Assembly (NCBI GenBank): GCA_965207035.1
Contig: OZ242259.1
Span: 586,111 to 650,110, forward strand
DNA: 64,000 nt
Origin: Bryobacterales bacterium
GTDB lineage: Bacteria; Acidobacteriota; Terriglobia; Bryobacterales; UBA6623
Direction of reading: 5' to 3'
In this document: piece after piece, positions 1-64,000 of the stretch
How the letters are laid out: each line of letters starts with the position of its first letter
How positions within the stretch are numbered: the first letter of the stretch is position 1
The notes under the pieces: generated by a model
What the model saw: only the letters and a program-made list of their open reading frames with translations
What the model was told of the DNA's origin: nothing
The model's database searches: none
Made by a program: the position numbers and the translations under genes

Positions 1-207
1 CATGCAGCGGAAGATGCGACGGTGCTTCTCGATGGCGAAATCATCCATGTCAAGCGCTCCGCCAACTTGCGGGAATACGCTGCCATCAACGATCACGAGC
101 CCGAGGACAAACATCTCGGCCTCGATGCTCATCGGCAATCCGCGCTTCAACGCCAGCGCGTTGACCTGCTGATCGGCCTGAAGCTCCTGTTCTTCGATGG
201 GGGGCAT
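1..207 (-). CDS. dnaB: replicative DNA helicase DnaB, N-terminal 69 codons (gene continues past left edge)
   Basis: The reverse complement of 1-207 reads MPPIEEQELQADQQVNALALKRGLPMSIEAEMFVLGLVIVDGSVFPQVGGALDMDDFAIEKHRRIFRCM with no stop. LP-x-SIEAE-xx-VLG ... DF-xxx-H-xx-IF is the DnaB N-terminal domain pattern. It is absent from the ORF track because there is no stop in the window. Confidence 0.6.
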   Translation of the reverse strand, partial: MPPIEEQELQADQQVNALALKRGLPMSIEAEMFVLGLVIVDGSVFPQVGGALDMDDFAIEKHRRIFRCM

Positions 208-626
208 GGGCGTACTTGGATTCGTCTAGCCTCGAGCTTCGCCGGGGGCACCTGACCAGCCTCGAAAGTCAGGAATATCGTATTGCAGCCGTTGTCCCGG
301 GACCAACCGAACCGGCGCGAGCATGGCGACCAAGAAAACGGGCTAGGCTTCCAGACTTGTCGGCGGCTCAACCGAATGGCAATCTAACCCGCCACCATCA
401 TACTCCCTCGAAAAGTCGCTAGGAATTGGCAGAACGAAGCGCCAGCGAGACGCCGGCGAAGGGTTCCCAGAGCAATCTCCGCGCTGTTGCCATCGGCCCG
501 ATGCTGGCAACTCTTCGACGCAAATTCATTCATCTCGAAGCCGTCGCAGGCTGGCGTCCCGACGTCGGCTCAGGGCGTGTCGAGCGTGTAGCGGCTCCGG
601 AGGTCGCTGCGACCCCGACCCTTGCC

Positions 627-1433
627 TCACCGCAAGAATTGCAGATAGCCGTAGAGTGCGGGCAGGGCAAACAGTAGTCCGTCGATGCGATCCAGGACTC
701 CGCCGTGCCCAGGGAGGAGCTTTCCGCTATTCTTCATCTCTGCAGTGCGCTTGAGTGCCGATTCGGCCAAGTCACCTATCTGCCCGAACAGGTTGATCAC
801 AAGTGCCAGCACCATGGCTTCCATGTTTCCGATTTCGCCTGCTAGGAAGACCGCGGCATACGCGGAACCGGCAGTGGGGCCGACAACCACCGAAGCGATC
901 GTGCCCTCCCACGTTTTGCTCGGACTGACGACCGGAGCGATCGACCGTCGTCCGATCGTCTTGCCGACGGCCAGCGCGACCGTATCGCCGACCGCCGTCA
1001 CCACGAGGGCAAAGACCAGCCAGTGAGGTGAGAGGTCATGCAGCAGCATTCCCCAGAGCAACGGGCCCGCGATGTAAACGACCCCAGCCGCAGTCACCGC
1101 AGCAGATGGGAGCACACTTTGGATGGGCCTCCCGGCGAGCACGCCGGTGCCGAGCAAGAGCACCAAGTAGAGACTGGAGAACAATGCACGGTCCAGATTC
1201 GGGCACAGCAGCCAGATAAGTGCCCCCGCGTAACCAAGTGTCGGGTAGGGCCGCATGCCGCTCTCCACCAAGATTCCGAAATACTCGCGGAGGGCCAGCA
1301 ACGCAAGGATCGCGACGGTCCCCAAGATGATGGGAGGGCTTGCACGGAAGGCCAGCAACCATGCTGCCGAGGCCAGTAGAAGGCCTATGAGAATCCGAAC
1401 CACGATGGGAGTGTCAGTCGTTGACCACGACAA
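627..1433 (-). CDS. cdsA: phosphatidate cytidylyltransferase (CDP-diglyceride synthase)
   Basis: ORF 627-1502. It is polytopic, and the C-terminus SALKRTAEMKNSGKLLPGHGGVLDRIDGLLF matches the CdsA signature. The ATG at 1502 would overlap uppS by 89 nt, so an in-frame TTG at 1433 or GTG at 1403 is a more plausible start. The start is uncertain. Confidence 0.8.
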   Translation of the reverse strand: MSWSTTDTPIVVRILIGLLLASAAWLLAFRASPPIILGTVAILALLALREYFGILVESGMRPYPTLGYAGALIWLLCPNLDRALFSSLYLVLLLGTGVLAGRPIQSVLPSAAVTAAGVVYIAGPLLWGMLLHDLSPHWLVFALVVTAVGDTVALAVGKTIGRRSIAPVVSPSKTWEGTIASVVVGPTAGSAYAAVFLAGEIGNMEAMVLALVINLFGQIGDLAESALKRTAEMKNSGKLLPGHGGVLDRIDGLLFALPALYGYLQFLR

Positions 1434-2241
1434 CCTCGTCTTTGGCGGCCTCCCTGGTCGTGGAGGAGGAGCGGTTCGATAGGCCTCCGTATCGGCGGTC
1501 ACGACTTTGGTAGTCCAGCAAGGCTTCCAACAAGTCCACCGTACGGAAATCCGGCCAGTACCTGTCCGTAACCCAGATTTCGCAGTACGCGATTTGCCAG
1601 AGCAGGAAGTTGCTGATTCGAAACTCGCCCGAAGTCCGAATCAACAAGTCGGGATCACCGCTGTCGGCTGTGTAAAGCAGGTCGCCAAGCTCCCGTTCGT
1701 TGATTCGTTGTGGCGCGCCGTGTTTGCCGGCGCGACGGAGCAAGTCGTTGACCACGTCCACAAGCTCGGACCGGCCGCTGTAGTTCAAGGCGACATTCAG
1801 CCGCATACCTGTGTTCGCAGCTGTCTCGACGATCGCGTTGTCGATGTCGTCTCGAACTTCCTGGGGCAGTGCTTCTATCCGACCGATCGTCTGAAATCGA
1901 ACTCCGTTCGCCTTGAGTTCCGGCAGCTCGGCACGAAGGTACTGGCGCAGCAGCTTCCACAGAGTCTCGATCTCGGAATGGGGTCGCTTCCAGTTCTCGA
2001 CCGAAAAGGCATATAGCGTCAGAGTCTCAATGTCCAGGCGACAACAGGCCTCGATGATCTCCCGGACCGGTTTGACCCCGGCTCGATGACCCGCAACGCG
2101 CGGCAGGAAGCGCTTCTTTGCCCACCGACCATTGCCGTCCATGATGACGGCTATATGCCTCGGAAGCCTGGTTGGGTCCAGACTTCTAGCCGTTTGCCAT
2201 TCCTCGCTACCAGGTGAGGCCCACTCGAGAAACTCCTTCAT
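1414..2241 (-). CDS. uppS: isoprenyl transferase / undecaprenyl diphosphate synthase
   Basis: cis-prenyltransferase motifs HIAVIMDGNGRWAKKR, FSVENWKRP and RTSGEFRISNFLLWQIAYCE. The uppS-cdsA order is a conserved pairing. Confidence 0.9.
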   Translation of the reverse strand: MKEFLEWASPGSEEWQTARSLDPTRLPRHIAVIMDGNGRWAKKRFLPRVAGHRAGVKPVREIIEACCRLDIETLTLYAFSVENWKRPHSEIETLWKLLRQYLRAELPELKANGVRFQTIGRIEALPQEVRDDIDNAIVETAANTGMRLNVALNYSGRSELVDVVNDLLRRAGKHGAPQRINERELGDLLYTADSGDPDLLIRTSGEFRISNFLLWQIAYCEIWVTDRYWPDFRTVDLLEALLDYQSRDRRYGGLSNRSSSTTREAAKDEVVVVND

Positions 2242-2619
2242 CGTGTGCAGGATCGGACCTAGGCTTCATCGTACAATGCCTCCTCGGAGAGGTCTAGCTT
2301 TCGGCTCGCGGTAGAACATCGCCGTTCGCGAACAGCAACGCTTTCCGGCCGACGAGAGCGGAAACCGGCATCTCCTCCGAAGATACTCGACTCTTACGTT
2401 TGACATGTAGTTGCAAATAGTGATATCGTCCTAGAGCTGAACGGGACAACTCCGATACGCCCGCTAATGTAATGTAGACAGCGTACGATGGAGTCCATTG
2501 TCTCAGTTGGTGTTGGTGAGAGGATTGAGCGTTTGGCTGTGTTGCAATCGATTTGCATGAGTAACGTCGGCCTCGATCGTGTCCACCACTGCCGATGAAC
2601 CACCCTTAGGAGGACTGCC

Positions 2620-2886
2620 ATGCAATGTGAATCGGCCTTACTGGCGCGCGAAGATGGATTCGGCTCTGTCACTCGCTGCGGCCACGGCCTTGTCCATGTT
2701 CAACTGGGCGTGACCACGCTGACCCTCACTGATGAGCAGTACCAGCGATTTGTCGCGATGTTGGCCGATAGCGCAGCGAGTTACGAGCTGTGGCGTCACA
2801 CCGAAGAGCTGTCTCGTCTGGACGAGGGACACGCGGCCAGCACGGAGGGAACGGATGCGGACTGTTCTAGCCCCCTCCCAAACTGA
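2620..2886 (+). CDS. hypothetical small protein (88 aa)
   Basis: ATG preceded by AGGAGG at 2609-2614. I recognise no domain. Confidence 0.45.
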   Translation: MQCESALLAREDGFGSVTRCGHGLVHVQLGVTTLTLTDEQYQRFVAMLADSAASYELWRHTEELSRLDEGHAASTEGTDADCSSPLPN

Positions 2887-2974
2887 CGTCGCACGCGTCT
2901 CCTGTAGTGCCCGGCCTGCCCGTCGAGCTTCGGCGGGCGATGATCGGTGCCTAGGGGTGGGCGGCGACGGGCGG

Positions 2975-4231
2975 TTGATCGAAGCACCCCAAAGACTCGC
3001 TCGACGCCAGTTCTTGGCGGTTCTTGCGACTTCGGTTGGTGCCCAAGCAGCGCCTTGGCGTCAGTTCCTAGGCAATGGATCCCGTTCCCTCGACGGCGGC
3101 GAGAGATTGCCGACCGAGTGGTCAGATGGACACAACGTCGCGTGGCGTGCCGCAGTCCCGGGCTACGGTCAGTCCAGCCCCGTCGTGGTCCAGGACCGGG
3201 CCTTTGTCACCAGCGTTGACGGAGCGCAGAAGGAGTCCCTTCTTGTCACCTCGATCGACTTGGCGTTGGGCGAGTTGCTATGGACGCAGCGTATTGATTC
3301 AGCCCAACGCATCGAAGAGTCCGACATGGTCAGCACGGCAGCCCCCACGCCAGCTGTCCATGGAGACACCCTGATTACGTTCTTCGAGACCGGAAACTTG
3401 TTGGCGACCAGCCTTGAAGGAGAGCGTCGCTGGGAGCGCCGATTGACGGAGGAGTATGGTGAGTTTCGTGGTCGCCACGGCGTCGGCAGTTCGCTTCGCA
3501 TGTGCCGCGCCGGAGTTCTCGCGCTGGTGGCCCATGACGGCCCGTCGTACCTGATTTGCGTCGATCCCGAAGACGGTCGAACCGTCTGGAAAACCGACCG
3601 CCCGGATGGTGTCTCTTGGAGCACTCCCACGACGGTCGAACATGTAGGCCGAGAATTCGTACTGGTCAGTGCTGGTGGAGCGCTGGAAGCCTACGCGACC
3701 GAGGACGGATCCCAACTGTGGGTGTTGGACGGTCTGGACGGAGCGTTTATCGCCTCGCCGACACCGATGAACGGTGGGGCGATCATCGGATCGAGCATGA
3801 AGGGCAAGACTGCGGCCGTGCGATTCGGTTCCGAGGCAAGTAGTGTGCCGGAAGTGGTTTGGCACGCGCAAGAGGCATCGTCATACTTCAGTTCCCCGCT
3901 CCTCCACCGGGACCGTGTCTACATGACCAGCAAGGCGGGCATCGCATTCTGCTTACGCTCCGACACCGGGGACAGCGTCTGGCACTCGCGCCTGGAGGGC
4001 CAGTGCTGGGCGTCTTCGATCGGCCTGGGGGACCATGTGTATTTCTTTGGAGTTGACGGCGTGACGGACGTTGTTCAAGCCGGTGATAAGTTCGTCCCCG
4101 TTGCTAGCAACCGACTGTCCGTTGGAGGGCGCCTGTACGGAGTTGCGCTCGCTGATCGGGGCCTTCTGTTGCGGTACGCCAAGGATTTGGTGCTGGTGGC
4201 GGGTGGTGGACCACCAGATATCTCGCCGTAG
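2975..4231 (+). CDS. PQQ-like beta-propeller repeat protein, Tat-signal (BamB/PQQ enzyme-repeat family)
   Basis: ORF 2732-4231. The twin-arginine signal LARRQFLAVLATSVGAQAA begins near 2990, so the start is probably TTG 2975 or GTG 2957. The body has repeated propeller blades of the type G-x-SSPVV...D-RAFVTS...LWT. Confidence 0.7.
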   Translation: MIEAPQRLARRQFLAVLATSVGAQAAPWRQFLGNGSRSLDGGERLPTEWSDGHNVAWRAAVPGYGQSSPVVVQDRAFVTSVDGAQKESLLVTSIDLALGELLWTQRIDSAQRIEESDMVSTAAPTPAVHGDTLITFFETGNLLATSLEGERRWERRLTEEYGEFRGRHGVGSSLRMCRAGVLALVAHDGPSYLICVDPEDGRTVWKTDRPDGVSWSTPTTVEHVGREFVLVSAGGALEAYATEDGSQLWVLDGLDGAFIASPTPMNGGAIIGSSMKGKTAAVRFGSEASSVPEVVWHAQEASSYFSSPLLHRDRVYMTSKAGIAFCLRSDTGDSVWHSRLEGQCWASSIGLGDHVYFFGVDGVTDVVQAGDKFVPVASNRLSVGGRLYGVALADRGLLLRYAKDLVLVAGGGPPDISP

Positions 4232-4411
4232 CCCTTACCGGACCGGGCGGTTTCGCCGAAGGTGGGGCTCAGGGGGATGTCGGCCGCGCTTGCCGGATCG
4301 GCTAGCGCGTCATGCATTTGAGCCAGTCGGGCAGACCATCAGTTGCGACTGGCTCGCCGTCTCTTGTGGATGCAGCGAGCGATTCGATGGTTGGGATAGA
4401 ATGAGGGCGTC

Positions 4412-5470
4412 ATGCGACGGCGACTCGGTTTCGGGCTGGCTGCGATGCTTTGCGTTGCTGCCGTCTGCTCCGCTCAGGAACCGGTTTCCGATCCGGACAG
4501 CACCATTCGAGTCGAGGTCAATGTCGTCAACCTTCCGGTCACTGTGACGGACTCCGAAGGTCGATTCATCGTTGATCTGAAGAAGTCGGACTTTTCAGTC
4601 TGGGAAGACGGCCAGCTCGTCGAGATTCGCTACTTCACGCGAAGCGTCGAGGAAGAGAAGAAGCCCCCCCTGCACGCAGGCTTCATCGTTGATCTGAGCA
4701 ATACGGCGCGACTCTACTACAAGACATACCAGACATCCATCGGCGACTTGGCCTGGATGCTTGTGCCCGAGGGTGGGAGGAACAAGGGCTTTCTGTTCGG
4801 CTATCACACCGAGGTCGATGAACTCGTCGATTTCACTGACGATCCCGTGACCCTCACCGAGAAGATGGAGAACCTCAAGCACGGTGGCGGAAGCGCCATG
4901 TTCGACGCCATTTACCGAGCATGCGCAGAGAAGTTGGTTTCCATGCCCTACCAAGGAGCCAGCGAACCGCGCAAGGTCCTGGTAGTCATCGGTGACGGGC
5001 ACGACAATGCCAGCAAGCGATCCATCGACGAAGCCATCCATGCGGCGCAGCTGCACCAAGTCACAATTTATGCCGTGAGCACGGTCGGTTGGGGATACCA
5101 CCATGCGGAGGAGTCCAATCTTTTCAGGTTGGCACGTGAGACTGGTGGCCGGGTGGTTCGTCCCATGCAGAAGGTTCACAAGGATGTCTCTGGCTATCTC
5201 TCAAAGCCACAGGACGCTGGGAATTATCAATACGAAGTTGGTACCGGCGGGTATGCGGCAGCGCAGTTGCAGGCACTCTACGACGCCATATTGAATGTCG
5301 CTGGCAACGTGCAGAGCCAGTACATTCTCGGATATGTTCCCGGCCGTTCGTTTTCGGACCAGCAATTCCGGCAGATCGATGTCGAGTTGAAACTCTCCGG
5401 CGCGGACGTGGAAGTCTACCACCGGCGCGGCTATTTTCCGCCGGTGCCCAGTCCCGAGGAACGGCCCTAG
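4412..5470 (+). CDS. VWA domain-containing protein (acidobacterial VWFA-related type)
   Basis: Signal peptide, then VNVVNLPVTVTDSEGRFIVDLKKSDFSVWEDGQLVEIRYF, which is typical of the acidobacterial VWFA-related family. A VWA fold follows (VLVVIGDGHDNASKRS). Confidence 0.7.
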   Translation: MRRRLGFGLAAMLCVAAVCSAQEPVSDPDSTIRVEVNVVNLPVTVTDSEGRFIVDLKKSDFSVWEDGQLVEIRYFTRSVEEEKKPPLHAGFIVDLSNTARLYYKTYQTSIGDLAWMLVPEGGRNKGFLFGYHTEVDELVDFTDDPVTLTEKMENLKHGGGSAMFDAIYRACAEKLVSMPYQGASEPRKVLVVIGDGHDNASKRSIDEAIHAAQLHQVTIYAVSTVGWGYHHAEESNLFRLARETGGRVVRPMQKVHKDVSGYLSKPQDAGNYQYEVGTGGYAAAQLQALYDAILNVAGNVQSQYILGYVPGRSFSDQQFRQIDVELKLSGADVEVYHRRGYFPPVPSPEERP

Positions 5471-5615
5471 GTGCTCGCCGGAGCGGGGCCGGGACGCAGC
5501 GCCACCGCGGAGTTCGTTGTTCTCTTCCGGGTTGCATCAAGCGTCGGTTTGGGTGTCAGGCATGGTCCGAGCGTGACCGCGAGGGGTCGGCGTTCCTCGG
5601 TATAATCCGGAAAGG

Positions 5616-6452
5616 TTGGAACTCGAAGTCCATACGCGCCGACTGCACGACATCGGACTAAACGCCTACGAGTCGCAAGCGTACATCGTGCTGATTGGGC
5701 ACATGCAGTTTAAGGCGCTCGATGTGGCGAGTCGCGCGAATATTCCTAGAGCAAAGATCTACGAAGTCTTGAACAGCTTGGTCGACAAGGGCTTCGTGCG
5801 CGTCGTTCACGGGAAAACGAAACAGTTTTCGGCGGTTGAGCCGAGGTTAGCCTTGGAAGGCTACCTGAATCGTCGGCGCGAGCGGTTTCTTCGCGAATGG
5901 GAGGATCGGCAGCAACTTGCGGTTTCCCTCAGCGACGATCTCGCGACGATTTTCCAGAATGGCTCTCACGGTGACAGCCGGCTCGATTATCTGCGAATCA
6001 TTGGCGATACCCGTCAGATTGTCGAGGAGTATCGGCAGATGTTGCTGCAGACTTCAAACGAGTACTTGGAGTTTGCAAGGCCGCCGTACGGGGTCGACCC
6101 CGGACATGAACCGATTGTGAAAAGCCTGGCGGACAGGGGCACGACCTGCAGGCTGATGTTTGATTCGGCTGAGGTGCAAACTCCTGGCAGGCGAAACCAG
6201 CTCATTCACTTGGAAGACGCCGGAGCAGATGTGCGAGTCGGGCCCAACCTGCCTATGAAGCTGGCTCTCTTTGACAGCCATAGCGGGATGATTTCGCTAG
6301 ACGACCCAGTTGTGAGCCACCAGAAGATCACAGCGTTGGTGTTTGAACACCGGAGTTTGGGCACGGCAATGCGCACGTTGTTTGTAGACTTTTGGAACCG
6401 CGGCGCGAAGTTGGAAGACTTTCAGTTCAATGAATCACTCCCCGGGGACTAG
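5616..6452 (+). CDS. TrmB-family transcriptional regulator
   Basis: N-terminal wHTH LHDIGLNAYESQAYIVLIGH...ALDVASRANIPRAKIYEVLNSLVDKGFV is a classic TrmB N-domain. TTG start. Confidence 0.7.
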   Translation: MELEVHTRRLHDIGLNAYESQAYIVLIGHMQFKALDVASRANIPRAKIYEVLNSLVDKGFVRVVHGKTKQFSAVEPRLALEGYLNRRRERFLREWEDRQQLAVSLSDDLATIFQNGSHGDSRLDYLRIIGDTRQIVEEYRQMLLQTSNEYLEFARPPYGVDPGHEPIVKSLADRGTTCRLMFDSAEVQTPGRRNQLIHLEDAGADVRVGPNLPMKLALFDSHSGMISLDDPVVSHQKITALVFEHRSLGTAMRTLFVDFWNRGAKLEDFQFNESLPGD

Positions 6453-7374
6453 GCCATCTCAGTTGGGTGGTCTGGACTGTCCAATCCCCAATGCCGTGGT
6501 GCCGGTCGCAGGACTTGGAACCCGTCTGTTACCTGCAACGAAGTCCCAGCCCAAGGAGATGCTTCCGGTCGCTCGGAAGCCGATTGTCCAGTATGTTGTC
6601 GAGGAGCTCGCGCGATCTGGCGTCAGGAACTTGTTGTTCGTCACCGGGCGCGGCAAGGCTGCAATCGAGAATCACTTCGATCCGGATTTGGCCTTGAGAG
6701 AGTCGCTCGGCAAGGCAGGGAAAGAGGAACTGCTGGCTGCGCTGGACTTCCAGGAGTTGGGGCTGAACATCCTCTATACGCGACAAAGCGTCCAGCGCGG
6801 ACTTGGGGACGCAATCCTCCAGGGAGAGGCATTCGCGGCTGGACAGCCCGTCATCGTTGCCTTGGGCGATTCGATCATCGGGATCGAAGGGAATTCGACA
6901 GCGTGCCGGCGCATGGCAGAGGTCTTTCTCGCACATGATGCGGCAGTCGTCGTCGCGGTGGAGGAAGTGCCGGAAGACCATGTTTCCTTTTACGGCATCG
7001 TGGAACCCGGCGGAGTTGGCGACACGTTCGCTATTCGATCACTGGTGGAGAAGCCGGCCGCGAAGGACGCACCCAGTCGCCTCGCCGTGTCCGGCCGCTA
7101 CGTGTTTTTCCCCGGGATCTTCGAGATCATCCGGCGCCTTCGCCCCGACAAGCGGGGAGAGATCCAGATCACCGATGCGATTCGCATGGTCGCCGAGAGT
7201 GGAGGCAGCGTGTTGGGAGTGAGGCTGCGGCCGGACGAGACGCGGTACGACATCGGAAATTTGCCGAGCTACTTCGAAACGTTCATCGAGTTCGCACTGG
7301 CCGATCCCGACCACGGTCCCCGGGTACGGAGGTACTTGCGACGGGTCTTGGCCCGTTCCCGCGGCGGAGCATAG
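6430..7374 (+). CDS. galU: UTP--glucose-1-phosphate uridylyltransferase
   Basis: AVVPVAGLGTRLLPATKSQPKEMLPVARKPIVQYVVEE is the GalU N-terminal motif. The ATG at 6430 overlaps the trmB-like stop; the TTG at 6463 is an alternative start. Confidence 0.85.
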   Translation: MNHSPGTRPSQLGGLDCPIPNAVVPVAGLGTRLLPATKSQPKEMLPVARKPIVQYVVEELARSGVRNLLFVTGRGKAAIENHFDPDLALRESLGKAGKEELLAALDFQELGLNILYTRQSVQRGLGDAILQGEAFAAGQPVIVALGDSIIGIEGNSTACRRMAEVFLAHDAAVVVAVEEVPEDHVSFYGIVEPGGVGDTFAIRSLVEKPAAKDAPSRLAVSGRYVFFPGIFEIIRRLRPDKRGEIQITDAIRMVAESGGSVLGVRLRPDETRYDIGNLPSYFETFIEFALADPDHGPRVRRYLRRVLARSRGGA

Positions 7375-7379
7375 AAGCA

Positions 7380-7994
7380 ATGACCTGCCTTCTCCTCGTT
7401 GATTTGCAGAACGACTTCATGCCGGGCGGAGCGCTGGCAGTGCCTCTCGGGAACGAGGTCATTGGAACCGCGAATCGGTTGGCTGCGGACTTCGACTACG
7501 TGGTTGCTTCCCAAGACTGGCATCCGAGCGATCACCGCAGCTTCGCTTCGCAGCATCCCGGGAGAGAGCCGGGAGATGTGATTGACCTGGCCGGGATCGA
7601 GCAAGTTCTATGGCCGGATCACTGCCTGCAGGGATCCTTCGGGTCAGAGTTCCACGCAGACCTGGACAGAGGCCAAGTGGATGCCGTGTTCCGCAAGGGC
7701 ACGGATCCGCAGCTTGACAGTTACAGCGCATTCTTCGACAACGCACGTCGCCGGTCGACAGGACTGTTGGAGCATCTGGCGACCCGTGGTGTAAAGGACC
7801 TCTGGCTCTTGGGGCTTGCTTCGGACTACTGCGTCAAGTTCAGCGCCTTGGATGCCGTATCGGTCGGCCTACGGACCCATGTCGTGGAAGATGGCTGTCG
7901 CGGGATCGATCTCTCGCCCGGTGACGTGGCCCGTGCTTGGGACGAGATGCGAGCCGCCGGAGTCGAGATCGTTTCGGAGGCGTCGGTGCGATGA
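7380..7994 (+). CDS. pncA: nicotinamidase/pyrazinamidase (isochorismatase fold)
   Basis: LLLVDLQNDFMPGGALAV, QDWHPSDHRSFAS, and the catalytic Cys context LASDYCVKFSALDA. Confidence 0.8.
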   Translation: MTCLLLVDLQNDFMPGGALAVPLGNEVIGTANRLAADFDYVVASQDWHPSDHRSFASQHPGREPGDVIDLAGIEQVLWPDHCLQGSFGSEFHADLDRGQVDAVFRKGTDPQLDSYSAFFDNARRRSTGLLEHLATRGVKDLWLLGLASDYCVKFSALDAVSVGLRTHVVEDGCRGIDLSPGDVARAWDEMRAAGVEIVSEASVR

Positions 7995-8539
7995 GCGAGC
8001 ATCCCGAGAAGATCGCCGAAGGGCGATATCTCCGCTTGGTCAAACGCGGGTCTTGGGAATATGTCGAGCGAGTGAATGTCGCCGATGTTGCGGTGCTCGT
8101 GCCAGTTACCGCTGCAAACGAAATTGTGCTGGTTGAGCAGTACCGGATACCGGTGCTGGCAACGATGATCGAGTTGCCGGCCGGGCTTGTGGGCGACGAG
8201 GACGGGTTTCGCGGTGAGAGCCTGAGGGATGCCGCGAACCGGGAGCTGGAAGAGGAGACCGGGTTCCGAGCAGATTGTCTGACGTTGTTGGCTCGCTCGC
8301 CGACTTCCGGCGGATTGACGAGCGAGACGGTAGCGTTCTTGCATGCGACCGGCCTCGCGCGAGTCGGCTTGGGCGGAGGAGTGGCAGGGGAGGACATCCG
8401 GGTCCATGTAGTTCCCTTGGACAATTTGATGAGATGGCTTTCCGACCGTGAGTGCGAGGGTTGCTTGATCGACCCGAAGATTTATGCGGGAGTTCAATTG
8501 CTGAAGAGCGGCGGCACCGCCGCTCAGGGCGATGGTTGA
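7991..8539 (+). CDS. NUDIX hydrolase (ADP-ribose pyrophosphatase-like)
   Basis: ATGA overlap with the pncA stop. Nudix box GLVGDEDGFRGESLRDAANRELEEETGF. The ORF track starts at 7937, but MSEHPEK at 7991 is the coupled start. Confidence 0.8.
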   Translation: MSEHPEKIAEGRYLRLVKRGSWEYVERVNVADVAVLVPVTAANEIVLVEQYRIPVLATMIELPAGLVGDEDGFRGESLRDAANRELEEETGFRADCLTLLARSPTSGGLTSETVAFLHATGLARVGLGGGVAGEDIRVHVVPLDNLMRWLSDRECEGCLIDPKIYAGVQLLKSGGTAAQGDG

Positions 8540-8590
8540 ACCTGGATGTAATAAGGCAAGCCACCGAGGAACCATTCCTATACTGATGAG

Positions 8591-9664
8591 GTGGGTTCGG
8601 GGAACTACGACGCGGTGCTGCTCGTATCCTTCGGCGGGCCCGAGCGACGCGAGGACGTGATTCCGTTTCTCGAGAACGTGACTCGCGGAAGATCCGTCCC
8701 CCCGGAGCGCCTGCTTGAGGTGGCCAAGCACTATTACGAGTTCGGGGGCAAGAGTCCGATCAACGATCAGAATCGCCTTCTCGAGGCGGCATTGCGGGCC
8801 GAACTCAGCCGGCGGGGGCCTAAACTGCCCGTCTATTGGGGCAATCGCAACTGGCACCCTCTCCTACGGGACACGATTCGAACCATGGCCACGGAGGGCG
8901 TAAAGCGAGCGGTCGCGTTCGTGACGTCTGCCTACAGCTCGTACTCTGGCTGTCGCCAGTACCGGGAGAACATCGAAGAAGCTCGCGACGAACTCGGTGG
9001 GCTCGCTCCGAAGATTGACAAGATTCGTCCGTTCTTCAATCACCCTGGCTTCATCGAGGCGATGGCCCACTTGGTTCGGTCGGGACTCGACGTTGCCAAT
9101 TTCGAGACGGCAAGGGAATTCACGATGCTCTATTCCGCCCACAGTATTCCATCCGCGATGGCCGAGACGTGCAGGTACGTGGACCAGCTCAAGGAGGCTG
9201 CCGGGCTGGTCAGCGAACGGGTGGGAATCGCGGACTGGGAACTGGTGTTCCAGAGTCGGAGCGGCCCCCCGTCCCAGCCTTGGTTGGGACCGGACATCAA
9301 TGACCGATTGCGCGCTCTGCCCAGTCAGGGCGTGAAGCGGGTCTGCGTCACGCCAATAGGATTCCTTTCGGACCACATCGAGGTGCTCCATGATCTCGAC
9401 ACCGAAGCCGCCGGGGTCGCGAAGGAATCCGGACTCGGCTTCATCCGCACGCCCACTGTAGGCACCGATCCTCGTTTCGTCGCGGGGGTGCGCGATTTGA
9501 TTGCCGAGCGAGTCCTGTCTAGCACCTCGCGGAAAGCGATTGGCGCCATGCCGCCGTGCCCAGACGTTTGTCCCGCCGATTGCTGTCCTCGCCCTCCCTC
9601 CCGACGCCATTCGGGTCAGTGCGGGGGGAGCGTCAGTGCCCAGCGGGCTCGGCCACAGGGGTGA
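8591..9664 (+). CDS. hemH: ferrochelatase with Cys-rich C-terminal tail
   Basis: The N-terminus AVLLVSFGGPERREDVIPFLENV and overall ferrochelatase colinearity support the call. The C-terminal PPCPDVCPADCC tail is discussed in the findings. GTG start. Confidence 0.85.
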   Translation: MGSGNYDAVLLVSFGGPERREDVIPFLENVTRGRSVPPERLLEVAKHYYEFGGKSPINDQNRLLEAALRAELSRRGPKLPVYWGNRNWHPLLRDTIRTMATEGVKRAVAFVTSAYSSYSGCRQYRENIEEARDELGGLAPKIDKIRPFFNHPGFIEAMAHLVRSGLDVANFETAREFTMLYSAHSIPSAMAETCRYVDQLKEAAGLVSERVGIADWELVFQSRSGPPSQPWLGPDINDRLRALPSQGVKRVCVTPIGFLSDHIEVLHDLDTEAAGVAKESGLGFIRTPTVGTDPRFVAGVRDLIAERVLSSTSRKAIGAMPPCPDVCPADCCPRPPSRRHSGQCGGSVSAQRARPQG

Positions 9665-10046
9665 TCAGGCGGGCCGGACGCCCTGTAAGCCGGTTTCTGT
9701 ACCCGTCCGGAAACGGGTGGCAGCCATTCATCTCGAACGCTTGTTGCCAAACGCCTCTAGCGACCTACCCGGGACTCAGGCGCGACGGGCAGCCGCGTCG
9801 TCCCCTATTTGGTCTTGCTCCGCGTGGGGTTTACCCTGCCGTCGCGGTTGCCCGCGACGCGGTGCGCTCTTACCGCACCATTTCACCCTTGCCCCGGAGT
9901 CCGGGGCGGTATGTTTTCTGTGGCACTTTCCGTCGACGCCCCCTTGCGAGAACGCCTCCCGGCCGTTAACCGGCACGCTGCCCTGCGGAGACCGGACTTT
10001 CCTCCGTGCCCGAAGGCACCGCGACTGCCCGGACGACCGACCCTCC
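9658..10046 (-). ncRNA. rnpB: RNase P RNA, bacterial type A
   Basis: The minus strand carries GGAGGAAAGUCCGG (reverse complement of 9990-10003), GGGUGAAAUGGUGCGGUAAGAGCGCACC, CCAAAUAGGGG and AGAUGAAUGGCUGCCAC...ACAGAAACCGGCUUA. These are colinear with E. coli rnpB conserved regions. The ends are estimated from P1 pairing and are good to about 10 nt. Confidence 0.9.
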
Positions 10047-10096
10047 TACCAAGTATAGGGCCCTAGCAGGATGAGAGGACCGCTCCGCGATGGACG

Positions 10097-11563
10097 TCAG
10101 GCAAGAATCGGCGTCACGACCTTCGCTGGCTCCACGCCTGTGAGCTTCGCATCCAAGCCCTGATGGCGGTATGTGAACCGCTCGTGGTCGATTCCGAACA
10201 AGTGCAACAGTGTTGCTTGGTAGTCGCGGATGTGGACGGGGTCCTTGACGATGTTGTAGGAGAATTCGTCGGTCTCACCATAGACCGTGCCTCCCTTGAT
10301 CCCGGCTCCCGCCATCCAGAGGCTGTAGCACCGTGGGTGGTGGTCTCGACCGTAGTCGGTTGGCGTCAGTTCGCCTTGGGAGTAGATGGTCCGTCCAAAC
10401 TCGCCGCCCCAGATGACCAACGTGTCATCGAACAAGCCCCGCTCCTTGAGGTCCTGGATCAGAGCCCAGGCCCCGCGGTCGGCCTCGCGGGCCTGTGCGG
10501 GGAGCACGAGAGGGAGGTTTCCGTGAACGTCCCAGCCGCGATGGTAGATCTGCACGAAGCGCACGCCGCGCTCGACCAGCCTCCGGGCCATGAGCGCGGC
10601 ATTCTGGAACTTGCCCGGCTCACGCGCTTCTTCCCCCCAGCGCTTCCATGTGCTCTCGGGCTCCGAGGAGAGGTCGCTCAGTTCAGGAACCGAGGTCTGC
10701 ATGCGGAAGGCCATCTCGTATTGCTCGATCCGCGCCAGCGTCTCGGGGTCGCCGATCCGCTCGTGGTTGATCTGATTCAGCTCCGCCAGACCGTCCAGCA
10801 TCCGCCTTCGGACGGTCGGGGTCACCCCCGCGGGATTCTTCACGTAAAGGACAGGGTCGTTGCCGGCTCGCAGCCCTACCCCGGCGAATTCGGGAGAGAG
10901 AAAACCCGCACTCCACAGCTTTGCGGAGATGGCCTGCTGGCCCGCTTTCGGATGGCTACGTTCTGCGTTCATGACGACAAACGTCGGCAGGTCCCGGTTC
11001 AGACTGCCCAGGCCATAGGAAATCCAGGAACCAATGCACGGCCGGCCGGCCACTTCGCGCCCCGTTTGGATGAATGTGATCGCCGGCTCGTGGTTGATGG
11101 CGTCTGTGTTCATCGAGCGAATGATGCAGATGTCGTCTGCCATGCTGGCCGTCAGTGGTAGCAACTCGGAAATCCAAGCCCCGCTCTGACCGTGCTGCGA
11201 GAACTCGAAGATCGACGGGGCTATGGGGAATCGCGCTTGTCCGGAAGTCATCGTGGTCAGCCGTTGGCCTTGGCGAATGGACTCCGGCAGATCCTTGTCG
11301 TACCAGTCCTTCATCGCGGGCTTGTAGTCCAGCAGGTCCATCTGTGGTGGCGCCCCCATCGTGTGCAGATAGATGCAGCGCTTTGCTTTCGGAGCGAAGT
11401 GCGGCAGTTCCGGCAGCCCTCCGCTCCTAACCTCTGTCGACTTAGACCCGCGGGCCTCGTCCGCTAGCAGGCTGGCAAGCGCGATGCCTCCAATGCCTTT
11501 CGCTTGCCGGGCGAAGAACTGCCGGCGGGTCTCGGTCTTGATCACATGTTCCACTGGGCTCAT
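10097..11563 (-). CDS. DUF1501 domain protein (sulfatase-fold, Tat-exported)
   Basis: Tat signal TRRQFFARQAKGIGGIALASLLA and DUF1501-type length and composition. It lies directly downstream of a PSCyt/DUF1553 gene, which is the canonical pair. The ORF extends to 11599; the ATG at 11563 is preferred. Confidence 0.75.
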   Translation of the reverse strand: MSPVEHVIKTETRRQFFARQAKGIGGIALASLLADEARGSKSTEVRSGGLPELPHFAPKAKRCIYLHTMGAPPQMDLLDYKPAMKDWYDKDLPESIRQGQRLTTMTSGQARFPIAPSIFEFSQHGQSGAWISELLPLTASMADDICIIRSMNTDAINHEPAITFIQTGREVAGRPCIGSWISYGLGSLNRDLPTFVVMNAERSHPKAGQQAISAKLWSAGFLSPEFAGVGLRAGNDPVLYVKNPAGVTPTVRRRMLDGLAELNQINHERIGDPETLARIEQYEMAFRMQTSVPELSDLSSEPESTWKRWGEEAREPGKFQNAALMARRLVERGVRFVQIYHRGWDVHGNLPLVLPAQAREADRGAWALIQDLKERGLFDDTLVIWGGEFGRTIYSQGELTPTDYGRDHHPRCYSLWMAGAGIKGGTVYGETDEFSYNIVKDPVHIRDYQATLLHLFGIDHERFTYRHQGLDAKLTGVEPAKVVTPILA

Positions 11564-11612
11564 CGTCTGTGTCTCCGTAGCGTCCTGCAGCCCGCGCAAT
11601 GTCGATAGGCGG

Positions 11613-14600
11613 TCACTTGTTGAGGGCCTCGTCCAAGTTCATGAGTTGGTTAGCCATCATGGTCCAAGCTGCTAGCGAGGTTCGAGGCAGCGACGAATCG
11701 ATAGGGTACTCGCCCGTGTCCAGGAGACGGTCCGCCGCGTCTTTGTCGGACTGGTAGTACCCCACGAACTCATCGAAACTTTGCTTCGCCACAGCCTGTT
11801 CCCCGGCGTCCAACTCGCGCGACAGCAGGCGTGTCGTCATGAAGCCAAGGCGCTCGGGGAAACCCGGCTCCGCCTGTTTCATCGCCGCTTGCGCCAGATA
11901 CCGGGACGCCTCCACAAACTGGGGGTCGTTCATAGTCACCAGCGCCTGCAACGGGGTGTTCGTACGTTCGCGTCGTACGGTGGCGTGTTCGCGAGTCGGC
12001 GCGTTGAAGATCTGCATGGAAGCCGGCGGGGCGGCACGTTTCCAAAACGTGTACAGACTCCGCCGGTAAAGCTTCTCACCCTCGTCTCGTTCGTAGAAGC
12101 GAGTGTTGCTTCCAAGCATCGCGACGGATTCCCAGACCCCGTCCGGCTGGTAGGGCTTGACGCTCGGACCGCCGATCCGCTCCACGAGAATGCCACTAGC
12201 GGCCAGTCCGAAGTCGCGAAGCATTTCGGCGTCCATGCGGAAGCGCGGCCCCCTGGACAGCATGCGGTTCTCGGGGTCCTTGGCAATCTTCGTACTGTCG
12301 GCCTGTGAGGACTGGCGGTAGGTCGAGGAAGAGAGGATCGTTCGGAGCAGAGCCTTCACATCCCAGTTTCGCTCCCGAAACTCGGCTGCCAGCCAATCCA
12401 AGAGCTTCGGATGCGAAGGCAACTCACCCTGGGCTCCGAAATCGTCGCTCGTCCGCACCAGCCCGGTGCCGAACAGTTGCTGCCAGAATCGATTCACGGT
12501 TACGCGGGCTGTCAGCGGATTCGCCTCGCTTACGAGCCATTTCGCCAGATGCAACCGGTTGACGACACCGTCGTCTCCCAACGACGGCAGGAATCCAGGA
12601 GTCGCCGCTGGGATCTCCTCCCGGCGCTGGTCGTACATTCCTCGGAACAGGATGTGAGCGGTCGGCTTGCTGCCTTCCTTCTCTTGCATCACGTGCGTTA
12701 CCGCACCTCTGCGGCGGATCTCTCGAATCGATCGCTCCGAGCGTTTGGCCTCCAGGAATCCGGCGCGGTAGCGTTGGTCGTGCACATTCAGGTAGTGCAG
12801 GCCCAGGACTCGCTTCTCGTCCTCGCGCAACTCAGCCGGAGCCTTGGAGCGGGCAAGCTCCAGCGCCGGCCAGTTCGCCACGACATTGGCTTCCTCCACG
12901 CTCAGCTCGCGGTTGTACAAACGAAAATCGGCGATGCCGCCGCCGGCCAGATCGCGGTTCTTGATCTCTTCGTCGTCCTTGTAGAAGCCCCGTCCCAGCA
13001 GCACAGGGCGGTCCGGGGCGAGGTCCCCTTCCAGCCTTGCGAAGTGCTCGCTGCCCTGGAACGGCATGCGTTCGCCGTTGTAGTAGATGCTCAAGCCTGC
13101 CCTCTCGCCCGAACCGTCGTACGTCACCGTGACATGCCGCCAAGAGCCCGGCTCGAGCTGGTATTGGTTGTTGGGCCGGATCTCGATGTTCGACGCCTTG
13201 TCGTCGTGGGTGGCGGTCATCTTGAATGTGATTTGACGTCCACCTAGAGTCACGACCCATCCGCGCATCTTGTTCTCGGGGTCCGTCTGGCTTGCTACGA
13301 CATAGTTGCCTGCTTCGTCGGGATGTCGTACCCAGAATGCCAGCGAGAAGGGCTTGCTCCCGTCTATCTCCCATGGCGGGAACTCCAGAAAACCGTCCTC
13401 TTCGAAGGTCAATGCACCGATGTTCTCGGCAGGTCCCTCCGATGCGTCCACTCCTGCCGACAGCGCGAGCGGGACGCTGCGGCCGTCTTGGACGACGGCT
13501 TCAGTGCCCACCTGGAGTGGCGCATCAGCAGTCTGCAATGGACTCTCCAAGCTGCCGTAGCTGCGCCTGGCTAGCCACTTGTCAAACTTTGGCCCCGGCG
13601 CGGCTGCGGCTTCGGCCAGTTGCGCGCGAGTTTCGCGAAGCGACTCTCGGAGGTTGTTGTAGCGTTCCCGGTCTTCATCTCGCGGCACGATGATGTAGGG
13701 AGGCACGTCCGAGATGTTGCCGTCCATGACGTACTGGGTCGTGTTCCGGAAGAACGCGGTCATGGCGTAGAAGTCGCGTTGCGTGATGGGGTCGAACTTG
13801 TGGTCGTGGCAGGTCGCGCAACCGACTGTGAGGCCCAAGAACACCGTGCCGGTGGTGTCGGCTCGATCCTTGGCGTAGATCACCTCGTACTCTTCCGGAA
13901 TGACGCCGCCCTCGTTCGTCGTTGCGTTGCAGCGGTGAAAGCCGGAGGCGACGAGCTGGTCTAGGGACGGGTCTGGAAGCAAGTCTCCAGCGACCTGTTC
14001 CAATGTGAATTGATCGAATGGCAGGTTGTGATTGAAAGCGTTGATGACCCAGTCCCGGTATGGCCACATCTCCCGGTAGTTGTCAATGTGGATGCCGTGT
14101 GTGTCTGCGTATCTCGCCGCGTCAAGCCAGTACCGGGCGCGATGCTCTCCGTACGCCTCGGAGGAGAACAGGCGATCAAGGTAGCGCTGGTAGGCGCCGG
14201 GCTCGTTGTCATTGAGGAACGATGCGAGCCCTTCGGGCTTAGGAGGCAGGCCCGTGACGTCAAGCGCCGCGCGACGCGCGAGCACGCGCCGGTCTGCTTC
14301 CGGAGCGGGTGCGATTTCGTTTTCTTCAAGCCGGGCCAGCACGAAACGATCGATGGGATTCCGCGCCCACCCCTCGTCCGTCACCGCGGGCAGGGAGGGG
14401 CGCTTCGGGATCTCGAACGCCCAGTGGCCGGACCAATCAGCCCCTTGCTCGATCCAGTCGCGAATTGTTTGAATTTGCTCCGGTTCCAGGCTCTTGTGCG
14501 AGTACTCGGGAGGCATGCGCAAAGCCGGCTCCGCGTGCGTGATCCGCTGGTACAGCAGGCTTACCGCGGGATCGCCCGGCACGACCGGTGCGCCGTTCGC

Positions 14601-14798
14601 CCGCTTACCGAACAAGCCTTCCTTCCTGTCGAGGCGCAACTCCACCATGCGCGTGGACGGGTCGGGCCCATGGCATTGAAAGCACTTGTCAGCGAGAAGG
14701 GGCCGAACGTCGGCTTGGAATCCCACGGCTGCCGAGACCTGAGGGAGCGCCGCCATGGCCACAAGCAGCCCCGAAACACGATCCCAGCGAACTGTCAT
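11613..14798 (-). CDS. PSCyt1/PSCyt2(DUF1549)/PSD1(DUF1553) protein with internal LamG-like domain
   Basis: Signal peptide, then the planctomycete-type cytochrome motif CFQCHGPD. A central concanavalin/LamG-like block runs from PFSLAFWVRHPDEAG to WRHVTVTYDG. The DUF1553-type C-terminus is long, giving 1061 aa in total. Confidence 0.75.
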   Translation of the reverse strand: MTVRWDRVSGLLVAMAALPQVSAAVGFQADVRPLLADKCFQCHGPDPSTRMVELRLDRKEGLFGKRANGAPVVPGDPAVSLLYQRITHAEPALRMPPEYSHKSLEPEQIQTIRDWIEQGADWSGHWAFEIPKRPSLPAVTDEGWARNPIDRFVLARLEENEIAPAPEADRRVLARRAALDVTGLPPKPEGLASFLNDNEPGAYQRYLDRLFSSEAYGEHRARYWLDAARYADTHGIHIDNYREMWPYRDWVINAFNHNLPFDQFTLEQVAGDLLPDPSLDQLVASGFHRCNATTNEGGVIPEEYEVIYAKDRADTTGTVFLGLTVGCATCHDHKFDPITQRDFYAMTAFFRNTTQYVMDGNISDVPPYIIVPRDEDRERYNNLRESLRETRAQLAEAAAAPGPKFDKWLARRSYGSLESPLQTADAPLQVGTEAVVQDGRSVPLALSAGVDASEGPAENIGALTFEEDGFLEFPPWEIDGSKPFSLAFWVRHPDEAGNYVVASQTDPENKMRGWVVTLGGRQITFKMTATHDDKASNIEIRPNNQYQLEPGSWRHVTVTYDGSGERAGLSIYYNGERMPFQGSEHFARLEGDLAPDRPVLLGRGFYKDDEEIKNRDLAGGGIADFRLYNRELSVEEANVVANWPALELARSKAPAELREDEKRVLGLHYLNVHDQRYRAGFLEAKRSERSIREIRRRGAVTHVMQEKEGSKPTAHILFRGMYDQRREEIPAATPGFLPSLGDDGVVNRLHLAKWLVSEANPLTARVTVNRFWQQLFGTGLVRTSDDFGAQGELPSHPKLLDWLAAEFRERNWDVKALLRTILSSSTYRQSSQADSTKIAKDPENRMLSRGPRFRMDAEMLRDFGLAASGILVERIGGPSVKPYQPDGVWESVAMLGSNTRFYERDEGEKLYRRSLYTFWKRAAPPASMQIFNAPTREHATVRRERTNTPLQALVTMNDPQFVEASRYLAQAAMKQAEPGFPERLGFMTTRLLSRELDAGEQAVAKQSFDEFVGYYQSDKDAADRLLDTGEYPIDSSLPRTSLAAWTMMANQLMNLDEALNK

Positions 14799-14957
14799 TC
14801 AGCCACATTATATATGCCTACAAGGTCCAGCCTCGCCGTGATTGGACCGCGGCGGCGCATGATCGCGGTCCCCACCCATGTCAGGGAGCCGCTATCGCGT
14901 GAAGCGGAGGCTCCGCGGTCAGTCAATGCCTGTTTGCGCTCGCTAGAATCGAATGCA

Positions 14958-17942
14958 GTGGCATTGTTGCGGTCATTCCCCATTGCACTTGTTCTGCTGT
15001 TGACGGCGTGCAGCGTTTCACCTCCACCCGCAGGAGACGATTTCGAAGTTGTCGAAGGGCTCGAGATGACGCTTTGGGCGAGCGAGCCGCTGCTTGTAAA
15101 TCCGACCAATTTCGACATCGACGAGCGCGGCCGCGTGTGGTTCATCGAATCGGTGAACTACCGCAGCGATCTGAAGAGCAAGCCCAAGAATGATCTCGCC
15201 GGCGACCGCATCGTCATCCTCGAAGACACCGACGGAGACGGACAGGCGGATCACCGCAAGGTCTTCGACCAGCATCAGGAAATGCTCGCTCCCCTGGGCA
15301 TCTCAGTTCTGGGCAACAAGGTCGTTGTTTCCCAGTCTCCGGACCTGTTTGTGTACACGAAGGACGAGGACGACCGGATTGTTTCGAAGGAAACCCTGCT
15401 CACCGGCTGGTCCGGTGTCGACCACGATCACGGGCTGCACGTGGTGCTGTTCGGTCACGACGGGCGCTACTACTTCAATTCCGGGGACCAGGGCTTTGAC
15501 ATAACCGACCGGTCTGGGCGAGTCTTTCGCAGCAGTCCCGACGGACCGTATTACGCAGCGACGGTGCAGACGGTGAAGCCCGACGGCACTGATTTTCGCG
15601 TGTTGGCCCACAACGCCCGCAATCCCTACGAGATCGCCCTGGATTCCTTCGGTTCGATCTGGCAGACCGACAACGACGATGACGGTAATCAGTGGACGCG
15701 ACTGCTGTACGTGATGGAAGGCGCGGATTTCGGGTATTGGGGACCAGGAGGCAGGCGGTGGCGCGTGGACAAGGGCACTCACTTCCACGAGGAGCGGCCG
15801 GGAACCGTTCCGTACGTGGCACGCACGGGTCCGGGCTCTCCTACGGGGCTGGTCCTCTACGAAGGCGAGCTGCTACCAGCCAAGTATAGGAACCAGTTGT
15901 TGCATTCTGAGCCGGGCAAGCGCCTGATCCAGACTTTCATCATCCGGCCGGATGGAGCGGGATTCGCGATGAAGGCCGAGACCACGGTCGCTTCGACGGA
16001 TCCAATCTTCCGGCCTAGCGACCTCGCCGTTGCGCCCGACGGCGCGGTGTTCATTGCCGATTGGCAGGATCTCGTGGTCGGAGGTCACAACATGCTGGAC
16101 ATCGAGAGAGGCCGGATCTTCCGTCTCGCACCGATAGGGCACAAGTCCACGGTTCCACCTCTCGACCTGGAGAGCGAAGCTGGAGTGCTCGCCGCGTTCG
16201 GATCGCCGAACCAGGCCACGCGCTATCGCGCTTACCAGGAATTGCTGCTGCGTAACGACCAGGAGCGGGCGGCAATATTGTTGCGTGCCTGGCGTGGCGG
16301 AAGCGAAGTCTTGAGAGCCCGCGCCCTTTGGATGCTTGCGGGACTGAGTGCCGATGGGAAAGCAGCGCTCGAGGAGGCCCTCGGCTCAGACGACCCCCGA
16401 TTCCGAATCCTGGCCCTCCGGGTATCACGGCTGCTCGACTCCAGTTCTGTGGACGCACTCGGAGCGTTGGCTGCCGATCCCGACCCGCAAGTCCGGCGCG
16501 AAGTCGCTCTGGTTCTCCGCGACGTACCCGCCGAGTCAAAGATTGGCTTATGGCTGCAGTTGGCCGATGGATATGACGGTGCGGATCGTTGGTACCTCGC
16601 TGCGCTGCGAATCGGGGCGTTCGGTGCGGAAGATGCCATCTTCGCGGCCTTGCGCCAGCGGCATGCCGACTGGGACCCGCTGATCGCGGACTTGTACTGG
16701 GTGTTGCAAGCCCCGGCCTCGGGTGGGTATTTGTCGCGTGTTGTCGGAGACGATTCGAGACCTGTGGAGCAGCGCTTGCAGGCCCTGGATGCGCTCGGTT
16801 GGCTATCCGCGCCACGAGTTGCCCGCACTGTCGCGGCGATCGCCGCGAATCAAGCGGCGCCTTTGGAACTCAGGAACCGCAGCCTTTATTTCCTGACCAA
16901 GCAGCTCTACAGCGATTGGAGTGAAGTTCGGACGAGTCCGGCCGTGTTGGCAGCGATTGCTCACGGGCTTGAAGAGGATGGTACGCGATCACAAGCTCTT
17001 GAATTGGCGGCGTTATTGCCGGATACAGCGCTCGCCGACTCGCTGGGCCGGCTTGCAGCCGACGAATCCGCGGGAGAGGACGACAGGGGCACGGCCCTTC
17101 GGGTGCTGGGGAGAATCGGGGGAAATGCTGTTGCAAGTCTGCTTCGGAAGCAGTTGTCCCGGGGGCCGCTCGCATTGCGAATCGCGGCTGTAGACGGTCT
17201 CGGCGCGGCGGCCCCCGAAGACCTTAGCGAACTGCTCGTCGGCACGATCATTTCCGATTCCCCCAATGAAGTTCGCAGCGCGGCATTGGGGGTTCTAGGC
17301 CGGGGACCGGCGGGCATGCACTTGATTCTGGACATGGAGGAGTCGCAGAACCTGCCGGCAGAAATGCGCACGCTGGCTTCGGGGATTGTCAACTCTTCGC
17401 GCGACGCGACAGTCCGCGAGCGCGCCGGGAGACTTCTCCCGCCGCCGAAGAGCCGCAACGAGAGGCCGGTGATTCGTCCGCGCGAAATCATTGAGGCCGT
17501 CGGGAGCGCCAGTCGGGGGCGTGAAGTGTATCACCGCACGGACGGTGCAAACTGCGTCAAGTGCCATTCGCTGACGGCAGGCGAGGAACGAGTTGGACCC
17601 AGCTTGGCGGCGATCGGCTTGAAATACGGAAAGGCAGGGATGCTGAATGAAATCGTCTATCCCAGCGCAGGGATCGCACCTGAGTACCGGTCGTGGATCT
17701 TGGATACAGGCAGCCATGGTTTGATCACCGGGCTTCTCGTGGAAGACACGGCGGATCGAGTGGTGGTAAGGACTGAGAACGCTGACGAAATCCAACTGGC
17801 TCCGGAGGACATTTTCGAGCGACGTCAAGCCAATCTGTCGATCATGCCGGAAGATCTGGTTGGGGCAATGACGACGCAGGAACTCATCGATCTCCTGGAA
17901 TTCCTATCGACATTGCGGGCGGATTTGGACGGTTCCGGATAG
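14958..17942 (+). CDS. PVC-type heme-binding protein: membrane-bound dehydrogenase-like beta-propeller + HEAT repeats + C-terminal cytochrome c
   Basis: GTG 14958 gives MALLRSFPIALVLLLTAC, a lipobox (LTAC). The N-domain LWASEPLLVNPTNFDIDERGRVWFIES is followed by HEAT-like repeats. The C-terminus has a CVKCHS heme motif. The track ORF start at 14010 overlaps the opposite-strand gene and is rejected; the ATG at 14859 is an alternative. Confidence 0.7.
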   Translation: MALLRSFPIALVLLLTACSVSPPPAGDDFEVVEGLEMTLWASEPLLVNPTNFDIDERGRVWFIESVNYRSDLKSKPKNDLAGDRIVILEDTDGDGQADHRKVFDQHQEMLAPLGISVLGNKVVVSQSPDLFVYTKDEDDRIVSKETLLTGWSGVDHDHGLHVVLFGHDGRYYFNSGDQGFDITDRSGRVFRSSPDGPYYAATVQTVKPDGTDFRVLAHNARNPYEIALDSFGSIWQTDNDDDGNQWTRLLYVMEGADFGYWGPGGRRWRVDKGTHFHEERPGTVPYVARTGPGSPTGLVLYEGELLPAKYRNQLLHSEPGKRLIQTFIIRPDGAGFAMKAETTVASTDPIFRPSDLAVAPDGAVFIADWQDLVVGGHNMLDIERGRIFRLAPIGHKSTVPPLDLESEAGVLAAFGSPNQATRYRAYQELLLRNDQERAAILLRAWRGGSEVLRARALWMLAGLSADGKAALEEALGSDDPRFRILALRVSRLLDSSSVDALGALAADPDPQVRREVALVLRDVPAESKIGLWLQLADGYDGADRWYLAALRIGAFGAEDAIFAALRQRHADWDPLIADLYWVLQAPASGGYLSRVVGDDSRPVEQRLQALDALGWLSAPRVARTVAAIAANQAAPLELRNRSLYFLTKQLYSDWSEVRTSPAVLAAIAHGLEEDGTRSQALELAALLPDTALADSLGRLAADESAGEDDRGTALRVLGRIGGNAVASLLRKQLSRGPLALRIAAVDGLGAAAPEDLSELLVGTIISDSPNEVRSAALGVLGRGPAGMHLILDMEESQNLPAEMRTLASGIVNSSRDATVRERAGRLLPPPKSRNERPVIRPREIIEAVGSASRGREVYHRTDGANCVKCHSLTAGEERVGPSLAAIGLKYGKAGMLNEIVYPSAGIAPEYRSWILDTGSHGLITGLLVEDTADRVVVRTENADEIQLAPEDIFERRQANLSIMPEDLVGAMTTQELIDLLEFLSTLRADLDGSG

Positions 17943-18415
17943 CCGGAGGGATCTCCGGTGCGTGCGTCCCGTGTGCGGAGTGCGAATTCGTGTCCTCCAG
18001 CCGCCGTATTCGGTGAGATCGCTCTCGTCACTCGAATAAGCCGTCGCGCGGACCAACCGGCACGGTGAGTCAAGGGGCCTCATTCTGATCTCATGCTGAT
18101 TGCGACCTTTCAATCGGGTGTGTCAGCCGTACCAGCAAATGGCTGGCAACCAAGATCCAGTGGGTCCTTGGTCGGGGCTGAACGCCACTGCGAATGAAGC
18201 CGCGCCCGATGGGCCCCAACGCACATCGAGTTGGGTTCGCTTCGCCGACGGGTTTCCGTGGTGCCCATGGTACCTGCGAGCCCGGTGCGAGGTCGATCGC
18301 GGATAGTTGTGCTGCTACGGTGCGTTCCGACGGAGGGGGGATCGCACTACATTGGGCTCTGAGCCCGGAGCACCCAGATTTCGGCCCTAGCCAGTTGTGT
18401 GGCTCTTGAGACACA

Positions 18416-19033
18416 ATGACTCCTACGGATTTGTCTTGGATACGCCAGTTGGGTCAATGGATCGCGGGAGCGGCGGCGTTCCTGGGGCCGTGGGGCGTCT
18501 TCGTCATTGCCTTCTCTGACAGCGCGTTCATCCCGATGCCCCAGGGAGTGGACGCATTGCTGTTGGCACAGGCGATTGCCAGTCCCGAGATCGCGTACCT
18601 TGCCGCTGGTCTGGGAGCGCTCGGATCCGTGGTTGGCAGTACCGTGCTGTACTTTCTTGCCCGAGGCGCGGGGCAGGGGCTCTTGCTCAAGCGGCTCTCT
18701 TCGAACGGAATCAACCGGCTCAGCCGGCTCATGGGCAGGTGGGGCGCCGCGCTGTTGATTCCAGTGACCATGATTCCCCTTCCCATGCCGATGAAGCCGG
18801 TGGTTCTGGCTGCGGGCATCTTTCGAATGCCGCTAGTCTCGTTCTGGAGCGCGATCAGCTTCTCGCGGCTGGTCCGCTACTTCGGGATAGCCTTTCTCGG
18901 CATGCAGTATGGCGATCGAGGGCTAGCACTGGCCTTGGAGAACATGCACCTGGCGTTGCTCGGCTGCGGTTGCTTCGTCGCGCTGTTCATTTCAGTGCAC
19001 CGATTCTCCACCCGATGGCTGAACCGTGGGTAG
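18416..19033 (+). CDS. DedA/YqaA-family membrane protein
   Basis: It has about 4-5 TM helices, and FSDSAFIPMPQGVDALLL is typical of the YqaA/SNARE-associated family. Confidence 0.6.
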   Translation: MTPTDLSWIRQLGQWIAGAAAFLGPWGVFVIAFSDSAFIPMPQGVDALLLAQAIASPEIAYLAAGLGALGSVVGSTVLYFLARGAGQGLLLKRLSSNGINRLSRLMGRWGAALLIPVTMIPLPMPMKPVVLAAGIFRMPLVSFWSAISFSRLVRYFGIAFLGMQYGDRGLALALENMHLALLGCGCFVALFISVHRFSTRWLNRG

Positions 19034-19188
19034 CGAACGATGACAGGGTGGTGATGCTGTGCGCTCCACGACCGAGCCGCACTGACTCCACCCAGGGTCA
19101 ACGTGTGCAGTCCGAGCGTCTGCGGGCTGCGACGGAGACCTGGTCACCTTCTCGCTTGCCCAAGAGCACGCCTATTGTGAAGCGCGTG

Positions 19189-20001
19189 CTACGGGTTGGG
19201 TGGCAGACGGGGAACGTCGGACGGGATGGCGAAGATGCTGGCGCTCAATGGTCGGTTGGTTTCGTAGCTCTGGGCGTAGAGCTCGAATACCTTCTCCTCG
19301 TCGCGCTCCCTCCGGATCACCCAAGGGAGCAGGGAGTCGCCCACCGGCTTGTATCTCCCGAACACCGACTTCTCCTCGTACGGTATCTGTGTCTCGCGAT
19401 CTCGTCGCAGGTATCGCTGCTGGAGCGGCAAGCCGTCCGACTTCCTCAGGAAAAGCGTGATTGTCTCGCCCTCGTCGTCAACGATGTCTACCGCTTCGCT
19501 CGGCACGTTGTCGACTATCTCGGTGCCTTGGTAGTAGTAGTACAGCCCCGGTTCATCCAAGCGGTAGCGCATGAAGTAGAAGATGTCCCGTCGGCTCGCC
19601 TGCCGGTAGCGCTCCATGTAGTCCTCTGGTTGCGGGACCGCCCCTCGGTACGTGACCTCGTATCCCTGACCATTGAGGAACAGGGCGTAGTAGTCGCCCT
19701 TTCGCGTGTAGACTTCGCGCCGTTGCAGCGGGAGCCAGTCGTCGCCAGCGTCCGGGCGCATGTCTTCGAATCTGTCGTAAATCGTGATTTCGGCCTGCCC
19801 ACGGACTTGGCGGTTGTAGAACGAGTAGGCGCGGCCGGATCTCACCTGTGTCCGAATGTCGAGGAAGCTCTGGCCACCAATCGACTCGAATGCGTTGCGG
19901 ACGAGCCGCTCCCCCTTTTCCTGTCGCGTCTCCGCGTGTAGGGGGAGTGCATTCCAAGCAGCGGTTCCGCACGCGATTCCGAAGCTCCGTCGAGTGATCA
20001 T
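19189..20001 (-). CDS. hypothetical exported protein
   Basis: N-terminal signal MITRRSFGIACGTAAWNALPLHA and ordinary amino-acid composition. The overlapping 400-aa plus-strand ORF is Arg/Val-rich shadow. Confidence 0.55.
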   Translation of the reverse strand: MITRRSFGIACGTAAWNALPLHAETRQEKGERLVRNAFESIGGQSFLDIRTQVRSGRAYSFYNRQVRGQAEITIYDRFEDMRPDAGDDWLPLQRREVYTRKGDYYALFLNGQGYEVTYRGAVPQPEDYMERYRQASRRDIFYFMRYRLDEPGLYYYYQGTEIVDNVPSEAVDIVDDEGETITLFLRKSDGLPLQQRYLRRDRETQIPYEEKSVFGRYKPVGDSLLPWVIRRERDEEKVFELYAQSYETNRPLSASIFAIPSDVPRLPPNP

Positions 20002-20090
20002 GGTTGTCTTTCTGGTTGCGCCCCTCTGCCATATTCTTTCACGTTACGGTTCCAGACGCTGGGCATGGGGTACTCTGGTGAAAATACCCG

Positions 20091-23039
20091 ATGGAGACGC
20101 TCTCGGCGGCAGGCGAAAGGGAACGAGTTGCGGCCTTGCTCGAGACCTTGGGCAAGCGCGTTCCCGAGAGCGCTGTGGCTAGAATCCCTCGGCTCTTGGA
20201 GGTGCTTCCGGATCCCGTCGGAGCGCTTCAGCGCCTCGATCAGTACTATCGCCGACGGTCGCACAAAGCAAGCTCCAAGGACTTTGAGGCTAATGCGATC
20301 TACGCTGCGCTCACAGTCTTTGGCAACAGCCGGTATTTGTCGAACATGCTGTTGAACTCGCCGGGCCTGTTGCAATGGGCTCTCGACTCGCAAAACCTTG
20401 AACGAACGATACCGCCGGGGGAACTCCGCTCCGATCTGGGATCGTTCCCTGTCGACGCGAACGATGAACAGGCAGCCATGCTGCTCGCGCGATTCAAGGG
20501 CAGGCACATGCTGCGAATTGCCCTCCGGGACCTACTCTCTGTTGCTCCGTTAGCTGACACGGCTCTCGAACTGTCGACCTTGGCGGACACGGTCATACAA
20601 GGTGCACACGACCATATCCGTCAACAGCTCGTCAAGCGCTTGGGACGGCCGCTTTGCCCGACGGAGTCGGGGATGATGCTTTGCAACTTCACGGTTGTTG
20701 CGCTGGGCAAGCTTGGCGGAAGTGAACTGAACTACAGTTCAGACATCGACCTGATGTACCTACACACGGGAAGCGGCCAGACTTCGGGCCCGATTGTCAT
20801 CTCGAACAAGGATTTCACCGGCCAGCTGGCCATGCGACTCACAAGCCTGCTGTCCATGGTTACCCCCGAGGGCTTCAGCTATCGGGTCGACTTGCGATTG
20901 CGGCCCGAGGGGAGTGCCGGAGAGCTGGTCGTGCCGCTATCGAGTGCTGCTCAGTATTACTTGAATCGGGCACGGGACTGGGAGTTGCAGATGCTCATCA
21001 AGGCGAGGCCGGTGGCTGGGGACCTACACCTGGGCCGCAGGTTTCTGGAGATCGTCTCGCCTCAGATCTACAAGACTTCCACAGACTTTTCACAGATCGA
21101 ACGCTTGGCGGAAACTCGAGACCGCATGCAAGAGCAACGCCGCAGGCATGGTCGGACGAGCCTCGATGTCAAGCTGGACCTTGGAGGCATCCGAGACATC
21201 GAGTTTCTTGTCCAGTGCTTGCAGAGACTGTACGGCGGTCAAGACCGATTCCTCCGTAGTGGCGGGACGATGTACGCCTTGCATCGACTCCGGGAGAAAG
21301 GGCATCTCGGGACGGGCGACTACGGGGCGTTGTTCAGCGCGTACAGGTATCTGCGCAAGGTCGAGCACTACTTGCAACTCATGGACAACAAGCAGACCCA
21401 CGAATTGCCCAAGGACGCCGCATCCCTCCGCCGTTTGGCGTTGCAGATGGGAATGCGCTCTGGCAGCAGCCACCACGGGGCCCTTGAAGCGGCCATCAAG
21501 AAACGCTATGAGGCGGTAGCTGAGATCTACGACCGAGTGATTCGCAGCCAGCGTCCGCCAATTCCGAAGGCCACTCCAAGGGGAGCAAGCGCCCTGGCTG
21601 CACCGGCCGCGCCCAAGAGTGCCCGGGATGAACCGGTGGTGTCGGCTGTCTGGCGTGTCCACTTGCCGCGCCTCAGGCGTGCTTCGCCCGAACTGGCGTC
21701 AAGCTTCGAGACGCTGAGCCTCCGGTGGGGGAACCGCGCGTTGGAGCATTTCCTCGAACGGGTGGTCGGAATGCCCAAAGCGCTTGAGATTCTGGTGAGT
21801 CGTCGCGAGCTCGTGCCGTCTATTGCTGAACTCATGGAATATAGTCCGCACTTCGCCGGGTATCTGTTGCGGTTCCCCGAGGACGCTGCAGTGATCGCGC
21901 CCGCGAACGGAAGTTTGCAGGACGATCGCGCTGGGGGTTCCCAGGCCGGTGGAGGCGCGATGCCGCCGGAGGTGCGCTCGATTCTTGATGCCAATCTTGG
22001 TCCGGACGATGCGGCAGCGGAACTGAGGAAGTTCTTCCGTCGGGCGATGCTTGCCATTCAGACCCGGAGCATCTGCCAGGGCGAAGACGTTTTCCGAACC
22101 CTGTTGAGCGCGAGCGACCTGGCGGAGTGTATTCTTCGGGCCGCTCATGCCCTGGCTCTACGCGAAGTGCTTGACATCCCTTCTGAACAGGCCGAAATGC
22201 CGGACGCCGTCCGGATCATCGCGCTGGGTCGATTGGGGATGCGCGAATTCGATCTCGGATCGGATGCTGATGTCGTGTTCGTGATTCCCGACAAGGAGGC
22301 GTCTAGACGGGCAAAGTGGACGCAGGTGGTCAATCGAATCATCGACATTGTCAGTAGCTATACCGCGGAGGGCCAGATGTTCAGCATCGACACACGGTTA
22401 CGTCCCCTTGGTCGAGATGGCGAACTGGTTCAAACCGAGAAGCAATTCCTCACGTATCTTGCTGGTCGCGCGGAATCCTGGGAGGCGCTCACCTACATGA
22501 AGGCTCGGACGGTGGCAGGGGACGCGGACGCGGGGGAAGGTTTCTTGGCCCGCCTGCAGGAAGTGCTGTGGCAGCACTTTGCGCATCGCGAGGAACTTGG
22601 ATCCCTGCTCGCCCGAATGCGGGCTCGCATCGAAGCGGAGCAAGGAGAGGCTAAGCCCCTCAAGTCGGGGCGTGGGGGGTACTACGATATTGACTTCATT
22701 CTCATGTATTGGCGTCTGCTGCATGCGGAGTCGTTCTATGCATCGCTGAACACGCCGCAGCGAATCGAGATCATCCGAAAGACCAGTCCCGAGCACGGGG
22801 CCGACCTTGACGTCTTGCTCAGGACTACGAGGATTCTTCGGTCACTGGATCACGGGACAAGATTGTCCAAGGGCACTTCGTCACACGCGCTGCCCCCCAC
22901 GGAATGGCAGCGCGAACTGCTGGCGGAACTCGTGGCGAGATGGCTTCCAGCGGAAGACAGAGCCACGCCGCTCGCGGAACTGGTTGAGTCCGCTAGCAGG
23001 GCCGCCCGTGAAGTGTTCAACGAGGCGTTTCGCGCCTAG
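20091..23039 (+). CDS. glnE: bifunctional glutamine synthetase adenylyltransferase/adenylyl-removing enzyme
   Basis: Two nucleotidyltransferase halves are present: VALGKLGGSELNYSSDIDLMYL and IALGRLGMREFDLGSDADVVFV. Length is 982 aa. Confidence 0.9.
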   Translation: METLSAAGERERVAALLETLGKRVPESAVARIPRLLEVLPDPVGALQRLDQYYRRRSHKASSKDFEANAIYAALTVFGNSRYLSNMLLNSPGLLQWALDSQNLERTIPPGELRSDLGSFPVDANDEQAAMLLARFKGRHMLRIALRDLLSVAPLADTALELSTLADTVIQGAHDHIRQQLVKRLGRPLCPTESGMMLCNFTVVALGKLGGSELNYSSDIDLMYLHTGSGQTSGPIVISNKDFTGQLAMRLTSLLSMVTPEGFSYRVDLRLRPEGSAGELVVPLSSAAQYYLNRARDWELQMLIKARPVAGDLHLGRRFLEIVSPQIYKTSTDFSQIERLAETRDRMQEQRRRHGRTSLDVKLDLGGIRDIEFLVQCLQRLYGGQDRFLRSGGTMYALHRLREKGHLGTGDYGALFSAYRYLRKVEHYLQLMDNKQTHELPKDAASLRRLALQMGMRSGSSHHGALEAAIKKRYEAVAEIYDRVIRSQRPPIPKATPRGASALAAPAAPKSARDEPVVSAVWRVHLPRLRRASPELASSFETLSLRWGNRALEHFLERVVGMPKALEILVSRRELVPSIAELMEYSPHFAGYLLRFPEDAAVIAPANGSLQDDRAGGSQAGGGAMPPEVRSILDANLGPDDAAAELRKFFRRAMLAIQTRSICQGEDVFRTLLSASDLAECILRAAHALALREVLDIPSEQAEMPDAVRIIALGRLGMREFDLGSDADVVFVIPDKEASRRAKWTQVVNRIIDIVSSYTAEGQMFSIDTRLRPLGRDGELVQTEKQFLTYLAGRAESWEALTYMKARTVAGDADAGEGFLARLQEVLWQHFAHREELGSLLARMRARIEAEQGEAKPLKSGRGGYYDIDFILMYWRLLHAESFYASLNTPQRIEIIRKTSPEHGADLDVLLRTTRILRSLDHGTRLSKGTSSHALPPTEWQRELLAELVARWLPAEDRATPLAELVESASRAAREVFNEAFRA

Positions 23040-23072
23040 GCCAAGGGCGAACCGCGCCCGCCCGTGTGGAAT

Positions 23073-23160
23073 GGCTCTGACCAAGCAGCAGATCGGCGTC
23101 GTTCGCCGTTGCGACAGGGTGGTTGTGCAGTCCGACTCGGATCGGGTATGTCAACGGCTT
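23073..23160 (+). pseudogene. ghost fragment of the dnaG Toprim-coding segment
   Basis: About 80% nt identity by hand alignment (one 3-nt indel) to 24779-24870 inside dnaG. It translates as ALTKQQIGVVRRCDRVVVQSDSDR against DnaG ALTTQQIGVIRRHCDTVVVNFDSDR. Confidence 0.6.
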
Positions 23161-23229
23161 GGCGATCCGGGCAGGCGGCTCCCGAGGCCGGCTTCCCGGG
23201 CGCACGTGATCCGGTACAATGACTCCGTT

Positions 23230-23889
23230 ATGAGAACCGTTTTTTCCACGGTATGCTGTGCCGTCTTGCTTGCGGTGCCCGCAGTTGGTGCCGATGACGG
23301 GTGGGTCGAACTCTGGGATGGTTCGACCTTCTCCGGCTGGAAGTTGAGCACAGACAATCCGTCCACATTCAAGATCGTTGACGGTGCGATCGTGGCCCAG
23401 GGGCCGCGCGCGCACCTCTTTTACGCGGGTGAAGTCAACGGAGGTGTTTTCCGCGACTTCGAACTCAAGGTCGACGTCCTCGCGAAAAACAATTCGAACG
23501 GTGGGATCTACTTCCATACGGATTTTCAGGAGACCGGGTGGCCACGGAAGGGATTCGAGGTGCAGGTCAACAACACATTCCAGCGCGATCCGCGCAAGAG
23601 TGGCGGTCTTTACGGTGTCTCCGACAACCTAATCGCGCCCGTGGGGGATGACGAATGGTTCGAGGAGCACATCGTCGTGCGCGGGAACACCGTCAAGATC
23701 TACGTCAACGGCCATCTGATCACGAATTGGGTTCAGCCCGAGGACTGGGATGGACTCCGCCCTCTGCCGAACGGAAGAGGGCAGAGTTTCCCTGAGCGCA
23801 AGCTCAGCTCGGGCACGATCGCGCTCCAGGGCCATGATCCCAACAGCGTGGTGATGTACAAGAACATCCGCATCAAAGTCCTCGACTAG
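23230..23889 (+). CDS. DUF1080 domain protein (3-keto-disaccharide hydrolase-like, exported)
   Basis: ATG 23230 gives the signal MRTVFSTVCCAVLLAVPAVGA. This is followed by GWVELWDGSTFSGWKL... and ...GTIALQGHDPNSVVMYKNIRIKVL, the DUF1080 hallmarks. The track ORF start at 22807 is rejected. Confidence 0.75.
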   Translation: MRTVFSTVCCAVLLAVPAVGADDGWVELWDGSTFSGWKLSTDNPSTFKIVDGAIVAQGPRAHLFYAGEVNGGVFRDFELKVDVLAKNNSNGGIYFHTDFQETGWPRKGFEVQVNNTFQRDPRKSGGLYGVSDNLIAPVGDDEWFEEHIVVRGNTVKIYVNGHLITNWVQPEDWDGLRPLPNGRGQSFPERKLSSGTIALQGHDPNSVVMYKNIRIKVLD

Positions 23890-23929
23890 AGGCGTCGCTC
23901 GCGACGCCCGTCGGCAAGTATGGCGTCTC

Positions 23930-25684
23930 ATGGATTTTGCGCAGGAGGTCAAGGCAGCGGCTGACATCGTCACCGTAGTGGGGACGCATGTCCGCCTGCG
24001 CCAGCAGGGCGGGAATCGTTTCATCGGGCTTTGTCCGTTCCATTCGGAGAAGACTCCATCGTTCACGGTTCATGGAGGATTGCAGTTCTACAAGTGCTTC
24101 GGCTGCGGCAAGAGTGGCGATGTATTCAGCTTCCTGATGGAAATCCAGGGCCTGAGCTTTGTCGAGTCACTCAGGGTTCTTGCGGCGCAACAAGGTCGGT
24201 CCATGCCGCAGGCCGGCAAGGGGCCGGGGCTTGACGCGGGAGCGCGCAAGCGTGAGCAGTTGTTGCGAATACACGCCCTGGCGCAAGAGTTTTTCGTCTC
24301 TCAGTTGCGTTCGGCAACTGGCGCCAGTGCCATGCGATACTTGCGGGCCCGCGGAATCGGAAAACCCGAAATCGACGAGTTTGGCCTCGGCTACGCGCCT
24401 CCGAGGCAGGGACTGAAGGAGCATTTCAAGAACCGCGGGCTCAAGCGCGGCGACGTGCGTGATTCCGGACTGATCGGAGAGTCAGAGAAGGACCGGTCCC
24501 TGTACGACCGATTTCGTGACCGATTGATGTTCCCTATTCATTCGGACATGGGCAAGCTGATCGGTTACGGGGGCCGCATCTTGGATCCTGACAAACAGCC
24601 AAAATACCTGAATTCGCCGGAAACGCCGATCTACCGGAAGCATGCTGTGCTCTATAACCTCCATCGGGCACGAACGGCCATGCGTCAGAGCAGTCGCGTG
24701 GTGCTGGTTGAAGGCTATATGGACGTGATCGGTGTTTGGAAGGCGGGTATCCGAAATGCGGTCGCCACATGCGGAACGGCGCTGACAACTCAACAGATCG
24801 GCGTCATTCGCCGCCATTGCGACACGGTGGTCGTGAACTTCGACTCGGATCGGGCGGGTCAGGCGGCCGCGGAGCGGTCGGTTGAGTTGCTCTTGCGCGA
24901 AGGAATGAATGTGCGTGTGCTTGAGCTTCCAGGTGGATTGGACCCGGATGAGTTTTGCAGCCAGCATGGCGCCGAGGAGTATCGACGCCAACTGGACCGC
25001 GCCCCGCGTTTCTTTCACTGGCTGCTGGACCGGTCCCGGCAGCAGTTCGACCTCGCCACGGCCGAGGGCCGCACTGCGGTCTTCGAGAAGCTGCTGCCGT
25101 CTGTGATCCTGCTGCCGGAGGCGGTCCAGCGAGCCACCACGGTCGTTGAGCTGGCGGAGCACATCGGGCTTCCACAGGGTGTGGCGCTGAATCGCCTGCG
25201 ATCCGCGACGAATCAAGGCGAGCGGACTGCCGACCGCGGAACGCCCCAGCCCGACGGCCTATCCCCCGGGGAACGCCTGCTTGTCGTCTTGCTCGCAAAC
25301 GATGGCCAGGCGCGGAGGGAATTGCTGGAAGAGGCTCACGATCTCGCATCGGGTGCCCTTTCGAGCCAGAGAATCCTAGCCGCAATGCGGGCCGTCGAGA
25401 ATTCGGGTGACGGGTACCACCATTCGGCAGTGGAAGGACGGCTCGAGGATGAGGACAGGGAACGGCTCGCGCGCTTGGTGCTGGACGGTGACCGGCCCGT
25501 ACCGACCATTGACGAGGGCAGGGAAGCGCTCACCGCCTTGCGCCTCAAAGTCACCCGCGACCGCTATCGAGATCTGCTGCGAGGCATCGCGGAGGCCGAG
25601 CGTTTGGGAGACAAAGGCAAGCTGGCGGAAATGCTGGGCCAAATCAAGCGGATGGAACCGGACCTGGGTCTCGTTGAGCGCTAG
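23930..25684 (+). CDS. dnaG: DNA primase
   Basis: Zinc-binding CPFHSEKTPSFTV...YKCFGCGKSGDVFSFL. Toprim block VLVEGYMDVIG...VVNFDSDRAGQ. Confidence 0.92.
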   Translation: MDFAQEVKAAADIVTVVGTHVRLRQQGGNRFIGLCPFHSEKTPSFTVHGGLQFYKCFGCGKSGDVFSFLMEIQGLSFVESLRVLAAQQGRSMPQAGKGPGLDAGARKREQLLRIHALAQEFFVSQLRSATGASAMRYLRARGIGKPEIDEFGLGYAPPRQGLKEHFKNRGLKRGDVRDSGLIGESEKDRSLYDRFRDRLMFPIHSDMGKLIGYGGRILDPDKQPKYLNSPETPIYRKHAVLYNLHRARTAMRQSSRVVLVEGYMDVIGVWKAGIRNAVATCGTALTTQQIGVIRRHCDTVVVNFDSDRAGQAAAERSVELLLREGMNVRVLELPGGLDPDEFCSQHGAEEYRRQLDRAPRFFHWLLDRSRQQFDLATAEGRTAVFEKLLPSVILLPEAVQRATTVVELAEHIGLPQGVALNRLRSATNQGERTADRGTPQPDGLSPGERLLVVLLANDGQARRELLEEAHDLASGALSSQRILAAMRAVENSGDGYHHSAVEGRLEDEDRERLARLVLDGDRPVPTIDEGREALTALRLKVTRDRYRDLLRGIAEAERLGDKGKLAEMLGQIKRMEPDLGLVER

Positions 25685-25844
25685 ATCAACGAAGCGCGAT
25701 CGCTATCCGATCGACGCACGAATTCTCAGGCGGGAGAACTTGAGAGCGCCCTCAGGGATCAAACCTTCGGCGCCTGTCCGTGTCGGCGGCACGCATTTGG
25801 TCCGTGGATCTGAGCCGGAATCATCCCGCCTTCGATCTCTCCGC

Positions 25845-27173
25845 TCATGAGGCGGTATCTGCAACCGCAGCCCGAGAAAGAGCCGGCTCCCGCGATTCGG
25901 TCCCGGCGTGTCTGGTGACACCTGGGGTTGCTTCTCCCCCGGCCTTGCGCAGAAGCCGTCTTTCGCGATGATCAAGATCCTTTGAAGGGGCGTGGATCTG
26001 TGCGCTACGAGTCATTTCAAGGGCGGTTTGGAGGTCCTTCTCCTTGTGCTCGTAGTGCTTGGCAAGCTGCTCGAAGGCCGAGGCTCGATATGGGTTGGCG
26101 ACACGGGACAGGTCTCGCAGCAGTCGGACTTGGATTCCGCGGTTTCCGGCCTGCCCCTCAAGGCAAGCAGATTCCCAAATGGAAGCAAATACGCAGCGCG
26201 GAGGGAGCCCCGCACGGATCGCCTTGCGATAAAGATGAAGGGCGTCCTCTCGGTCGCCGTTCTTCCGCATCCAGCGTGCCAGGCCGAGCATGTCTTCCGC
26301 GTGCCGGAAGGCTGTTTCGCCAGGCTCGGCGAAGGCTGGCATGAGGACTGCCCCTAGGCACGCCAGGGAGACCAGGTCCAGTATGTTGTGACTGAACACG
26401 GGCCGCAGCCCGGCGGGGTTCCCTGTGCGTAGGAAGTTGAAATACCGGTGTGGAATCAGTGCTCCCGCGACATCGTCGTGGCGCTCAAACCCGAGCACCT
26501 CCGATTCCAGAGTGCCCATCCGGCAGTTACTCATCCTCTCGCTCCATATGCGACGAGCTGGATGGAGCAGATCGACATGGAGAAGTCTTCCCATAGGGCT
26601 GGCCTGGCGCTTCAGCCTGTAGCGGGTCTCAAGGAGCGGGACATCATACGATTTGCCGTTGTACGTGATGAGTGCGTCGTAGTGGTTCAAGCATTCCGAG
26701 AGTGCGTCCAGCATGGCCGACTCCTCGTCGTAGTCGCGCATGAAGAAGAGTCGCACGCGAAAGCCGTCGGTCTCGATCGTCCCCACACCAACCAGGAATG
26801 CGCACGTCCCCGTTCCACCCGCCAGCCCGGTAGTCTCGGTATCGAGGAACGCCCAGTGCCTTGGGCCAATAGGCTGCGCTTCGCTGTCGGAAATGTTTGT
26901 CAGCCAGTTCCCTGGAATCAACTGCAGATCACCAACCCGGATGTTGCCATGCATGCGGTCGTTCGGGACCATGTGCTCTTGCATCAAGAAGCGGCCTAGG
27001 GAGCCTTGGCGCTCTTTACCCTCGAGGTGAAACTCTCCGTGACGGGATGATGCAGACGGCCGCTCCCGTGGCGCGGCGTCTCCCGCCGGTTCACGGTTGT
27101 CAATCGCACGCTCGGCCGCAACGTTGATGCGCCGTCGCAACTGGTCGATGTCTCCTTGGGTTATGCGTCGCAT
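25845..27173 (-). CDS. RNase H-fold (DnaQ-like) exonuclease with C-terminal TPR-like region, MrfB/YprB-like
   Basis: WAFLDTETTGLAGGTGTCAFLVGVG is an exonuclease motif I (DxE). There is a helical repeat tail. It lies 20 nt downstream of a DUF1998 helicase gene. Confidence 0.65.
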   Translation of the reverse strand: MRRITQGDIDQLRRRINVAAERAIDNREPAGDAAPRERPSASSRHGEFHLEGKERQGSLGRFLMQEHMVPNDRMHGNIRVGDLQLIPGNWLTNISDSEAQPIGPRHWAFLDTETTGLAGGTGTCAFLVGVGTIETDGFRVRLFFMRDYDEESAMLDALSECLNHYDALITYNGKSYDVPLLETRYRLKRQASPMGRLLHVDLLHPARRIWSERMSNCRMGTLESEVLGFERHDDVAGALIPHRYFNFLRTGNPAGLRPVFSHNILDLVSLACLGAVLMPAFAEPGETAFRHAEDMLGLARWMRKNGDREDALHLYRKAIRAGLPPRCVFASIWESACLEGQAGNRGIQVRLLRDLSRVANPYRASAFEQLAKHYEHKEKDLQTALEMTRSAQIHAPSKDLDHRERRLLRKAGGEATPGVTRHAGTESREPALSRAAVADTAS

Positions 27174-27193
27174 CTGGTCCTCGCTGCAAGCGG

Positions 27194-29572
27194 TCAGGCG
27201 GCTTCCTGTTGCTGATGCTCGGAGGTCAGCGCGGCCAGCAACTGGAGCGCCACATCCTTTGCTTTTTCGCCGACCTCACCAGGCGCTCCCACGCATCTAG
27301 GGCACCCGCCTGCACAACGGCACCCTTCGATGAGTTCACGAGCCATGCAAACGAGTGATCCACGCATCCGGAACAGTGGTTCGCTCTGGCCGATTCCACC
27401 CGGGAAGTTGTCATAGAGGAAGATCTCCGGACATAGCAATGCCTCGAATTCGTCCTTGCTGCTTGATGTTGATACTCCCAGATCACGCGGATCGCACATC
27501 AAGAGCACTGCCCCGACCGTGCGCAGCACGTTCCCGAGCCCCACGAGTCCATCGCGGGTCTCGGTCGTCGTGTAGGGCAGGGAAGCGAGCGAAGCCGCCG
27601 GGAACAGAAGCCAGAACGCTGTGGTGTGCATCTCCTGCTCCGGCATTGAGAGCTTGCCGTCGCCGACATTCTCATTGGTGTGAAAGCGAATCTTCTTGAA
27701 ACCGACGACTCGGCTTGTGATGCGGACTTCGCCGTGGCTTGCCAGCGAAGCTCCGAGAGAGTCATCATCGAAACCCTCAAGCCGCTCGACCTGGGTGTGT
27801 TCGACCGCATCCGTATAGTAGCCGCACTCGACCCTGCGGACGTACGCCTTGCGTTCCTTAAAGTCCAGACTGTCCACGTGGAACAGCTGGCCCTCGTGAA
27901 GATAGATCGCCTTTTCGTGCAGTGTCGTAAGAGCGGCCGGAAATGCGACCTCTCCGATTACCCTCGAGCCTCCGCTGATGTCAATCACGACGAAATTGTC
28001 ACTAGTGACCTTGCGGAGGCTGATGGCGTCCGCCGGATAGGCCTCCGATGTCCAGTGCCACGCCCCGCCGGCGTGGTGGAGAACCCCGGTTTCCTCCAGG
28101 AAGGCGCACATCTCGCCAGTGTCGTGCGGACCGAAGCGCTCGTCCTCGTGGATCGGCAGTTCGAACGCCGCGCATTTCAAGTGGCTAACCAGAATCTCGA
28201 GGTTGTCCGGATTCACATGCGCATGTTCGGGTGAGCCGTCGAAGAAGTACTCCGGGTGCTCGATTACGTACTGGTCGAGAGGGGCGGACGAAGCGACGAG
28301 AACAGTTACAGAAGCCGCGCTACGTCGTCCGGCCCGCCCGGCTCGCTGCCAGGTTGAAGCGATCGAGCCAGGGTATCCCGCCAGCACGACTGCGTCGAGC
28401 GAGCCGATGTCGATTCCGAGTTCCAGGGCATTGGTGGCTACGACTCCGTGAACCTCTCCGTCGCGGAGCTGGCGTTCGATCTCGCGCCTCTCCCGTGGAA
28501 GATAGCCGCCACGGTAGCCACGGACGGCTGCTACCCCGCCCGGGGGCCTGCCGACCGATTCCTTGAGGTATCGCGTGAGGATCTCGGTCACCAGGCGGCT
28601 GTTGGCGAATACAAGGGTCTGACGGCCTCGCTCGAGGAAGGACTCCGCCAGGCGCCGCGCCTCGTTGACGTAGCTGCGCCTGATGCCCAGCTGCGCGTTC
28701 ACGACGGGCGGGTTGTAGAAGACGAAGAACTTCTCTCCGCGCGGGGCTCCGTTGTCATCGACCAGCTCGAATTGCTCTTCGCAGAGGCTCTGGGCGAGCT
28801 CTTTGGGATTCGCGATGGTGGCCGAGCAGCAAATGAACTGGGGGTTGGAGCCGTAAAAGGCCGCGATGCGCTTGAGACGCCGCAAGACATTTGCCAGATG
28901 GCTTCCGAAGACGCCGCGGTAAGCGTGCAGCTCGTCAATGATCACGTACTGCAGGTGCTCGAAGAAGCGCGCCCAGCGAGTGTGGTGCGGCAGCACTCCG
29001 GAGTGAAGCATGTCGGGATTGCTGAGCACGACATTGGCGCGGCGCCGAATTGCCCTGCGGGCGTCGGATGGCGTGTCTCCGTCATACGTGAAGGCTCGGA
29101 TGTCGGAGCCAAGGGCGGCACCGAGGCTGTTGAACTCTTCGAGTTGGTCTACGGCCAGGGCCTTGGTCGGAAACAGGTAGAGCGCGCAGGCTGAAGGATC
29201 AGAGGCCAGCGCGTTCAGGACCGGCAAGTTGTAGCAAAGCGTCTTGCCACTGGCAGTCGGCGTGACGATAACGGCATGCTTTCCGCTCGCGATGCGGTCC
29301 CAGCTTTGGGCCTGATGCGAGTAGAGCGTCTCAATACCCTTGGATGCAAGCGCTTCACGCAGGCGGTCATCGATCGCTTTCGGGAAGTCAACCCAGCGTG
29401 CCTCGCGCGCCGGCAGCTTCCTGATCGTCGGGACTGGCGAATCAGTGCGTCGATGCATTGCCTCGAATCGCTCGATCATGCCATGGAGCGAGTTGTCGGG
29501 CGGAGAGATCGGCGCGAGGCCTTTTCGTCGACCCCGGACTGCTGGGTATTCTGGATCGAGGTTTTGATTCAT
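27194..29572 (-). CDS. DEAD/DEAH-box helicase with C-terminal DUF1998 zinc module, MrfA/YprA-like
   Basis: Helicase motifs VTPTASGKTLCYNLP, IIDELHAY, CSATIANP and AGRAGRR. The C-terminus has CRCAGGCPRCV, the four-Cys module of DUF1998. Confidence 0.8.
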   Translation of the reverse strand: MNQNLDPEYPAVRGRRKGLAPISPPDNSLHGMIERFEAMHRRTDSPVPTIRKLPAREARWVDFPKAIDDRLREALASKGIETLYSHQAQSWDRIASGKHAVIVTPTASGKTLCYNLPVLNALASDPSACALYLFPTKALAVDQLEEFNSLGAALGSDIRAFTYDGDTPSDARRAIRRRANVVLSNPDMLHSGVLPHHTRWARFFEHLQYVIIDELHAYRGVFGSHLANVLRRLKRIAAFYGSNPQFICCSATIANPKELAQSLCEEQFELVDDNGAPRGEKFFVFYNPPVVNAQLGIRRSYVNEARRLAESFLERGRQTLVFANSRLVTEILTRYLKESVGRPPGGVAAVRGYRGGYLPRERREIERQLRDGEVHGVVATNALELGIDIGSLDAVVLAGYPGSIASTWQRAGRAGRRSAASVTVLVASSAPLDQYVIEHPEYFFDGSPEHAHVNPDNLEILVSHLKCAAFELPIHEDERFGPHDTGEMCAFLEETGVLHHAGGAWHWTSEAYPADAISLRKVTSDNFVVIDISGGSRVIGEVAFPAALTTLHEKAIYLHEGQLFHVDSLDFKERKAYVRRVECGYYTDAVEHTQVERLEGFDDDSLGASLASHGEVRITSRVVGFKKIRFHTNENVGDGKLSMPEQEMHTTAFWLLFPAASLASLPYTTTETRDGLVGLGNVLRTVGAVLLMCDPRDLGVSTSSSKDEFEALLCPEIFLYDNFPGGIGQSEPLFRMRGSLVCMARELIEGCRCAGGCPRCVGAPGEVGEKAKDVALQLLAALTSEHQQQEAA

Positions 29573-29951
29573 GGATGTTGCCCCTGTTTGCGATTCAATT
29601 TCTACGATATTCGTGTTTTCAAATCAGTTTGTTCTTAATATATTCTCACACGGCCAGCATTGTAGTCAAGGCATCCTGCACGTCTCGGGGCGATCGACCT
29701 CCAATTTGCCGAGTCGATCCACGCGGCAGGTGCTGTTCGCCCAGCAGCCGGCCATCCCGGTAGATCACGGTTTGCCCAGATCGGGCTCGCCGTCGGCGCG
29801 ATCTAGTCGGATCGCAGCGTCAGCGTCGAGCCACCTCTGGTATCGCAATACGCGCGAATCGCGCAGGGGATTCTTGGATCTTTTTGAGAGGTTGGTTGCG
29901 ACGCTCCGGCCGGGTGCGCCATGGGGGCACTTCGGCGCTCGATCTGGTTGC

Positions 29952-30959
29952 ATGCGTTCCAAGCGCTGTCTTTGCCTCGCTCAGCGCTACAATCTCAACA
30001 TCTTGATCGGCAGCACCGCCCGCTATGACAGAACTTGCCCAAGATCTTGGCCATCTCTGCTTCTGGCTGCGATCGGCCTGTTGCTAGACGTGAGCCCCGG
30101 TGTGGCTCAGCAAACCATGTCTGGACCTCGAATCAAAGCCCTCATCGTCGACGGGTTCAGCAATCACGACTGGCGCAAGACGACTGCCTTCATAGCGTCG
30201 ACTCTTACCGAGACCGGCATGTTTGCGGTCGATGTCACGACGACCCCCGAAGAACCGGACGATCCGGGTTGGGTACGATGGCGCCCGAAATTCTCCGACT
30301 ATGCCGTTGTCATTCTCAACTGGAACAATGTTCGTCACCCCGAGATTCGTTGGCCGCGGCCCGTCGAACACGCGGTGGAGACTTACGTGCAGGGCGGGGG
30401 CGGTCTGCTCGTCTTTCATTCCGCGAACAATGCATTCTCACACTGGCCCGAATACGACCGCATGATCGGACTTGGCTGGCGTGACAAGCACCATGGCGTC
30501 GCATTGCAGCTCGATGCCGACGGTAATATCCGAAGGATTCCACCCGGCGAGGGCGAAAGGACCAGTCATGGCCCGCGTCAGGACACGATCGTGATTCAAC
30601 TCGACGACCACCCAATCACACTCGGCACCCCAAAACGATGGATCACACCCGATATCGAGGTTTACACCTACGCACGGGGTCCTGCCGAACAACTCACCGT
30701 CCTTACTTATGGTCGTCACATCGCAACCGACAGTTATTGGCCGCTTGAATGGGTTGTGTCTTACGGCCAGGGGCGGGTCTATAGCTCGTCGTTCGGGCAC
30801 ATCTGGAAGAGCGACAGCGGAATCCCCGACCGTGTGCGCTGCATGGGTTTCCAAACAAGCCTGATCCGCGCGGCGGAGTGGCTTGCGAGCGGCACTGTCA
30901 GTTACCCGGTGCCGGCTGATTTCCCGAGCGAGCACTCCATCGCCCTACGAAGTCGCTGA
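29952..30959 (+). CDS. ThuA domain-containing protein (exported)
   Basis: IKALIVDGFSNHDWRKTT...GGGLLVFHSANNAF is ThuA-like (class I glutamine amidotransferase-like fold). The start is uncertain: ATG 29952, with the signal-like segment SLLLAAIGLLLDVSPGVAQQ following. The track start at 29571 is rejected. Confidence 0.65.
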   Translation: MRSKRCLCLAQRYNLNILIGSTARYDRTCPRSWPSLLLAAIGLLLDVSPGVAQQTMSGPRIKALIVDGFSNHDWRKTTAFIASTLTETGMFAVDVTTTPEEPDDPGWVRWRPKFSDYAVVILNWNNVRHPEIRWPRPVEHAVETYVQGGGGLLVFHSANNAFSHWPEYDRMIGLGWRDKHHGVALQLDADGNIRRIPPGEGERTSHGPRQDTIVIQLDDHPITLGTPKRWITPDIEVYTYARGPAEQLTVLTYGRHIATDSYWPLEWVVSYGQGRVYSSSFGHIWKSDSGIPDRVRCMGFQTSLIRAAEWLASGTVSYPVPADFPSEHSIALRSR

Positions 30960-31048
30960 CCGTCGGGCAGCCTTCTCCGCCCACGGCCTTTGATGTGAGC
31001 CGCGTCTGGATTCGGGTCACGGCTCACCGAATGCAATACCATCGGACC

Positions 31049-34039
31049 ATGGATTCGGAGAGATTTGGTTCTGCGCGATCACCACGGGGCATCCTTTTGG
31101 CTTGCCTGCTTGCGGCTTGGTTTTCGAGCGCGAGTGCGCAGCCGGCATTCAAGATCACGTTCGCGGCTCAAAGCCAAAACCACGGACGGGTCTGGAACGG
31201 AGGTGTCGATGATGCCTCGCGGTTGCGTGGGATGCTTGGCTGGCACCTTCATGACGACGATCGCCTGCGACCCCCATCGCGTTGGGACGTGATGACGCAA
31301 TCGGTGGGCGGCGACGTGGCTTCTCCCGGTGTGATCTTGACGCTGAACGGACCCGAATCGCTTCCGTTCACCTTTTTCACCAGAATCGGTGACACGACCT
31401 TCGTGCCGGCCGAAGTTCCCTACGGCGAGGTTTACTACCCGCCTGGATTACGCGGCGACATCGCCATCGAGCGCGTGCCGCACCCGATCGTTGTCTCGGG
31501 TCAGCAGACCGAGAGCGACGATCCGGCCATGATTCGTACTAGGTCGGGTGAGTATTGGCTCGCGTGGGTTGCCTATCGCACTGTCGAGCGTGACGGCTAT
31601 TACCTGAAAGGGGCGGACCGGGTGATGGCCGCCTGGAGCGAGGACGGAGTCCGGTGGTCGGAACCGTCGGCGGTCACTTCCATGGGAGACCACTTCCGGG
31701 TTGCGCTGGGGGAAGATGCGCACGGCCGCATTTGGTGCGTGTATTCGCGTCAAGAGGCCTTGGGCAGCGGTAACTTCGACCTGTATGCGAAGAGCTTAGA
31801 GCACGGGCGGTGGTCGGATGCCGTACGGCTGACCGAGGACCCGCGACCGGATGCGTTCCATCGGGTCGCAGCGACCGGTGATGGGGAACTGTACTTGGTC
31901 TGGGCCGGTTTCCGCGACTCCCCGGACGGCGGCCCGCCACAAAGCGACATCCTCTTGCGACGCTTTGACGGTTCCGCATGGGGGCCGGAAGTGCCTATCA
32001 CGGATTCCCCGGAGGACGATTGGGAGCCGGCTGTGGCAACGGACTCGGCGGGCCGGGCGTGGATCGCTTGGGATTCATACCGATCGACCGGCGGCTACGA
32101 CTTGCTGCTCCGGTCGGCAACCGCGGAAGATGAAGGCCCGCTCGTGGAACTGTCAGCGAGCCCGTACTCGGAGATGCGAGCCGATGTCGCAGTCGATCGG
32201 GCCGACAGGGTTTGGGTTGCTTGGGAGGAAGGCGCCCCGAACTGGGGCAAGGACTACGGCTACCGGAATCCGCGCCACAGAATCAATCTCAAACAGGGTG
32301 CCCTGTTGTACGACGCGCAGAACGCAAGGCCCCCACGAGTGGCCGTGCTGGAGGACGGTCAATGGCTGCGGCCGAGAGAGGCGTTGCCGGGTTCTGTTCC
32401 GAAATTCCTGAGGCCGGGTCTGTTCCAGAATCCCCGTTTGGCCGTGGACGGCGAGGGCAATGCGTGGGTGGTGATGCGACACCAGTGGCGCGGTGCCGGG
32501 CGCTGGGGAGGACATTTATTCGACTCCTACGCCACCACATGGGCAGACGGGGGGTGGATCTCCCCGGTTCTGCTACCGGGGAGCACCGGGAGGCAGGACA
32601 CGCTCGTCGCGACCGCTCCGGCACCCGATGGATCGATCGTCGCGGCCGTGGTCGGCGATGGTCGCAGGCTGCCGGTAGGATTGCCGAAACACCACGCCAT
32701 CGCCGTTGTTCGGCTGGACGGGAATGCGCTGCCGGGTACGTCGAGCAGTCCTCCGCTGGTCCCGTTCGAGCCGAGCGTAGCCGAGGCATTCGTACCCACC
32801 CATCCAAACGAGGACGCGGAGATCGACGCGATCCGCGACCACAGGGTGGAACTGGACGGGTTGCCATGGAAAATCGTTCGGGGTGACCTGCACCGCCACA
32901 CTGAGATCTCCATGGACGGGGCAACTGATGGCACCCTCAACGATGCCTATCGATACGCTCTCAATGCGGCGCAGCTTGATTTTCTCGGCGTGAGCGACCA
33001 CAACTACGGCCAGTGGCTCGATACTGACCAGCCGACAGACCCGCAGTCAGACAACGAGTTCCAGTTCTGGCGGACGCAGAAATCGGTCGACCTCTTCCAT
33101 GTCCCGGGACGCTTCACGCCTCTCTACGGGTACGAGCGGACCACGAATTTCCCGCTCGGTCACCGCAACATCTTCCATGCGACGCGCGGGGTGTTCAGCC
33201 TGCGGGTGCCCATGTTGCACGTGCGCGACCGACCGGAACTCCTTGATTCTGATCCGCCGAAGCTGTGGGCCTACCTCAGGCGGACCGGCGGCATCGGCAT
33301 TCCGCACACTTCGGCGACCTCGATGGGGACGAACTGGCAGCGGCGCGATGACGAGGTCATACCCGTCACCGAGATTTATCAGGGAGACAGGAACTCTTAC
33401 GAGACACAAGGCGGTCCGAGGGCTGCCCTTCCGGACGCCCCGGGTATGGGTTCGGCGGGGCGACCGCCGCATCAGGACGGCTTGGTCCAGAACGCGCTCG
33501 GTGTCGGGTACCGGATGGGATTCATCGCGTCCAGCGACCACCGGTCTACGCATATCTCCTACGCCAACTTGATCGTGCCGGACCGAATCACTACGCGGGC
33601 CGACTTGATTGACGCGATGCGCAATCGGAGGACATTTGCCTCCACTGACAACATTGCAGTCGATTTCCACTCCGGAGGACAGCACCAGGGATCGGTAACC
33701 GTGGCGGCTGAGGCGCCGGTGTTCACCGCTCGGATTCGCGGCACGGCTCCGATCCTCAAGGTCGAAGTGATCAAGAACAACCGGTCGGTCTACACGCGGT
33801 CGGGTGACGGGGAGCTTGATGTCGAGTTCGAGTACCGGGATGCCGAATTCGACGACACTTCGATGGGAGCGACAGCCACCGTCCAGGACTGGTCGCGGCC
33901 CGAAACCGGGATCCGCCCCCGGCCGGACCCCACCGAGAGCTACTACTACTTGCGAGTCATCCAGTCGTTCAGCGCCGACGAGCCCGACAAGGAAGGCGAG
34001 ATCGCTTGGTCTTCTCCTATCTTCGTGACCCGCGAGTAA
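31049..34039 (+). CDS. large exported protein: BNR/sialidase-like propeller region fused to PHP/CehA-type metallophosphoesterase-like domain
   Basis: Signal MDSERFGSARSPRGILLACLLAAWFSSASA. Asp-box-like SEDGVRWSEP and repeated W-x-AW/VW blades. Later GDLHRHTEISMDG...LDFLGVSDHNYG and SSDHRSTH, which are His-rich PHP-like motifs. Confidence 0.55.
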   Translation: MDSERFGSARSPRGILLACLLAAWFSSASAQPAFKITFAAQSQNHGRVWNGGVDDASRLRGMLGWHLHDDDRLRPPSRWDVMTQSVGGDVASPGVILTLNGPESLPFTFFTRIGDTTFVPAEVPYGEVYYPPGLRGDIAIERVPHPIVVSGQQTESDDPAMIRTRSGEYWLAWVAYRTVERDGYYLKGADRVMAAWSEDGVRWSEPSAVTSMGDHFRVALGEDAHGRIWCVYSRQEALGSGNFDLYAKSLEHGRWSDAVRLTEDPRPDAFHRVAATGDGELYLVWAGFRDSPDGGPPQSDILLRRFDGSAWGPEVPITDSPEDDWEPAVATDSAGRAWIAWDSYRSTGGYDLLLRSATAEDEGPLVELSASPYSEMRADVAVDRADRVWVAWEEGAPNWGKDYGYRNPRHRINLKQGALLYDAQNARPPRVAVLEDGQWLRPREALPGSVPKFLRPGLFQNPRLAVDGEGNAWVVMRHQWRGAGRWGGHLFDSYATTWADGGWISPVLLPGSTGRQDTLVATAPAPDGSIVAAVVGDGRRLPVGLPKHHAIAVVRLDGNALPGTSSSPPLVPFEPSVAEAFVPTHPNEDAEIDAIRDHRVELDGLPWKIVRGDLHRHTEISMDGATDGTLNDAYRYALNAAQLDFLGVSDHNYGQWLDTDQPTDPQSDNEFQFWRTQKSVDLFHVPGRFTPLYGYERTTNFPLGHRNIFHATRGVFSLRVPMLHVRDRPELLDSDPPKLWAYLRRTGGIGIPHTSATSMGTNWQRRDDEVIPVTEIYQGDRNSYETQGGPRAALPDAPGMGSAGRPPHQDGLVQNALGVGYRMGFIASSDHRSTHISYANLIVPDRITTRADLIDAMRNRRTFASTDNIAVDFHSGGQHQGSVTVAAEAPVFTARIRGTAPILKVEVIKNNRSVYTRSGDGELDVEFEYRDAEFDDTSMGATATVQDWSRPETGIRPRPDPTESYYYLRVIQSFSADEPDKEGEIAWSSPIFVTRE

Positions 34040-34064
34040 GGCGCTTCTTGGAAGTCGTGTCCGT

Positions 34065-35204
34065 TCAGTCGATGAGCGCCTGGTATGCCAGAGTCTGAAA
34101 GTCTTGCCGGATGTTGAGGTGCGTGTACGGGCGGATCTGCGTCATGAGAATCCCAATCACCTCGTCGTCCGGGTCGACCCAGAAGACCGTGCAGTAAGCT
34201 CCGCCCCAGCCATAGGTGCCAACAGCGCTTGGCATCCCGCTCGCGCCGAGGTCGGTTGTCACCGAGTAGCCCAGACCGAATCCGAAGCCCGCGCCTCGCA
34301 ACCAGACCGCCTTGTCGCCAGTGTGGTTGGTGGTGATCAGCCGCACGGTTCGCGGTCCGAGAATGCGGACTCCGTCCAGTTCTCCGCCGTTCAGCATCAT
34401 TTGGTGAAAGCGAAAGTAATCGGTTGTCGTCGAAACCAGACCGCCCCCTGCGCTGAAATACACATGCGGTTCACTGACCCATCGGCTGTTTTCGTCGGGC
34501 CTCTCCGCCAGTTCGATCTTGCCTCCGGCGTCGGGCCGGTACAGGGCTGCGAACCGCGCGAGCTTCGAGCTGGGCATGTAGAAGTGTGTGTCTGTCATTC
34601 CAAGCGGAGTCAGGATCTTTTCCCGAAGATACTGGTCCAATGACATGCCCGAGATGACTTCGATGAGTCGTCCGGCGACATCCGTTGCCGGGCCGTATTC
34701 CCACTTCGCTCCAGGCTCGAAATTGAGTGGAAGCTCCGCCAGCGCCGTGACATAGTCCCCGACTGTGCCCCCCGGCTGGCGGTTCGCACGAACTTCGTTG
34801 TAGAGCGATATCGTGATTCCTCTGTACGGATTGGGTAGGCCCGCGGTGTGGGTCAGCAAGTGTTGAAACGTGATGGGACTCGCAGCGGCGACCCGCTTGA
34901 ACGGGCCGCGGGCGGAGTCCGCTGGCCCGACTGGCACGGCGACATCCATGCCGGCGAACTCTGGCAGGAACTTCGAGATCGGATCTCGAAGCTGGAAGTG
35001 ACCGTTTTCCCACAGCATCATCAGAGCCACCGTGGCGATTGGCTTGGTCATCGAGGCGATCCGGAAGATCACGTCGTTCGACATCGCCGCCTGCGTCTCG
35101 GCGTCCCTGTATCCGAAGCTTCGGTGGTACACGACGTTCCCCGAACGGGCGATCAGGGCAACCACTCCTGGCACTTCACGGCGGTCGACGTACCCCTGCA
35201 GCAT
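34065..35204 (-). CDS. beta-lactamase-family serine hydrolase, 5'-truncated by island insertion (reading frame continues without a start codon up to TAG at 35277-35279)
   Basis: SxxK motif ASMTKP and class-C/PBP4*-like colinearity. The conserved N-terminal segment PESAGFSSVRLEHVDR is encoded upstream of the first ATG (35204). It has no ATG/GTG/TTG before it and is closed by a TAG at the att core. Confidence 0.8.
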   Translation of the reverse strand: MLQGYVDRREVPGVVALIARSGNVVYHRSFGYRDAETQAAMSNDVIFRIASMTKPIATVALMMLWENGHFQLRDPISKFLPEFAGMDVAVPVGPADSARGPFKRVAAASPITFQHLLTHTAGLPNPYRGITISLYNEVRANRQPGGTVGDYVTALAELPLNFEPGAKWEYGPATDVAGRLIEVISGMSLDQYLREKILTPLGMTDTHFYMPSSKLARFAALYRPDAGGKIELAERPDENSRWVSEPHVYFSAGGGLVSTTTDYFRFHQMMLNGGELDGVRILGPRTVRLITTNHTGDKAVWLRGAGFGFGLGYSVTTDLGASGMPSAVGTYGWGGAYCTVFWVDPDDEVIGILMTQIRPYTHLNIRQDFQTLAYQALID

Positions 35205-35270
35205 TCGGTCGACGTGTTCGAGCCTTACGGACGAGAAGCCTGCGGATTCTGGCTCTCCCAGGACCGCAGG

Positions 35271-35277
35271 GGCGGCC
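35271..35277. repeat. attL core (GGCGGCC)
   Basis: It is identical to 44296-44302. The extended similarity is CCGCAGGGGCGGCCTAAGCGGTACTGAG (35264-35291) against CCGCATAGGCGGCCAAGGCGGCACTGGC (44289-44316). Confidence 0.6.
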
Positions 35278-35448
35278 TAAGCGGTACTGAGGCGCTCGGA
35301 GACCCCATTATCAGACCAATTGTCTTTTAACTCACTGGTACTAATAGACTTATGGTCATATAAGGCGAGCATGGCCCGAGGCTTCCCGTTCCTAAAATAC
35401 CTCCGGTCTGCTAGTAAAACGTGGGGTATATCGTGATACGCTGGAGCC

Positions 35449-36633
35449 ATGGCAAGCATTCTTAACGCTCGATCCTGCAAGGCGGCGAGGCCAACACCGG
35501 GCCAGCGATTCACCTACTACGGAGACGGCCTCGGGCATGGCCTCCGCCTCCGCGTCGCTCAATCCGGCGCGAAGTATTGGGAGCAACGGCTCACGGTCAA
35601 CGGCAAGCGGCGGGACCTTGGCCTCGGGCCGTTCCCGGAGATTGACCTAGACGCGGCGCGGGAGCTTGCCCTAGACAACAAGCGGACGGCCCGCAAGGGC
35701 GGGAACCCGCTGGCGAATAGCATCACGTTCCGGGAGGCCAGCGACGCTTGCACGGCCCTTGACGCTGCGAGTTGGAAAACAGACAAGCAACGGCGGGACG
35801 CGGAGGCCATGATGGACCGATGGGCGCTGCCTCGCCTCGGGGCCGTCAAGGTTGCCGCGATCAACCGGGGGGACGTCATGGACGCGCTAGAGCCTATCTG
35901 GATTGATCGGGCAGCGACGGCCAAGCGGGTCCTACAGCGGCTCTCCCGCGTGTTCGATTACTGCGTGGGCCGGGGTTACCGCGACGACAACCCGGCGGAC
36001 GTGGCGATCATGACAGCGGCGCTCCCAAAGCAACCGAAAGCGACGAACGGCAACGGCAACGGCAACGGGGCGGCGCGGCATCATGAGGCCGTCCCCTATG
36101 CGGAGCTTGCCGACGCGCTGGCCAAGGTGGACGCCTCCAGTTCGGGCGCGACCGTCAAGGCGCTGGTCCGCTTTACGGCCCTCACGGCTGCCCGGATCGG
36201 GGAGGCGCGGGGCGCTCAGTGGTCCGAGATTGACCTAGACGGCGCGGTCTGGACGATTCCAGCGGATCGCATGAAGGGCGGGCGGGAGCATCGCGTCCCG
36301 CTGGCCGATGCGGCTGTGGCGATCCTCCGCCAACAGCTTGCCATCCGGCCCCGGCGCTGCCCGTTCGTGTTCACTGGCACGGCAGGGCGGACTATCGGGG
36401 AGGGAACAGTCCGTAAGCTGTTCCGGTCGCTCCAGACCATCGGGGACCCTCACGGCCTACGCTCCAGCTTCCGCGATTGGGCGGCAGAGAATACCGAGGC
36501 CCCCCGCGAAGTGCTGGAGACGTGCCTAGCGCATGTTGTCGGCGGCAAGGTCGAGCGGGCCTATGCACGGACGGACCTGCTGGACAAGCGGCGGGCCGTC
36601 ATGGACGCTTGGGCCGACTATCTGGCCCGCTGA
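35449..36633 (+). CDS. int: tyrosine-type site-specific integrase (P4/CP4-57-like, DUF4102 N-domain)
   Basis: N-terminus YYGDGLGHGLRLRVAQSGAKYWEQRLTVNGKRRDLGLGPFPEIDLDAARE. Catalytic region ARIGEARGAQWSEID, HRVPL, HGLRSSFRDWAAE and ERAYARTD (R..HxxR..Y). Confidence 0.9.
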   Translation: MASILNARSCKAARPTPGQRFTYYGDGLGHGLRLRVAQSGAKYWEQRLTVNGKRRDLGLGPFPEIDLDAARELALDNKRTARKGGNPLANSITFREASDACTALDAASWKTDKQRRDAEAMMDRWALPRLGAVKVAAINRGDVMDALEPIWIDRAATAKRVLQRLSRVFDYCVGRGYRDDNPADVAIMTAALPKQPKATNGNGNGNGAARHHEAVPYAELADALAKVDASSSGATVKALVRFTALTAARIGEARGAQWSEIDLDGAVWTIPADRMKGGREHRVPLADAAVAILRQQLAIRPRRCPFVFTGTAGRTIGEGTVRKLFRSLQTIGDPHGLRSSFRDWAAENTEAPREVLETCLAHVVGGKVERAYARTDLLDKRRAVMDAWADYLAR

Positions 36634-36653
36634 CACTCAGGACGGTCCCACAG

Positions 36654-36689
36654 CGGCCCCCGGAGCCAATCTGACGGCCTCGGGGGCCG
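36654..36689 (+). terminator. possible stem-loop after int
   Basis: CGGCCCCCG (36654-36662) pairs with CGGGGGCCG (36681-36689) around an 18-nt loop, followed by TTCGTG. The loop is large and the U-tract poor, so this is weak. Confidence 0.25.
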
Positions 36690-36835
36690 TTCGTGCGTCT
36701 AGGGGTCCGGGAGCGATTGGCGGCGAGTACAGCGTCTTGGCAGAGCACGCGAGGCCCCAGTCGCTCCCGGTTCGGGCGATCCTCGCGGTAATGGTCTTCG
36801 CCCCGAGGATCGGCCCGAGCCTCCAGAGTACCCCC

Positions 36836-36881
36836 GATTGGCGATGGCGGGCAGTGATTGGCGATGGCGGGCAGTGATCGG
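36836..36881 (+). repeat. tandem 20-bp repeat pair, set 1 (GATTGGCGATGGCGGGCAGT x2 + GATCGG)
   Basis: Perfect tandem copies at 36836-36855 and 36856-36875. The whole ~46-bp block recurs at 37386-37431. Confidence 0.9.
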
Positions 36882-36941
36882 CCCCGGCCAATCGGAGGCG
36901 CAGTCTACCCCAATGGACGGCGGAGCGGGTCCGGGGTGGAC

Positions 36942-37301
36942 CTAGCTCTTAGGTCCAGACCGCAGCGCCTCGGCGGTGTGCGTCAACAGGATTGTCCGGC
37001 TGTCCAAGTATGGGGCGGGGTTGGCCTCGCGTTCGGCTTCCATTAACCCCAGACGGGCGCTATGCCAAGCGACTGATCCGTACCGTACCGTGTCCGATCG
37101 GTTCCCGGATGCCCTGACAATCCAATGCAGCAGTCGTATCAGGGGCGATGGCAGTCTCGTCTCTTGTAACCGTCTCGCCATGGCCCCAGAGGCAATGTCA
37201 TGAGGGCCGACGGTGGGAGACGCTGCCGTCATGCGGACGCCTCCGGGGGAACGGCGAGACGCGCTGACGTTGACCTGTGCTAAGTTGGGGGTCTGGGTCA
37301 T
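36942..37301 (-). CDS. hypothetical protein between the two repeat sets (possible island regulator; coding status uncertain)
   Basis: This is the only non-low-complexity ORF in 36.64-37.85 kb. An internal ATG would give a 79-aa product starting MARRLQETRLPSPLIRLLHW. There is no clear SD and no recognisable domain. Confidence 0.25.
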   Translation of the reverse strand: MTQTPNLAQVNVSASRRSPGGVRMTAASPTVGPHDIASGAMARRLQETRLPSPLIRLLHWIVRASGNRSDTVRYGSVAWHSARLGLMEAEREANPAPYLDSRTILLTHTAEALRSGPKS

Positions 37302-37385
37302 GGCGGGGCTTCGCCTTTGATCCTTGACGCCTCGGAGCTTGGGTCAGTTCCGGGGCGTTTTCATTGATCGCCTCCAGCTTACCTC

Positions 37386-37431
37386 GATTGGCGATGGCGG
37401 GCAGTGATCGGCGATGGCGGGCAGTGATCCG
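37386..37431 (+). repeat. tandem 20-bp repeat pair, set 2 (GATTGGCGATGGCGGGCAGT, GATCGGCGATGGCGGGCAGT, GATCCGG)
   Basis: It is a direct repeat of set 1, 550 bp downstream and in the same orientation. Confidence 0.9.
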
Positions 37432-37439
37432 GCCCCCTG

Positions 37440-37600
37440 CCGCAAGACCCCCCGGCCCGTCCCGCAAGACCCGTCCCGCTAGACCCCTCCCCTGCCGCAA
37501 GACCCGTCCCCTGCCCGTGGGGGGGGGGGGAGGGTGTGTCAACATGGCACACCCTCCCCGGCCCCCGGCCCCCTGCCGTTAGACCCCTGCCGCTAGACCC
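37440..37600 (+). repeat. array of six direct CCG(C/T)(A/T)AGACCC 11-mers flanking a G12 tract and a 12-bp inverted repeat
   Basis: The 11-mers lie at 37440, 37462, 37476, 37495, 37576 and 37590. The G12 tract is at 37519-37530. GGGGAGGGTGTG (37527-37538) and CACACCCTCCCC (37548-37559) are perfect inverted arms with a 9-nt spacer. Confidence 0.9.
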
Positions 37601-37628
37601 CTCCCCGTCCCGGTCCCCTCCCGGTCCC

Positions 37629-37688
37629 GATCCGTCCCGATCCGTCCCGATCCCTCCCCGATCCGTCCCGATCCGTCCCCGATCCGGG
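37629..37688 (+). repeat. tandem decamer array GATCCGTCCC (about 5.5 units, two 11-nt variants)
   Basis: Read directly from the sequence: gatccgtccc gatccgtccc gatccctcccc gatccgtccc gatccgtcccc gatccggg. Confidence 0.9.
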
Positions 37689-37782
37689 CAAAACGGACCT
37701 TGGGGACCCCTGCCCCGGACCCGCTCAGGGTAGAGCAGCGTAGCGGCTTAGGGACGAGCTAACACACCCCCACGGGGGGCCG

Positions 37783-37834
37783 GATTCCCCATAACCGCGT
37801 GTGGGGAATCACTGACGGCCATTTGGCCGTCAAT
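37783..37834 (+). promoter_or_regulatory. composite control element upstream of terL: 9-bp-stem inverted repeat + 20-bp palindrome TGACGGCCATTTGGCCGTCA
   Basis: GATTCCCCA (37783-37791) and TGGGGAATC (37802-37810) form the inverted repeat. The palindrome is at 37813-37832 and ends 26 nt before the terL ATG. The palindrome recurs at 39753-39772 and 44109-44128. Confidence 0.6.
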
Positions 37835-37858
37835 TTCGGGCCGGGGCGAGCCTGAGAT

Positions 37859-39424
37859 ATGGGAACCCCCAACACGGCCTCCGCGCTGATCCGCTACCTA
37901 GAGACGCTGACCTGCACTCAGGGCCAAGGTGCGGGCGATCCGCTGGAGGTCCTGCCGTGGCAGCGGCGGTTTATCAGGGGCGCATTCTCGGGGCCGGGGG
38001 ACGCGGCCCTGAGCGTGGCAAGGGGGAACGGCAAGACAACGCTGCTGGCCGGGGTCGCTGCTGCGTTCGTGAATGGCCCGCTCAGGCAGCCTCGGGCGGA
38101 GGTTGTGATCATCGCGGCCAGCTTGGCTCAGGGCAAAATTTCGTTTTCCCACACGCGGGCATTCTTGGAGGCGAGCGGTTGCGACCTGACGGCGCGCAAG
38201 CTGTGGAAATGCCACGACGGCGTCAATAGTGCGAGCATCGAGCATCGGCCCTCGGGGTCCCGCGTTCGGGTTATCGGATCGGACCCCAAGCGGGCGCACG
38301 GTCTGGCCCCCGCGCTGATCCTCGCCGATGAACCCGCGCAATGGCCCCCCAACACGGCTGAGGCCATGGTCGCGGCCCTCAAGACCGCTCGGGGCAAGAT
38401 TCCCGGCGCGAAGATGATCGCGCTAGGGACGCGGCCAGCGGAACCCGATCATTGGTATCAGCGGATGCTAGACGGGCAGGGCGTCAGCTACGCGCAATCC
38501 CATGCGGTCCCCTCCGGGACCGGGGACGCGATGCTCGGGCAGCGTGGATTTTGGCGCAAGGCGAATCCGTCGCTCGGGTTCATGCCAGACCTAGAGGCCG
38601 CGATCCGGGACGAATGGTCAACGGCCAGCAGGGACCCGTCGCTGCTGGCCTCATTCAAGGCATTACGCCTGAATATGGGGGTCCCGGACGTTCTGGCCTC
38701 AAGCCTACTGGAGGCGGAGACGTGGCGGCGCATCGAGGCCCCGGAGGGCCAAGGCGTCGAGCGGCGCGGGCCGTGGGCGCTCGGGGTCGATTTGGGCAGT
38801 ACAGCGGCCATGTCTGCCGTGGCGGGGTACTGGCCCGAGACGGGCGCATTGACGGCCCTTGCTTGCTTCCCGGCAGACCCTCCGCTGGCGGATCGGGGAC
38901 GGCAGGATGGGGTCGCTGACCTGTACGTCCGCATGGCGGAGCGGGGCGAGTTGATTATAGCGGGGCGCTACGTCTCGGAGGTCCCCGCGCTGTTGCGGGA
39001 GGTTGTGGACCGATGGGGGGTCCCGGACGTGATTGTCTCGGATCGCTGGAGGCTCGGGGAATTGCGGCAAGCATTGGAGGCGGCAGGTATGCCCAGGACG
39101 GCCCTTGCCACGCGGGGGCAGGGGTACTTTGACGGCGGGGCGGACGTGCGGGAGTTCCGTAAACAGTGCGCCTCGTTGGCCGTGCGGCCTGACGTTTCGC
39201 TGCTGCTGCGGGCCGCGATGGCGGAGGCCCGCGTTCAGACTGACGCGGCTGCTAACGCGAAGCTGGCGAAGGGTTCCGAGGGGGGACGGCGGCGGCGGGC
39301 GAGGGATGACGCGGCGGCGGCTGCGATCCTCGCAGTAGCGGAGGGGACCCGTAGGGCCGGGACCGGGACCGGGACCGGGGACAGCGACGGGACCCCACGG
39401 CGGAGGCTGCGAGTATGCGCGTAG
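37859..39424 (+). CDS. terL: phage terminase large subunit
   Basis: Walker A context SVARGNGKTTLLAG and a Walker B-like LILADEPAQW. The C-terminal nuclease-half length is typical of the Terminase_1 family. Total 521 aa. Confidence 0.8.
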   Translation: MGTPNTASALIRYLETLTCTQGQGAGDPLEVLPWQRRFIRGAFSGPGDAALSVARGNGKTTLLAGVAAAFVNGPLRQPRAEVVIIAASLAQGKISFSHTRAFLEASGCDLTARKLWKCHDGVNSASIEHRPSGSRVRVIGSDPKRAHGLAPALILADEPAQWPPNTAEAMVAALKTARGKIPGAKMIALGTRPAEPDHWYQRMLDGQGVSYAQSHAVPSGTGDAMLGQRGFWRKANPSLGFMPDLEAAIRDEWSTASRDPSLLASFKALRLNMGVPDVLASSLLEAETWRRIEAPEGQGVERRGPWALGVDLGSTAAMSAVAGYWPETGALTALACFPADPPLADRGRQDGVADLYVRMAERGELIIAGRYVSEVPALLREVVDRWGVPDVIVSDRWRLGELRQALEAAGMPRTALATRGQGYFDGGADVREFRKQCASLAVRPDVSLLLRAAMAEARVQTDAAANAKLAKGSEGGRRRRARDDAAAAAILAVAEGTRRAGTGTGTGDSDGTPRRRLRVCA

Positions 39425-39732
39425 GCTCAGGGCAACCGCTTACAGGGAATCCACGGCCCCTGTATCGGCCAGACCTGCACGGGCGGCGCTGGCAAGCGAT
39501 CCGGCGGGCCGTGCTGCTGCGGGACCGCTACCGCTGTAGAGTGTGCCTTCGGGCGGCGAGGCTCGAAGTTGACCATATCCGGCCCATCCGGCAGGGCGGC
39601 GAGGCGTGGAACCTAGCGAACCTCCAGACCCTCTGCCGTGGCTGCCACATTGACAAGACACGGCGCGAGAATACCGGGCGGAGGCGCAACCGCTTGCCTC
39701 CCGGATGGGACGCGCTGCTGCTGGAATTGTAG
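39415..39732 (+). CDS. HNH endonuclease
   Basis: CRVCLRAARLEVDHIRPIRQGGEAWNLANLQTLCRGCHIDKT is an H-N-H motif with CxxC pairs. It overlaps the terL stop by 10 nt. Confidence 0.85.
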   Translation: MRVGSGQPLTGNPRPLYRPDLHGRRWQAIRRAVLLRDRYRCRVCLRAARLEVDHIRPIRQGGEAWNLANLQTLCRGCHIDKTRRENTGRRRNRLPPGWDALLLEL

Positions 39733-39752
39733 GACCCGCTTGGCCCGTTTAC

Positions 39753-39772
39753 TGACGGCCATTTGCCCGTCA
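39753..39772 (+). promoter_or_regulatory. second copy of island palindrome (TGACGGCCATTTGCCCGTCA) upstream of capsid gene
   Basis: It has one mismatch to the perfect palindrome and shares the flanks ACTGACGG...CGTCAAT. It ends 40 nt before the capsid ATG at 39813. Confidence 0.55.
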
Positions 39773-39812
39773 ATCGAGGGCCGCTGATACCGTGAGGCTT
39801 GGAGGTTGCCTG

Positions 39813-41066
39813 ATGACTAACAGACAACGCTTGGAGCTACGATCCTCAGAGATTCGCAGCCGCTTGAATGAGATCGCGGGCCTAGAATCCGAGGCCCTAA
39901 CGGATGAGATTCGCAGCGAATCGGACAAGCTGCAAGGCGAGTATCGGGGCGTCGAGACTCAGCTACGCGCTGCCATTCTGGCGGAGGGCGGAGACGGCAA
40001 GGGGGGCGATGGTTCCCCACAACCGCGTGTGGGCAATGACGGGAACCCCGAGGCCCCCGAGGATCGGGAGCTACGCTCCCTGATCGGCAAGGCGTCGCTG
40101 GCAAGCATCGCTGACGCGGCGCTAGAGCAGCGCAGCACGGACGGCGCGGAGGCGGAGCTACAGCAGCACTTGGGGCTAGGGCCGTCTCAGGTCCCCGTCG
40201 AGTTGCTGCGAGGCGATCCGCTCCCGGAGGCGCTGGAGACGCGGGCCGTAACTCCCGCACCGGCTGATACTGGCGTCTCGCAAGCGGCGATCATTCCCTA
40301 TCTGTTCCCGCGTTCGGCGGGCGCATATCTCGGGGTCAGCAACCCCACGGTCCCCGTAGGGGAGCGGCTGTTTCCCGTGCTGACTACCCCGGCAACGGTC
40401 CACGCTCCGGCCAAGGATGCGGACGCGGCGGAGACTACGGGCAGCTTCGCCACAACGGCCCTGAAACCGGCGCGGCTGCAAGCTGAGTTCTTTTTTAATC
40501 GGGAAGATTTGGCGACGTTCGCCGGAATGGAGGCCGCGCTGCGCCAGAATCTCGGGGACGCGCTGGCCGACGCGCTGGACGGCAAGATCATAGGGCAATT
40601 CTTCGCGGCCTCGGGGGGTCTGGCGAACCCCACGAACCCCACGGCAGAGGCTACGTTTTCGACCTATCGCGGCCAGCTATTCGGAGGCATTGATGGGCGC
40701 TACGCCAACACGGCGGCTGACCTGCGCTGGCTGGTCAACAGCGACACATACAAGCATCTTGCCTCGAAGTATCGCGGCAACACTGCCGACGATTCGGCCC
40801 TCGATTCGCTCATGCGCGTCTCGGGCGGGGTCCGCGTCTCAACGCACATTCCGGCCAAGGCGGGCAACGTCAGCGGGTTCCTAGCGTCCAAGGCGGGCGC
40901 ACGCGGCCAGAATGCGGTCGCTCCGGTCTGGCAGGGGGTCAGCCTGATCCGCGACGAATTCACCAAGGCCGACCGGGGTCAGATTCGCTTGATCGCGGTC
41001 ATGCTCTACAGCGTGGCAATTCTCAGGGCCGATGGATTCCAGCGGCTCGAAGTTCACACGGGTTGA
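39813..41066 (+). CDS. phage major capsid protein, HK97 family
   Basis: GGAGG at 39801-39805, then ATG 39813. N-terminal coiled-coil delta-like region (RQRLELRSSEIRSRLNEIAGLE...). The C-terminal part ...WQGVSLIRDEFTKADRGQIRLIAVMLYSVAILRADGF is typical of HK97-fold MCPs. Confidence 0.8.
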   Translation: MTNRQRLELRSSEIRSRLNEIAGLESEALTDEIRSESDKLQGEYRGVETQLRAAILAEGGDGKGGDGSPQPRVGNDGNPEAPEDRELRSLIGKASLASIADAALEQRSTDGAEAELQQHLGLGPSQVPVELLRGDPLPEALETRAVTPAPADTGVSQAAIIPYLFPRSAGAYLGVSNPTVPVGERLFPVLTTPATVHAPAKDADAAETTGSFATTALKPARLQAEFFFNREDLATFAGMEAALRQNLGDALADALDGKIIGQFFAASGGLANPTNPTAEATFSTYRGQLFGGIDGRYANTAADLRWLVNSDTYKHLASKYRGNTADDSALDSLMRVSGGVRVSTHIPAKAGNVSGFLASKAGARGQNAVAPVWQGVSLIRDEFTKADRGQIRLIAVMLYSVAILRADGFQRLEVHTG

Positions 41067-41092
41067 TGGATAACCCGTGCGGAGACTGACGG

Positions 41093-41707
41093 ATGGAACG
41101 GCTAGAAACTGGCGATGCTTTTGTCCTGAGCGTCCCTGAGCTTGAAATCCGGCGGGGTAGGGGCGGCGGCGGCGGGGCGGGTCGATACGTCCTTGGCCGC
41201 TTCCCCTACGGAGTCACGGCAACGATACGGGACCGGGGACGCCTCCGCAAGGAACGGTTTGGGGTCAAGGCGTTCGCTCGGGCAATCGAGCGGGCGGAGG
41301 AGGAGATTAACCTCTTGGCCGGTCACAATTTCGGCCAGCCGCTGGCCTCCAAACGGGCCGGGTCGCTGAAGCTGGACGATACCCCCGAGGCCCTGACATT
41401 CGAGGCCAAGCTGCCCGACAAGGGGCCGTCATGGATTGAGGATACGGTTCTGGCGCTGGAGGCCGGGTTGGCCGTGGGCGTCTCGCCGGGATTCCGTGTG
41501 CCTCCGCTCAACGTGGTCCCGGACGCGGAGGTCGAGGTCCCGGAACCCGGCAATCCGGGGGTGTTTATCCGGCAGATCAATCAAGCCATGCTTTACGAGT
41601 TGTCCATCGTGACGCGACCCGCTTACAGCGCCTCCAGCGCGGAGGTCGAGGCGCGGGCCGTTGCGTACAGCTTCGCCGATCCTGAGCGGAGGCGGCTATG
41701 GCTGTAA
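41093..41707 (+). CDS. HK97-family prohead protease
   Basis: YGVTATIRDRG...ERFGVKAFARAIE....INLLAGHNFGQPLA...L.LDDTPEALTFEAKLPD matches the S78/U35 prohead protease layout (conserved H in the LxxH block). It lies adjacent to the capsid gene. Confidence 0.65.
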   Translation: MERLETGDAFVLSVPELEIRRGRGGGGGAGRYVLGRFPYGVTATIRDRGRLRKERFGVKAFARAIERAEEEINLLAGHNFGQPLASKRAGSLKLDDTPEALTFEAKLPDKGPSWIEDTVLALEAGLAVGVSPGFRVPPLNVVPDAEVEVPEPGNPGVFIRQINQAMLYELSIVTRPAYSASSAEVEARAVAYSFADPERRRLWL

Positions 41708-42030
41708 TGGACCTAGCGGCGCTGTATGAGGCCGTCACGCTCAACGCGGGGCCTCCAAGCGGCCCCGAGGCTGCCCGCTGGGAGTCGCTGTATGCGGGTG
41801 CCTGGGCGATTATTGACAGGTATGCTCCCGAGGCCCCCGAGGGCGTCAAGAATGAGGCGCTAGTCCGTTTCGCGGGGTACGCGGCGGACGTGCAAGGCGT
41901 CACTAAAGAGGCCATCGGGGAGCAGTCGGTAGAGTACACGGACCGCACGTCCCCGGCAGTATTCAGGCGATCCGGCGCGATGGGGTTGCTGTCCCCGTGG
42001 AAACGGCGGCGGGCCGGGAGGATCGGCTGA
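41698..42030 (+). CDS. gp6-like head-tail connector (adaptor) protein
   Basis: 110 aa, overlapping the protease stop. The ...AGAWAIIDRYAPEAPEGVKNEALVRFAGY... pattern is typical of the phage gp6-like head-tail connector family. Confidence 0.55.
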   Translation: MAVMDLAALYEAVTLNAGPPSGPEAARWESLYAGAWAIIDRYAPEAPEGVKNEALVRFAGYAADVQGVTKEAIGEQSVEYTDRTSPAVFRRSGAMGLLSPWKRRRAGRIG

Positions 42031-43088
42031 TGCGCTGGCCGTGGCAACGCTCCGAGGCCGACGCGCTGGAGACCCGCGACGCTGACTACAGCGACGCGAT
42101 AGTCGGGCAGATTCTACGCAACGCTACGGGCGGGGAACCCGCAAGCATGTACGCGCTGGCCGCGCTGGAGGCGGCGGCGGGAATCGTGGGGCGATCCTTC
42201 GCCGTTGCGTCCGTCCAGTCGGCCTCGGGTCTGGTAACGGAGGCGCTGCCCCCCTCCCTGCTGGCCCTGATCGGTCGCTCCCTGATCCGGCGCGGGCAGC
42301 TTGTCTGTAGCATCGAGACGACGGGCGGACGCCTTGCGCTGCTGCCCGCTGCAAGTTGGGACGTCCAAGGCGGGCCAGACCCTCGAAGCTGGCAGTACCG
42401 CCTCGAATTGGGGGGACCCTCGGGCAGCGTCACGCGGCGCAATCCGGGCGAGGGCGTGATAGACCTGAGGTATAGCTGCGATCCGGCGCAACCATGGCGC
42501 GGCCTCGGGCCGCTACAGGTTGCGAGGCTAGACGGGCGGCTAGGTTCCGAGTTGGCGGCGGCGCTCGGAGACGAGGCGGCAGGGCCTCGGGGTTCGCTGC
42601 TGCCCGTACCGGGCGAGGGCGGAGACGGGGAATTAGACGAGCTACGGGCCGATATCGCGGGGTTGCACGGCAAGGCGGCGCTGCTGGAAACCACTAGCGG
42701 CGGATGGGGCGAGGGCAAGGGCGCGGCCCCTCAGCAGGATTGGACGCCTAAGCGGCTCGGGCCGAATCCTAGCGCGGCGCTGGTACAGCTCCGCCGGGAC
42801 GTTGAAACGTCCGTGGTTGCCGCGTGTGGCGTCCCGCTGGAATTGCTGACTCCGGCTGCTGGAACAGGCGGACGCGAATCTTACAGACGCTTCCTATTCT
42901 CGACTGTGGCCGCGCTCGGGCGCATCGTTGCGGACGAATTGACCCGCAAGCTGGAGACGCCAGTATCGCTCGACTGGGGCGAGCTACGGGCGGCGGATAT
43001 CTCGGGACGGGCGAGGGCCTACCAGTCGCTAGTCGGGGCCAACATGGACGCCTCCAAGGCGGAGCGACTGGCGGGTCTGCTGGAGTAG
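42030..43088 (+). CDS. phage portal protein (HK97 family, short form)
   Basis: TGATG overlap with the adaptor stop (42028-42032). The central and C-terminal regions ...RESYRRFLFSTVAALGRIVADELTRKL... are portal-like. Confidence 0.65.
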   Translation: MRWPWQRSEADALETRDADYSDAIVGQILRNATGGEPASMYALAALEAAAGIVGRSFAVASVQSASGLVTEALPPSLLALIGRSLIRRGQLVCSIETTGGRLALLPAASWDVQGGPDPRSWQYRLELGGPSGSVTRRNPGEGVIDLRYSCDPAQPWRGLGPLQVARLDGRLGSELAAALGDEAAGPRGSLLPVPGEGGDGELDELRADIAGLHGKAALLETTSGGWGEGKGAAPQQDWTPKRLGPNPSAALVQLRRDVETSVVAACGVPLELLTPAAGTGGRESYRRFLFSTVAALGRIVADELTRKLETPVSLDWGELRAADISGRARAYQSLVGANMDASKAERLAGLLE

Positions 43089-43104
43089 ATAGGGGGTAAC
43101 TGGG

Positions 43105-43425
43105 ATGCACTCAAACTGCTGTATCACCTGCGGGGCGTCGCTGGCAGGGTTCCGCTCAAATCGGAGATTCTGCGAGCCTTGCATGGTGCGATGGAATCGC
43201 GAGAGGAAAGGCCCCTACGACCGGGAGCGGCGGGCGCGGGAGCGGGAGCTACGCGGCAAGCGGACGTGTGCTGGTCTTGGCTGCGAGGTCGATATCACGA
43301 ACACGCACGGCAGGACCCTCCGCTGTCCCGATTGTGCGCGGGAGCGGGCGCTGGAGGGGAACCGGCGGAGTAGCGCACGATGGGCGGCGCGTAAGCGGGA
43401 GCGGGCAGCCAAGCGGGCAGCCTAG
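43105..43425 (+). CDS. Arg-rich double zinc-ribbon protein (106 aa), function unknown
   Basis: Two Cys pairs per half: CCITCG...CEPC and CAGLGC...CPDC. A strongly basic RERRARERELRGKR linker and tail suggest nucleic-acid binding. Confidence 0.55.
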   Translation: MHSNCCITCGASLAGFRSNRRFCEPCMVRWNRERKGPYDRERRARERELRGKRTCAGLGCEVDITNTHGRTLRCPDCARERALEGNRRSSARWAARKRERAAKRAA

Positions 43426-44069
43426 CGGGCCTCGCGGGCCTCGGCAAGGTTGATCCTCGCCTCCCATCCCTGAGCGGACAGCGACGGGGCGCACGTGCGG
43501 GCCTCGCGGCCCTCCCTGACGCGATCCTTGACGGCGGCTGCCCAATTGCCCGATACCTGAGCGACGGCCCCGGCCAGCGTCTCCAGCAGGGCGTCCAGTT
43601 CGGCTGCCTCCAGTTCGGCTGCCTCTAGGTATTCGATGGCCCCGCTCAGGAGGCCGTCAAACCTCCAGCTTGCGCGGCTGCCGTCCCCGAATTCGGACGC
43701 GGCAACCTCCGGGGCGAGGCGGCGGAGTTCCACGGCCCCGGCCAGCAGTTCGTCGGGCGAGCGAATCAGGCGCGGCGCTAGGAATGCGCGAGCCTCCAGC
43801 AGTCGGCCTAGGGCGTCCCGCTCCATGGCGTCGAGGCGATCCGAGACTCCCCGGCCAATCGGGGCGCTGCCCCGGATGCGCGCCAACAGCGACCGCTCCG
43901 GGCCATCGTAAAGCGTCTCGGCCTCGACTAGTTCCGGCGGATCGCTCGGGGCAGGGTCCCGCAGCACGGTAGCGCAGCGTTCCCCCGTCTCCGCATCGTG
44001 CCAGCATCGCAGCGTGAGGCGCGGCGTGGGGTGCAGGTCAATGTCCATGATCCGGTTTGTAGTGAACAT
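43422..44069 (-). CDS. hypothetical protein, reverse-oriented island gene
   Basis: ORF 43422-44180 (TTG). The ATG at 44069 (MFTTNRIMDIDLH...) is preferred because it leaves the palindrome at 44109-44128 in the upstream region. The protein is helical and acidic, with no recognisable domain. Confidence 0.5.
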   Translation of the reverse strand: MFTTNRIMDIDLHPTPRLTLRCWHDAETGERCATVLRDPAPSDPPELVEAETLYDGPERSLLARIRGSAPIGRGVSDRLDAMERDALGRLLEARAFLAPRLIRSPDELLAGAVELRRLAPEVAASEFGDGSRASWRFDGLLSGAIEYLEAAELEAAELDALLETLAGAVAQVSGNWAAAVKDRVREGREARTCAPSLSAQGWEARINLAEAREAR

Positions 44070-44108
44070 GCCCAACAGTGTATCGCGGGGCCTCGGGGCC
44101 TCGGGGAT

Positions 44109-44158
44109 TGACGGGCATATGGCCGTCAGTGATTCGGGACAACCGCGTGAGGGGAACC
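44109..44158 (-). promoter_or_regulatory. third copy of island palindrome (TGACGGGCATATGGCCGTCA) plus flanking AACCGCGTG module
   Basis: The palindrome is at 44109-44128, 39 nt upstream of the minus-strand ATG at 44069. The adjacent GATTCGGGACAACCGCGTGAGGGGAACC matches 22/28 with the module at 37783-37810. Confidence 0.55.
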
Positions 44159-44295
44159 CGCTACTCCCGAAAACGTGCAAGATGGGCGGTTTTTTTTGGT
44201 GTGGGGGCGTGTGGGGTATCGGGGTCCCCGGTACTCTCCCGAATAGGACCCTAAACTATTGATTTATAAAGACCTTAGAGGCCATATCCCGCATA

Positions 44296-44302
44296 GGCGG
44301 CC
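44296..44302. repeat. attR core (GGCGGCC)
   Basis: See attL. On the minus strand, this core is codon-aligned (GCC GCC) in both the orphan 5' fragment and the truncated hydrolase body. Confidence 0.6.
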
Positions 44303-44373
44303 AAGGCGGCACTGGCAAGAACACTCCCGGCAACAGCGGCGGCCGCCATGAGTCGTGGGATCGCGCGGAGCAT
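44296..44373 (-). pseudogene. orphaned 5' end (start codon + signal peptide) of the split serine hydrolase gene
   Basis: The minus-strand ATG at 44373 is preceded by GAGAGGA. It encodes MLRAIPRLMAAAAVAGSVLASAALAA up to the core, then runs into island DNA (YAGYGL, stop at 44275-44277). Confidence 0.7.
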
Positions 44374-44536
44374 GGATTCCTCTCTTTCGTTTGTCCCGCA
44401 GGAATGTCTCGCAGCCTTGGCGGAAGCGCGAGTGACGGCGGATCGGGGCGTATCTGTTGTACCAGACTGCGCTTCGCACTCTGCAAGCCCCGCTCGGGAA
44501 GCTAACTTCCGGCTGTGCCCGGGTAGAATCGTGCGT

Positions 44537-44579
44537 ATGCTGCGATTTGGAATCGTCGTCTTGGGGTGGGTTCCCCTAG
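44537..44579 (+). pseudogene. orphaned 5' end (start + most of signal peptide) of the IS-disrupted sulfatase gene
   Basis: ATG 44537 encodes MLRFGIVVLGWVPL, then the IS begins at 44580. Continuing at 46555 gives ...VASAAPNILFVMSDDH in frame. Confidence 0.7.
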
Positions 44580-46550
44580 CGGTAGTTTACGGGCTTTCGT
44601 CGCTGTCGTGGGGGTAGGGCCCGCGAAGTGATTCCATCCACAGCAGTTACCAGTCGGCGCTCCATCCTCTTTTGTATTACCCTATATGAGATTCTGGATC
44701 AATTCCTTTGAGAATTGCTTGCATTCGCTTCCATGGTGTTCTAGTATTACCCTATATGGCATCCATCGTCGGCAAGAAAAAGGGCAACCAAACCTACTAC
44801 TACGTCGTCACCTCCGGCCGCGTCAACGGCAAGCCCCGCATCACCCACCAAACCTACCTCGGTACCGCCGATCGACTCGCCCAACTCGTCCGCGACAAGG
44901 CCGCCCCCATCCCTCTCGAGGCCACGGCCCGCGACGCCGGCCTCCCGGTCGCCCTCTGGCAGGCCGCCCAACTCTCCGGCACCCTCGACGCCCTCCTCTC
45001 CGTCTGGCCCGCCCCTAAACGCGGCCCCTCCATCCCCCATTTCCTGCTCCTCGCTGCCTTCCACCGCATCTGCGCACCAGGCCCCAAGACCGAGGTCGCC
45101 GACTGGTACCGCCACTCCGTCCTCGCCGACCTGTGGGGCTTCGCCCCCAGCCTCTTCTCCTCCCAGGCCTTCTGGGACCATTTCGACGCCATCGACGTCA
45201 GCGCGGCGCTCACCGAGCCCTCCTCTGACGAACTCGAGCAGGCCCAGCTGGCCCTGCTGCAGGCCTTCCGCGCCCGCGACCTCGTCAGCCAACGCGTGCT
45301 GGCCTACGACACCACCAATTTCCACACCTGGATCGGCACCACCAACACCCGCAACCAACTCGCCCAGCGCGGACACAACAAGCAGAAGCGCCACGACCTG
45401 CGCCAGATCGGCCTCAGCTACGCCCTCGACGGGCAGCACGGCCTCAGCCTGTGTCATCACGTCTACCCGGGCAACGTCACCGACCGCGACGAGTTGCCGG
45501 CCTGCCTCGGGCGCATCACGCGCCTGCTCGACGGGGCGTCGATTCCGCGCGAGACGGTCACACTGGTGTTGGACAAGGGCAGCGCGGCGCTGGCCAACAC
45601 CCTGGCCCTGCAGGCCAGCGGGCTGGGCTGGATCGCAGCGCTGCCGTGGGACCAGGCCCCGGCCGCGCTGCGCTCGCGTGCGGTCGAGGAGTTGGCCGCG
45701 GTGCCTGGCGAGCCCGGCCTGCGGGTCGGGTCCGAGCGCACCCTGGTGCACGGGGCCGAGTATCTGGGCGTGCTCCGGCATTCGGCGGGTTTCGCCGCCG
45801 AACAGTTCCAGAGCGTGACCCTGTCGCTGGCGAAGGCGACGCAGAAGCTGCGGGCCCTCGCGCGGGAGATCGGCCAGCCCCGGGACCGGCACACGGAACA
45901 GGGCTTGCGCAACCGGATCCAGCGCTGGCTGCGGCCGAACTTCGTTTCGCAGGCGCTGAGTTACACGCTGCGGCGCGGCGCGGACCGCAGTTGGGACCTG
46001 CAGTTCGCGATCGACGCGGAGGCGCTGCACCGGCTGTTGACCGAGCGCTTCGGGCGGACCACGCTGGTAACCAACCGGCTGGACTGGAGCGCGGCCGAAG
46101 TGGCCACGGCCTACAACGGCCAGCAGCACGTGGAGCGCGTGTTCCGCGGCCTCAAAGGCGGGGACTGGCTGGGATGGGGGCCGCTGCACCACTGGACCGA
46201 CAGCAAGATCCGGGTGCATGCGTTTTACTGCCTGTTGGGGGTGTCGCTGATGCAGTACCTGTACCAGCAGGCACAGGCTGCGTGGCCGCTGTTGACCATG
46301 GAAGGGCTCAAGCACGAACTGGGGCAGATCCAGCGCATCGACCTGCTGTATCCGCCGCTGGGGGCGAAGGGACCGCCGCGGGTGGCGACCATCACGTCGA
46401 AGCAGACATTGACCCAAGCGGCCCTGGTGTCCGAACTGGGATTGGAGAAGCTGCTCAAGACCGACGGTAGGTAATACAGCCAGCCCACACCTAACTGACT
46501 CTGAGCCAGTACGTTACAACTATTTTTCCTTCAACTTCAGTAAACTACCG
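44580..46550 (+). mobile_element. insertion sequence, 1,971 bp, 11-bp perfect terminal IRs (CGGTAGTTTAC), 4-bp CTAG target duplication
   Basis: IRL 44580-44590 and IRR 46540-46550 (GTAAACTACCG). CTAG lies at 44576-44579 and 46551-46554. It carries a single DDE transposase ORF. Confidence 0.8.
44756..46474 (+). CDS. DDE transposase, IS4-superfamily (IS1634-like)
   Basis: The N-terminus MASIVGKKKGNQTYYYVVTSGRVNGKPRITHQTYLGT resembles the IS1634-family N-terminal pattern. 572 aa. The 556-aa antisense ORF is GC shadow. Family assignment is tentative. Confidence 0.75.
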   Translation: MASIVGKKKGNQTYYYVVTSGRVNGKPRITHQTYLGTADRLAQLVRDKAAPIPLEATARDAGLPVALWQAAQLSGTLDALLSVWPAPKRGPSIPHFLLLAAFHRICAPGPKTEVADWYRHSVLADLWGFAPSLFSSQAFWDHFDAIDVSAALTEPSSDELEQAQLALLQAFRARDLVSQRVLAYDTTNFHTWIGTTNTRNQLAQRGHNKQKRHDLRQIGLSYALDGQHGLSLCHHVYPGNVTDRDELPACLGRITRLLDGASIPRETVTLVLDKGSAALANTLALQASGLGWIAALPWDQAPAALRSRAVEELAAVPGEPGLRVGSERTLVHGAEYLGVLRHSAGFAAEQFQSVTLSLAKATQKLRALAREIGQPRDRHTEQGLRNRIQRWLRPNFVSQALSYTLRRGADRSWDLQFAIDAEALHRLLTERFGRTTLVTNRLDWSAAEVATAYNGQQHVERVFRGLKGGDWLGWGPLHHWTDSKIRVHAFYCLLGVSLMQYLYQQAQAAWPLLTMEGLKHELGQIQRIDLLYPPLGAKGPPRVATITSKQTLTQAALVSELGLEKLLKTDGR

Positions 46551-46583
46551 CTAGTTGCGTCGGCCGCTCCCAACATCCTCTTC

Positions 46584-48032
46584 GTGATGAGCGACGACCA
46601 CGCCGTGCCCGCGCTTAGCGCGTATGGAGGAGGATTGATTTCCACCCCCAACCTCGATCGGCTGGCCGCAGAGGGGGCGCGGTTCGACGCCGCATTTGTC
46701 ACGAACTCGATCTGCACGCCCAGCAGGGCGGTCGTGCTCACCGGCAAGCACAGCCACACGAACGGAGTCCTGACACTGCCGGACGCTTTCGACGGCACGC
46801 AGCAGACGCTGCCGAAGCTGCTCCAGGCGGCTGGGTACTACACCGGAATGATTGGCAAGTGGCACCTGAAGAGTGAGCCGACTGGATTTGACGAGTACGC
46901 GGTGCTTCCCGGCCAGGGCCTGTACTACAACCCGATCCTGCGGCACACGGGAGAGTGGCCGAAAGGGCAAGTCCATGAAGGCTACGTGACCGACGTGATC
47001 ACTGACCAAGTGCTGAGATTTCTTGAGTCTAGACCACGAGATAGGCCGTTTTTCTTGATGTATCACCACAAGGCTCCGCACGATGTGTTCGTCCCGAAAC
47101 GGGAGCATGCCGGGCTGTTCCCCGAGCCGATTCCCGAGCCTCCCACGCTCCACGAGGATGTTGGCCAGCGCATCGCTCTGCGCGAAACCGTCGAGGTGAT
47201 CGGACACCGGCACACGTCGTACGGTGTGCCGGAGTGGCGCTGGTTCCTGACGCGTGTCCGCTACAGGCCTGACGAGATCGCCAGGTGGGAGCGAGAGCTA
47301 GCGGGGATTTCCGGTCCCGCGTTGCGCAGCGCCCAGTACCAGATCTACATGCGCCGATACTTGCAGTGTGTCCATTCCATTGACGAGAACATGGGTCGCG
47401 TTCTGGAGTACCTCGATGACAACGGTCTTGCTCGCGACACATTGGTGGTCTATACCTCGGACCAGGGGTTTTTCCTCGGTGAGCACGGTCTCTATGACAA
47501 GCGCTTCATGTACGAGCCATCCCTTCGGATCCCTCTGCTGGTACGCTGGCCGACTACCGTGCCGGCCGGAACCGTGCCAACCGAACTGGTCCAGAATCTG
47601 GACTTTGCGCCAACGATGCTGGATGCCGCCAGCGTCCGTATTCCGTCGGACATGCAGGGAGCAAGCTTTCTGCCCCTGGCGAAAGGGGATAGGCCGAGTG
47701 CATGGCGGGAAGCGATCTACTACCGCTATTGGATGAACCGGGCGCACTTTAACGTTCCGGCGCACTTGGGCATCCGCACGCCACGAGACAAGCTGATCTT
47801 CTTCTATGACAGCGCAACCGGGCCGGATGGCAGCAGCAGGGTCAACGGCGCAAGGCCAGGCGTGCGTGACCCGTTCTGGGAGTACTACGATCTTGAGGCG
47901 GATCCGCTCGAGATTCAGAACCTGCACGGTGACCGGCGCTATGCGGAGCGCATTCGAATGTTGAGGGATCGGCTTGCGGAGTTGCGCCGGCGGTATGGGG
48001 ACGACAAAGACGGCTTCGACTTCGCGGAATAG
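46584..48032 (+). CDS. sulfatase (arylsulfatase A family), body of gene; signal peptide severed by IS
   Basis: PNILFVMSDDH and the formylglycine motif CTPSR in FVTNSICTPSRAVVLTGK, plus sulfatase colinearity. The frame is open upstream to the IS end at 46555 but has no start there. Confidence 0.8.
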   Translation: MMSDDHAVPALSAYGGGLISTPNLDRLAAEGARFDAAFVTNSICTPSRAVVLTGKHSHTNGVLTLPDAFDGTQQTLPKLLQAAGYYTGMIGKWHLKSEPTGFDEYAVLPGQGLYYNPILRHTGEWPKGQVHEGYVTDVITDQVLRFLESRPRDRPFFLMYHHKAPHDVFVPKREHAGLFPEPIPEPPTLHEDVGQRIALRETVEVIGHRHTSYGVPEWRWFLTRVRYRPDEIARWERELAGISGPALRSAQYQIYMRRYLQCVHSIDENMGRVLEYLDDNGLARDTLVVYTSDQGFFLGEHGLYDKRFMYEPSLRIPLLVRWPTTVPAGTVPTELVQNLDFAPTMLDAASVRIPSDMQGASFLPLAKGDRPSAWREAIYYRYWMNRAHFNVPAHLGIRTPRDKLIFFYDSATGPDGSSRVNGARPGVRDPFWEYYDLEADPLEIQNLHGDRRYAERIRMLRDRLAELRRRYGDDKDGFDFAE

Positions 48033-48165
48033 CGCCGAGGCCAATCGGATCCGGACTCCGCCTGTGTTCGGTAGCACTGGCATTCCGAGTTGTCGCCGGC
48101 ACACCGGCCACGGGTCGCCGCACGACAGTCGATTGCGCGAACGGTGGTCACAGGTTGGGCCTGCC

Positions 48166-48546
48166 GTGTACAATAATTGGGCTGTGCTGCGGGGTTTTTT
48201 CTTGGCTGTTGCATTACTCGTAGCCGGAGCGGTTTCTGTGCCCTGTCTGGAGGCTGCCGAATTCGAAGGGAAATGGAAGGTTGTGTGGGACACGGAAGGC
48301 GGCACCCGCACGAGCGAATGGAGCATCACCCGGGAGGGCGATTCGATCAAGGTTGAGATGCATGGCCAGGTGTTCGAAGGCACGGTCGCGGACAACCGGA
48401 TCGTCTTCGAGGGCAGGTACCATGCTTCGGAGGCTGGCTACAGTTCCACTATGAAGGTCGAGGGTACGCTGGACGGCGGCGTGATCACGGGCCGGGGCAC
48501 TTGGGCCGAGTATGGGATGACCTTCGTCGCCCGGCGTCCGGATTGA
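48166..48546 (+). CDS. small exported hypothetical protein
   Basis: A GTG at 48166 or 48184 gives the signal MLRGFFLAVALLVAGAVSVPCLEA. The mature part is beta-rich. The track start at 47974 overlaps the sulfatase end. Confidence 0.45.
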   Translation: MYNNWAVLRGFFLAVALLVAGAVSVPCLEAAEFEGKWKVVWDTEGGTRTSEWSITREGDSIKVEMHGQVFEGTVADNRIVFEGRYHASEAGYSSTMKVEGTLDGGVITGRGTWAEYGMTFVARRPD

Positions 48547-48569
48547 AATCCTTGGCCCGGCGCGGGGGG

Positions 48570-49565
48570 TCAATCGATCAGCCGCAGGCCGAACCACGCC
48601 AAACCTCCAACCAGCAAGAGGATTGCAACGAGCTGTTCCGCCCTCCCGTTGACGCACCTGAGACGGATCGCGCCAGCGGCGGTGACGATCAATCCTTCGG
48701 TGCTGATCGCCCCCGATAGGAAATACGGCGCCTTCATCGCGGTTGCAGCCAGGAAGGCGGCGAGGAACAACCCGTGGAAGCAACCCATCGAACCGCACAC
48801 GATCCATCGATGTCTTGCATCAGGCAGGAACAAGATCTCCGACGCCATGTACGCGACCGTCAGGGCGGCGGCGGCCTCCAAGAAGCGCAGCGGAGGAATC
48901 CATCCCAGGGTGCCGGCAGTTGCCGCGACGGCAGTCTGGGCGCATAGAAACGCACCGGCGCACACGAAGAACTCCCGTCTCGACCGTGCCGCCAGAGCCA
49001 GGACCGCAAGGAATAGGAGGAGTTCAGGGCTGGTGATCGCCTTGCGCGATCCCGCCCCGACGTTCGTTGCCACGACCTCGCCCAGCGTAGGGGGGACAAA
49101 GCGTATCTCGGACTGGCGGGAGGTGATATCGAATACCGTCTGTCGCGCGGAATCCCCTTCGCCCGACTGCAGGATGTGCATGTGATGCGGGACAGTGACT
49201 GAAGGAAAGTCGCAACGCACCGAGATCTTGGCGGGTGGTGCGGCGAACCGGTATTCCGCCTCGCAGATGTAGAGTCCCTGGCCGGCCTCTTCGCGGCACG
49301 CCTGGTCCGCGAGTACACCCGCTTGTCCCTGCGAGAATACCTGGAATGCCTCCAAAAGCGTCGCTTGGGGGTTCTCGTCTTCTGGGACCTCCGAGAGGGG
49401 CATTCTCAGCTCGTACTGCACTGCTTGGCCAGCTAGGCGCAAGCTGCCTTGACTCACGCTCAGGACGTGCGCTGTCGCGGGAATCGCACAAAGGATCGAG
49501 GCAGACCCAGCCAGTGTTCCGACGACACCGTCTCGGATCAACTGTCGCGCACTTGCTTGGCTCAT
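48570..49565 (-). CDS. HupE/UreJ-like membrane protein with N-terminal periplasmic domain
   Basis: Signal, then a soluble domain with PHHMH. The C-terminal TM bundle LLLFLAVLAL...LEAAAALTVAYMASEI...GCFHGLFLAAFL resembles the HupE/UreJ_2 pattern. Confidence 0.5.
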   Translation of the reverse strand: MSQASARQLIRDGVVGTLAGSASILCAIPATAHVLSVSQGSLRLAGQAVQYELRMPLSEVPEDENPQATLLEAFQVFSQGQAGVLADQACREEAGQGLYICEAEYRFAAPPAKISVRCDFPSVTVPHHMHILQSGEGDSARQTVFDITSRQSEIRFVPPTLGEVVATNVGAGSRKAITSPELLLFLAVLALAARSRREFFVCAGAFLCAQTAVAATAGTLGWIPPLRFLEAAAALTVAYMASEILFLPDARHRWIVCGSMGCFHGLFLAAFLAATAMKAPYFLSGAISTEGLIVTAAGAIRLRCVNGRAEQLVAILLLVGGLAWFGLRLID

Positions 49566-51010
49566 TTCAGCCCGAAGGCGTACATCGATGTCAGCGAGCG
49601 AATGTAGATCTTCCCGTCAACGATGGCCGGTGTGGCGAAGCAAGTGCCGTCAAGGGCACTCGTTTCCAAGACCTTCCAGTTGGCGCCAGGCTCCACGACG
49701 CTGATCATGCAACTTTCGCTGATCGTGAAGATCTTGCCGTCGCCGGCGACGGGGGAAGCCCAGTACTTGTCGATCGCGTCTCCCAGCCGCGCGACGCGGT
49801 CGGCTGTTCCTGAATCGGGATTGACGCTGCTGAAGATGCCACCGTCCTTTACCAAGTAGATCTTTCCTCGATAGAGCAGGGGGGAGGGAGTGTTCGGCAG
49901 TGACTTGTTGTAGCGCCAAAGCACGCCGCTATTGGTGATGTCGCCGCGCTCTGCGCCCGGGCGGATCGCGACGAGATTGTTCACAGGCGCCCGCCTGGCG
50001 GCGTAGAAATACCAATCGCGTTCGTCGAGCTTGCCATCGCCTCCCAAGTCGGCCTCTCCCCACGGGTGGTCTTGCCTGAGCCTTTCCTCGGGCGCTTCGT
50101 TCCGCGACAGTAGCTTGTCTCCATCCCGGTCGAACTCGGCGATCACATCGGCAAACGAAGGGGTTTGCTTCTGTTGGCCGGGGTCGCCGCCAATTTCCCA
50201 TCCGTTGATGTAGATGGTGTCACCCTCGAAAATCGGAACGCACTTGAGCTGCCAAGCGAATCCGTTGACCCACCACAGCTGCTGGCCTGTCTTGAGATCG
50301 TAGGCTGCGACTCGGTAGGCGCCTGGCACGACCACCTGAGCCGTGCCTCCCTCAGGCCTGAAAACGCCGGCCGTGCCGTAACCGCGGGTGGTTTCGGGAC
50401 GGTCGGTCTTCCACACCGTCTCGCCGGTGTCTTTGTCGAGAGCGATGAGGTAGGACCCAACCTGTTGGTCGCAAACGATCAGCAGCTTGCCATCGGCAAG
50501 AATTGGCGAAGACCCGTGGCCGTTTTGGTTGACGAAAGGCCCCATCGGGCGCTTCCACCGCTCGTTGCCATTCGAATCGAACGACAACGCCCCGAAGTCG
50601 CCGAAGAAGACATACACATTTTCGCCGTCGGTGACCGGAGACGGTGATGCGGGTCCGTGCGTTCTCTGGAAAGGTTCCCGGCGCGGTCTGGAAACCTCCT
50701 GGATCCAAACAACCTCTCCGGAGGAACGCTCCAACGCGAGCACGAGCAGCCTCTGGTCTTCGTAGGCCGTTAAGAAAATCCGATCGCCTGCGACTACCGG
50801 AGACGAATGGCCCGACGGGACGGCGCTCTTCCACAGCAGGTGGGTGTTTTCGCCGAAGCGAGCAGGCAGTTCGCCGCCCTCGGCAACTCCGGTCCCGCGT
50901 GGACCCCGGAACTGCGGCCAGTCCGCCGCGGAGGCACTGAAGGCAACGAGCGGGACGGCCATGAGCATGGGCCAGTTCATGCCCCACAATATACCGCGCA
51001 GTCGGAGCAC
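49562..51010 (-). CDS. PQQ-like beta-propeller protein with inserted EF-hand pair
   Basis: Signal, then WPQFRGPRGTG...SSPVVAGDRIFL blades. The insertion DRDGDKLLSRNE ... DLGGDGKLDERD lies at aa 294-332 (50015-50131). ATGA overlap with the downstream gene. Confidence 0.7.
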   Translation of the reverse strand: MLRLRGILWGMNWPMLMAVPLVAFSASAADWPQFRGPRGTGVAEGGELPARFGENTHLLWKSAVPSGHSSPVVAGDRIFLTAYEDQRLLVLALERSSGEVVWIQEVSRPRREPFQRTHGPASPSPVTDGENVYVFFGDFGALSFDSNGNERWKRPMGPFVNQNGHGSSPILADGKLLIVCDQQVGSYLIALDKDTGETVWKTDRPETTRGYGTAGVFRPEGGTAQVVVPGAYRVAAYDLKTGQQLWWVNGFAWQLKCVPIFEGDTIYINGWEIGGDPGQQKQTPSFADVIAEFDRDGDKLLSRNEAPEERLRQDHPWGEADLGGDGKLDERDWYFYAARRAPVNNLVAIRPGAERGDITNSGVLWRYNKSLPNTPSPLLYRGKIYLVKDGGIFSSVNPDSGTADRVARLGDAIDKYWASPVAGDGKIFTISESCMISVVEPGANWKVLETSALDGTCFATPAIVDGKIYIRSLTSMYAFGLK

Positions 51011-51056
51011 CGGAGCGCCCTACGGCGTGATAGAGTGCAAGAACCGCACCATTGCA

Positions 51057-52901
51057 ATGGAACGGATCGGACGTTACGAGATTGTCTCCGAGCTGGGCCG
51101 CGGGGCGATGGGCGTTGTCTATCGCGCCCGCGATCCGAAAATCGGTCGCGAAGTTGCGGTGAAGACAATCAGGCTCGGCAATCACGCTGACCCAAGCGAG
51201 ATCGGCGAACTCCGGCTCCGTTTGTTTCGGGAGGCGCAGTCAGCGGGGCGCCTGTCCCATCCCGGTATTGTCACGATATTTGACGTTGACGAAAAGGATG
51301 GACTGGCCTTCATCACGATGGAACTGGTGGAGGGGGAGCAGCTGTCGCATTCGCGAGCGTCGAGACTTGAGATCGGCCGCAAGATCGAATTCCTGAACGA
51401 GCTGCTGGGGATGGCCGGGTCGGCTCTCGATTATGCCCACAGCCGAGGCATCGTACACCGAGACATCAAGCCGGCCAACATCATGGTTACCCAGAGCGGT
51501 ATCAAGCTCATGGACTTCGGCGTGGCGCATATCGCATCCTCGCAACTGACTCGCACTGGCACGATGGTTGGTACCCCGAACTACATGTCTCCCGAGCAGG
51601 TGCGCGGAGATCCAGTTGACGGCCGTTCGGACCAGTTTTCTCTCGCGGTCATTGTCTACGAACTCCTGACGGGCAAGAAGCCCTTCGATACGGGAAATGT
51701 CACATCGACGATCTACCGGCTCGTCAACCAGGATCCAGACGCTCCACGCAGGCTGGAGCCGAGCATTTCGCCCGAGCTGGAACGCGTTCTGCTACGCGCG
51801 ATGTCGAAGGATCCGGCGAAACGCTTTGGTTCGTGCGGCGCCTTCGCCAAGGCGTTCGCGTCCATGCCCCGCATGCCAACCCAAAATGCGGCGGCGCCGG
51901 CAGAGATCCGCCGCGAGCCGAGTTCCGACGGGGATGAGACCGTGGCGGATGTCCCTTCGCCGGTGGTTGTCGTTGCTGATGAGACATTGGCCAGCAGTCC
52001 CACCCACCGATTGCCTGACTCCACGCGCCAGATTCCCCGCGGGAGGAAGCTGAACCGCACCCTTGATCCCTCCGAGTCACGCGAGCCCGCTCGGCCGGGT
52101 GGTGCCCGCTGGCCGTTCGTGATTTTCGTCTTGCTGTTGGTGGCGGTCGGGACCTTGAGCGTCTTGTTGGTACGCTACCCCGGCCTTCTTGAAGACCCGC
52201 AAACCTTGGTTGACGCGATGCTTGGGGCCGAGCAGCTGTCCTCAGAGCCGACCCAGACAGCCGAGCCAGGACCCATTGAGACCATCTCGGCATCGCCACC
52301 ACTCGAATCCGTGGTGCCCGTCTCCGACCCGGTTGAGGTTGCCAACGGCCCAGCCATCGAAGTCCCAGCGCCAGCATCGACATCTACCGAAACTGCCAAC
52401 GAACAGAGCGGAGCCGGAGATGGAGTCGAAGATGCGCGCGAGTTCCAGCCCGACGGGCAAACTCGGCTGGCTTCCGAGACGGCGGTTGTCACGTTCACCA
52501 GTTTTGCCGACGGTGTTCAGGTTTCCGTGGACGAGAACCCCGAGTGGCGATGCGTTACCCCCTGCGCGCCCATGGAGCTACCGGTCGGGGAGCACTCGGT
52601 AGTCGCGAATCGCGAGGGGTATGGCCTCCAGCGGCGCACAATCACCGTGGACCAGGCGGGCATGACCGTGGACTTGTGGCTGGAGCCGCGTCAATCGGCC
52701 TTGGTGATCGGCAGCGATCCGACAGGCGGCAAGATCTTCGTCGACGGCCGAGATACGGGAAAGGTCACGGCAAACCAAGTGTTTGTTTCTCCAGGGAGGC
52801 ACTCGATTCGGATCGTAAAGGGGTCTCTTGAGGCGAGCAGGACGATAGACGTGCAAGCCAACGAGACGCAGTATCTGGATTTCCGGTTAGGCACCAACTA
52901 G
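51057..52901 (+). CDS. Ser/Thr protein kinase with TM segment and C-terminal PEGA domains
   Basis: MERIGRYEIVSELGRGAMGVVYRARD, HRDIKPANIM, DFGVA and GTPNYMSPE. TM WPFVIFVLLLVAVGTLSVLLV. The C-terminus has SDPTGGKIFVDGRDTGKVT..SPGRHSIRI. The track start at 50844 is rejected. Confidence 0.85.
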   Translation: MERIGRYEIVSELGRGAMGVVYRARDPKIGREVAVKTIRLGNHADPSEIGELRLRLFREAQSAGRLSHPGIVTIFDVDEKDGLAFITMELVEGEQLSHSRASRLEIGRKIEFLNELLGMAGSALDYAHSRGIVHRDIKPANIMVTQSGIKLMDFGVAHIASSQLTRTGTMVGTPNYMSPEQVRGDPVDGRSDQFSLAVIVYELLTGKKPFDTGNVTSTIYRLVNQDPDAPRRLEPSISPELERVLLRAMSKDPAKRFGSCGAFAKAFASMPRMPTQNAAAPAEIRREPSSDGDETVADVPSPVVVVADETLASSPTHRLPDSTRQIPRGRKLNRTLDPSESREPARPGGARWPFVIFVLLLVAVGTLSVLLVRYPGLLEDPQTLVDAMLGAEQLSSEPTQTAEPGPIETISASPPLESVVPVSDPVEVANGPAIEVPAPASTSTETANEQSGAGDGVEDAREFQPDGQTRLASETAVVTFTSFADGVQVSVDENPEWRCVTPCAPMELPVGEHSVVANREGYGLQRRTITVDQAGMTVDLWLEPRQSALVIGSDPTGGKIFVDGRDTGKVTANQVFVSPGRHSIRIVKGSLEASRTIDVQANETQYLDFRLGTN

Positions 52902-52916
52902 GGGGGGTGCTCATTC

Positions 52917-55715
52917 ATGTTGGATCGGATCGCCGTCCGTGGAGCGCGCCACCACAACCTTCAGAACATTGATGTTGACATCCCGCGCGATGCATTCACT
53001 GTCATCACTGGGCTGAGCGGATCGGGGAAGTCGACCCTCGCATTCGACACGATCTACGCCGAGGGGCAGCGCCGGTACGTGGAAACCCTGTCCGCTTATG
53101 CCCGTCAGTTCTTGGATCAGCTGGATCGGCCTGATGTCGATTCCATCGAGGGGCTTAGCCCCGCATTGTCCATCGAGCAGAAGACTGCTAGCCGTAGTCC
53201 GCGATCGACAGTCGGTACTGTGACCGAAGTCTACGACTATCTGCGCCTGCTGTACTCCTCGGTGGGAACACCGCATTGCGTCAATTGCGATCTGGTAATC
53301 CAGAAACAGCCTTCCGACCAGGTGGCGGCGCAAATCGTCGAGCAGCAGGCAGGTGGGTTCATCAGCGTTCTCGCGCCATGCGTGCGGGGACGCAAGGGAC
53401 ACTATCGCCGGGAACTGGAATTGTATGCCCGTAAGGGTTTTGTGACCGCCCGCATTGATGGCGTCTTGGAACGGCTCGATGATTTTCCGCCTTCGATCAG
53501 GCTCGACCGCAACAAGAATCACACAATCGAGGTCGTTGTGGACCGGATCCAGGTCCGCGAGGAAGCAGAGAAACGGCTCCGGAATTCAATTCGGACTGCC
53601 TCCGAGCTTGCCGACGGCCTTGTGCTGATAGTCGCCGAAGATGGCACGGAGACGCTCTATTCGGAGAAACTGGCGTGCGTCGAATGCGGCGCGAGCCTCC
53701 CGGAATTCGAGCCGAGGTCGTTCTCGTTCAACAGCCGTTTCGGAGCCTGCGAAGGCTGCGGAGGTCTCGGTGTGATCTGGGATCCCGATCCGGAGAAGCT
53801 GATCCGCTGCCCGGATCGACCCCTCCGGGACAGCGGCTGGCCTACTTCGGTGGGGTTGCGCACTCCCGTGGAGGCAGCGCACCAATTCTCGATCGTTGCG
53901 GGCGTCGACCTGCGCAAGCCTTGGAATCAGCTCTCCGCGGATGAGCGTGAGTGGCTCCTCTACGGTTGGAGAGGAAATCTGCCGAAAGAGCATTTCTTCC
54001 GGCGTGTCAGATTCTGCGGCTTGATCCCCGAACTGCGCGGATACCTCGAGATGGCCCCGGGGTACCAGCCCACCAAGGGAGTGATCCAATTCATGTCCAA
54101 TCGGTTATGCCCTGACTGTTCGGGCGCTCGTCTGCAGGCGGCATCTCGATTCGTGCGCGTGGCGGGATTGTCGATATCGGACATGGCTCGGATGCCCTTG
54201 TCCGATTTAGGCGTTCGATTGCACGATCTTCGGCTCGAGGGGCGGAAACAAGAGGTGGCCGAGCGCATCTTGGAGGAAATCCGCCAGCGCGTGGACTTCC
54301 TTTCGGACGTCGGTCTGGGCTATCTGTGCCTGGACCGGCCATCGGCGACACTATCGGGAGGCGAGGCCCAGCGGGTCCGGCTGGCGACCCAGATCGGCAC
54401 TCGCTTGCGAGGTGTGCTGTACGTACTGGACGAGCCTTCGATAGGACTTCATTCCCGCGACCACGGTCGGCTCCTTGACGCCCTTATCGGACTGCGGGAC
54501 ATAGGCAACACGGTGGTGGTCGTGGAGCACGATCAAGCCACGATCGAGCGCGCGGATCATGTAGTCGATCTCGGCCCAGGTGCCGGAAGACTCGGGGGTG
54601 CGGTGGTTGCCTCGTGCACGCCCCGTGAAATCGTGCGTGACGACGGGTCGCTCACGGGAGATTATATTGCCGGCCGAAAGACGGCTAGCGTACCCGCTGC
54701 GAAGCGTCCATCGCGACGTAGGAAGCTCTCTGTCAAGGGGGCCCGCAAGCACAACCTCAAGGGCATTGATGTCGAATTCCCCACCGGGAATCTATGTGTT
54801 GTAACGGGTGTGTCCGGTAGCGGCAAGTCGACTCTGGTGAACGGTATCCTGTATCCGCTCGTGAAGGGCCTCCTCGGATCCGAGATGATTCCGCCCGGCC
54901 ACTATGACCGGATCGACGGCCTGCACCACATTGACAACGTTGTACGCATCGACCAGACGCCCGTCGGACGGACACCGCGATCGAATCCGGCGACCTACAC
55001 GGGCGTCTTCACCCCGATACGCGAGTTCTACTCCCTGCTGCCTGAATCCCGGGCGCGGGGGTACGCTCCCGGCCGATTCAGCTTCAATGTCGTCGGAGGG
55101 CGTTGCGACGCTTGCGAGGGAGACGGTGTCCGGAGGATCGAGATGAACTTCCTGCCCGATGTGTTCGTGAACTGCGATACCTGCCGAGGAAGGCGGTACA
55201 ACCAAGCGACTCTGCAGGTGCTATACAAGGGTCGCTCTATCGCTGACCTTCTGGAAGCCCCGGTCGAGGAAGTACTGGAGATTATGGATCGACTGCCCGC
55301 GGTTCGCAAGAAGCTCCAGACGCTCGTGGATGTCGGTCTTGGCTATATCCAACTCGGCCAGTCTTCGACAACTATTTCGGGCGGGGAAGCGCAAAGGATG
55401 AAGCTCGCCAAGGAACTCAGCAAGCGCCAGACGGGGCGGACCCTGTACATTCTCGACGAGCCCACCACGGGGCTGCATTTCGATGACATCCGGAAGTTGT
55501 TGATGGTGTTGCGTCGCTTGGTAGACCACGGCAACACGGTGATCGTGATAGAGCATCAGCTGGATGTGATTCGCTCGGCTGATTGGATCGTGGACCTCGG
55601 GCCAGAAGGCGGCGATCTGGGCGGTGAGGTCGTATGCACTGGGACACCCGAGCGAGTGGCGGCAGTTGAAGCGAGCCACACGGGAAGAGCTCTCCGGGAG
55701 ACGGGTGTGCGGTGA
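52917..55715 (+). CDS. uvrA: excinuclease ABC subunit A
   Basis: RGARHHNLQNIDVDIPRD..VITGLSGSGKSTLAFDTIYAEGQRRY. A second ABC half has GVSGSGKSTL and LSGGEAQR repeats. 932 aa. Confidence 0.95.
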   Translation: MLDRIAVRGARHHNLQNIDVDIPRDAFTVITGLSGSGKSTLAFDTIYAEGQRRYVETLSAYARQFLDQLDRPDVDSIEGLSPALSIEQKTASRSPRSTVGTVTEVYDYLRLLYSSVGTPHCVNCDLVIQKQPSDQVAAQIVEQQAGGFISVLAPCVRGRKGHYRRELELYARKGFVTARIDGVLERLDDFPPSIRLDRNKNHTIEVVVDRIQVREEAEKRLRNSIRTASELADGLVLIVAEDGTETLYSEKLACVECGASLPEFEPRSFSFNSRFGACEGCGGLGVIWDPDPEKLIRCPDRPLRDSGWPTSVGLRTPVEAAHQFSIVAGVDLRKPWNQLSADEREWLLYGWRGNLPKEHFFRRVRFCGLIPELRGYLEMAPGYQPTKGVIQFMSNRLCPDCSGARLQAASRFVRVAGLSISDMARMPLSDLGVRLHDLRLEGRKQEVAERILEEIRQRVDFLSDVGLGYLCLDRPSATLSGGEAQRVRLATQIGTRLRGVLYVLDEPSIGLHSRDHGRLLDALIGLRDIGNTVVVVEHDQATIERADHVVDLGPGAGRLGGAVVASCTPREIVRDDGSLTGDYIAGRKTASVPAAKRPSRRRKLSVKGARKHNLKGIDVEFPTGNLCVVTGVSGSGKSTLVNGILYPLVKGLLGSEMIPPGHYDRIDGLHHIDNVVRIDQTPVGRTPRSNPATYTGVFTPIREFYSLLPESRARGYAPGRFSFNVVGGRCDACEGDGVRRIEMNFLPDVFVNCDTCRGRRYNQATLQVLYKGRSIADLLEAPVEEVLEIMDRLPAVRKKLQTLVDVGLGYIQLGQSSTTISGGEAQRMKLAKELSKRQTGRTLYILDEPTTGLHFDDIRKLLMVLRRLVDHGNTVIVIEHQLDVIRSADWIVDLGPEGGDLGGEVVCTGTPERVAAVEASHTGRALRETGVR

Positions 55716-56506
55716 CTGACTTCATCAAGGATCCCGCGCTTGGGAGCGAAAGGGGCAGTGCAGATCCCGAGGCCGGACGCGCTGAGCCCCCGCCGATTTG
55801 GCGATACCGGGAGGTTTTTACGCTTGTTGCCGTGGCGATTCTGGCTCAGATGGCAGCGCTGGCTGGAGCGGTGGCGATTGCCCAGAGACGATACGGGCTC
55901 GCCATGGACGAGATCAGCGACCTGCTCGGCCGGGAACCGCGCCTCGCCGTACCCCTTCAACTCGTCATGTGGCTTCCCGCGCTAGGCTACATCGTCTATG
56001 TCGTGAAACACAGGTACGCCATGCCGCTCCGTGAAGGTCTGGCTTGGGTCCGGCTTCCGAAACCGGCGAGGAGCTATCTTCGCGCCGGCGCGCTGCTCGC
56101 GCTGGGGTCGGTCCTGGCGAGTGTCGTGTTGAGTGACCCGACGCAAGTGAGTCCGATGCAGGACCTGCTCGCCAATCGAGAAGCCCTATGGATTCTTGGC
56201 GGGTTCGGCGTGTTGGTGGCGCCGTGGATTGAGGAAATCGTGTTTCGAGGCTTTCTCTACGCAGCCTTCGAACGGGCCCACGGCCGGTGGGTGGCGCTTG
56301 TCGTGACCAGTGCCATCTTTGCCGCGCTGCACGGTTCGCAGTACGGCTGGCATTGGCAGCAGCTAAGCATCCTGCTCGCGGTGGGCGCGACATTCGGTCT
56401 GGTCCGGATGCGTAGCGGGTCCACGAAGGCGACCACGCTCGTCCATGCGGCATACAACGGGTTGCTCTTCCTTGTCGTGCTATCGGTGCCGGACGGGCTC
56501 AGCTAG
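55712..56506 (+). CDS. CPBP family intramembrane glutamic endopeptidase (CAAX protease-like)
   Basis: The EEIVFRGFLY motif, later FAALHG and HAAYNG, and a multi-TM layout. GTGA overlap with uvrA. Confidence 0.75.
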   Translation: MTDFIKDPALGSERGSADPEAGRAEPPPIWRYREVFTLVAVAILAQMAALAGAVAIAQRRYGLAMDEISDLLGREPRLAVPLQLVMWLPALGYIVYVVKHRYAMPLREGLAWVRLPKPARSYLRAGALLALGSVLASVVLSDPTQVSPMQDLLANREALWILGGFGVLVAPWIEEIVFRGFLYAAFERAHGRWVALVVTSAIFAALHGSQYGWHWQQLSILLAVGATFGLVRMRSGSTKATTLVHAAYNGLLFLVVLSVPDGLS

Positions 56507-56536
56507 ACTGGGAGGTCGGCCAGACGACGAGGGCCT

Positions 56537-57610
56537 GTGCCGAATCCAACCATGGTAAAGACCATCGAATGGACTGCGGACGGAGTGGTCATGATCGACC
56601 AGACGAAGCTACCGGCCGAGGAAGCATATGTCACTTGTCGAGATCACTTGGAGGTGGCGGATGCCATCCGCACGATGGTAATCCGCGGTGCCCCCGCGAT
56701 CGGCTGCGCGGCTGCCATGGGCGTTGCCATCGGGGTCCTCAAGGCTAGCGACGAGGAGTTGGACGCCGAATTCGATGAGATTTGCGAGATCCTAGCCTCG
56801 ACGCGCCCAACCGCGGTCAATCTTTTCTGGGCGATTGAGCGGATGCGAAAGCTGTACTGCGGGCTGCGAAAGCAGGGAGCGGGGCTTGACCTGATCCGCC
56901 AGCGTCTCGTGAGCGAGGCCCAGCAGGTGCTGGTAGAGGACATTGCCAGCAACCAAGCCCTCGGGAAGCACGGCGCGTCACTCCTACCGTCAGGCGGCAC
57001 GGTGATGACCCATTGCAACGCCGGAGCGTTGGCAACGGGGGGGTATGGTACAGCGCTCGGGGTCATCCGCGCAGCAGTGGATAGGGGCAACGCCTTGGAC
57101 GTGCTCGCGAACGAGACCCGCCCATTCATGCAGGGAGCGCGGCTAACCGTGTGGGAGCTGCAGCAGGACGACATACCGGTGACTCTGCTGACGGACAATA
57201 TGGCCGGGCATATGATGCAGCGCGGCTGCGTGCAGGCTGTTGTGGTGGGCGCCGATCGGATTGCCGCGAACGGTGATGTCGCCAACAAGATTGGGACCTA
57301 TTCGGTAGCCGTGCTGGCGAAGGAGAGCGGGATTCCGTTCTACGTGGCGGCTCCAACCTCGACTGTTGACCTGGGTCTGGCGTCTGGCGAGGAGATTCCG
57401 ATCGAGGAGCGGGCGCCTGAAGAGGTGACTCAGGTCCAGGGGCTTCAGATCGCGCCGCACGAGACGCGGGTCTGTAATCCGGCTTTCGATGTGACACCCA
57501 GCCGCTTCGTTACAGCGATCATCACAGAGAATGGAGTTGCTGTTCCGCCGTACGGCGGAGCATTGCGAGCGCTGGTTGTCGAAGGAGCCTCGGGCCGCGA
57601 CGAGACTTGA
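56537..57610 (+). CDS. mtnA: S-methyl-5-thioribose-1-phosphate isomerase
   Basis: [17 protein letters not shown]..., [37 protein letters not shown] and [18 protein letters not shown] are eIF-2B-like MtnA hallmarks. Confidence 0.88.
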
Positions 57611-57619
57611 GGGCGCGGG

Positions 57620-57868
57620 GTGAAGTTCTCGGACCTGCTACGGACTACGATTCGAAATGCCGAGATCCCCCTGCGCTTCGAGCCTGGCGCGGAAGAAGCC
57701 ATCACCGAGCCAGTGATCGAACTTCTTAGGGCGTGGGTCGCGATGCACGATCCGAATTCTGCGGAAGACGAGTTCGAATTCGGCCAAAAGGCACTGGTCG
57801 TGAGACTGCTTGAAGAGCTGGAAGACGGTCACGATATTCCGGTTGCCGACGAATTGCCGGAGGGCTGA
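57620..57868 (+). CDS. hypothetical acidic small protein
   Basis: 82-aa ORF with a GTG start, 10 nt after mtnA. No recognisable domain. Confidence 0.35.
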   Translation: MKFSDLLRTTIRNAEIPLRFEPGAEEAITEPVIELLRAWVAMHDPNSAEDEFEFGQKALVVRLLEELEDGHDIPVADELPEG

Positions 57869-58117
57869 AAGCAGCGGGGCGCAAACGGCGGCGGTATCCC
57901 GGGAAACCGGTCTCTGCAATGTGAGCGCCGTTCGGTGTGGCGAACACAGGCCAGAGCGGTAAGATAATGGCAAGTCGCCGTATGTCAATGCGGTGGTTGC
58001 TATGCGATGGGTGCGTTTGTACGTGTCGTATGGCAGGGGGCGGAAGCGCCCGCACATTTCTGTTGAAACCGCTGCCCGATCGGGGTGGCTGGGAGGGCCC
58101 ACTCAGGGGAATGATCC

Positions 58118-59410
58118 ATGCAACGTAGATCCTTTATGGCGGCTTCTGCCACGGCTGTGGCCACGGCCGCGAGCGCCGCCTCGCCGAGCGGGAAGATCCG
58201 GTTAGGAGTGATCGGTGGCGGTCGGCGTGGGCGGAGCAACCTCCGGTCAGTGTTGAAGCTTACCGAGGACATCGAAGTGGTTGCCATCAGCGAGGTGTTC
58301 GAGCCGAACCTGCAACTGACGTTGGAGATGGTGCCGAACGCGAGGGTCTATCCCGACTTTCGCGAACTGATCGAGGCAGATGACATCGATGCCGTCCTGA
58401 TCGCCACTCCCGACCACTGGCACGCCTATATGACGGTCGAGGCCTGCAAGGCTGGCAAGGACGTGTATGTCGAGAAGCCGATTTCAGTCACCGTGCACGA
58501 AGGCCAAATGATGGTCAAGGCGGCGAGGAAATATGATCGGGTTGTACAGGTTGGGACGCAGCAGCGGTCTGGCAAGCACTTCCAGGAAGCCAAGGACATT
58601 GTCCAGAGCGGTCGCCTCGGCACGATCAGTTTCGTGCGAACCTGGAACTACTCGAACGCGTACCCCGACGGAATTGGCACCCCGCCCGATACCGAGCCAC
58701 CCGCCGATCTCGATTGGGACATGTGGTTGGGCCCGGCTCCCGAAAGGCAGTTCAACAAGAACCGATTCGGCGTGAATCCCTACTCCTTCGCGCACTTCCG
58801 GTGGTTCTGGGACTACGCCGGCGGCATGATGACCGACTGGGGTGTCCATTTGCTGGACATCGTGCTGTGGGCCATGGCCGAGCCCGGACCCCGCTCGATC
58901 TCAACCTACGGCGGCAAGTACGCCTTGATCGACAACCGCGAAACGCCTGACACGATCATGGCGAGCTACGAATTTCCGGGATTCGTTTGCACTTACGAGA
59001 ATCGAGTTGCCAACGCCAATGCGGGCGGACTGCCTGGCTACGGTATTCAGTTCCATGGCACCGAGGGTACGCTGTATGTGAATCGAGGATATTGGGAAAT
59101 CACCCCGGAACAGCGGCGTAACCGTGGAGGGGGGGCTGAGAATCGCATGGAGGCGGCTCGGGGCGAATCCCGAAATCCGACCACCGACGATCACTGGCGG
59201 GATTTCGTTGCTGCGATCCGCGACCGTTCCAAGCCGATCTGCGACATCGAAATCGGCCACAGGTCCACAGCCATGGCTCTGCTGGGGAACGTTTCGATGC
59301 GCAGCCGGCAGCGGGTCGACTGGGACCCCGCTTCGGAAACGACCAACAACAAGGAAGCGCAGACCTACCTGCGCAGCGAGTATCGGCCGCCCTGGAAGCT
59401 CGAACTCTAG
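58118..59410 (+). CDS. Gfo/Idh/MocA family oxidoreductase, Tat-exported
   Basis: Tat signal MQRRSFMAASATAVATAASAAS. Rossmann segment IRLGVIGGGRRG and DAVLIATPDHWHA...GKDVYVEKP. Confidence 0.8.
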   Translation: MQRRSFMAASATAVATAASAASPSGKIRLGVIGGGRRGRSNLRSVLKLTEDIEVVAISEVFEPNLQLTLEMVPNARVYPDFRELIEADDIDAVLIATPDHWHAYMTVEACKAGKDVYVEKPISVTVHEGQMMVKAARKYDRVVQVGTQQRSGKHFQEAKDIVQSGRLGTISFVRTWNYSNAYPDGIGTPPDTEPPADLDWDMWLGPAPERQFNKNRFGVNPYSFAHFRWFWDYAGGMMTDWGVHLLDIVLWAMAEPGPRSISTYGGKYALIDNRETPDTIMASYEFPGFVCTYENRVANANAGGLPGYGIQFHGTEGTLYVNRGYWEITPEQRRNRGGGAENRMEAARGESRNPTTDDHWRDFVAAIRDRSKPICDIEIGHRSTAMALLGNVSMRSRQRVDWDPASETTNNKEAQTYLRSEYRPPWKLEL

Positions 59411-59428
59411 CTTGGAGCGGGGAGGCCG

Positions 59429-60904
59429 TCACAACTCGTCGGGAGCGAAGTATTTCGATAGGAGCGTGTCAGGATCCCGCGTTCCCACCATCGACCCTAC
59501 GACGCAGGCCAGCCCGCTTGCCGCAAGCGCCCAAACGAACGGATCGAGCCCCATGAAGCTCCTTGTGCCATAAGCGACGTACTGTAGGATAAAGGTCGCA
59601 AAGCCTGTCGCGATCCCACTGAGGCATCCGGTGCGGTTCATGCCTGGCCAATAGACCGCGAACAGGGTGGGCAACAGGAATGTTGCGGCGAGTCCGGTCC
59701 CCGAAAAGATCACGATGTACTGCAAGTAGTCCGGTGGGCGCAGCGCGAAGACACCCGCCACCAAGCCCACGGCGAGAATCGCAAGGTGAGTCGCGAGCCG
59801 GGCATTCCCCTCGGTGGCCGGTGCCCGGGTGTTTCGCTCGTACAGGTCGCGGGCGATCGCCCCGGCGGCAACAAGCAGGAACGAGCTGATCGTTGACATG
59901 ATCGCAGCCATCGGTGCCGCGAGCACGAAACCCGCCAGTACGGGCGGGACGGCGGCTAGGATGGTGGCAGGCATGGCATGGTCGCTGGCGGCAAGATCGG
60001 GCACTAGGACGCGGCCCAGGATTCCGACAAAGATCACCGCGGGATAGAGCAAGAGAATGTAGCAGCCGATCAGTATTGACGCCCGACGCAGTGAGGGCAC
60101 ATCCCGGCAGGCGAGGAATCGAGTGATCAGCGATGGCTGGCCAGCGACGGCGAGGGGCCAAATGAAAAAGAACGAGATCGCGGCCGATAGAGGCAGGAAC
60201 TGGTCCGGCCCTGTGGCCGTGAGCAAGTCGGGGGACTGGGCGGCCAACCCGTCGTAGACTGCCTGAAGTCCGCCCACTCGGTAGAGTCCGAACCCTGCTG
60301 TGAGCAAGACGCCGACGAGCATCACGATCGCCTGAAAGCTGTCGGTCCAAGCGACGGCCCGAAATCCTCCATAGGCGGTGTAGACGCAGACGATGACCAA
60401 GAAGCTCAGGACGCCCCACACGTAAGGAATTCCCAGGGCCGCTTCGAGTACGCGTGCTCCAGCGATGTACTGCGCAACGATGAAGCTCGTGTGCAGGACC
60501 AGCATCGCCACTCCCGAGATCGCGCCGATCGCGCGGCTTTCGAACCGGTCTCGAAGCAGGTCCGGAAACGTTAACGCGCCGGTTGAACCTCCCAGTTCCG
60601 CAATTCGACGTCCCAGCAGCCAAAACCCCGCCGTTGCAACCACGATGTAGCCGGAGATCCACAGCATCACCGACCAGCCGTTGGCGTGCGCTAGGGAGGG
60701 CGCCCCGATGAACGTACCCCCGCTCGCCGACGTTGCGATCCACGTGAGCCCGAGCACCCACGGTCCGATCGTGCGGCCGCCGATGAAAAACTCTCGCATG
60801 AACCCGCCCTTAACGGCCTGTCGCCGAGCAAGGTATGCCAGGAGAAAGGTGAACGCCAAGTACAGGCCGAAGGCGACCGGAACCAAGGGCGCTGATTCGT
60901 ACAT
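59429..60904 (-). CDS. panF: sodium:solute symporter family transporter, PanF-like
   Basis: About 13 TM helices. GFVLAAPMAAIMSTISSFLLVAAGAIARDLY closely matches my recollection of the E. coli PanF segment FLAAPMAAIMSTINAQLL...IKDLY. A small membrane-protein gene lies upstream, as in yhdT-panF. Confidence 0.6.
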   Translation of the reverse strand: MYESAPLVPVAFGLYLAFTFLLAYLARRQAVKGGFMREFFIGGRTIGPWVLGLTWIATSASGGTFIGAPSLAHANGWSVMLWISGYIVVATAGFWLLGRRIAELGGSTGALTFPDLLRDRFESRAIGAISGVAMLVLHTSFIVAQYIAGARVLEAALGIPYVWGVLSFLVIVCVYTAYGGFRAVAWTDSFQAIVMLVGVLLTAGFGLYRVGGLQAVYDGLAAQSPDLLTATGPDQFLPLSAAISFFFIWPLAVAGQPSLITRFLACRDVPSLRRASILIGCYILLLYPAVIFVGILGRVLVPDLAASDHAMPATILAAVPPVLAGFVLAAPMAAIMSTISSFLLVAAGAIARDLYERNTRAPATEGNARLATHLAILAVGLVAGVFALRPPDYLQYIVIFSGTGLAATFLLPTLFAVYWPGMNRTGCLSGIATGFATFILQYVAYGTRSFMGLDPFVWALAASGLACVVGSMVGTRDPDTLLSKYFAPDEL

Positions 60905-60910
60905 GGGAGA

Positions 60911-61165
60911 TCAGGGCTTCGACTTGTCGGCTCCGCTATCCAAGCAGAAACGGATATGAAGGACGAAGAACACAGCCCAGGGCACGAGAACTCCGTACGC
61001 GGCCCAGCGCGGGACGCCAAGGACGGAGGCGCCTGGCATCGAGTCGAGCCAAGTGGACAAGCCAACCGTCAGAACCAGCGCAGCGAACCACATCAGAGCC
61101 GCTACGAATGCCTCTCGGCGGGCTGGCCTCGAGTCCGAGCGGGGCGGGCCGGTGCTATCAGACAT
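60911..61165 (-). CDS. small two-TM membrane protein (YhdT/DUF997-like partner of the symporter)
   Basis: 84 aa with two hydrophobic helices, 6 nt upstream of the symporter start. The assignment rests on context only. Confidence 0.4.
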   Translation of the reverse strand: MSDSTGPPRSDSRPARREAFVAALMWFAALVLTVGLSTWLDSMPGASVLGVPRWAAYGVLVPWAVFFVLHIRFCLDSGADKSKP

Positions 61166-61219
61166 GTGCGAAGTTGGTTGGGCTCGAAGGTTCCCTTTGA
61201 GGCCCCCGGCGGTTACTCG

Positions 61220-62212
61220 TCACTCTTCGAACGCGGCGTCGAACTTCCGGGTCGATGGCTCGAAGTCGACGCTCTTGGTGAAGTGGCAAGCTTCCTCTGC
61301 TCCGGCTTCTCTGTCCATTCCGCTGTCTTCCCATTCGATTGATAGCGGACCGGTGTAGCCGATATGGTTCAAAGCCCGGATGATCTCTTCGAAGTCCACT
61401 CCGCCCCGACCGAGCGAGCGGAAGTCCCAACCCCGGTCTGGATGGCCAAAGTCGAGGTGCGACGCCAAGATGCCCGATTTGCCGTCGAGCTGCAGCGCCG
61501 CGTCCTTCATGTGCACATGGTAGATACGGTCCTTGAACTCACGGATGAAAGTGACGGGATCGACTTGCTGCCAGTGAAGGTGGCTCGGATCGAAATTGAA
61601 GCCAAAGGCTTCACGATGGCCGATGGCTTCGAGGGCTCTATGTGCCGTGTAGATGTCAAACGCAATTTCGGTCGGATGCACTTCAAGGCCGAAACGGACT
61701 CCAACCTGGTCAAAGACATCCATGATGGGGTTGAACATTTCCGCGAAGTAGGCAAATCCCTGGTTGAGTGTCTCTTCGCTCACCGGGGGGAAGCTGTAGA
61801 GCATGTGCCAAATGGACGAGCCCGTAAATCCGTTCACTACGTTGATGCCGAGATTGCTTGCAGCCTTGGCGGAGTTCTTTAGGGCCTCGACGGCCCAGGC
61901 TCGTTTCCCCTCCGGATCGCCGGCCACCCCTGCTGGAGCGAACTGGTCGGAGCGGGAGTCATTGTTGGGATCGCAGACGAGCTGGCCCGCGAGATGATTG
62001 GAGATGGCGTGCAGCTGGAGGTTGTGGGTTTCCAGAATCGCCTTCTGTTGCGCGCAGTAGTTCAGGTCAGTAGCAGCCCGGTCGACATCGAGATGGTCGC
62101 CCCAGCAGGCAAGCTCCAAGCCATCGTAGCCCCACGAAGCAGCTTTCTCCGCGAGGATTGCGAGCGGGAGGTCGGCCCATTGGCCGGTAAAGAGGGTGAC
62201 AGGTCTAGCCAT
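61220..62212 (-). CDS. sugar phosphate isomerase/epimerase (xylose isomerase-like TIM barrel)
   Basis: [15 protein letters not shown]..., [11 protein letters not shown] and [11 protein letters not shown] are typical AP endonuclease 2 / xylose isomerase-like barrel motifs. Confidence 0.75.
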
Positions 62213-62710
62213 GGAAAGTAGGCCTCCTACGGGAGGACGGGATGAGAAGGCATTCTAGCAAACCGTCTGGGGACTTGCGGATCTCAGGACTCCAATGAAC
62301 ACGACTGATCGAGGCAAACAGACACCTCGGCCTGCCCTGGCGGGACGAGACGTCGAGAACCTCCGTTCTGTCGCACTCGGCGGGCATTTCTAGGTGCTTG
62401 GTGCCGCTTGGTGGCGGGATCCGTGGGTTGTCGCGGACGGCCGGTAGACGGCGGTGCCTGCAGCGTATCGGTCGCGTGATGACCGTGCACGGAGCATGAA
62501 CATGGCAACAAATCATCGGGCACGGCAAACGGATGCGGAGAACCCAGTGATGCGCTCTGGCCGCGAGGGATAGCCAATGTCGTCCGTTCGATTGAGCCCA
62601 GTGCGGCCCAATGAACGCCCATCCTGCGATTCGTGTTCGAATCGCGGCCGCTGTTTCCGGGCAGCGCCATGCTACCATCACGTTTTCTGGCGATCCGCTC
62701 CTGAACTTAC

Positions 62711-63922
62711 ATGCGGCTTTGGTGGCTTCTCCGCTTGCCGGCATTGGTCGGCCTGCTCACTGTCTTGGCAGCGTCGGCAACGGCAATCGAAATCGCCACG
62801 GGCTCGATGCTCGGGCCGCGCTACCAGCAGGACCGGTTTTATGTTCGTGGAGGGCCAACATCATCGTGGGGCTTGACTTATGGTGGGGGTTCGTTCAAGC
62901 GCAACGTACGCGGCAGTTTGGCGCTAGTCCGGGTTCCCCACGCGATTTTTGATGACGAGTGGCTCCGCGAACGGCAGTTCGATCCGGACCGGAACACGGA
63001 CCGACTGATCGAGCAACTCGATTTGTATCGAAGGCACGGCGTAGGAGGTCTTGTCGTTAGCCTTCAAGGCGGCGATCCCGGGTACTCGGCTGAGGCCAAT
63101 GGAGTCACGCGGGGCAGGAGCGCGGACTTGGGCGAGGGCGCCGGTGCCCTCGTCAGTGCATACGAGCCGGATGGGTCACTCAAGCCCGCATGGCTGGACA
63201 GGCTGGACAGGCTGATCGGGGCCACGAACAGCCGGGGTATGGTCGTGTGCCTGGTTTTGTTCCAACAGGATCAGGATGAGGCGCTGGAGTCTCCGGAAGC
63301 GATTCTGGCTGCCGCTCGCAATGTCGCTCGGCACCTGATAGAGCGTGACGCGCGCAATGTGATCATCGACTTGGCGGACGCCTGGGACGAACCTCAGGGA
63401 CGTTGGGATCACCGCCGGTTCGTCCCGCGATACGTGGAGCACTTGATCCGCACGGTTCGTGAGGAGTTCCAGGACTCTGACTTCACGCCGCCGATCGGCG
63501 CATCGAGCGGTTCCGGAATGCTGTATCCGCTGTCATTGGCACAACTCTGCGACGTCGTCCTGCTGCAAGGCGACGGGCGGAGCGCCGCGGACAAACTGGC
63601 GCGTTCAAGGCAGTTCAAACGTTACGAGAGGCCCGTACTGATGGTGAGCGACAGGAATGGCGTTCAAGCGAAGCGGTCGGAATTGGAGGCCGAGGGGTCC
63701 ATTGCCGAAGCCTACATTCGAGGGGCATCGGGCTGGAGCTATGTGCCTTCGGGTACGGTGAACGTGTTCCCATTCATCTACCACCTGCCTGAGACGTCGG
63801 CGGTCGAAGACTCATGGCCGGATGCCCGGCGCTTCCCGGCCTACTTCCGCGCAATGCTGGAGCGGATCGCCCGGATTGTGCTCCGCAAGCCGCCTTCAAC
63901 CTCGGGGGAGGGCAAACGCTAG
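62711..63922 (+). CDS. hypothetical exported protein (possible glycoside-hydrolase-like barrel)
   Basis: Clear signal MRLWWLLRLPALVGLLTVLAASATA. Domain assignment is not possible by eye. Confidence 0.5.
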   Translation: MRLWWLLRLPALVGLLTVLAASATAIEIATGSMLGPRYQQDRFYVRGGPTSSWGLTYGGGSFKRNVRGSLALVRVPHAIFDDEWLRERQFDPDRNTDRLIEQLDLYRRHGVGGLVVSLQGGDPGYSAEANGVTRGRSADLGEGAGALVSAYEPDGSLKPAWLDRLDRLIGATNSRGMVVCLVLFQQDQDEALESPEAILAAARNVARHLIERDARNVIIDLADAWDEPQGRWDHRRFVPRYVEHLIRTVREEFQDSDFTPPIGASSGSGMLYPLSLAQLCDVVLLQGDGRSAADKLARSRQFKRYERPVLMVSDRNGVQAKRSELEAEGSIAEAYIRGASGWSYVPSGTVNVFPFIYHLPETSAVEDSWPDARRFPAYFRAMLERIARIVLRKPPSTSGEGKR

Positions 63923-63923
63923 C

Positions 63924-64000
63924 GTGGTCCAGCAACCCTCAGCGACGCCAGTGCTCCTGATCGGCGCCGGCATGATCGCCCACGATCAGGTCCTCCCGGC
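63924..64000 (+). CDS. start of a Rossmann-fold protein (partial, runs off right edge)
   Basis: GTG 63924 reads VVQQPSATPVLLIGAGMIAHDQVLP. LLIGAGxIA resembles a dinucleotide-binding loop. The fragment is very short. Confidence 0.3.
   Translation, partial: MVQQPSATPVLLIGAGMIAHDQVLP

Follow-up and report, generated by a model that had tools for sequence, protein, structure and literature searches.

The locus examined here raises the question of how a single hydrolase gene came to lie in two pieces, 9 kb apart, on one bacterial contig. In the stretch of DNA that was analyzed (the window, 64,000 nucleotides from a bacterium of the Bryobacterales, Acidobacteriota), the 3′ part of a beta-lactamase-family serine hydrolase gene is found on the minus strand at 34065-35204, where the longest ORF with a start codon encodes 379 aa and matches PF00144 (E 3.9e-70). 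Upstream of its ATG at 35204 the frame remains open for another 24 codons (35205-35276, minus strand; AAPAVLGEPESAGFSSVRLEHVDR), which include no ATG, GTG or TTG, and is then closed by a TAG at 35279-35277. Also on the minus strand, at 44275-44373, there is an orphaned 5′ fragment, which consists of a start codon and signal-peptide codons (26 codons, MLRAIPRLMAAAAVAGSVLASAALAA) followed by six island codons (YAGYGL) and a TAA; its product has signal-peptide-like n- and h-regions and an ALAA motif. The start-less frame with its closing TAG, the ORF from 44373, the presence of GGCCGCC (minus strand) in the same codon phase at 35277-35271 and 44302-44296, and a 21/28 match of the flanks (35264-35291 against 44289-44316) were all part of the original prediction, and all could be reproduced from the sequence. 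When the 26-codon fragment at 44373 was joined to the start-less frame at 35270 across GGCCGCC, a protein of 427 aa was obtained, and not of 403 aa as had been given. This joined protein is an intact metagenomic protein, P0001 (100% identity, 100% coverage), so that the 7-bp core restores the frame as proposed: the 5′ fragment has the same first 26 residues as P0001, the start-less extension, also identical in P0001, corresponds to residues 25-48, and the 379-aa ORF to residues 49-427.

It had been argued that, if the reconstruction was right, homologues should be colinear with it over their full length, signal peptide included, and should not begin at the residue equivalent to the methionine of 35204. 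Both expectations were borne out. Among the 120 best homologues, a length of at least 414 aa was seen in 118 and one of exactly 427 aa in 41; P0001-P0040, which were inspected, showed colinearity across both the signal peptide and the PESAGFS..RLE segment, the start call of P0009 excepted. Colinearity was judged by direct inspection, since a strict N-terminal motif regex, which matched 48/120, gave an under-count. One of these homologues, P0002 (98% identical), is named Bryobacterales. The 379-aa form is itself on record (P0244) and shares a 90% cluster with P0001; within this cluster at least 15 contigs carry the intact form, and the 379-aa form comes from the source contig (6.08 Mb) only. 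P0009, which is also 379 aa long, was considered as a second interrupted allele and rejected, as its locus (L002) has no insert and its N-terminal frame is open and colinear; its length is evidently that of a later ATG picked by the gene caller.

The uninterrupted alleles that had been called for were found in five contigs. The first (L001) is 99.8-99.9% identical to the flanks in the window and lacks the 9,025-bp insert: it follows the 44-kb side as far as the core and, from there on, the 35-kb side, it contains the AAPAVLGEPESAGFSSVRLEHVDR extension unchanged, and it is identical at the predicted junction, where a different sequence would have been expected of an unrelated arrangement. The insert is also absent from L003-L006 (about 99% identical), in which one base differs in the B arm. 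Because near-identical strains keep the gene intact, the reconstruction in the original prediction is correct, and in silico removal of the 9,025 bp regenerates the P0001 and L001 sequences exactly. The observation is thus confirmed, and its interpretation is supported.

In a three-way alignment of attL, attR and the empty site, the crossover was confined to the 7-bp GGCCGCC, the sole stretch common to the three, with the adjoining bases differing between host and island. The int-proximal copy of this core (overlap) is at 35271-35277 (GGCGGCC on the plus strand, GGCCGCC on the minus strand), its base 35277 doubling as the G of the island-side TAG, and the int-distal copy is at 44296-44302. The island DNA between them (35278-44295), absent from L001 and L003-L006, makes up a mobile unit of 9,025 bp counting one core; its GC content is 0.63-0.71 against about 0.60 in the flanks, and host genes resume directly at both borders. 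With 17 occurrences in the window, the 7-mer by itself carries little weight, and the external empty-site contig is the decisive evidence; the flanks of the core pair nevertheless match at 14/21 positions, which is the maximum of the 136 GGCCGCC site pairs (next best, 11). The reconstructed attP core (CCGCTTAGGCCGCCTATGCGG) is a near-palindrome centered on the 7 bp, with 18/21 positions self-complementary. It reads CCGCTTA-GGCCGCC-TATGCGG, and attB reads CCGCCTT-GGCCGCC-CCTGCGG, so that attB keeps CCGC..GGCCGCC..GCGG, i.e., imperfect inverted core-type sites around the overlap. This attB lies in codons 24-26 of the hydrolase gene, at the Ala-Leu-Ala-Ala end of the signal peptide. The junction sequences are ...ACCGCTTAGGCCGCCCCTGCGG for attL, ...GCCGCCTTGGCCGCCTATGCGG for attR, ...GCCGCCTTGGCCGCCCCTGCGG for attB and ...ACCGCTTAGGCCGCCTATGCGG for the reconstructed attP, and the junction of an excised circle would read ...ACCGCTTAGGCCGCCTATGCGGGAT...

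On sequence alone, a 7-bp direct repeat around an insert could formally be the target-site duplication left by transposition, and neither a free attP (the exact attP 25-mer has no match in IMG/VR) nor an excised circle or attP junction was found; still, that the repeat is such a duplication and not an attP/attB core is very improbable. The island has neither a transposase nor terminal inverted repeats, the integrase encoded 170 bp from the junction has both arm-binding and catalytic domains, the likeness of island and host flanks extends well beyond the repeat (the outlying 14/21), and these flanks form the palindromic C-O-C′ arrangement expected of core-type integrase sites. A transposition product for comparison lies next to the island: an IS of 1,971 bp (44580-46550, plus strand; a separate second insertion outside the island), with a DDE_Tnp_1 transposase ORF of 588 aa at 44708-46474, interrupts a divergent sulfatase gene at codons 13-14, and it has terminal inverted repeats (CGGTAGTTTAC) and a CTAG target duplication but no flank similarity.

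The preferred reading is hence site-specific integration by the enzyme that the island itself encodes, a P4-type tyrosine integrase of 394 aa (35449-36633, plus strand). It carries PF13356 (Arm-DNA-bind_3, E 8.2e-15), PF22022 (Phage_int_M, E 2.5e-17) and PF00589 (E 2.9e-16) and matches phrog_1 (E 2.6e-52), and by eye its motifs ARIGE, MKGGREHRVPL, HGLR, LAHV and RAYAR fit the catalytic R, K, HxxR, H and Y. Candidate arm-type sites for this integrase are provided by the motif GTGGGGTA, of which there are three copies in the 64 kb, two of them flanking the core in the same orientation: one in the P arm (35421-35428, plus strand) and one in the P′ arm (44211-44218, plus strand). The same motif is present in both arms of the closest related element, L088, and the region around the P′-arm site (44160-44218) is 79% identical to an L088 arm. 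The element would thus join the chromosome by conservative site-specific recombination, with its own integrase as the catalyst and with the near-palindromic attP core recombining with a look-alike attB in the signal-peptide codons. Strand exchange within the 7-bp overlap would strand the promoter, the start codon and 26 signal-peptide codons at 44.3 kb and leave the mature-enzyme codons at 35.2 kb directly behind the island TAG. As had been claimed, island DNA does not repair the gene: the TAG abuts the core on the island side, and the 5′ fragment ends after six island codons. With its 5′ parts at 44.3 kb and a TAG of the island ahead of its mature-enzyme codons, the gene is probably inactivated, and the absence of a promoter, a start codon and a signal peptide suggests that hydrolase function has been lost. 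Precise excision would restore these three exactly. No excisionase-like protein (recombination directionality factor) was recognized in the element with Pfam or PHROG.

P4-type integrases were stated in the original prediction to target tRNA genes usually, and this was checked in 40 loci with integrases about 40% identical to the present one (L007-L079). A tRNA lay within about 350 nt upstream of int in 11 of the 40, and another seven had a tRNA-Ser 8-11 kb away. The present integrase shares with the P4-type (DUF4102/Arm-DNA-bind_3) integrases of tRNA-linked islands and satellites the same domains and catalytic motifs, together with a short identical core with imperfect inverted core-type sites; unlike in those systems, no tRNA is adjacent to it or to its closest relatives (65%, 60% and 56% identical). 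For two elements, empty sites demonstrate that recombination took place within a protein-coding sequence: the present one and L088 (integrase 65% identical), which splits its target gene at an unrelated core. The L088 target is a secreted-hydrolase gene, of which 315-aa intact homologues were found by homology search, and L097 is the corresponding empty site; the 60%-identical integrase adjoins a PhoD-like phosphatase gene. The best reading of these comparisons is that the integrase lineage may have moved from tRNA to ORF targets. The integrase itself was seen on a single contig, from which the single occurrence of the element is deduced, and a scan of JGI metagenome contigs yielded relatives about 40% identical only and not the same element.

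What the island carries beyond its integrase is essentially a set of head and packaging genes, all on the plus strand. A terminase large subunit (TerL, 521 aa; 37859-39424; phrog_9, E 2.3e-58, with a weak Pfam TerL_nuclease match) is followed by an HNH endonuclease (105 aa; 39415-39732; PF01844, E 1.5e-10) and a major capsid protein of the Phage_capsid family (424 aa; 39792-41066). The PF05065 match of the latter (E 5.8e-5) is just below the curated cut-off, but the protein is 80% identical to that of L088, has 659 cluster representatives at E <= 1e-30, is encoded between HNH and protease, and is conserved across the element family. Then come a prohead serine protease (S78, 204 aa; 41093-41707; PF04586, E 2e-15), a conserved protein of 110 aa (x110; 41698-42030) and a portal protein (363 aa as listed; 41997-43088; PF04860, E 1.3e-10, above the cut-off), which is 86% identical to the L088 portal. 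Orthologues of x110 with motifs in common are present in most family members examined, and the protein is a candidate head-tail connector: among six orthologues scanned with Pfam and PHROG, one gave a single weak head-tail adaptor match (E 0.16). A resemblance of x110 to gp6-like connector motifs found no confirmation in these scans, in a single-sequence AlphaFold2 model (pLDDT 54.6) or in a Foldseek search against BFVD, which returned nothing. Two further proteins are absent from L088, namely zn106, a Cys-rich basic protein of 106 aa (43105-43425, plus strand), and u252 (43422-44180, minus strand), whose probable start is the ATG at 44069 (215 aa).

Between int and terL there is a repeat-rich stretch (36836-37686), with 20-nt units (GATYGGCGATGGCGGGCAGT) at 36836-36882 and 37386-37429, on either side of the gene for a conserved 119-aa protein (u119; 36942-37301, minus strand), and with 14-nt and 10-nt tandem arrays at 37456-37686. 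The frame of u119 is conserved in L088 (57% identity over 100 aa) and has no Pfam or PHROG match, and no other convincing ORF was found in this stretch, which is a candidate ori, pac/cos or regulator-binding region. A two-hairpin motif, ATTCCCCA-N8-TGGGGAAT, followed by the palindrome TGACGGCCATTTGGCCGTCA, is located at 37781-37834 (plus strand), 27 nt upstream of the terL ATG. Within the window this palindrome is confined to the island, where it has three copies, one of them ahead of the capsid gene (39753-39772); the two-hairpin motif is also present in inverted orientation at 44107-44160, just upstream of the probable u252 start, and L088 has a related motif in which the stem differs on both sides. 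Virome relatives of the element start about 200 nt ahead of terL, so that a cos site, if there is one, may lie near 37.7-37.85 kb. Searches of the island and the IS against Rfam gave no matches, a scan of 35-38 kb for sigma-70 promoters and terminators gave nothing above shuffled expectation, and GC3 frame analysis was too weak in this GC-rich DNA to tell ORFs apart. With Pfam and PHROG, no tail, lysis, holin or recognizable replication gene was detected in the 9 kb, and none of the island ORFs could be assigned as an excisionase, a repressor, a replication protein, TerS or a head-tail adaptor.

An island with only head genes and an integrase, with no recognized regulator or replication gene, and known from one genome, might be the remnant of a prophage that kept attL and attR and lost its tail, lysis and replication genes by internal deletion. 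We consider this unlikely, because independent decay would not converge on one compact gene set, and the same gene set, in the same order and at a size of ~9-10 kb, recurs at different chromosomal sites and in different phyla. The compact layout is found in at least six other elements; the TerL-HNH-MCP-protease-x110-portal core, directly flanked by host genes or tRNAs, is present in L088, L060, L094, L096 and L093, and also in virome contigs (L101-L112), with some genes undetected in some family members. One of these, L110, is a complete relative of 11.6 kb with terminal repeats. In addition, the genes shared with L088 are all full length and are under purifying selection, with dN/dS values of 0.15-0.36 across six genes.

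The tail-less, capsid-encoding element is most likely a capsid-forming satellite of the cf-PICI type that entered the hydrolase gene by means of its own integrase, and of this combined reading we are quite confident. cf-PICIs combine a tyrosine integrase with a packaging and head set of their own, without tail genes (PMC10085698; 10.1101/2025.02.11.637232), and the island resembles cf-PICIs such as EcCIEDL933 and KpCIDSM30104 in that it encodes an integrase, TerL, HNH, capsid, prohead protease and portal but neither tail nor holin. TerL, HNH, capsid, S78 protease, portal and x110 as a possible connector would make up a complete head and packaging set, with which the satellite would package itself into small capsids of its own and obtain tails and lysis from a helper phage. 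The island differs from cf-PICIs in its size (9.0 kb against a median of 14 kb), in its gene order, with the portal last (TerL-HNH-capsid-protease-x110-portal), and in lacking an AlpA-type regulator, a primase-replicase, TerS and a recognizable head-tail adaptor/connector, the first three of which had no Pfam or PHROG match in any remaining ORF. It scores 6/11, at most 7/11, of the cfPICI core components defined in PMC10085698, in which accepted types have a minimum of 9/11. Moreover, cfPICIs have been reported only in Proteobacteria and Firmicutes (PMC10085698), and the present host, one of the Acidobacteriota, is outside these phyla. A more specific proposal, which we regard as tentative and rather doubtful, is that minimal capsid-forming satellites of ~9 kb constitute a distinct, undescribed lineage of Acidobacteriota and Chloroflexota, in which an integrase subclade switched from tRNA-Ser to secreted-hydrolase genes. 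Such elements would consist of an integrase and the permuted TerL-HNH-capsid-protease-x110-portal module only, without replicase, TerS or known regulator, would be too small and too gene-poor for the cfPICI definition, and would be related to the 7-12 kb 'mini' genomes of soil viromes.

Disruption of a gene by integration is a well-known and ordinary event, and the family of elements in Acidobacteriota is the newer part. In S. aureus, phage L54a inactivates geh, a lipase gene whose product is likewise a secreted serine hydrolase. Elements that integrate within genes further include phiSa3int in S. aureus hlb, phi10403S in Listeria comK and SpyCIM1 at mutL, and, in B. subtilis, skin in sigK and SPbeta in spsM (PMC6597384; PMC13492144). 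As in the present case, gene-disrupting prophages and islands use a tyrosine or serine recombinase and inactivate an ORF that precise excision restores; the prophages among them are full prophages, whereas the island is a tail-less 9-kb unit in a signal-peptide coding region. For comK and mutL, conditional excision of phi10403S and SpyCIM1 turns the gene back on ('active lysogeny'; PMC13492144). A regulatory switch of this kind for the hydrolase would agree with the exact restoration of its ORF upon excision, with the location of L088 likewise inside a secreted-hydrolase gene and with the phosphatase gene next to the 60%-identical integrase, but it seems improbable, even more so than prophage decay. 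Occupied sites are rare, with one contig against at least 15 that have the intact gene, a pattern more in line with a recent insertion, probably neutral or costly, than with a fixed regulatory device, and the separate knock-out of the adjacent sulfatase gene by the IS suggests that the locus is dispensable in the source strain.

For annotation, the practical point is that the 379-aa 'hydrolase' and the 32-aa orphan ORF, which are separated by 9 kb, belong to a single gene. With the empty site, the junctions, the overlap and the core defined to the base, integration of the satellite-like element into this gene provides a clean natural before/after pair for a tyrosine-integrase event, and since the att sites are known at this resolution, attP x attB recombination is directly testable with synthetic substrates. 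The integrases also offer a case of shifting target specificity, in that distant relatives use tRNA-Ser and the two closest members recombine in ORFs at unrelated cores; if the lineage reading were true, a subclade that targets secreted-hydrolase genes would make each integration a reversible knock-out. Finally, capsid-encoding, tail-less, satellite-like elements are extended to the Acidobacteriota, a phylum dominant in soil whose mobile elements have received little study, in a version smaller and simpler than the cf-PICIs described so far.

The island had been predicted to lie inside the 5′ end of a serine hydrolase gene, and its junctions bear this out. From the ATG at 35204 (minus strand), the hydrolase frame extends upstream through 24 codons, AAPAVLGEPESAGFSSVRLEHVDR, that lack a start codon and are closed by a TAG at 35279-35277, and the distant 5′ fragment is a short minus-strand ORF at 44373 that encodes MLRAIPRLMAAAAVAGSVLASAALAA and then YAGYGL plus a stop. 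Both sides carry GGCCGCC in identical codon phase (35277-35271 and 44302-44296), and the 28-mers singled out around the two copies match at 21/28 positions. Only the length of the joined ORF had to be corrected, from 403 (an arithmetic slip) to 427 aa. With 17 occurrences in the window, the 7-mer carries no significance by itself; the flank similarity of the junction pair (14/21) is the highest of 136 GGCCGCC site pairs, the runner-up reaching 11. In a homology search, the reconstructed protein matched P0001, an intact metagenomic hydrolase of exactly 427 aa, with 100% identity and 100% coverage, and a second homologue (98% match) carries the annotation Bryobacterales serine hydrolase. Lengths of 414 aa or more are seen in 118 of the 120 best homologues, whose N-termini are colinear across the signal peptide and the PESAGFS..RLE..LQGYVDR segment. 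The 90% cluster of P0001 holds six intact 427-aa members from at least 15 contigs, and within it a 379-aa truncated form is confined to a 6.08-Mb contig carrying the island's integrase and TerL. The empty-site contig L001 has the same gene neighbours as the window (a sulfatase and a DUF3604 protein) and is 99.8-99.9% identical to it at the nucleotide level on both flanks, with the 9 kb absent. Its positions 2507-2532 match both junctions: base by base, the empty site is identical to the 44-kb junction as far as GGCCGCC and, from that 7-mer on, to the 35-kb junction, and host and island bases differ directly outside the 7-mer on both sides, so that the crossover is placed within these 7 bp. Four further loci (L003-L006, ~99% identity) are also empty, with one B-arm base different. 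Homologues starting at the Met of 35204, or uninterrupted loci with a different junction, were both looked for, and neither applies. Hence, the interruption of the hydrolase 5′ end is confirmed as an observation and its interpretation is supported; we regard the insertion event and its core as virtually certain.

The attP core derived from the recombined junctions, CCGCTTA-GGCCGCC-TATGCGG, is 18/21 self-complementary with its centre exactly on the 7-bp core, and attB reads CCGCCTT-GGCCGCC-CCTGCGG. The arrangement, an overlap region flanked by two inverted core-type sites, is the classical one. Arm-DNA-bind_3, Phage_int_M and catalytic domains are found in the integrase (35449-36633), the first island gene, and by eye its translation contains motifs that fit the R, K, HxxR, H, Y catalytic set. 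Of the three copies of GTGGGGTA in the 64 kb, two lie in the same orientation in the two arms (35421 and 44211); the motif is also found in both arms of L088, the sister element, and these copies are candidate arm-type sites. That the 7-bp repeat was instead made by transposition is very unlikely: the island has neither a transposase nor inverted ends, and the similarity of the junction flanks reaches well past the repeat, whereas a neighbouring true IS has inverted repeats, a CTAG duplication and dissimilar flanks. The mechanism is best read as ordinary integrase-mediated integration. The IS (44580-46550; 1,971 bp, DDE_Tnp_1 transposase, CGGTAGTTTAC inverted repeats), a single copy within the window, represents a second independent insertion (44576-46554) that is not present in L001 or L003-L006. 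Its removal restores the divergent sulfatase N-terminus MLRFGIVVLGWVP-LVASAAP, so this element also lies in signal-peptide codons (13-14). The hydrolase and the sulfatase (44275-46600) are divergent secreted-enzyme genes with start codons ~163 bp apart, each knocked out in this genome at its signal-peptide codons by a different mobile element, and both are intact in 99.8%-identical strains. The double knock-out could be coincidental, or the locus may be under relaxed selection or under selection to be lost.

With two Arg, hydrophobic residues 8-24 and an ALAA end, the 26 N-terminal residues of the hydrolase look on inspection like a typical Sec signal peptide. After integration, the promoter and start codon remain at 44.3 kb together with the signal peptide, and the 5′ fragment there reads six island codons and then TAA, while the mature part is placed behind an island TAG. 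Since the island provides no replacement 5′ end, the interrupted gene is, judging from sequence, most probably non-functional. Removing the 9,025 bp in silico regained the intact sequence exactly. Gene disruption by a prophage or island, restored on excision, is well documented for hlb, comK, mutL, sigK and spsM (PMC6597384; PMC13492144), and the integration phenomenon itself is textbook; we consider it highly improbable that the island acts as a regulatory switch of the hydrolase.

L088 (9796-18994) splits a 315-aa alpha/beta-hydrolase gene between FDYRGWG and SSD (codons 97-99), and the reconstructed target has many 315-aa homologues (90-94% identity, full coverage). Another contig of the same metagenome sample, L097, carries the empty site (1788-1795), the flanks overlapping on ATGGGGCA (core ATGGGGCA(G)), which is unrelated to GGCCGCC. 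An apparently intact orthologue of this target, P0260, is encoded on the 6.08-Mb contig, in the window's own genome. No tRNA lies next to the 60%- and 56%-identical integrases, one of which adjoins a PhoD-like phosphatase gene. In 11 of 40 loci whose integrases are ~40% identical, a tRNA, mostly tRNA-Ser, lies no more than ~350 nt upstream of int. In another seven (L007, L010, L015, L016, L024, L060 and L064), a tRNA-Ser is encoded on the opposite strand at 8-11 kb from int, which suggests more similar-sized elements at tRNA-Ser; in a tblastn screen of all the loci for head genes, L060 alone of these seven gave homologues. From this contrast, the integrase sublineage seems to have shifted its target from tRNA-Ser to positions within ORFs.

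The island (GC 0.63-0.71, against ~0.60 in the flanks) encodes, besides the integrase, a conserved 119-aa protein (u119, minus strand), TerL (phrog_9, E 2.3e-58), an HNH protein, the major capsid protein, an S78 prohead protease, a conserved 110-aa protein (x110), a portal, a Cys-rich 106-aa protein and an unknown protein of 215-252 aa (minus strand); no tail, lysis, replication, TerS or regulator genes were recognised in it. The usual HK97-like order is terminase, portal, protease, capsid. Here (37859-43088), and in all family loci, an unusual order is conserved: TerL, HNH, capsid, protease, x110, with the portal last. The 1.2-kb int-terL spacer is mostly non-coding and rich in 20-, 14- and 10-nt tandem repeats (36836-37686), with pairs of the 20-nt unit on both sides of u119, followed by C-rich 14-nt and 10-nt-period arrays; the stretch may serve as an ori, as a pac/cos site or for regulator binding. 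In addition, a two-hairpin motif with the 20-bp palindrome TGACGGCCATTTGGCCGTCA at its end is located just upstream of terL (37781-37834), an inverted copy precedes the minus-strand unknown gene (44107-44160), and the palindrome alone precedes the capsid gene (39751-39775). These copies, 20-40 nt upstream of the three gene starts, are absent from the rest of the 64 kb. A related motif in L088 (11453-11517) has its second stem changed on both sides (ACCGCC..GGCGGT). The motif had no Rfam match and is a possible regulatory, operator or late-promoter control element.

L088 (~9.2 kb), whose integrase is 65% identical and the closest relative, shares the island's gene order (int, u119-like, TerL, HNH, MCP, protease, x110, portal) and is 74% identical to it in nucleotides across 5.3 kb, with dN/dS of 0.15-0.36 in all six common genes. 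The same compact tail-less module recurs in L060 (marine, ~9.5 kb, tRNA-Ser-bounded), in L094 (a Dehalococcoidia MAG), where int and tRNAs directly follow the portal, and in the Acidobacteriota chromosomes L096 and L093, where host genes begin again within ~1-2 kb of the portal. This recurrence makes it implausible that the island is a large prophage that decayed, convergently with the others, to the same 9-kb set. L094 has two related integrase genes (4485-5627 and 14316-15452) that enclose one head module at a spacing of ~9 kb, beside tRNA-Arg and tRNA-Ala; this may be a tandem arrangement of elements at a single att site. Twelve IMG/VR contigs (L101-L112, 6.5-11.9 kb) have the order TerL-HNH-MCP-x110-portal, and many begin ~200 nt ahead of terL, a hint that the genome has a defined end. 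One of them, L110, has 99-bp terminal repeats and is therefore a complete ~11.6-kb genome; it encodes a replication-initiator-like protein and, between x110 and portal, an 858-aa unknown ORF, tblastn detected no integrase homologue in it, and it may represent a miniature autonomous virus or a different satellite type. The capsid type as a whole comprises 659 cluster representatives (E <= 1e-30).

The most similar known system is that of the cf-PICIs, capsid-forming phage satellites that make their own capsids and borrow tails alone from helpers (PMC10085698; 10.1101/2025.02.11.637232). The island falls outside formal membership on four counts: it has 6 (at most 7) of the 11 core components, its size is 9.0 kb versus a median of 14 kb, its gene order differs, and its host phylum is outside their reported range; x110 could be the missing connector. 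The island thus probably works like a cf-PICI without being classed as one, and a satellite lifestyle is the reading we favour, with reasonable though not strong confidence. Three things merit follow-up: attB, attL and attR defined to the base, the change of target in this integrase lineage, and, in Acidobacteriota, a family of minimal elements that encode capsids.

Follow-up and report, generated by a model that had tools for sequence, protein, structure and literature searches.

Capsid-forming satellites of the cf-PICI type release tail-less capsids that later bind tails (10.1101/2022.09.08.507074; 10.1101/2025.02.11.637232), and one of them, EcCIEDL933, is ~15.5 kb long (10.1101/2025.02.11.637232). 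For the comparison with cf-PICIs we used Alqurainy et al. (10.1101/2022.09.08.507074), He et al. (10.1101/2025.02.11.637232) and SatelliteFinder (PMC10085698). Classical PICIs/SaPIs and P4-like satellites remodel the capsid proteins of a helper and encode at most TerS, capsid-size determinants or a few head proteins. The vast majority of marine VEIMEs lack capsid-like structural genes and are carried as concatemers inside the capsids of helpers (Eppley et al., 10.1101/2022.07.26.501625). In addition, 'twilight' HK97-fold viral genomes of less than 11.6 kb have been found in IMG/VR (Aguilar et al., 10.1101/2025.06.18.659913); their characterised clade is from the human gut, has encapsulin-like capsid proteins, and lacks portal and terminase.

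We analysed a 64-kb stretch of Bryobacterales DNA (the window), in which positions 35271-44302 form an island. Our best reading is that it represents a new, minimal lineage of cf-PICI-like capsid-forming satellite; we give a probability of roughly 0.6 to its being an integrated member of a widespread, apparently undescribed family of 9-11 kb elements that build their own HK97-type head, pack their own DNA, and have no tail or lysis genes. Like EcCIEDL933 and the other cf-PICIs, it is an integrative island with an HK97-type capsid, prohead protease, portal, head-tail adaptor, HNH and TerL, without tail and lysis genes, and its relatives have an int-AlpA-primase/Rep left arm. Proteobacterial cf-PICIs have a similar capsid-protease-...-portal sub-order, and the predicted capsid fold matches the solved capsid of the cf-PICI EcCI2 (9gyi, 1.7e-10). 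In contrast to cf-PICIs, in which hnh-terS-terL lie at the end of the operon and the neck is made of an adaptor and connector(s), the island has TerL-HNH at the operon start, no recognisable TerS, and one small neck protein. It is also smaller than EcCIEDL933 (9.0 kb), this copy lacks AlpA and Rep, it sits in a protein-coding gene, and its proteins have diverged so far that they mostly miss Pfam and NCBIfam cut-offs and that the capsid has no GenBank phage match. The hosts of the family include Acidobacteriota, Chloroflexota, Thermodesulfobacteriota, Binatia and Poribacteria, not only Proteobacteria and Firmicutes. With seven of the 11 components of the formal cfPICI definition, the island falls outside that class as strictly drawn.

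Classical PICIs/SaPIs and P4-like satellites are likewise integrase-bounded islands of ~10-15 kb that depend on a helper for virion parts, and AlpA-type regulators and P4/D5-type primases occur in relatives of the island as well, but the island family encodes a whole head and packaging motor. VEIMEs resemble the family in being integrative satellites from the environment that carry integrase, AlpA and primase. The 'twilight' genomes are similar in their HK97-fold capsid, their ~9 kb size and, mostly, the absence of tail genes, and some are temperate; unlike the characterised clade, the island family has TerL, HNH and portal. GTAs of the RcGTA type have a small HK97-fold head, and the structure of the RcGTA capsid matches closely (6tb9, 5e-11), but GTAs have tail genes, lack integrase and att sites, are vertically inherited, and package host DNA.

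The island is a true insertion (features given below lie on the plus strand unless stated otherwise). Joining its flanks yields a single continuous ORF with a signal peptide and a beta-lactamase-family domain, which starts MLRAIPRLMAAAAVAGSVLASAALAAPAVLGEPES... and runs on into the PF00144 domain. The 3' part of this gene, encoding the mature domain of a beta-lactamase-family serine hydrolase (34065-35270, minus strand; PF00144, 3.4e-69), is in frame with the 5' signal-peptide part (44303-44373, minus strand), recognised from the flank-joining ORF, once the island is removed. An imperfect 21-bp repeat brackets the island: attL (CCGCAGGGGCGGCCTAAGCGG, 35264-35284, core GGCGGCC at 35271-35277) matches attR (CCGCATAGGCGGCCAAGGCGG, 44289-44309, core at 44296-44302) at 17 of 21 positions. 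An earlier sequence-only reading had placed the ends by the two copies of GGCGGCC. The 7-bp core means nothing alone, since 17 copies occur in the window against 31 expected, but the ends themselves hold because of the 21-bp repeat and, decisively, because the hydrolase ORF is restored. The higher GC content of the island, which had been judged by eye, was borne out by calculation (0.670 inside versus 0.615 outside). Near the two ends lie copies of GTGGGGTA (35421-35428 and 44211-44218), and the closest relative, L001, has the same motif near both of its ends (TGTGGGGTACTGTGGGGTA left, GTGTGGGGTAC right); these copies are candidate arm-type integrase sites, as the integrase has an Arm-DNA-bind_3 domain. 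A metagenome scan found neither an empty site nor an attP junction. The right end of the island is followed, 274 bp further on, by an IS element.

Seven core genes were recognised. The tyrosine integrase (35449-36633, 394 aa) is intact and contains PF13356 (Arm-DNA-bind_3), PF22022 (Phage_int_M) and PF00589 (Phage_integrase), with a match to phrog_1 (2.6e-52). The HK97-like large terminase, TerL (37859-39424, 521 aa), matches phrog_9 (2.3e-58) and the HK97 TerL structure 6z6d (1.7e-27), deposited as terminase large subunit, and it is followed by an HNH endonuclease (39415-39732, 105 aa; PF01844, 1.5e-10; phrog_589, 4.7e-24). The major capsid protein (39813-41066, 417 aa, in an ORF that opens at GTG 39792) has an N-terminal helical, delta/scaffold-like domain of ~170 aa. 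Its assignment rests decisively on the predicted fold, because the sequence match is weak (PF05065, 5.8e-5, under the Pfam cut-off): the AlphaFold model (pLDDT 87.2) gave 369 PDB capsid matches in Foldseek at E<=1e-3, the best at 1e-12, including R4C, RcGTA, T5, cf-PICI EcCI2 and HK97. More than 1264 capsid homologues were found. The prohead serine protease (41093-41707, 204 aa) matches PF04586 (Peptidase_S78, 2e-15) and phrog_80 (4e-11), and the portal protein (42030-43088, 352 aa) matches PF04860 (1.3e-10).

The 110-aa protein between them (41698-42030) is a probable head-to-tail adaptor of the gp6/gp15-like type. The 'gp6-like' label given to it earlier finds no Pfam or PHROG match in the window protein; what stands is a weak structural resemblance of its AlphaFold model (pLDDT 85.5), which had a Foldseek E value of 0.31 and whose top PDB matches were the SPP1 gp15 connector (probability 0.84, TM 0.50-0.53), the phage Douge connector and the SaPI1 neck. 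PF05135 is touched by only two of 28 family members, at E ~0.03, and the position of the gene ahead of the portal is kept in 29 loci. The coordinates of the genes and the other identities (integrase, TerL, HNH, capsid, protease, portal) proposed from sequence were upheld by profile and structure searches; the overlaps at 39415/39424 and 41698/41707 and the TGATG at 42028-42032 were confirmed, and all core genes are free of internal stops. The reported lack of tail, lysis, replication, repressor and TerS genes was likewise upheld, as Pfam, PHROGs and NCBIfam searches found none of the tail, lysis, TerS, repressor or replicase families in any island ORF. Neither AlpA nor a replication gene was found in the island.

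Two lineage-specific genes follow the portal. The first encodes a basic, Cys-rich, zinc-ribbon-like protein of 106 aa (43105-43425). This protein matches only the NCBIfam HVO_2753 zinc finger family, weakly (1.4e-4), and no homologue of it is present in related loci. The second is an orphan gene of 215 aa (43422-44069, minus strand; the ORF reaches 44180 from TTG). Its protein has no homologue besides itself among 1.84 billion representatives, while its codon-position GC (0.75/0.54/0.81) is like that of real genes, and it is preceded by the same control module as TerL.

That module (37782-37832) consists of a 24-nt motif, TTCCCCAYAACCGCGTGTNGGGAA, followed by a palindrome, TGACGGCCATTTGGCCGTCA (37813-37832). 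The 54-nt module recurs inverted upstream of the orphan gene (44107-44160, minus strand; palindrome TGACGGGCATATGGCCGTCA at 44109-44128) with 78% complementarity, and a further palindrome copy, TGACGGCCATTTGCCCGTCA (39753-39772), stands upstream of the capsid gene. The repeated palindrome seen by the sequence-only reading is real: TGACGGNC-N4-GNCCGTCA has three perfect copies, at 37813, 39753 and 44109, and a scan allowing up to two mismatches gave five matches in the 64-kb window against 0.72 expected from shuffles. The 24-nt motif is kept in L001 (two copies versus 0.01 expected). Between integrase and TerL, two iteron-like 20-bp tandem repeats (36836-36882, 2.3 copies of GATTGGCGATGGCGGGCAGT; 37386-37429, 2.2 copies), which may be an origin or binding sites, flank a conserved non-coding block of ~370 nt (36916-37290, no strand assigned) that is common to L001 only, at 73-80% nucleotide identity. 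Mismatches in this block show no codon periodicity, in no frame does amino-acid identity reach nucleotide identity, and Rfam gave no match; the 119- and 115-aa ORFs listed there are probably spurious. Further on are a G-rich hairpin with 22-nt arms of 86% complementarity (37520-37566) and six tandem copies of the 10-bp repeat GTCCCGATCC (37624-37686), a candidate binding array for terminase or a regulator upstream of TerL.

We found ~45 relatives in Acidobacteriota, Chloroflexota, Thermodesulfobacteriota, Alpha- and Gammaproteobacteria, Binatia and Poribacteria. The family set comprised 35 genome loci (from all these groups except Poribacteria), seven IMG/VR contigs, and Poribacteria. All family loci have the order TerL-HNH-capsid-protease-adaptor-portal, and module and order are kept across at least seven phyla. 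Relatives are 9-11 kb long and usually adjoin a tRNA; most have a tRNA gene or host genes within ~1.5 kb of the portal or beside the integrase, islands terminate at tRNA genes 0.4-1.5 kb beyond the portal or beside the integrase, and L001 and L002 are flanked by host metabolic genes. The apparent size peak at ~9-10 kb is partly an assembly effect, because many family contigs of that size are linear and some are cut inside genes. Most relatives carry, between integrase and TerL, AlpA (PF05930, 1e-10) and either a P4/D5-type primase (phrog_1156, 7e-61) or an AAA_25 RepA-like helicase (6e-32). Their layout combines a PICI left arm with a head module, and this strengthens the satellite reading well beyond what the window alone would allow. 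A second small neck gene, head-closure-like or gp10-like, often stands before or after the portal, one relative having an HK97-gp10-like neck protein, and TerS is not recognisable anywhere in the family. Gene identities, the ~45 head-only relatives and the PICI-type left arms thus support the capsid-forming satellite that the sequence-only reading had suggested.

Because the window copy is without the AlpA, primase/Rep and extra neck proteins of most relatives, it may fail to excise, replicate or dock a tail. The strongest alternative, to which we give a distinctly minor share of the probability, is that it is a reduced, no longer mobile family member that lost AlpA/Xis, primase/Rep and neck-completion genes and was stranded in the hydrolase gene. 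In place of the AlpA, the primase/helicase and the frequent second neck gene of relatives it has a 1.2-kb non-coding, repeat-rich gap, and there are two lineage-specific genes after the portal. All seven core genes, however, are intact, and the iteron-like repeats and the 370-nt block could be an origin for a host or helper initiator. Moreover, L001, whose core proteins are 66-86% identical to those of this copy, is equally reduced and lies at a different chromosomal site, likewise inside a protein gene. Between the two copies dN/dS is 0.15-0.36 in all seven core genes (integrase 0.36, TerL 0.33, capsid 0.23, portal 0.15), which indicates purifying selection on them. It follows that the reduced layout has changed sites and has been kept under selection.

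The family could also be an autonomous, minimal virus, tail-less or nearly so, whose portal-adaptor vertex delivers DNA with no helper. We consider this unlikely. In its favour, the family is highly compact and consistent in itself. A subtype without integrase has the adaptor fused to a C-terminal extension, giving a protein of 396-890 aa, and the extension could be a fibre or rudimentary tail, but these long extensions have no Pfam or PHROG match, and the window has only the 110-aa adaptor, without a fibre, a receptor-binding/ejection protein or a lysis gene. Two relatives of this subtype assemble as circles of 9,794 and 9,410 bp, and 1463x coverage is stated in the contig name of the larger one. 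These circles fit the satellite reading too, but having no integrase they do not show excision of integrative members. The int-AlpA-primase arm, in turn, is the hallmark of helper-dependent islands.

An ordinary HK97-like prophage reduced by deletion, with its tail, lysis and replication regions lost, is an improbable source of the island. The recognisable genes are all classical HK97-type head and packaging genes and the IS element 274 bp to the right makes local rearrangements plausible, but the head-only set is exactly what lies between the att-like repeats, and taking it out restores the target ORF. Relatives continuing into tail or lysis modules would have pointed to a remnant; in the 44 related loci and the stand-alone contigs, the head module never runs on into recognisable ones, and head-only content and size are common to the ~45 relatives in many phyla. 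The gene order differs from that usual in HK97 prophages, and the capsid has no match among 50,697 GenBank phage records and is therefore not a fragment of a known phage type. Least credible is a domesticated GTA-like or encapsulin-like host module, part of which had been raised earlier as a head-only GTA-like module: the head-only content and the RcGTA capsid among the best structural matches fit it, but the island has its own integrase, att-like ends, a GC content foreign to the host and a disrupted host gene, family insertion sites vary between genomes (tRNAs, different protein genes), portal, TerL and HNH imply DNA packaging rather than a protein nanocompartment, and GTAs encode tails.

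As a capsid-forming satellite, the element would be switched on by a helper phage or stress, with control through the 20-bp palindrome ahead of TerL, the capsid gene and the divergent orphan gene, and the integrase would excise it at the 21-bp att repeats. Capsid protein, protease and portal would form a procapsid of about T=3, as estimated from genome size by scaling from the T=4 cf-PICI capsid ((9.0-9.8 kb / 15.5 kb)^(2/3) x 4 = ~2.8-2.9). TerL and HNH would then act on island DNA, recognising and cutting it within the repeat-rich stretch upstream of TerL, and would package it into the head, and the 110-aa adaptor would cap the portal. The tail of an unrelated helper phage would join the head, a dependence suggested solely by the absence of tail genes, and the helper would also give lysis and possibly, to this copy without AlpA and Rep, replication or induction. 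Most likely, then, the head-only elements of this family, which occur in uncultured bacteria of many phyla, spread by borrowing the tails of other phages.

The island (35271-44302) is richer in GC than the remaining window (0.670 against 0.615), a difference that had previously been judged by eye. The 7-bp GGCGGCC core that had been taken to mark its boundaries occurred 17 times in the window, where 31 copies were expected, and is uninformative alone. The position of the ends nonetheless stood, on other evidence. An imperfect 21-bp repeat, 17/21 identical, is common to both ends (attL 35264-35284 and attR 44289-44309), and splicing of the left and right flanks over this repeat gave one uninterrupted minus-strand ORF, in which a typical signal peptide (MLRAIPRLMAAAAVAGSVLASAALAAPAVLGEPES...) is followed by a beta-lactamase-family domain (PF00144, 3.4e-69). 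The restoration of this ORF demonstrates that the island is a genuine insertion, and the gene that it splits, between signal peptide and mature domain, encodes a secreted serine hydrolase. Motifs of the form GTGGGGTA lie close to both island ends, as they do in L001, the closest relative, and are candidate sites for the arm-binding domain of the integrase. No tRNA gene was found in the window.

The predicted attP junction of the island contains CCGCATAGGCGGCCTAAGCGG, and the empty attB form contains CCGCAGGGGCGGCCAAGGCGG. A degenerate 21-mer that allowed for attL, attR, attB and attP had 68 matches in the metagenome collection, none of them with the flanks of the window; the longest match was 39 bp. 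The matches resemble chance hits on Ala-rich signal-peptide coding sequence, and we take them neither as empty sites nor as evidence either way. The attB-form 21-mer is itself present in several unrelated contigs among the metagenome loci L045-L112, where it is probably coding sequence for an Ala-rich part of signal peptides. In that case, a sequence shared by many secreted-protein genes may be what the integrase targets. A separate insertion sequence (IS) of ~1.98 kb (44576-46554, GC 0.68-0.71) stands 274 bp beyond the right end of the island, upstream of the start of the split hydrolase gene. Its ends are perfect 15-bp inverted repeats (CTAGCGGTAGTTTAC / GTAAACTACCGCTAG), and it encodes a 588-aa DDE_Tnp_1 transposase (44708-46474; PF01609, 9e-9), and a 15-bp direct repeat, GTATTACCCTATATG, occurs close to its left end at 44674 and 44744.

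An ORF map and profile searches recovered the island genes where the sequence-only reading had placed them, with the overlaps and the TGATG junction that it had described. The tyrosine integrase (35449-36633) has arm-binding, central and catalytic domains (PF13356, PF22022 and PF00589; phrog_1, 2.6e-52). The large terminase, TerL (37859-39424), matched phrog_9 at 2.3e-58 and the solved TerL 6z6d at 1.7e-27, and is followed by an HNH nuclease (39415-39732; PF01844, 1.5e-10), the capsid gene (39813-41066), an S78 prohead protease (41093-41707; PF04586, 2e-15), a 110-aa ORF (41698-42030) and the portal (42030-43088; PF04860, 1.3e-10, above the cut-off). After the portal come two lineage-specific genes, a basic, Cys-rich ORF of 106 aa, with at most a weak zinc-finger match in NCBIfam, and, on the minus strand, a 215-aa orphan whose codon-position GC is gene-like. 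An exhaustive HMMER search of 1.84 billion representative proteins found no homologue of the orphan but itself, and three weak multi-segment matches were taken as compositional.

Because the sequence evidence for the capsid protein was weak (PF05065 at 5.8e-5, under the cut-off; no PHROG match; no PDB sequence match, family profile included), we predicted its structure. The AlphaFold model, made with 92 homologues, had a pLDDT of 87.2 and gave 369 PDB matches at E<=1e-3 in Foldseek. The best were all HK97-fold capsids, including those of siphophage R4C (1e-12), RcGTA, T5, EcCI2 (1.7e-10), which is a capsid-forming phage-inducible island (cf-PICI), and HK97 itself. In the model, the N-terminal ~170 residues form long helices (H3-22, H31-61 and H82-119) resembling the delta (scaffold) domain of HK97, and these helices, together with the presence of a protease, suggest that the N-terminal domain would be cleaved. 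The island has an HK97-type head and packaging module consisting of capsid, S78 protease, portal, TerL and HNH nuclease, and the capsid, portal, terminase and protease assignments were upheld.

The 110-aa protein had been called a gp6-like adaptor, and sequence profiles barely detect it. Its AlphaFold model (64 homologues, pLDDT 85.5) consists of three helices, a beta-hairpin and two short helices. The best PDB match was SPP1 gp15 in the gp6/gp15/gp16 connector (probability 0.84, TM 0.50-0.53, E 0.31), and further matches were the phage Douge connector and the SaPI1 neck. The gene stands directly before the portal in 29 loci, a constant place that fits an adaptor. Structure and position together suggest that the protein is probably the head-tail adaptor. 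No second neck (connector) gene was found in the window island.

Profile searches, NCBIfam included, matched no island ORF to tail, holin/lysis, TerS (small terminase), repressor or replication families, in agreement with the sequence-only reading, and NCBIfam put a name on none of the head genes. No island ORF, in the integrase-TerL interval or outside it, matched a regulator of the AlpA, MerR or Stl type, and the island gave no primase-replicase. TerS was matched neither in the window nor in ten ORFs abutting TerL in relatives; a very divergent TerS could escape such a search.

The 1.2-kb gap between integrase and TerL is without a convincing gene. A block of ~370 nt within it is 73-80% identical to L001, with an amino-acid identity below the nucleotide identity in every frame and mismatches that show no codon periodicity. 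Small ORFs in the gap (119 and 115 aa on the minus strand and several on the plus strand) matched no family and, together with the missing periodicity of the block, were rejected as genes. The block had no Rfam match; the RNA folding z-scores of the gap were -0.2 and -2.4, and its one long hairpin is, by eye, apparently not kept in L001. Around the block are two pairs of 20-bp iteron-like repeats, a G-rich hairpin and six tandem copies of GTCCCGATCC.

Directly upstream of TerL is a 54-nt control module, in which a 24-nt motif (TTCCCCAYAACCGCGTGTNGGGAA) is followed by a perfect palindrome (TGACGGCCATTTGGCCGTCA). The palindrome is also found before the capsid gene (39753), and the whole module occurs again, inverted, before the divergent right-end gene (44107-44160), so that the island has three sites with the half-sites TGACGGNC-N4-GNCCGTCA. 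The repeated operator proposed earlier is present in this form, and as read from its sequence it may work at the DNA level, as an operator, or in 5' leader RNA, as an 8-bp hairpin. L001 keeps the 24-nt motif, and its palindrome (ACCGCCATTGGGCGGT) is another one, which is what element-specific regulation would predict. Several stand-alone contigs start just upstream of TerL, which raised the possibility that the palindrome is a cos site. We rejected this because the island has three copies and because the contig ends of two relatives, L026 and L041, fall in a G-run region typical of assembly breaks. Copies of the 24-nt motif also occur in coding sequence, within the 5' part of the island's capsid gene (TTCCCCACAACCGCGTGTGGGCAA, 40010-40036) and, as the second copy of L001, at the TerL/HNH junction (9576-9599), and are possibly an embedded regulatory or packaging signal. 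An 18-nt perfect inverted repeat (GGCCAAGCGGGTCCTACA / TGTAGGACCCGCTTGGCC) pairs 35919-35936, inside the integrase gene, with 39728-39745, at the end of the HNH gene, across a distance of 3.8 kb; by chance it is not expected in 9 kb.

The capsid protein had more than 1264 homologues, and no relative among 50,697 GenBank phage records. We compared two metagenome loci, 35 loci in species-representative genomes and 7 IMG/VR contigs. The host MAG labels were Vicinamibacterales and Bryobacterales (Acidobacteriota), Thermodesulfobacteriota, Syntrophobacterales, Rhodospirillaceae and other Alphaproteobacteria, Gammaproteobacteria, Binatia and Chloroflexota/Dehalococcoidia, and one capsid homologue came from a Poribacteria MAG. 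Almost all loci have the order TerL-HNH-capsid-(small P-loop protein)-protease-adaptor-(second small neck gene)-portal, and in one relative a neck protein resembling HK97 gp10 precedes the portal. Between integrase and TerL, most loci encode an AlpA or HTH_17 protein (PF05930, 1e-10), and this left arm also carries a P4/D5-type primase (D5_N/DUF5906; phrog_1156, 7e-61) or an AAA_25 RepA-like helicase (6e-32). All-against-all ORF clustering of the loci revealed no further shared family downstream of the portal except a 115-aa protein with a weak head-completion match.

The loci also differ in several details. An alphaproteobacterial MAG (L017) has two diverged head modules, TerL to portal, in tandem (8184-13931 and 15530-20948), with capsids 46% and 30% identical to that of the window and one integrase detected. 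The P-loop protein of ~145 aa (MPNRLLSGPAGGGKSQEAK...), which fills the capsid-protease gap in 17 loci (e.g. L007, 11222-11671) and is lacking in the window, has a weak AAA_33 match (E 0.005); going by its sequence, it could be a packaging or regulatory NTPase. Kilobase-sized insertions lie in or between head genes in L037 (6085-10001), L018 (11539-12754) and L006 (5501-10001), splitting the capsid gene of L037 by ~4 kb and the protease gene of L018 by ~1.2 kb, and L022 and L026 have insertions between adaptor and portal. Some of these carry an ORF family of 350-450 aa (F29) that is present elsewhere in the loci too, suggesting that the insertions are probably IS elements or introns. In L014, a Binatia island, a minus-strand gene (14276-16075) between the portal and an inverted int-AlpA-primase arm encodes a 599-aa protein with at most a weak alpha-repeat match, possibly cargo such as a defence gene.

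The most closely matching functional model is the cf-PICI. These are integrative islands with HK97-type capsid, protease, portal, connectors, HNH, TerS and TerL and without tails (10.1101/2022.09.08.507074), and they release DNA-filled tail-less heads that are later bound to the tails of various phages (10.1101/2025.02.11.637232). The cfPICI model of SatelliteFinder has 11 core components, of which at least 9 are required, and forbids tail and holin (PMC10085698). The window island has 7 of the 11: integrase, capsid, protease, portal, HNH and TerL are clear and the adaptor is probable, whereas regulator, primase-replicase, TerS and second connector were not found; it has no tail or holin genes. 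Fuller relatives, some of which have a gp10-like or weak head-completion neck homologue, reach functionally ~10 of 11, never with a recognisable TerS. With 7 components against the required 9 or more, the island is not to be filed as a cfPICI, but by analogy it would work like one. Other differences are its gene order (TerL-HNH first), which the sequence-only reading had already listed as a difference along with the missing TerS, its size (9 kb against ~15.5 kb for EcCIEDL933), its extremely divergent proteins, its host range and, in the sub-lineage of the window, insertion in protein-coding genes and not beside tRNAs. The left arm of the relatives, int-alpA-rep, is PICI-like. At least three origins have been reported for cf-PICIs, and the family may be a further, independent lineage beside them. 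The family also differs from VEIMEs, which are mostly without capsid genes (10.1101/2022.07.26.501625), and from the 'twilight' mini HK97 genomes of IMG/VR, which lack portal and terminase (10.1101/2025.06.18.659913).

A missing tail could also mean that the island is a one-off deletion remnant, as would be the case if homologous islands continued into tail and lysis modules. The relatives do not continue in this way. At least 12 loci have a tRNA gene 0.4-1.5 kb past the portal or adjoining the integrase, and L001 and another relative, L002, have host metabolic genes directly outside (precomputed annotation), so that the relatives' islands are 9-11 kb long, with no room for tails. L001, with 80% capsid identity, has a reduced layout like that of the window and sits inside a different gene (Peptidase_S15/S9). 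Between it and the window copy, dN/dS was 0.15-0.36 for all 7 core genes; these genes are under purifying selection, and the head module is kept across the family. Taken together, the conserved content and ends of the relatives and the dN/dS values rule out a deletion remnant, and a conserved, selected, head-only mobile element is the only economical reading. A GTA-like module, the other possibility considered earlier, was rejected, since gene transfer agents have tail genes, a conserved chromosomal locus and no integrase or att sites, whereas the island has an integrase and att-like repeats and no tail genes, and its relatives are scattered over many different sites. The conserved head-only relatives, their AlpA/primase arm and the purifying selection support the capsid-forming satellite that the sequence-only reading had proposed.

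Two relatives assembled as circles: L032, with a 55-bp terminal overlap and a 9,794-bp unit (contig of 9849 bp; 1463x coverage per contig name), and L043, with a 99-bp overlap and a 9,410-bp unit (contig of 9509 bp). Both are without integrase, and both join the adaptor to a long C-terminal extension in proteins of 694 and 766 aa. These circles show the head module on unit-length extrachromosomal DNA, not the excision of integrative members. The integrase-less subtype comprises L032, L043, L011, L026, L041, L044 and L025, in which an adaptor domain of ~100 aa and its extension make up 396-890 aa; the extensions had no Pfam or PHROG match in the three tested (L011, L026 and L032), and the fused protein of L025 contains repeated DQTARDAAA...H motifs. 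Such elements could be mini-viruses that bear a fibre and need no tail, or plasmid-like satellites. Many other contigs are 9.1-9.9 kb long and without terminal repeats. We do not count this 9-10 kb peak as proof of free unit-length genomes, because terminal overlaps were seen in L032 and L043 alone and at least one contig, the HiFi contig L116, breaks off within genes. The ends of L026 and L041 lie in a G-run region.

By cf-PICI logic, the satellite would be induced via its shared palindromic control sites and excised by the integrase. Capsid protein, protease and portal would then assemble a procapsid, TerL and HNH would package DNA from the repeat-rich region upstream of TerL, the adaptor would cap the portal, and a helper phage would supply tail and lysis functions. 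The data show the insertion, gene identities, family conservation and purifying selection; all of these dynamic steps are inferred. The head of EcCIEDL933 reportedly has T=4, measures 47.5 nm and holds 15.5 kb; scaled from this, a genome of 9.0-9.8 kb would give T ~2.8-2.9, i.e. a T=3 head. For the window copy, which is without AlpA, Rep and extra neck proteins, present mobility is the main uncertainty. In its fullest form, which we consider unlikely, at about one chance in five, the proposal would be that the family is the smallest DNA-packaging HK97 class (~9-10 kb, a predicted T=3 portal-bearing head and no recognisable TerS) and an ancient satellite lineage independent of cf-PICIs, whose tail-less heads dock on the tails of unrelated phages in at least seven phyla of uncultured bacteria, many apparently sponge-associated. 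As part of this unlikely reading, the integrase-less subtype could even be an autonomous mini-virus in which a single fused neck-fibre protein replaces the tail.

Nearly all capsid-forming satellites known so far come from Proteobacteria and Firmicutes (SatelliteFinder, PMC10085698), and we found no description of them for the phyla concerned in the PubMed Central and bioRxiv literature searched. Standard annotation overlooks the family; in the window copy, no head gene is named by NCBIfam and the SatelliteFinder count is below the cfPICI threshold. At 9 kb, integrase, TerL, HNH, capsid, protease, adaptor and portal are a near-minimal set for a self-packaging head, and the family raises the questions of DNA recognition without TerS and of T=3 as a possible size of a portal-bearing HK97 head. 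The more than 1000 capsid homologues suggest that making a head of one's own and taking the tail from others is a strategy of much greater age and spread, extending, if so, to Acidobacteriota, Chloroflexota, Thermodesulfobacteriota, Binatia and Poribacteria, in which, to our knowledge, the routes of gene transfer are almost unknown.

Follow-up and report, generated by a model that had tools for sequence, protein, structure and literature searches.

The ori and crr regions of the satellite phage P4 carry type I iterons, which are bound by the alpha primase-helicase at two separate sites. In phages of the lambda type, the extended cos site is composed of cosQ, cosN and cosB. Both in lambda and in HK97 (PMC9410871), a conserved core of cos lies beside the terminase gene and is flanked by repeated sites specific to the element. 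The origins of SaPIs consist of 6-12 short iterons located directly downstream of rep, on fragments of about 320-370 bp (PMC9371898). Capsid-forming PICIs (cf-PICIs), which are about 15 kb long, carry genes for integrase, HNH, TerL, capsid, protease and portal together with alpA, rep and terS, and they have no tail genes (bioRxiv 10.1101/2022.09.08.507074).

In the window, as we call the whole 64-kb stretch of Bryobacterales DNA analyzed here, a preliminary description had pointed to about 300 bp of short repeats immediately upstream of terL as a candidate packaging signal. Here, we compare this repeat field, and the island in which it lies, with the systems above and with a family of related islands.

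The Island and Its Genes

The repeat field sits inside an integrated island of about 9 kb. From left to right, the island carries an integrase gene, a non-coding stretch and genes for TerL, HNH, capsid, protease, orf110 and portal, followed by one for a zinc-ribbon protein (43105-43425) and by a leftward ORF of 215 amino acids (43422-44069; Table 1). The capsid gene, with its true ATG at 39813, encodes a protein of the HK97 fold; the protease is of the S78 type, and orf110 is a conserved ORF of 110 amino acids. The island is bordered by a beta-lactamase-family gene on the left and by an IS transposase and then a sulfatase on the right. An att repeat or a tRNA marking its ends was rejected, because no tRNA was found in the window and no direct repeat of at least 11 bp is common to both ends of the island.

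The nearest phage TerLs, at about 27% identity, are those of HK75, mEp390, HK633, Rhizobium phage 16-3 and staphylococcal HNH-cos phages. Since these are HK97-like, 16-3 and staphylococcal HNH-cos enzymes, a cos mechanism is expected, in agreement with the preliminary description, which had drawn on HK97-like cos phages with HNH and TerL. The absence of TerS that it had noted also holds: no TerS gene was recognised beside TerL. Rep, primase and helicase genes were not found anywhere in the island with Pfam, PHROGs and NCBIfam; tail genes and alpA were not found in it, nor were head-tail connectors identified. Between the integrase and TerL, 1.2 kb contain no convincing gene. An ORF of 119 amino acids on the minus strand of this region (36942-37301) was rejected as a protein, as it has no family match and a non-coding pattern of mismatches. 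The stem-loop and palindrome upstream of TerL (Table 1) are likely the promoter/operator module of the TerL operon; copies of the palindrome are also present before the capsid gene (39752-39775) and, inverted, before the leftward gene at the right end (44103-44155).

Table 1. Positions of the features of the island discussed in the text, in window coordinates.
Feature	Position	Strand	Details
P4-type integrase	35449-36633		
54-bp direct repeat, copy 1	36832-36885	+	Holds 2.3 tandem 20-mers (GATTGGCGATGGCGGGCAGT); TRF
Non-coding segment common to window and closest relative (L001)	36890-37258	neutral	77% identical over about 370 bp (blastn, alignment)
54-bp direct repeat, copy 2	37382-37435	+	Includes the previously flagged 20-mer pair, 37386-37429
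Four direct CCGCWAGACCC 11-mers	37440-37505	+	Start-to-start spacing 22, 14 and 19 nt
G12 tract running into central palindrome	37519-37566	neutral	G12 at 37519-37530
Two further 11-mers, CCGTTAGACCC and CCGCTAGACCC	37576-37600	+	Spacing 14 nt
About six tandem GTCCCGATCC decamers	37624-37686	+	TRF score 101-112
Family-conserved 11-mer GGGGACCCCTG	37702-37712	+	One occurrence in window; 12 nt past the end of the field
Predicted DNA end (cos cleavage)	37750-37780	+	Between TTAGGGAC and GAGC or between CACGGGGGG and CCGG; by analogy only
Stem-loop GATTCCCCA-N10-TGGGGAATC plus palindrome TGACGGCCA-tt-TGGCCGTCA	37783-37832	+	Upstream of TerL
TerL, 521 aa, HK97/HNH-cos type	37859-39424	+	PHROG phrog_9, E 2e-58; Pfam TerL_nuclease
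HNH endonuclease	39415-39732	+	Overlaps TerL stop codon; Pfam PF01844, E 1.5e-10; PHROGs

A Family of Small Capsid-Forming Islands

TerL has 2089 homologues at E < 1e-20. The TerL-based search for related loci, drawn from genomes, IMG/VR and metagenomes, needed an alignment as the query, a single protein returning nothing. It delineates a large set of capsid-forming, PICI-like elements of about 9-11 kb across many phyla. The same core, running from TerL and HNH to the portal, occurs in metagenome-assembled genomes (MAGs) of Alpha- and Gammaproteobacteria, Dehalococcoidia and other Chloroflexota, Vicinamibacterales, Longimicrobiales, Bryobacterales, Binatia and Acidimicrobiia, many of them from sponge microbiomes. 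Some genomes hold multiple copies (at least seven in one Rhodospirillaceae MAG), and some family contigs of about 10 kb assemble as circles. Between int and TerL, most relatives have AlpA-like and replication genes; AlpA-like genes were counted in 22 relative loci, and matches to Pfam PF05930 were also obtained in relatives. The small ORFs upstream of the relatives' TerL were considered as a possible TerS and rejected, since they are heterogeneous and no family emerged from them.

The closest described kind of element is the capsid-forming PICI; the family is set apart from it by size and gene order and by having no TerS that could be recognised. The island has an integrase together with capsid, protease, portal, HNH and TerL and is devoid of tail genes, as the cf-PICIs are, and most of its relatives share alpA and rep with them. 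In contrast to the cf-PICIs, it is about 9 kb rather than about 15 kb long, has the order TerL-HNH-capsid-protease-orf110-portal, and has no recognised terS, alpA or rep and no identified head-tail connectors. The hosts of the family are also different, being mainly uncultured sponge-associated bacteria of many phyla.

The best TerL homologue, 71% identical, belongs to a locus (L001) inserted in a peptidase gene, with a gene order identical to that of the island. Rep, alpA and terS were not found in L001 either. Similarity at the DNA level between the two spans from int to the portal, but the stretch 37245-37766 of the window, which contains the entire repeat field, has no counterpart in L001 by blastn, and no tandem repeats were found upstream of the TerL of L001. 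The two elements do share the segment 36890-37258, which was detected by nhmmer in the window and L001 only. Because its mismatches have no codon periodicity and its indels, not being multiples of three, include compensating frameshifts, this segment is judged to be non-coding. Direct repeats stand on either side of it in the window and L001 alike; their units have a common core, CGATGGCGG, in opposite orientation.

Structure of the Repeat Field

Within the 64 kb, the field is the most repeat-dense stretch, and tandem arrays are nearly restricted to the island. All the repeats of the preliminary description (20-mers, 11-mers, G12, inverted repeat and decamers) are where it had placed them and are far above chance expectation, and both the repeat density and the strand asymmetry that it had stressed are the most extreme of the window. 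Its placing of the field immediately upstream of terL is right as to the intergenic region but too close, as the repeats stop 168 nt short of the TerL ATG.

The 20-mer pair at 37386-37429 (period 20, 2.2 copies and 95% matches by TRF) has a twin at 36836-36882, which had been overlooked. Each pair lies in a copy of a 54-bp direct repeat, and these copies, 93% identical, flank a segment of 496 bp on both sides. A 19-mer of the 20-mer units occurs four times in the window against 0.11 expected. The 11-mers, which conform to CCGYWAGACCC and differ at two positions only, start at 37440, 37462, 37476, 37495, 37576 and 37590, all on the plus strand. These six are the only matches in the whole 64 kb, where 0.20 would be expected, and none of 100 shuffles reaches six; the copy at 37576 is a variant that had not been spelled out before. 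The central palindrome is a perfect inverted repeat, GGGGAGGGTGTG-N9-CACACCCTCCCC, at 37527-37559, with arms of 12 bp (37527-37538 and 37548-37559), and can be extended to arms of 22 nt (37520-37541 and 37545-37566) with 86% complementarity. The decamer array has a period of 10, 6.1 copies and 90% matches (TRF), with perfect copies of GATCCGTCCC at 37629, 37639, 37660 and 37670. A larger internal duplication (37448-37492 versus 37562-37606, 82% match) had also been overlooked.

No other stretch of the window is as C/G-skewed as the field (GC skew down to -0.46), which has a GC content of 0.75-0.77 (elsewhere given as 74-77%) and 131 C versus 66 G in 37436-37700. The field is also the stretch most prone to form G-quadruplexes or i-motifs, its G4Hunter score being -1.66 over 100 nt where the standard deviation in the window is 0.25; canonical C3+N1-7 motifs cluster at 37448-37470 and 37598-37652. 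As folded DNA, the G12 tract and palindrome at 37519-37566 are the sole stable element. Minimum-free-energy folds are no better than those of shuffled sequences (z -0.14 and +1.08), and an Rfam search of the region gave only sub-threshold, miRNA-like matches, none significant, and on these two grounds a known RNA family was rejected. An intrinsic terminator was rejected because no T-run follows the hairpin, and a promoter within the field because no sigma-70-like site was found there.

A Conserved 11-mer and a Proposed cos-Like Site

Beyond the repeats, the intergenic region contains an 11-mer, GGGGACCCCTG, which L001 retains although it has no repeat field. With at most one mismatch, 40 of the 129 family loci have it upstream of TerL, usually 40-75 nt ahead of the TerL start and never in the reverse orientation. 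No position of the 11-mer varies among 36 non-redundant loci that span many phyla, and in their alignment the invariant columns stand between variable flanks. Because the sequence is kept whatever reading frame or stop codon overlaps it, it acts at the level of nucleic acid. In a distant subfamily, whose TerLs are 32-39% identical, GGTCCCAATG occupies the equivalent place in 81 of 114 loci.

The ends of the relatives' contigs offer a second line of evidence. Among 45 non-redundant family contigs with an upstream end within reach, all of them from relatives and not from the island of the window, six end 1-33 nt upstream of the TerL start against about 0.15 expected. These ends cluster 20-40 nt downstream of the motif, outside any repeat field. 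An 11-kb contig (L179) starts 17 nt ahead of TerL, and the Illumina adapter AGATCGGAAGAGCA is present at the opposite end of this contig, which is the mark of a fixed physical terminus of the DNA. Another (L187) starts 39 nt after a variant of the motif, directly after a G-run, at a point that is read through by an identical contig (L185), and a third (L055) breaks 23 nt after the motif. The idea that all the contigs of about 10 kb are packaged linear genomes was rejected, as two of them (L243 and L244) break at the att/int end, the latter within a tRNA gene; the pile-up near TerL is thus specific to some contigs and not universal.

This pattern, taken from contig sequences, points to cleavage of the family's DNA a short way downstream of the motif and to a cos-like site formed by the motif and the G-run. 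We propose that GGGGACCCCTG is its recognition core. In the window, the cut would fall at about 37750-37780, as the ends of L055, L179 and L187/L185 lie 23-39 nt after the motif, right after a G-run.

These results bear on the earlier proposal that the field itself is the cos/pac signal. A packaging-type signal does appear to be present in the same intergenic region, but the conserved element is the 11-mer, which lies outside the coordinates that had been flagged, and the relatives' DNA ends map downstream of it. Conservation at a fixed place relative to the terminase, which is expected of cos, is found for the 11-mer and not for the field. On the proposal's own terms, under which a field lacking or not conserved in related functional islands would count against it, the repeats fail: the field is absent from L001, the repeat units gave only single chance matches in 244 fetched loci, the decamer pair and the 11-mer pair have no match in IMG/VR, and the 19-mer has one isolated match elsewhere in an unrelated context.

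Repeat Fields of Relatives and an Origin-Type Reading

In the TerL-upstream regions of 80 genome loci, tandem repeats are absent from most. Where arrays do occur in the family, they are enriched three- to fourfold in the 1.5 kb upstream of TerL (0.08-0.13 versus about 0.03 per 500 bp elsewhere). Of 112 loci, 8.0% have, within the 200 nt that precede the motif, a perfect palindrome of at least 8 bp combined with a 7-mer repeated at least three times, compared with 1.2% of 1120 control windows, an enrichment of about sevenfold.

In several relatives (L077, L134/L217, L210, L097, L236 and L135/L157), such a field fills the interval between the stop codon of a replication gene and the motif. The locus L077, of the same subfamily (TerL 48% identical), has a field of about 330 bp with several repeat families, starting from the 3′ end of a D5_N/DUF5906 helicase gene; its AACCCTACACC iterons are in both orientations and are joined by a second repeat family, and the last iteron is separated from GGGGACCCCTG by 13 nt, as the decamer array of the window is by 15 nt. 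In L134/L217, a Prim-Pol+VapE gene is followed by five GTGAGGC units, an AT-rich stretch and three GCCTCAC units. In L210, L097, L236 and L135/L157, short iterons and a palindrome come directly after AAA_25 helicase genes; the field of L097, with at least six unidirectional TTCCAACGG units and then a palindrome, resembles that of the window. Of 13 loci with arrays, 9 have a rep-like ORF whose end lies no more than 600 nt upstream of the motif, compared with 14 of 83 loci lacking arrays; the comparison is biased by seed proteins that were partly taken from array-bearing loci. Arrays of 21-26 bp, comparable in size to the 20-mer pairs of the window, adjoin or lie inside initiator-like genes (HTH_36, Replicase+PriCT) in relatives.

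The architecture of these rep-adjacent fields, about 300 bp with several short direct-repeat families around a palindrome, is matched by the field of the window in slot, size and build. On the strength of this analogy, we tentatively read the field, with somewhat less than even confidence, as an iteron field of the origin type, here without a rep gene. Repeat-unit sequences vary from element to element in the family, as is expected for origins, so that the absence of the field from L001 is no argument against this reading.

The field would then be a protein-binding iteron array in the cis-acting control region of the island. An initiator would bind phased short repeats, the 11-mers at distances of 14-22 nt and the decamers at 10-11 nt. 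A second, bipartite set of sites would consist of the 20-mer pairs at 36836 and 37386. Replication of the excised circle from beside cos would produce concatemers, which the island's own TerL and HNH would cut at the adjoining site, between 37702 and about 37780. As the island encodes no rep gene, the initiator would have to be supplied in trans, with a co-resident relative or a helper phage as its source; otherwise, the field would be a recently orphaned origin. Binding, origin activity and a trans-acting Rep are all inferred.

How far do the known origins support this? Like a SaPI/PICI origin (PMC9371898), the field is about 300 bp long, has 6-12 or more short element-specific repeats (six 11-mers, about six decamers and two times two 20-mers) and lies between the slot of the replication module and the packaging genes, an arrangement seen likewise in L077, L134, L210, L097 and L236. 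Unlike such an origin, it is not immediately downstream of an own rep, as the fields of L077, L134, L210, L097, L236 and L135 are, the island having neither rep nor pri; its repeats are all in one direction, as in the rep-adjacent field of L097; it has a GC-rich hairpin and no AT-rich region at its center; and its units are of 10-11 and 20 nt where SaPIs have penta- and hexamers. The field is therefore not a canonical SaPI/PICI origin, from which it departs in three of four sequence-level criteria: the adjacent rep, the central AT-rich region and the opposed iteron directions. The comparison with P4 is similarly divided. P4 is also a satellite with short iterons at two sites, and the 20-mer pairs of the island lie 550 bp apart around the conserved non-coding segment; however, P4 encodes its own alpha protein and makes no capsid proteins, and there is no sequence similarity.

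Several observations thus stand against the origin-type reading: genes for rep, primase and alpA are missing from the island; G12 and a GC-rich hairpin take the place of an AT-rich unwinding region; every 11-mer and decamer is on the plus strand, unlike in SaPI origins; the closest relative lacks both rep and the field; and a 10-mer of the field, GACCCCTGCC (37582-37591), occurs again within the cos-like motif region, which hints at a link with packaging.

Other Explanations of the Field

In an unlikely alternative, the field would belong to an extended cos as an accessory array, specific to this element, at which the terminase is loaded or arrested beside the conserved core, much as at cosB or cosQ of lambda or at the roadblock that TerS forms at the cos of HK97. 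Packaging would proceed from cos rightwards through TerL, and the field, as the last 300 bp or so to enter the capsid, could slow the motor before the terminal cut. TerS bound at the cos of HK97 does stall the motor (PMC9410871), and the TerL of the island belongs to the HNH-dependent cos type. As no TerS is encoded beside TerL, an unusual mode of recognition is plausible. The field ends 12-15 nt from the family motif, close to the mapped DNA ends, and besides the recurrence of GACCCCTGCC, the 11-mers are similar to the right half of the motif (AGACCCCTGCC versus GGACCCCTGCC). However, this resemblance does not generalize: half-sites of the motif are not enriched around it in 35 relatives, and array units matching the motif at six or more of seven positions make up 14%, versus 15% for random 7-mers, so that repeats as motif half-sites were rejected. 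L001 retains the motif without a field, the relatives' fields go with rep genes rather than with TerL, and the 110 nt that precede the motif are, in most relatives, coding or unrelated sequence. The likeness to the cos of lambda and HK97 is also incomplete, for in the island the core stands between the field and the terminase gene, the field is not conserved in L001 and no TerS was identified.

An equally unlikely reading gives the field no present function. C-rich seeds would have multiplied by replication slippage and unequal recombination into a minisatellite-like array, in place of the alpA/rep module that the lineage had lost, or else a former origin would be decaying there. Such an explanation would account for the absence of the field from L001 and all other fetched loci, for the C-rich, low-complexity sequence and for the joint duplication of units with their short spacers, at periods of 14, 19, 10 and 21 nt and in the 45-nt duplication, a pattern typical of slippage; it also agrees with the lack of an identified partner protein. 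Slippage is nevertheless at odds with the near absence of comparable arrays elsewhere in the window. A relic of an origin predating the split from L001 (TerL 71% identical) should have decayed, whereas the repeats are very regular, with four perfect 19-mers and 11-mers varying at two positions only. Both the position and the architecture of the field are like those of the functional-looking fields of relatives.

More improbable than either of these is an elaboration of the origin-type reading, in which the island is a non-autonomous mini-satellite that has shed its regulator and replication genes, has kept the capsid-packaging module and an orphan iteron field fused to cos, and borrows its initiator from the helper phage or from a full-length relative in the same cell. 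A co-resident donor of the initiator is plausible because several family genomes carry many copies. As a variant, the unidirectional C-rich array, prone to form G-quadruplexes or i-motifs, may be a packaging-termination brake beside cos.

An action through transcription or DNA structure, as a polymerase block by a G-quadruplex or i-motif or, just as improbably, as a Rho-loading (rut-like) insulator keeping int-side transcription out of the packaging operon, is very unlikely: it draws on base composition only, namely the G-poor 37560-37700 (74 C versus 30 G in 141 nt) and the G4Hunter extreme, and on the location upstream of the putative promoter/operator module of TerL, whereas no promoter-like site upstream supports plus-strand transcription, relatives have no comparable C-rich block, the folds do not exceed those of shuffles, and the 20-mer pairs and the palindrome are left unexplained.

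Implications for the Family

In themselves the repeats are of modest import; more worth pursuing are the motif found across the family and the lack of rep in this island. Invariant and sharply bounded, the 11 nt of GGGGACCCCTG mark where the packaging operon begins in small capsid islands that make up a very large family, and they provide a concrete cos candidate for elements that nobody has cultured. Since the origin-type fields of the family abut the cos-like site, signals for replication and packaging form a single compact cis-acting block. In the island described here, the field is pristine though neither the island nor L001 has replication genes. If the field is functional, replication would take place in trans, adding an extra layer of dependency among satellites, and if the island is indeed a mini-satellite with a borrowed initiator, it would be a parasite of a parasite, in a satellite family that crosses at least eight phyla.

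The island family

The island (window ~35250-44250) is one of a very large family whose members (loci L002-L081) measure ~9-11 kb, share a gene set of int, TerL, HNH, capsid, protease, orf110 and portal, and differ in gene order from published cf-PICIs. Even between at least eight phyla, the TerL proteins remain 50-60% identical. The host genomes are mostly sponge-associated MAGs, a single one of which contains up to seven or more copies. An IS element directly adjoins the island on its right. The window contains no tRNA, and a search for a clear att direct repeat gave none. Repeats of the GTGGGGTAT type are located close to both ends (35421 and 44222), and also 5′ of int in L001, the closest relative. 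The RNase P RNA in the window is ordinary host context.

Features of the island and its surroundings in the window and in L001
Feature	Window	L001	Remarks
RNase P class A RNA, bacterial	9670-10040		- strand; 285 bits
Non-coding segment with flanking direct repeats	36832-37435	4870-5310
Invariant 11-mer	37702-37712
Stem-loop/palindrome module or its parts	37783-37832, 39752-39775, 40010-40035, 44103-44155	4811-4828, 7550-7567
Zinc-ribbon protein	43105-43425		106 aa; two CxxC pairs and Arg-rich repeats
IS element	44708-46474		DDE_Tnp_1 transposase, 588 aa

Conserved sequences upstream of TerL

The 11-mer GGGGACCCCTG is invariant, being found 40-75 nt before TerL in relatives of many phyla (loci L001-L244), and the equivalent position in a distant subfamily is occupied by GGTCCCAATG(CC) in 81 of the 114 loci. 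Contig ends of relatives cluster just downstream of GGGGACCCCTG. An Illumina adapter is present at the far end of one contig, L179.

TerL in the window is also preceded by a ~50-bp module, which consists of a stem-loop with the core TTCCCCAYAACCGCGTGT and a palindrome, TGACGGCCAttTGGCCGTCA. The palindrome precedes the capsid gene as well, and the module recurs in inverted order at the right end of the island, upstream of a leftward gene. In L001 the stem-loop core is partnered by a different palindrome, ACCGCCattgGGCGGT. The 18-nt core is found within coding sequence too: in the N-terminal region of the window capsid as a 27-nt in-frame insertion (GSPQPRVGND), and in the HNH N-terminus of L001 (DSPQPRV).

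The window and L001 have in common a non-coding segment of ~370 bp, with 77% identity. In each element it lies between direct repeats, which are 54 bp long in the window and ~28 bp in L001. The repeat units of the two elements have a common core, CGATGGCGG, but, with the segment as reference, they point in opposite directions. Inside the segment, both elements have a partial repeat copy, GGCGATGGCAG.

In two relatives, L010 and L005, five 22-bp iterons lie within HTH_36 initiator-like genes at about -1130 to -980 relative to TerL and are translated into peptide repeats, an arrangement reminiscent of phage lambda, with its origin within gene O.

A candidate for the TerS function

Small zinc-ribbon or Arg-rich proteins are encoded directly 5′ of TerL or of the conserved 11-mer in relatives (L244, L041 and L064). 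The zinc-ribbon protein of the island itself may be a substitute for TerS.
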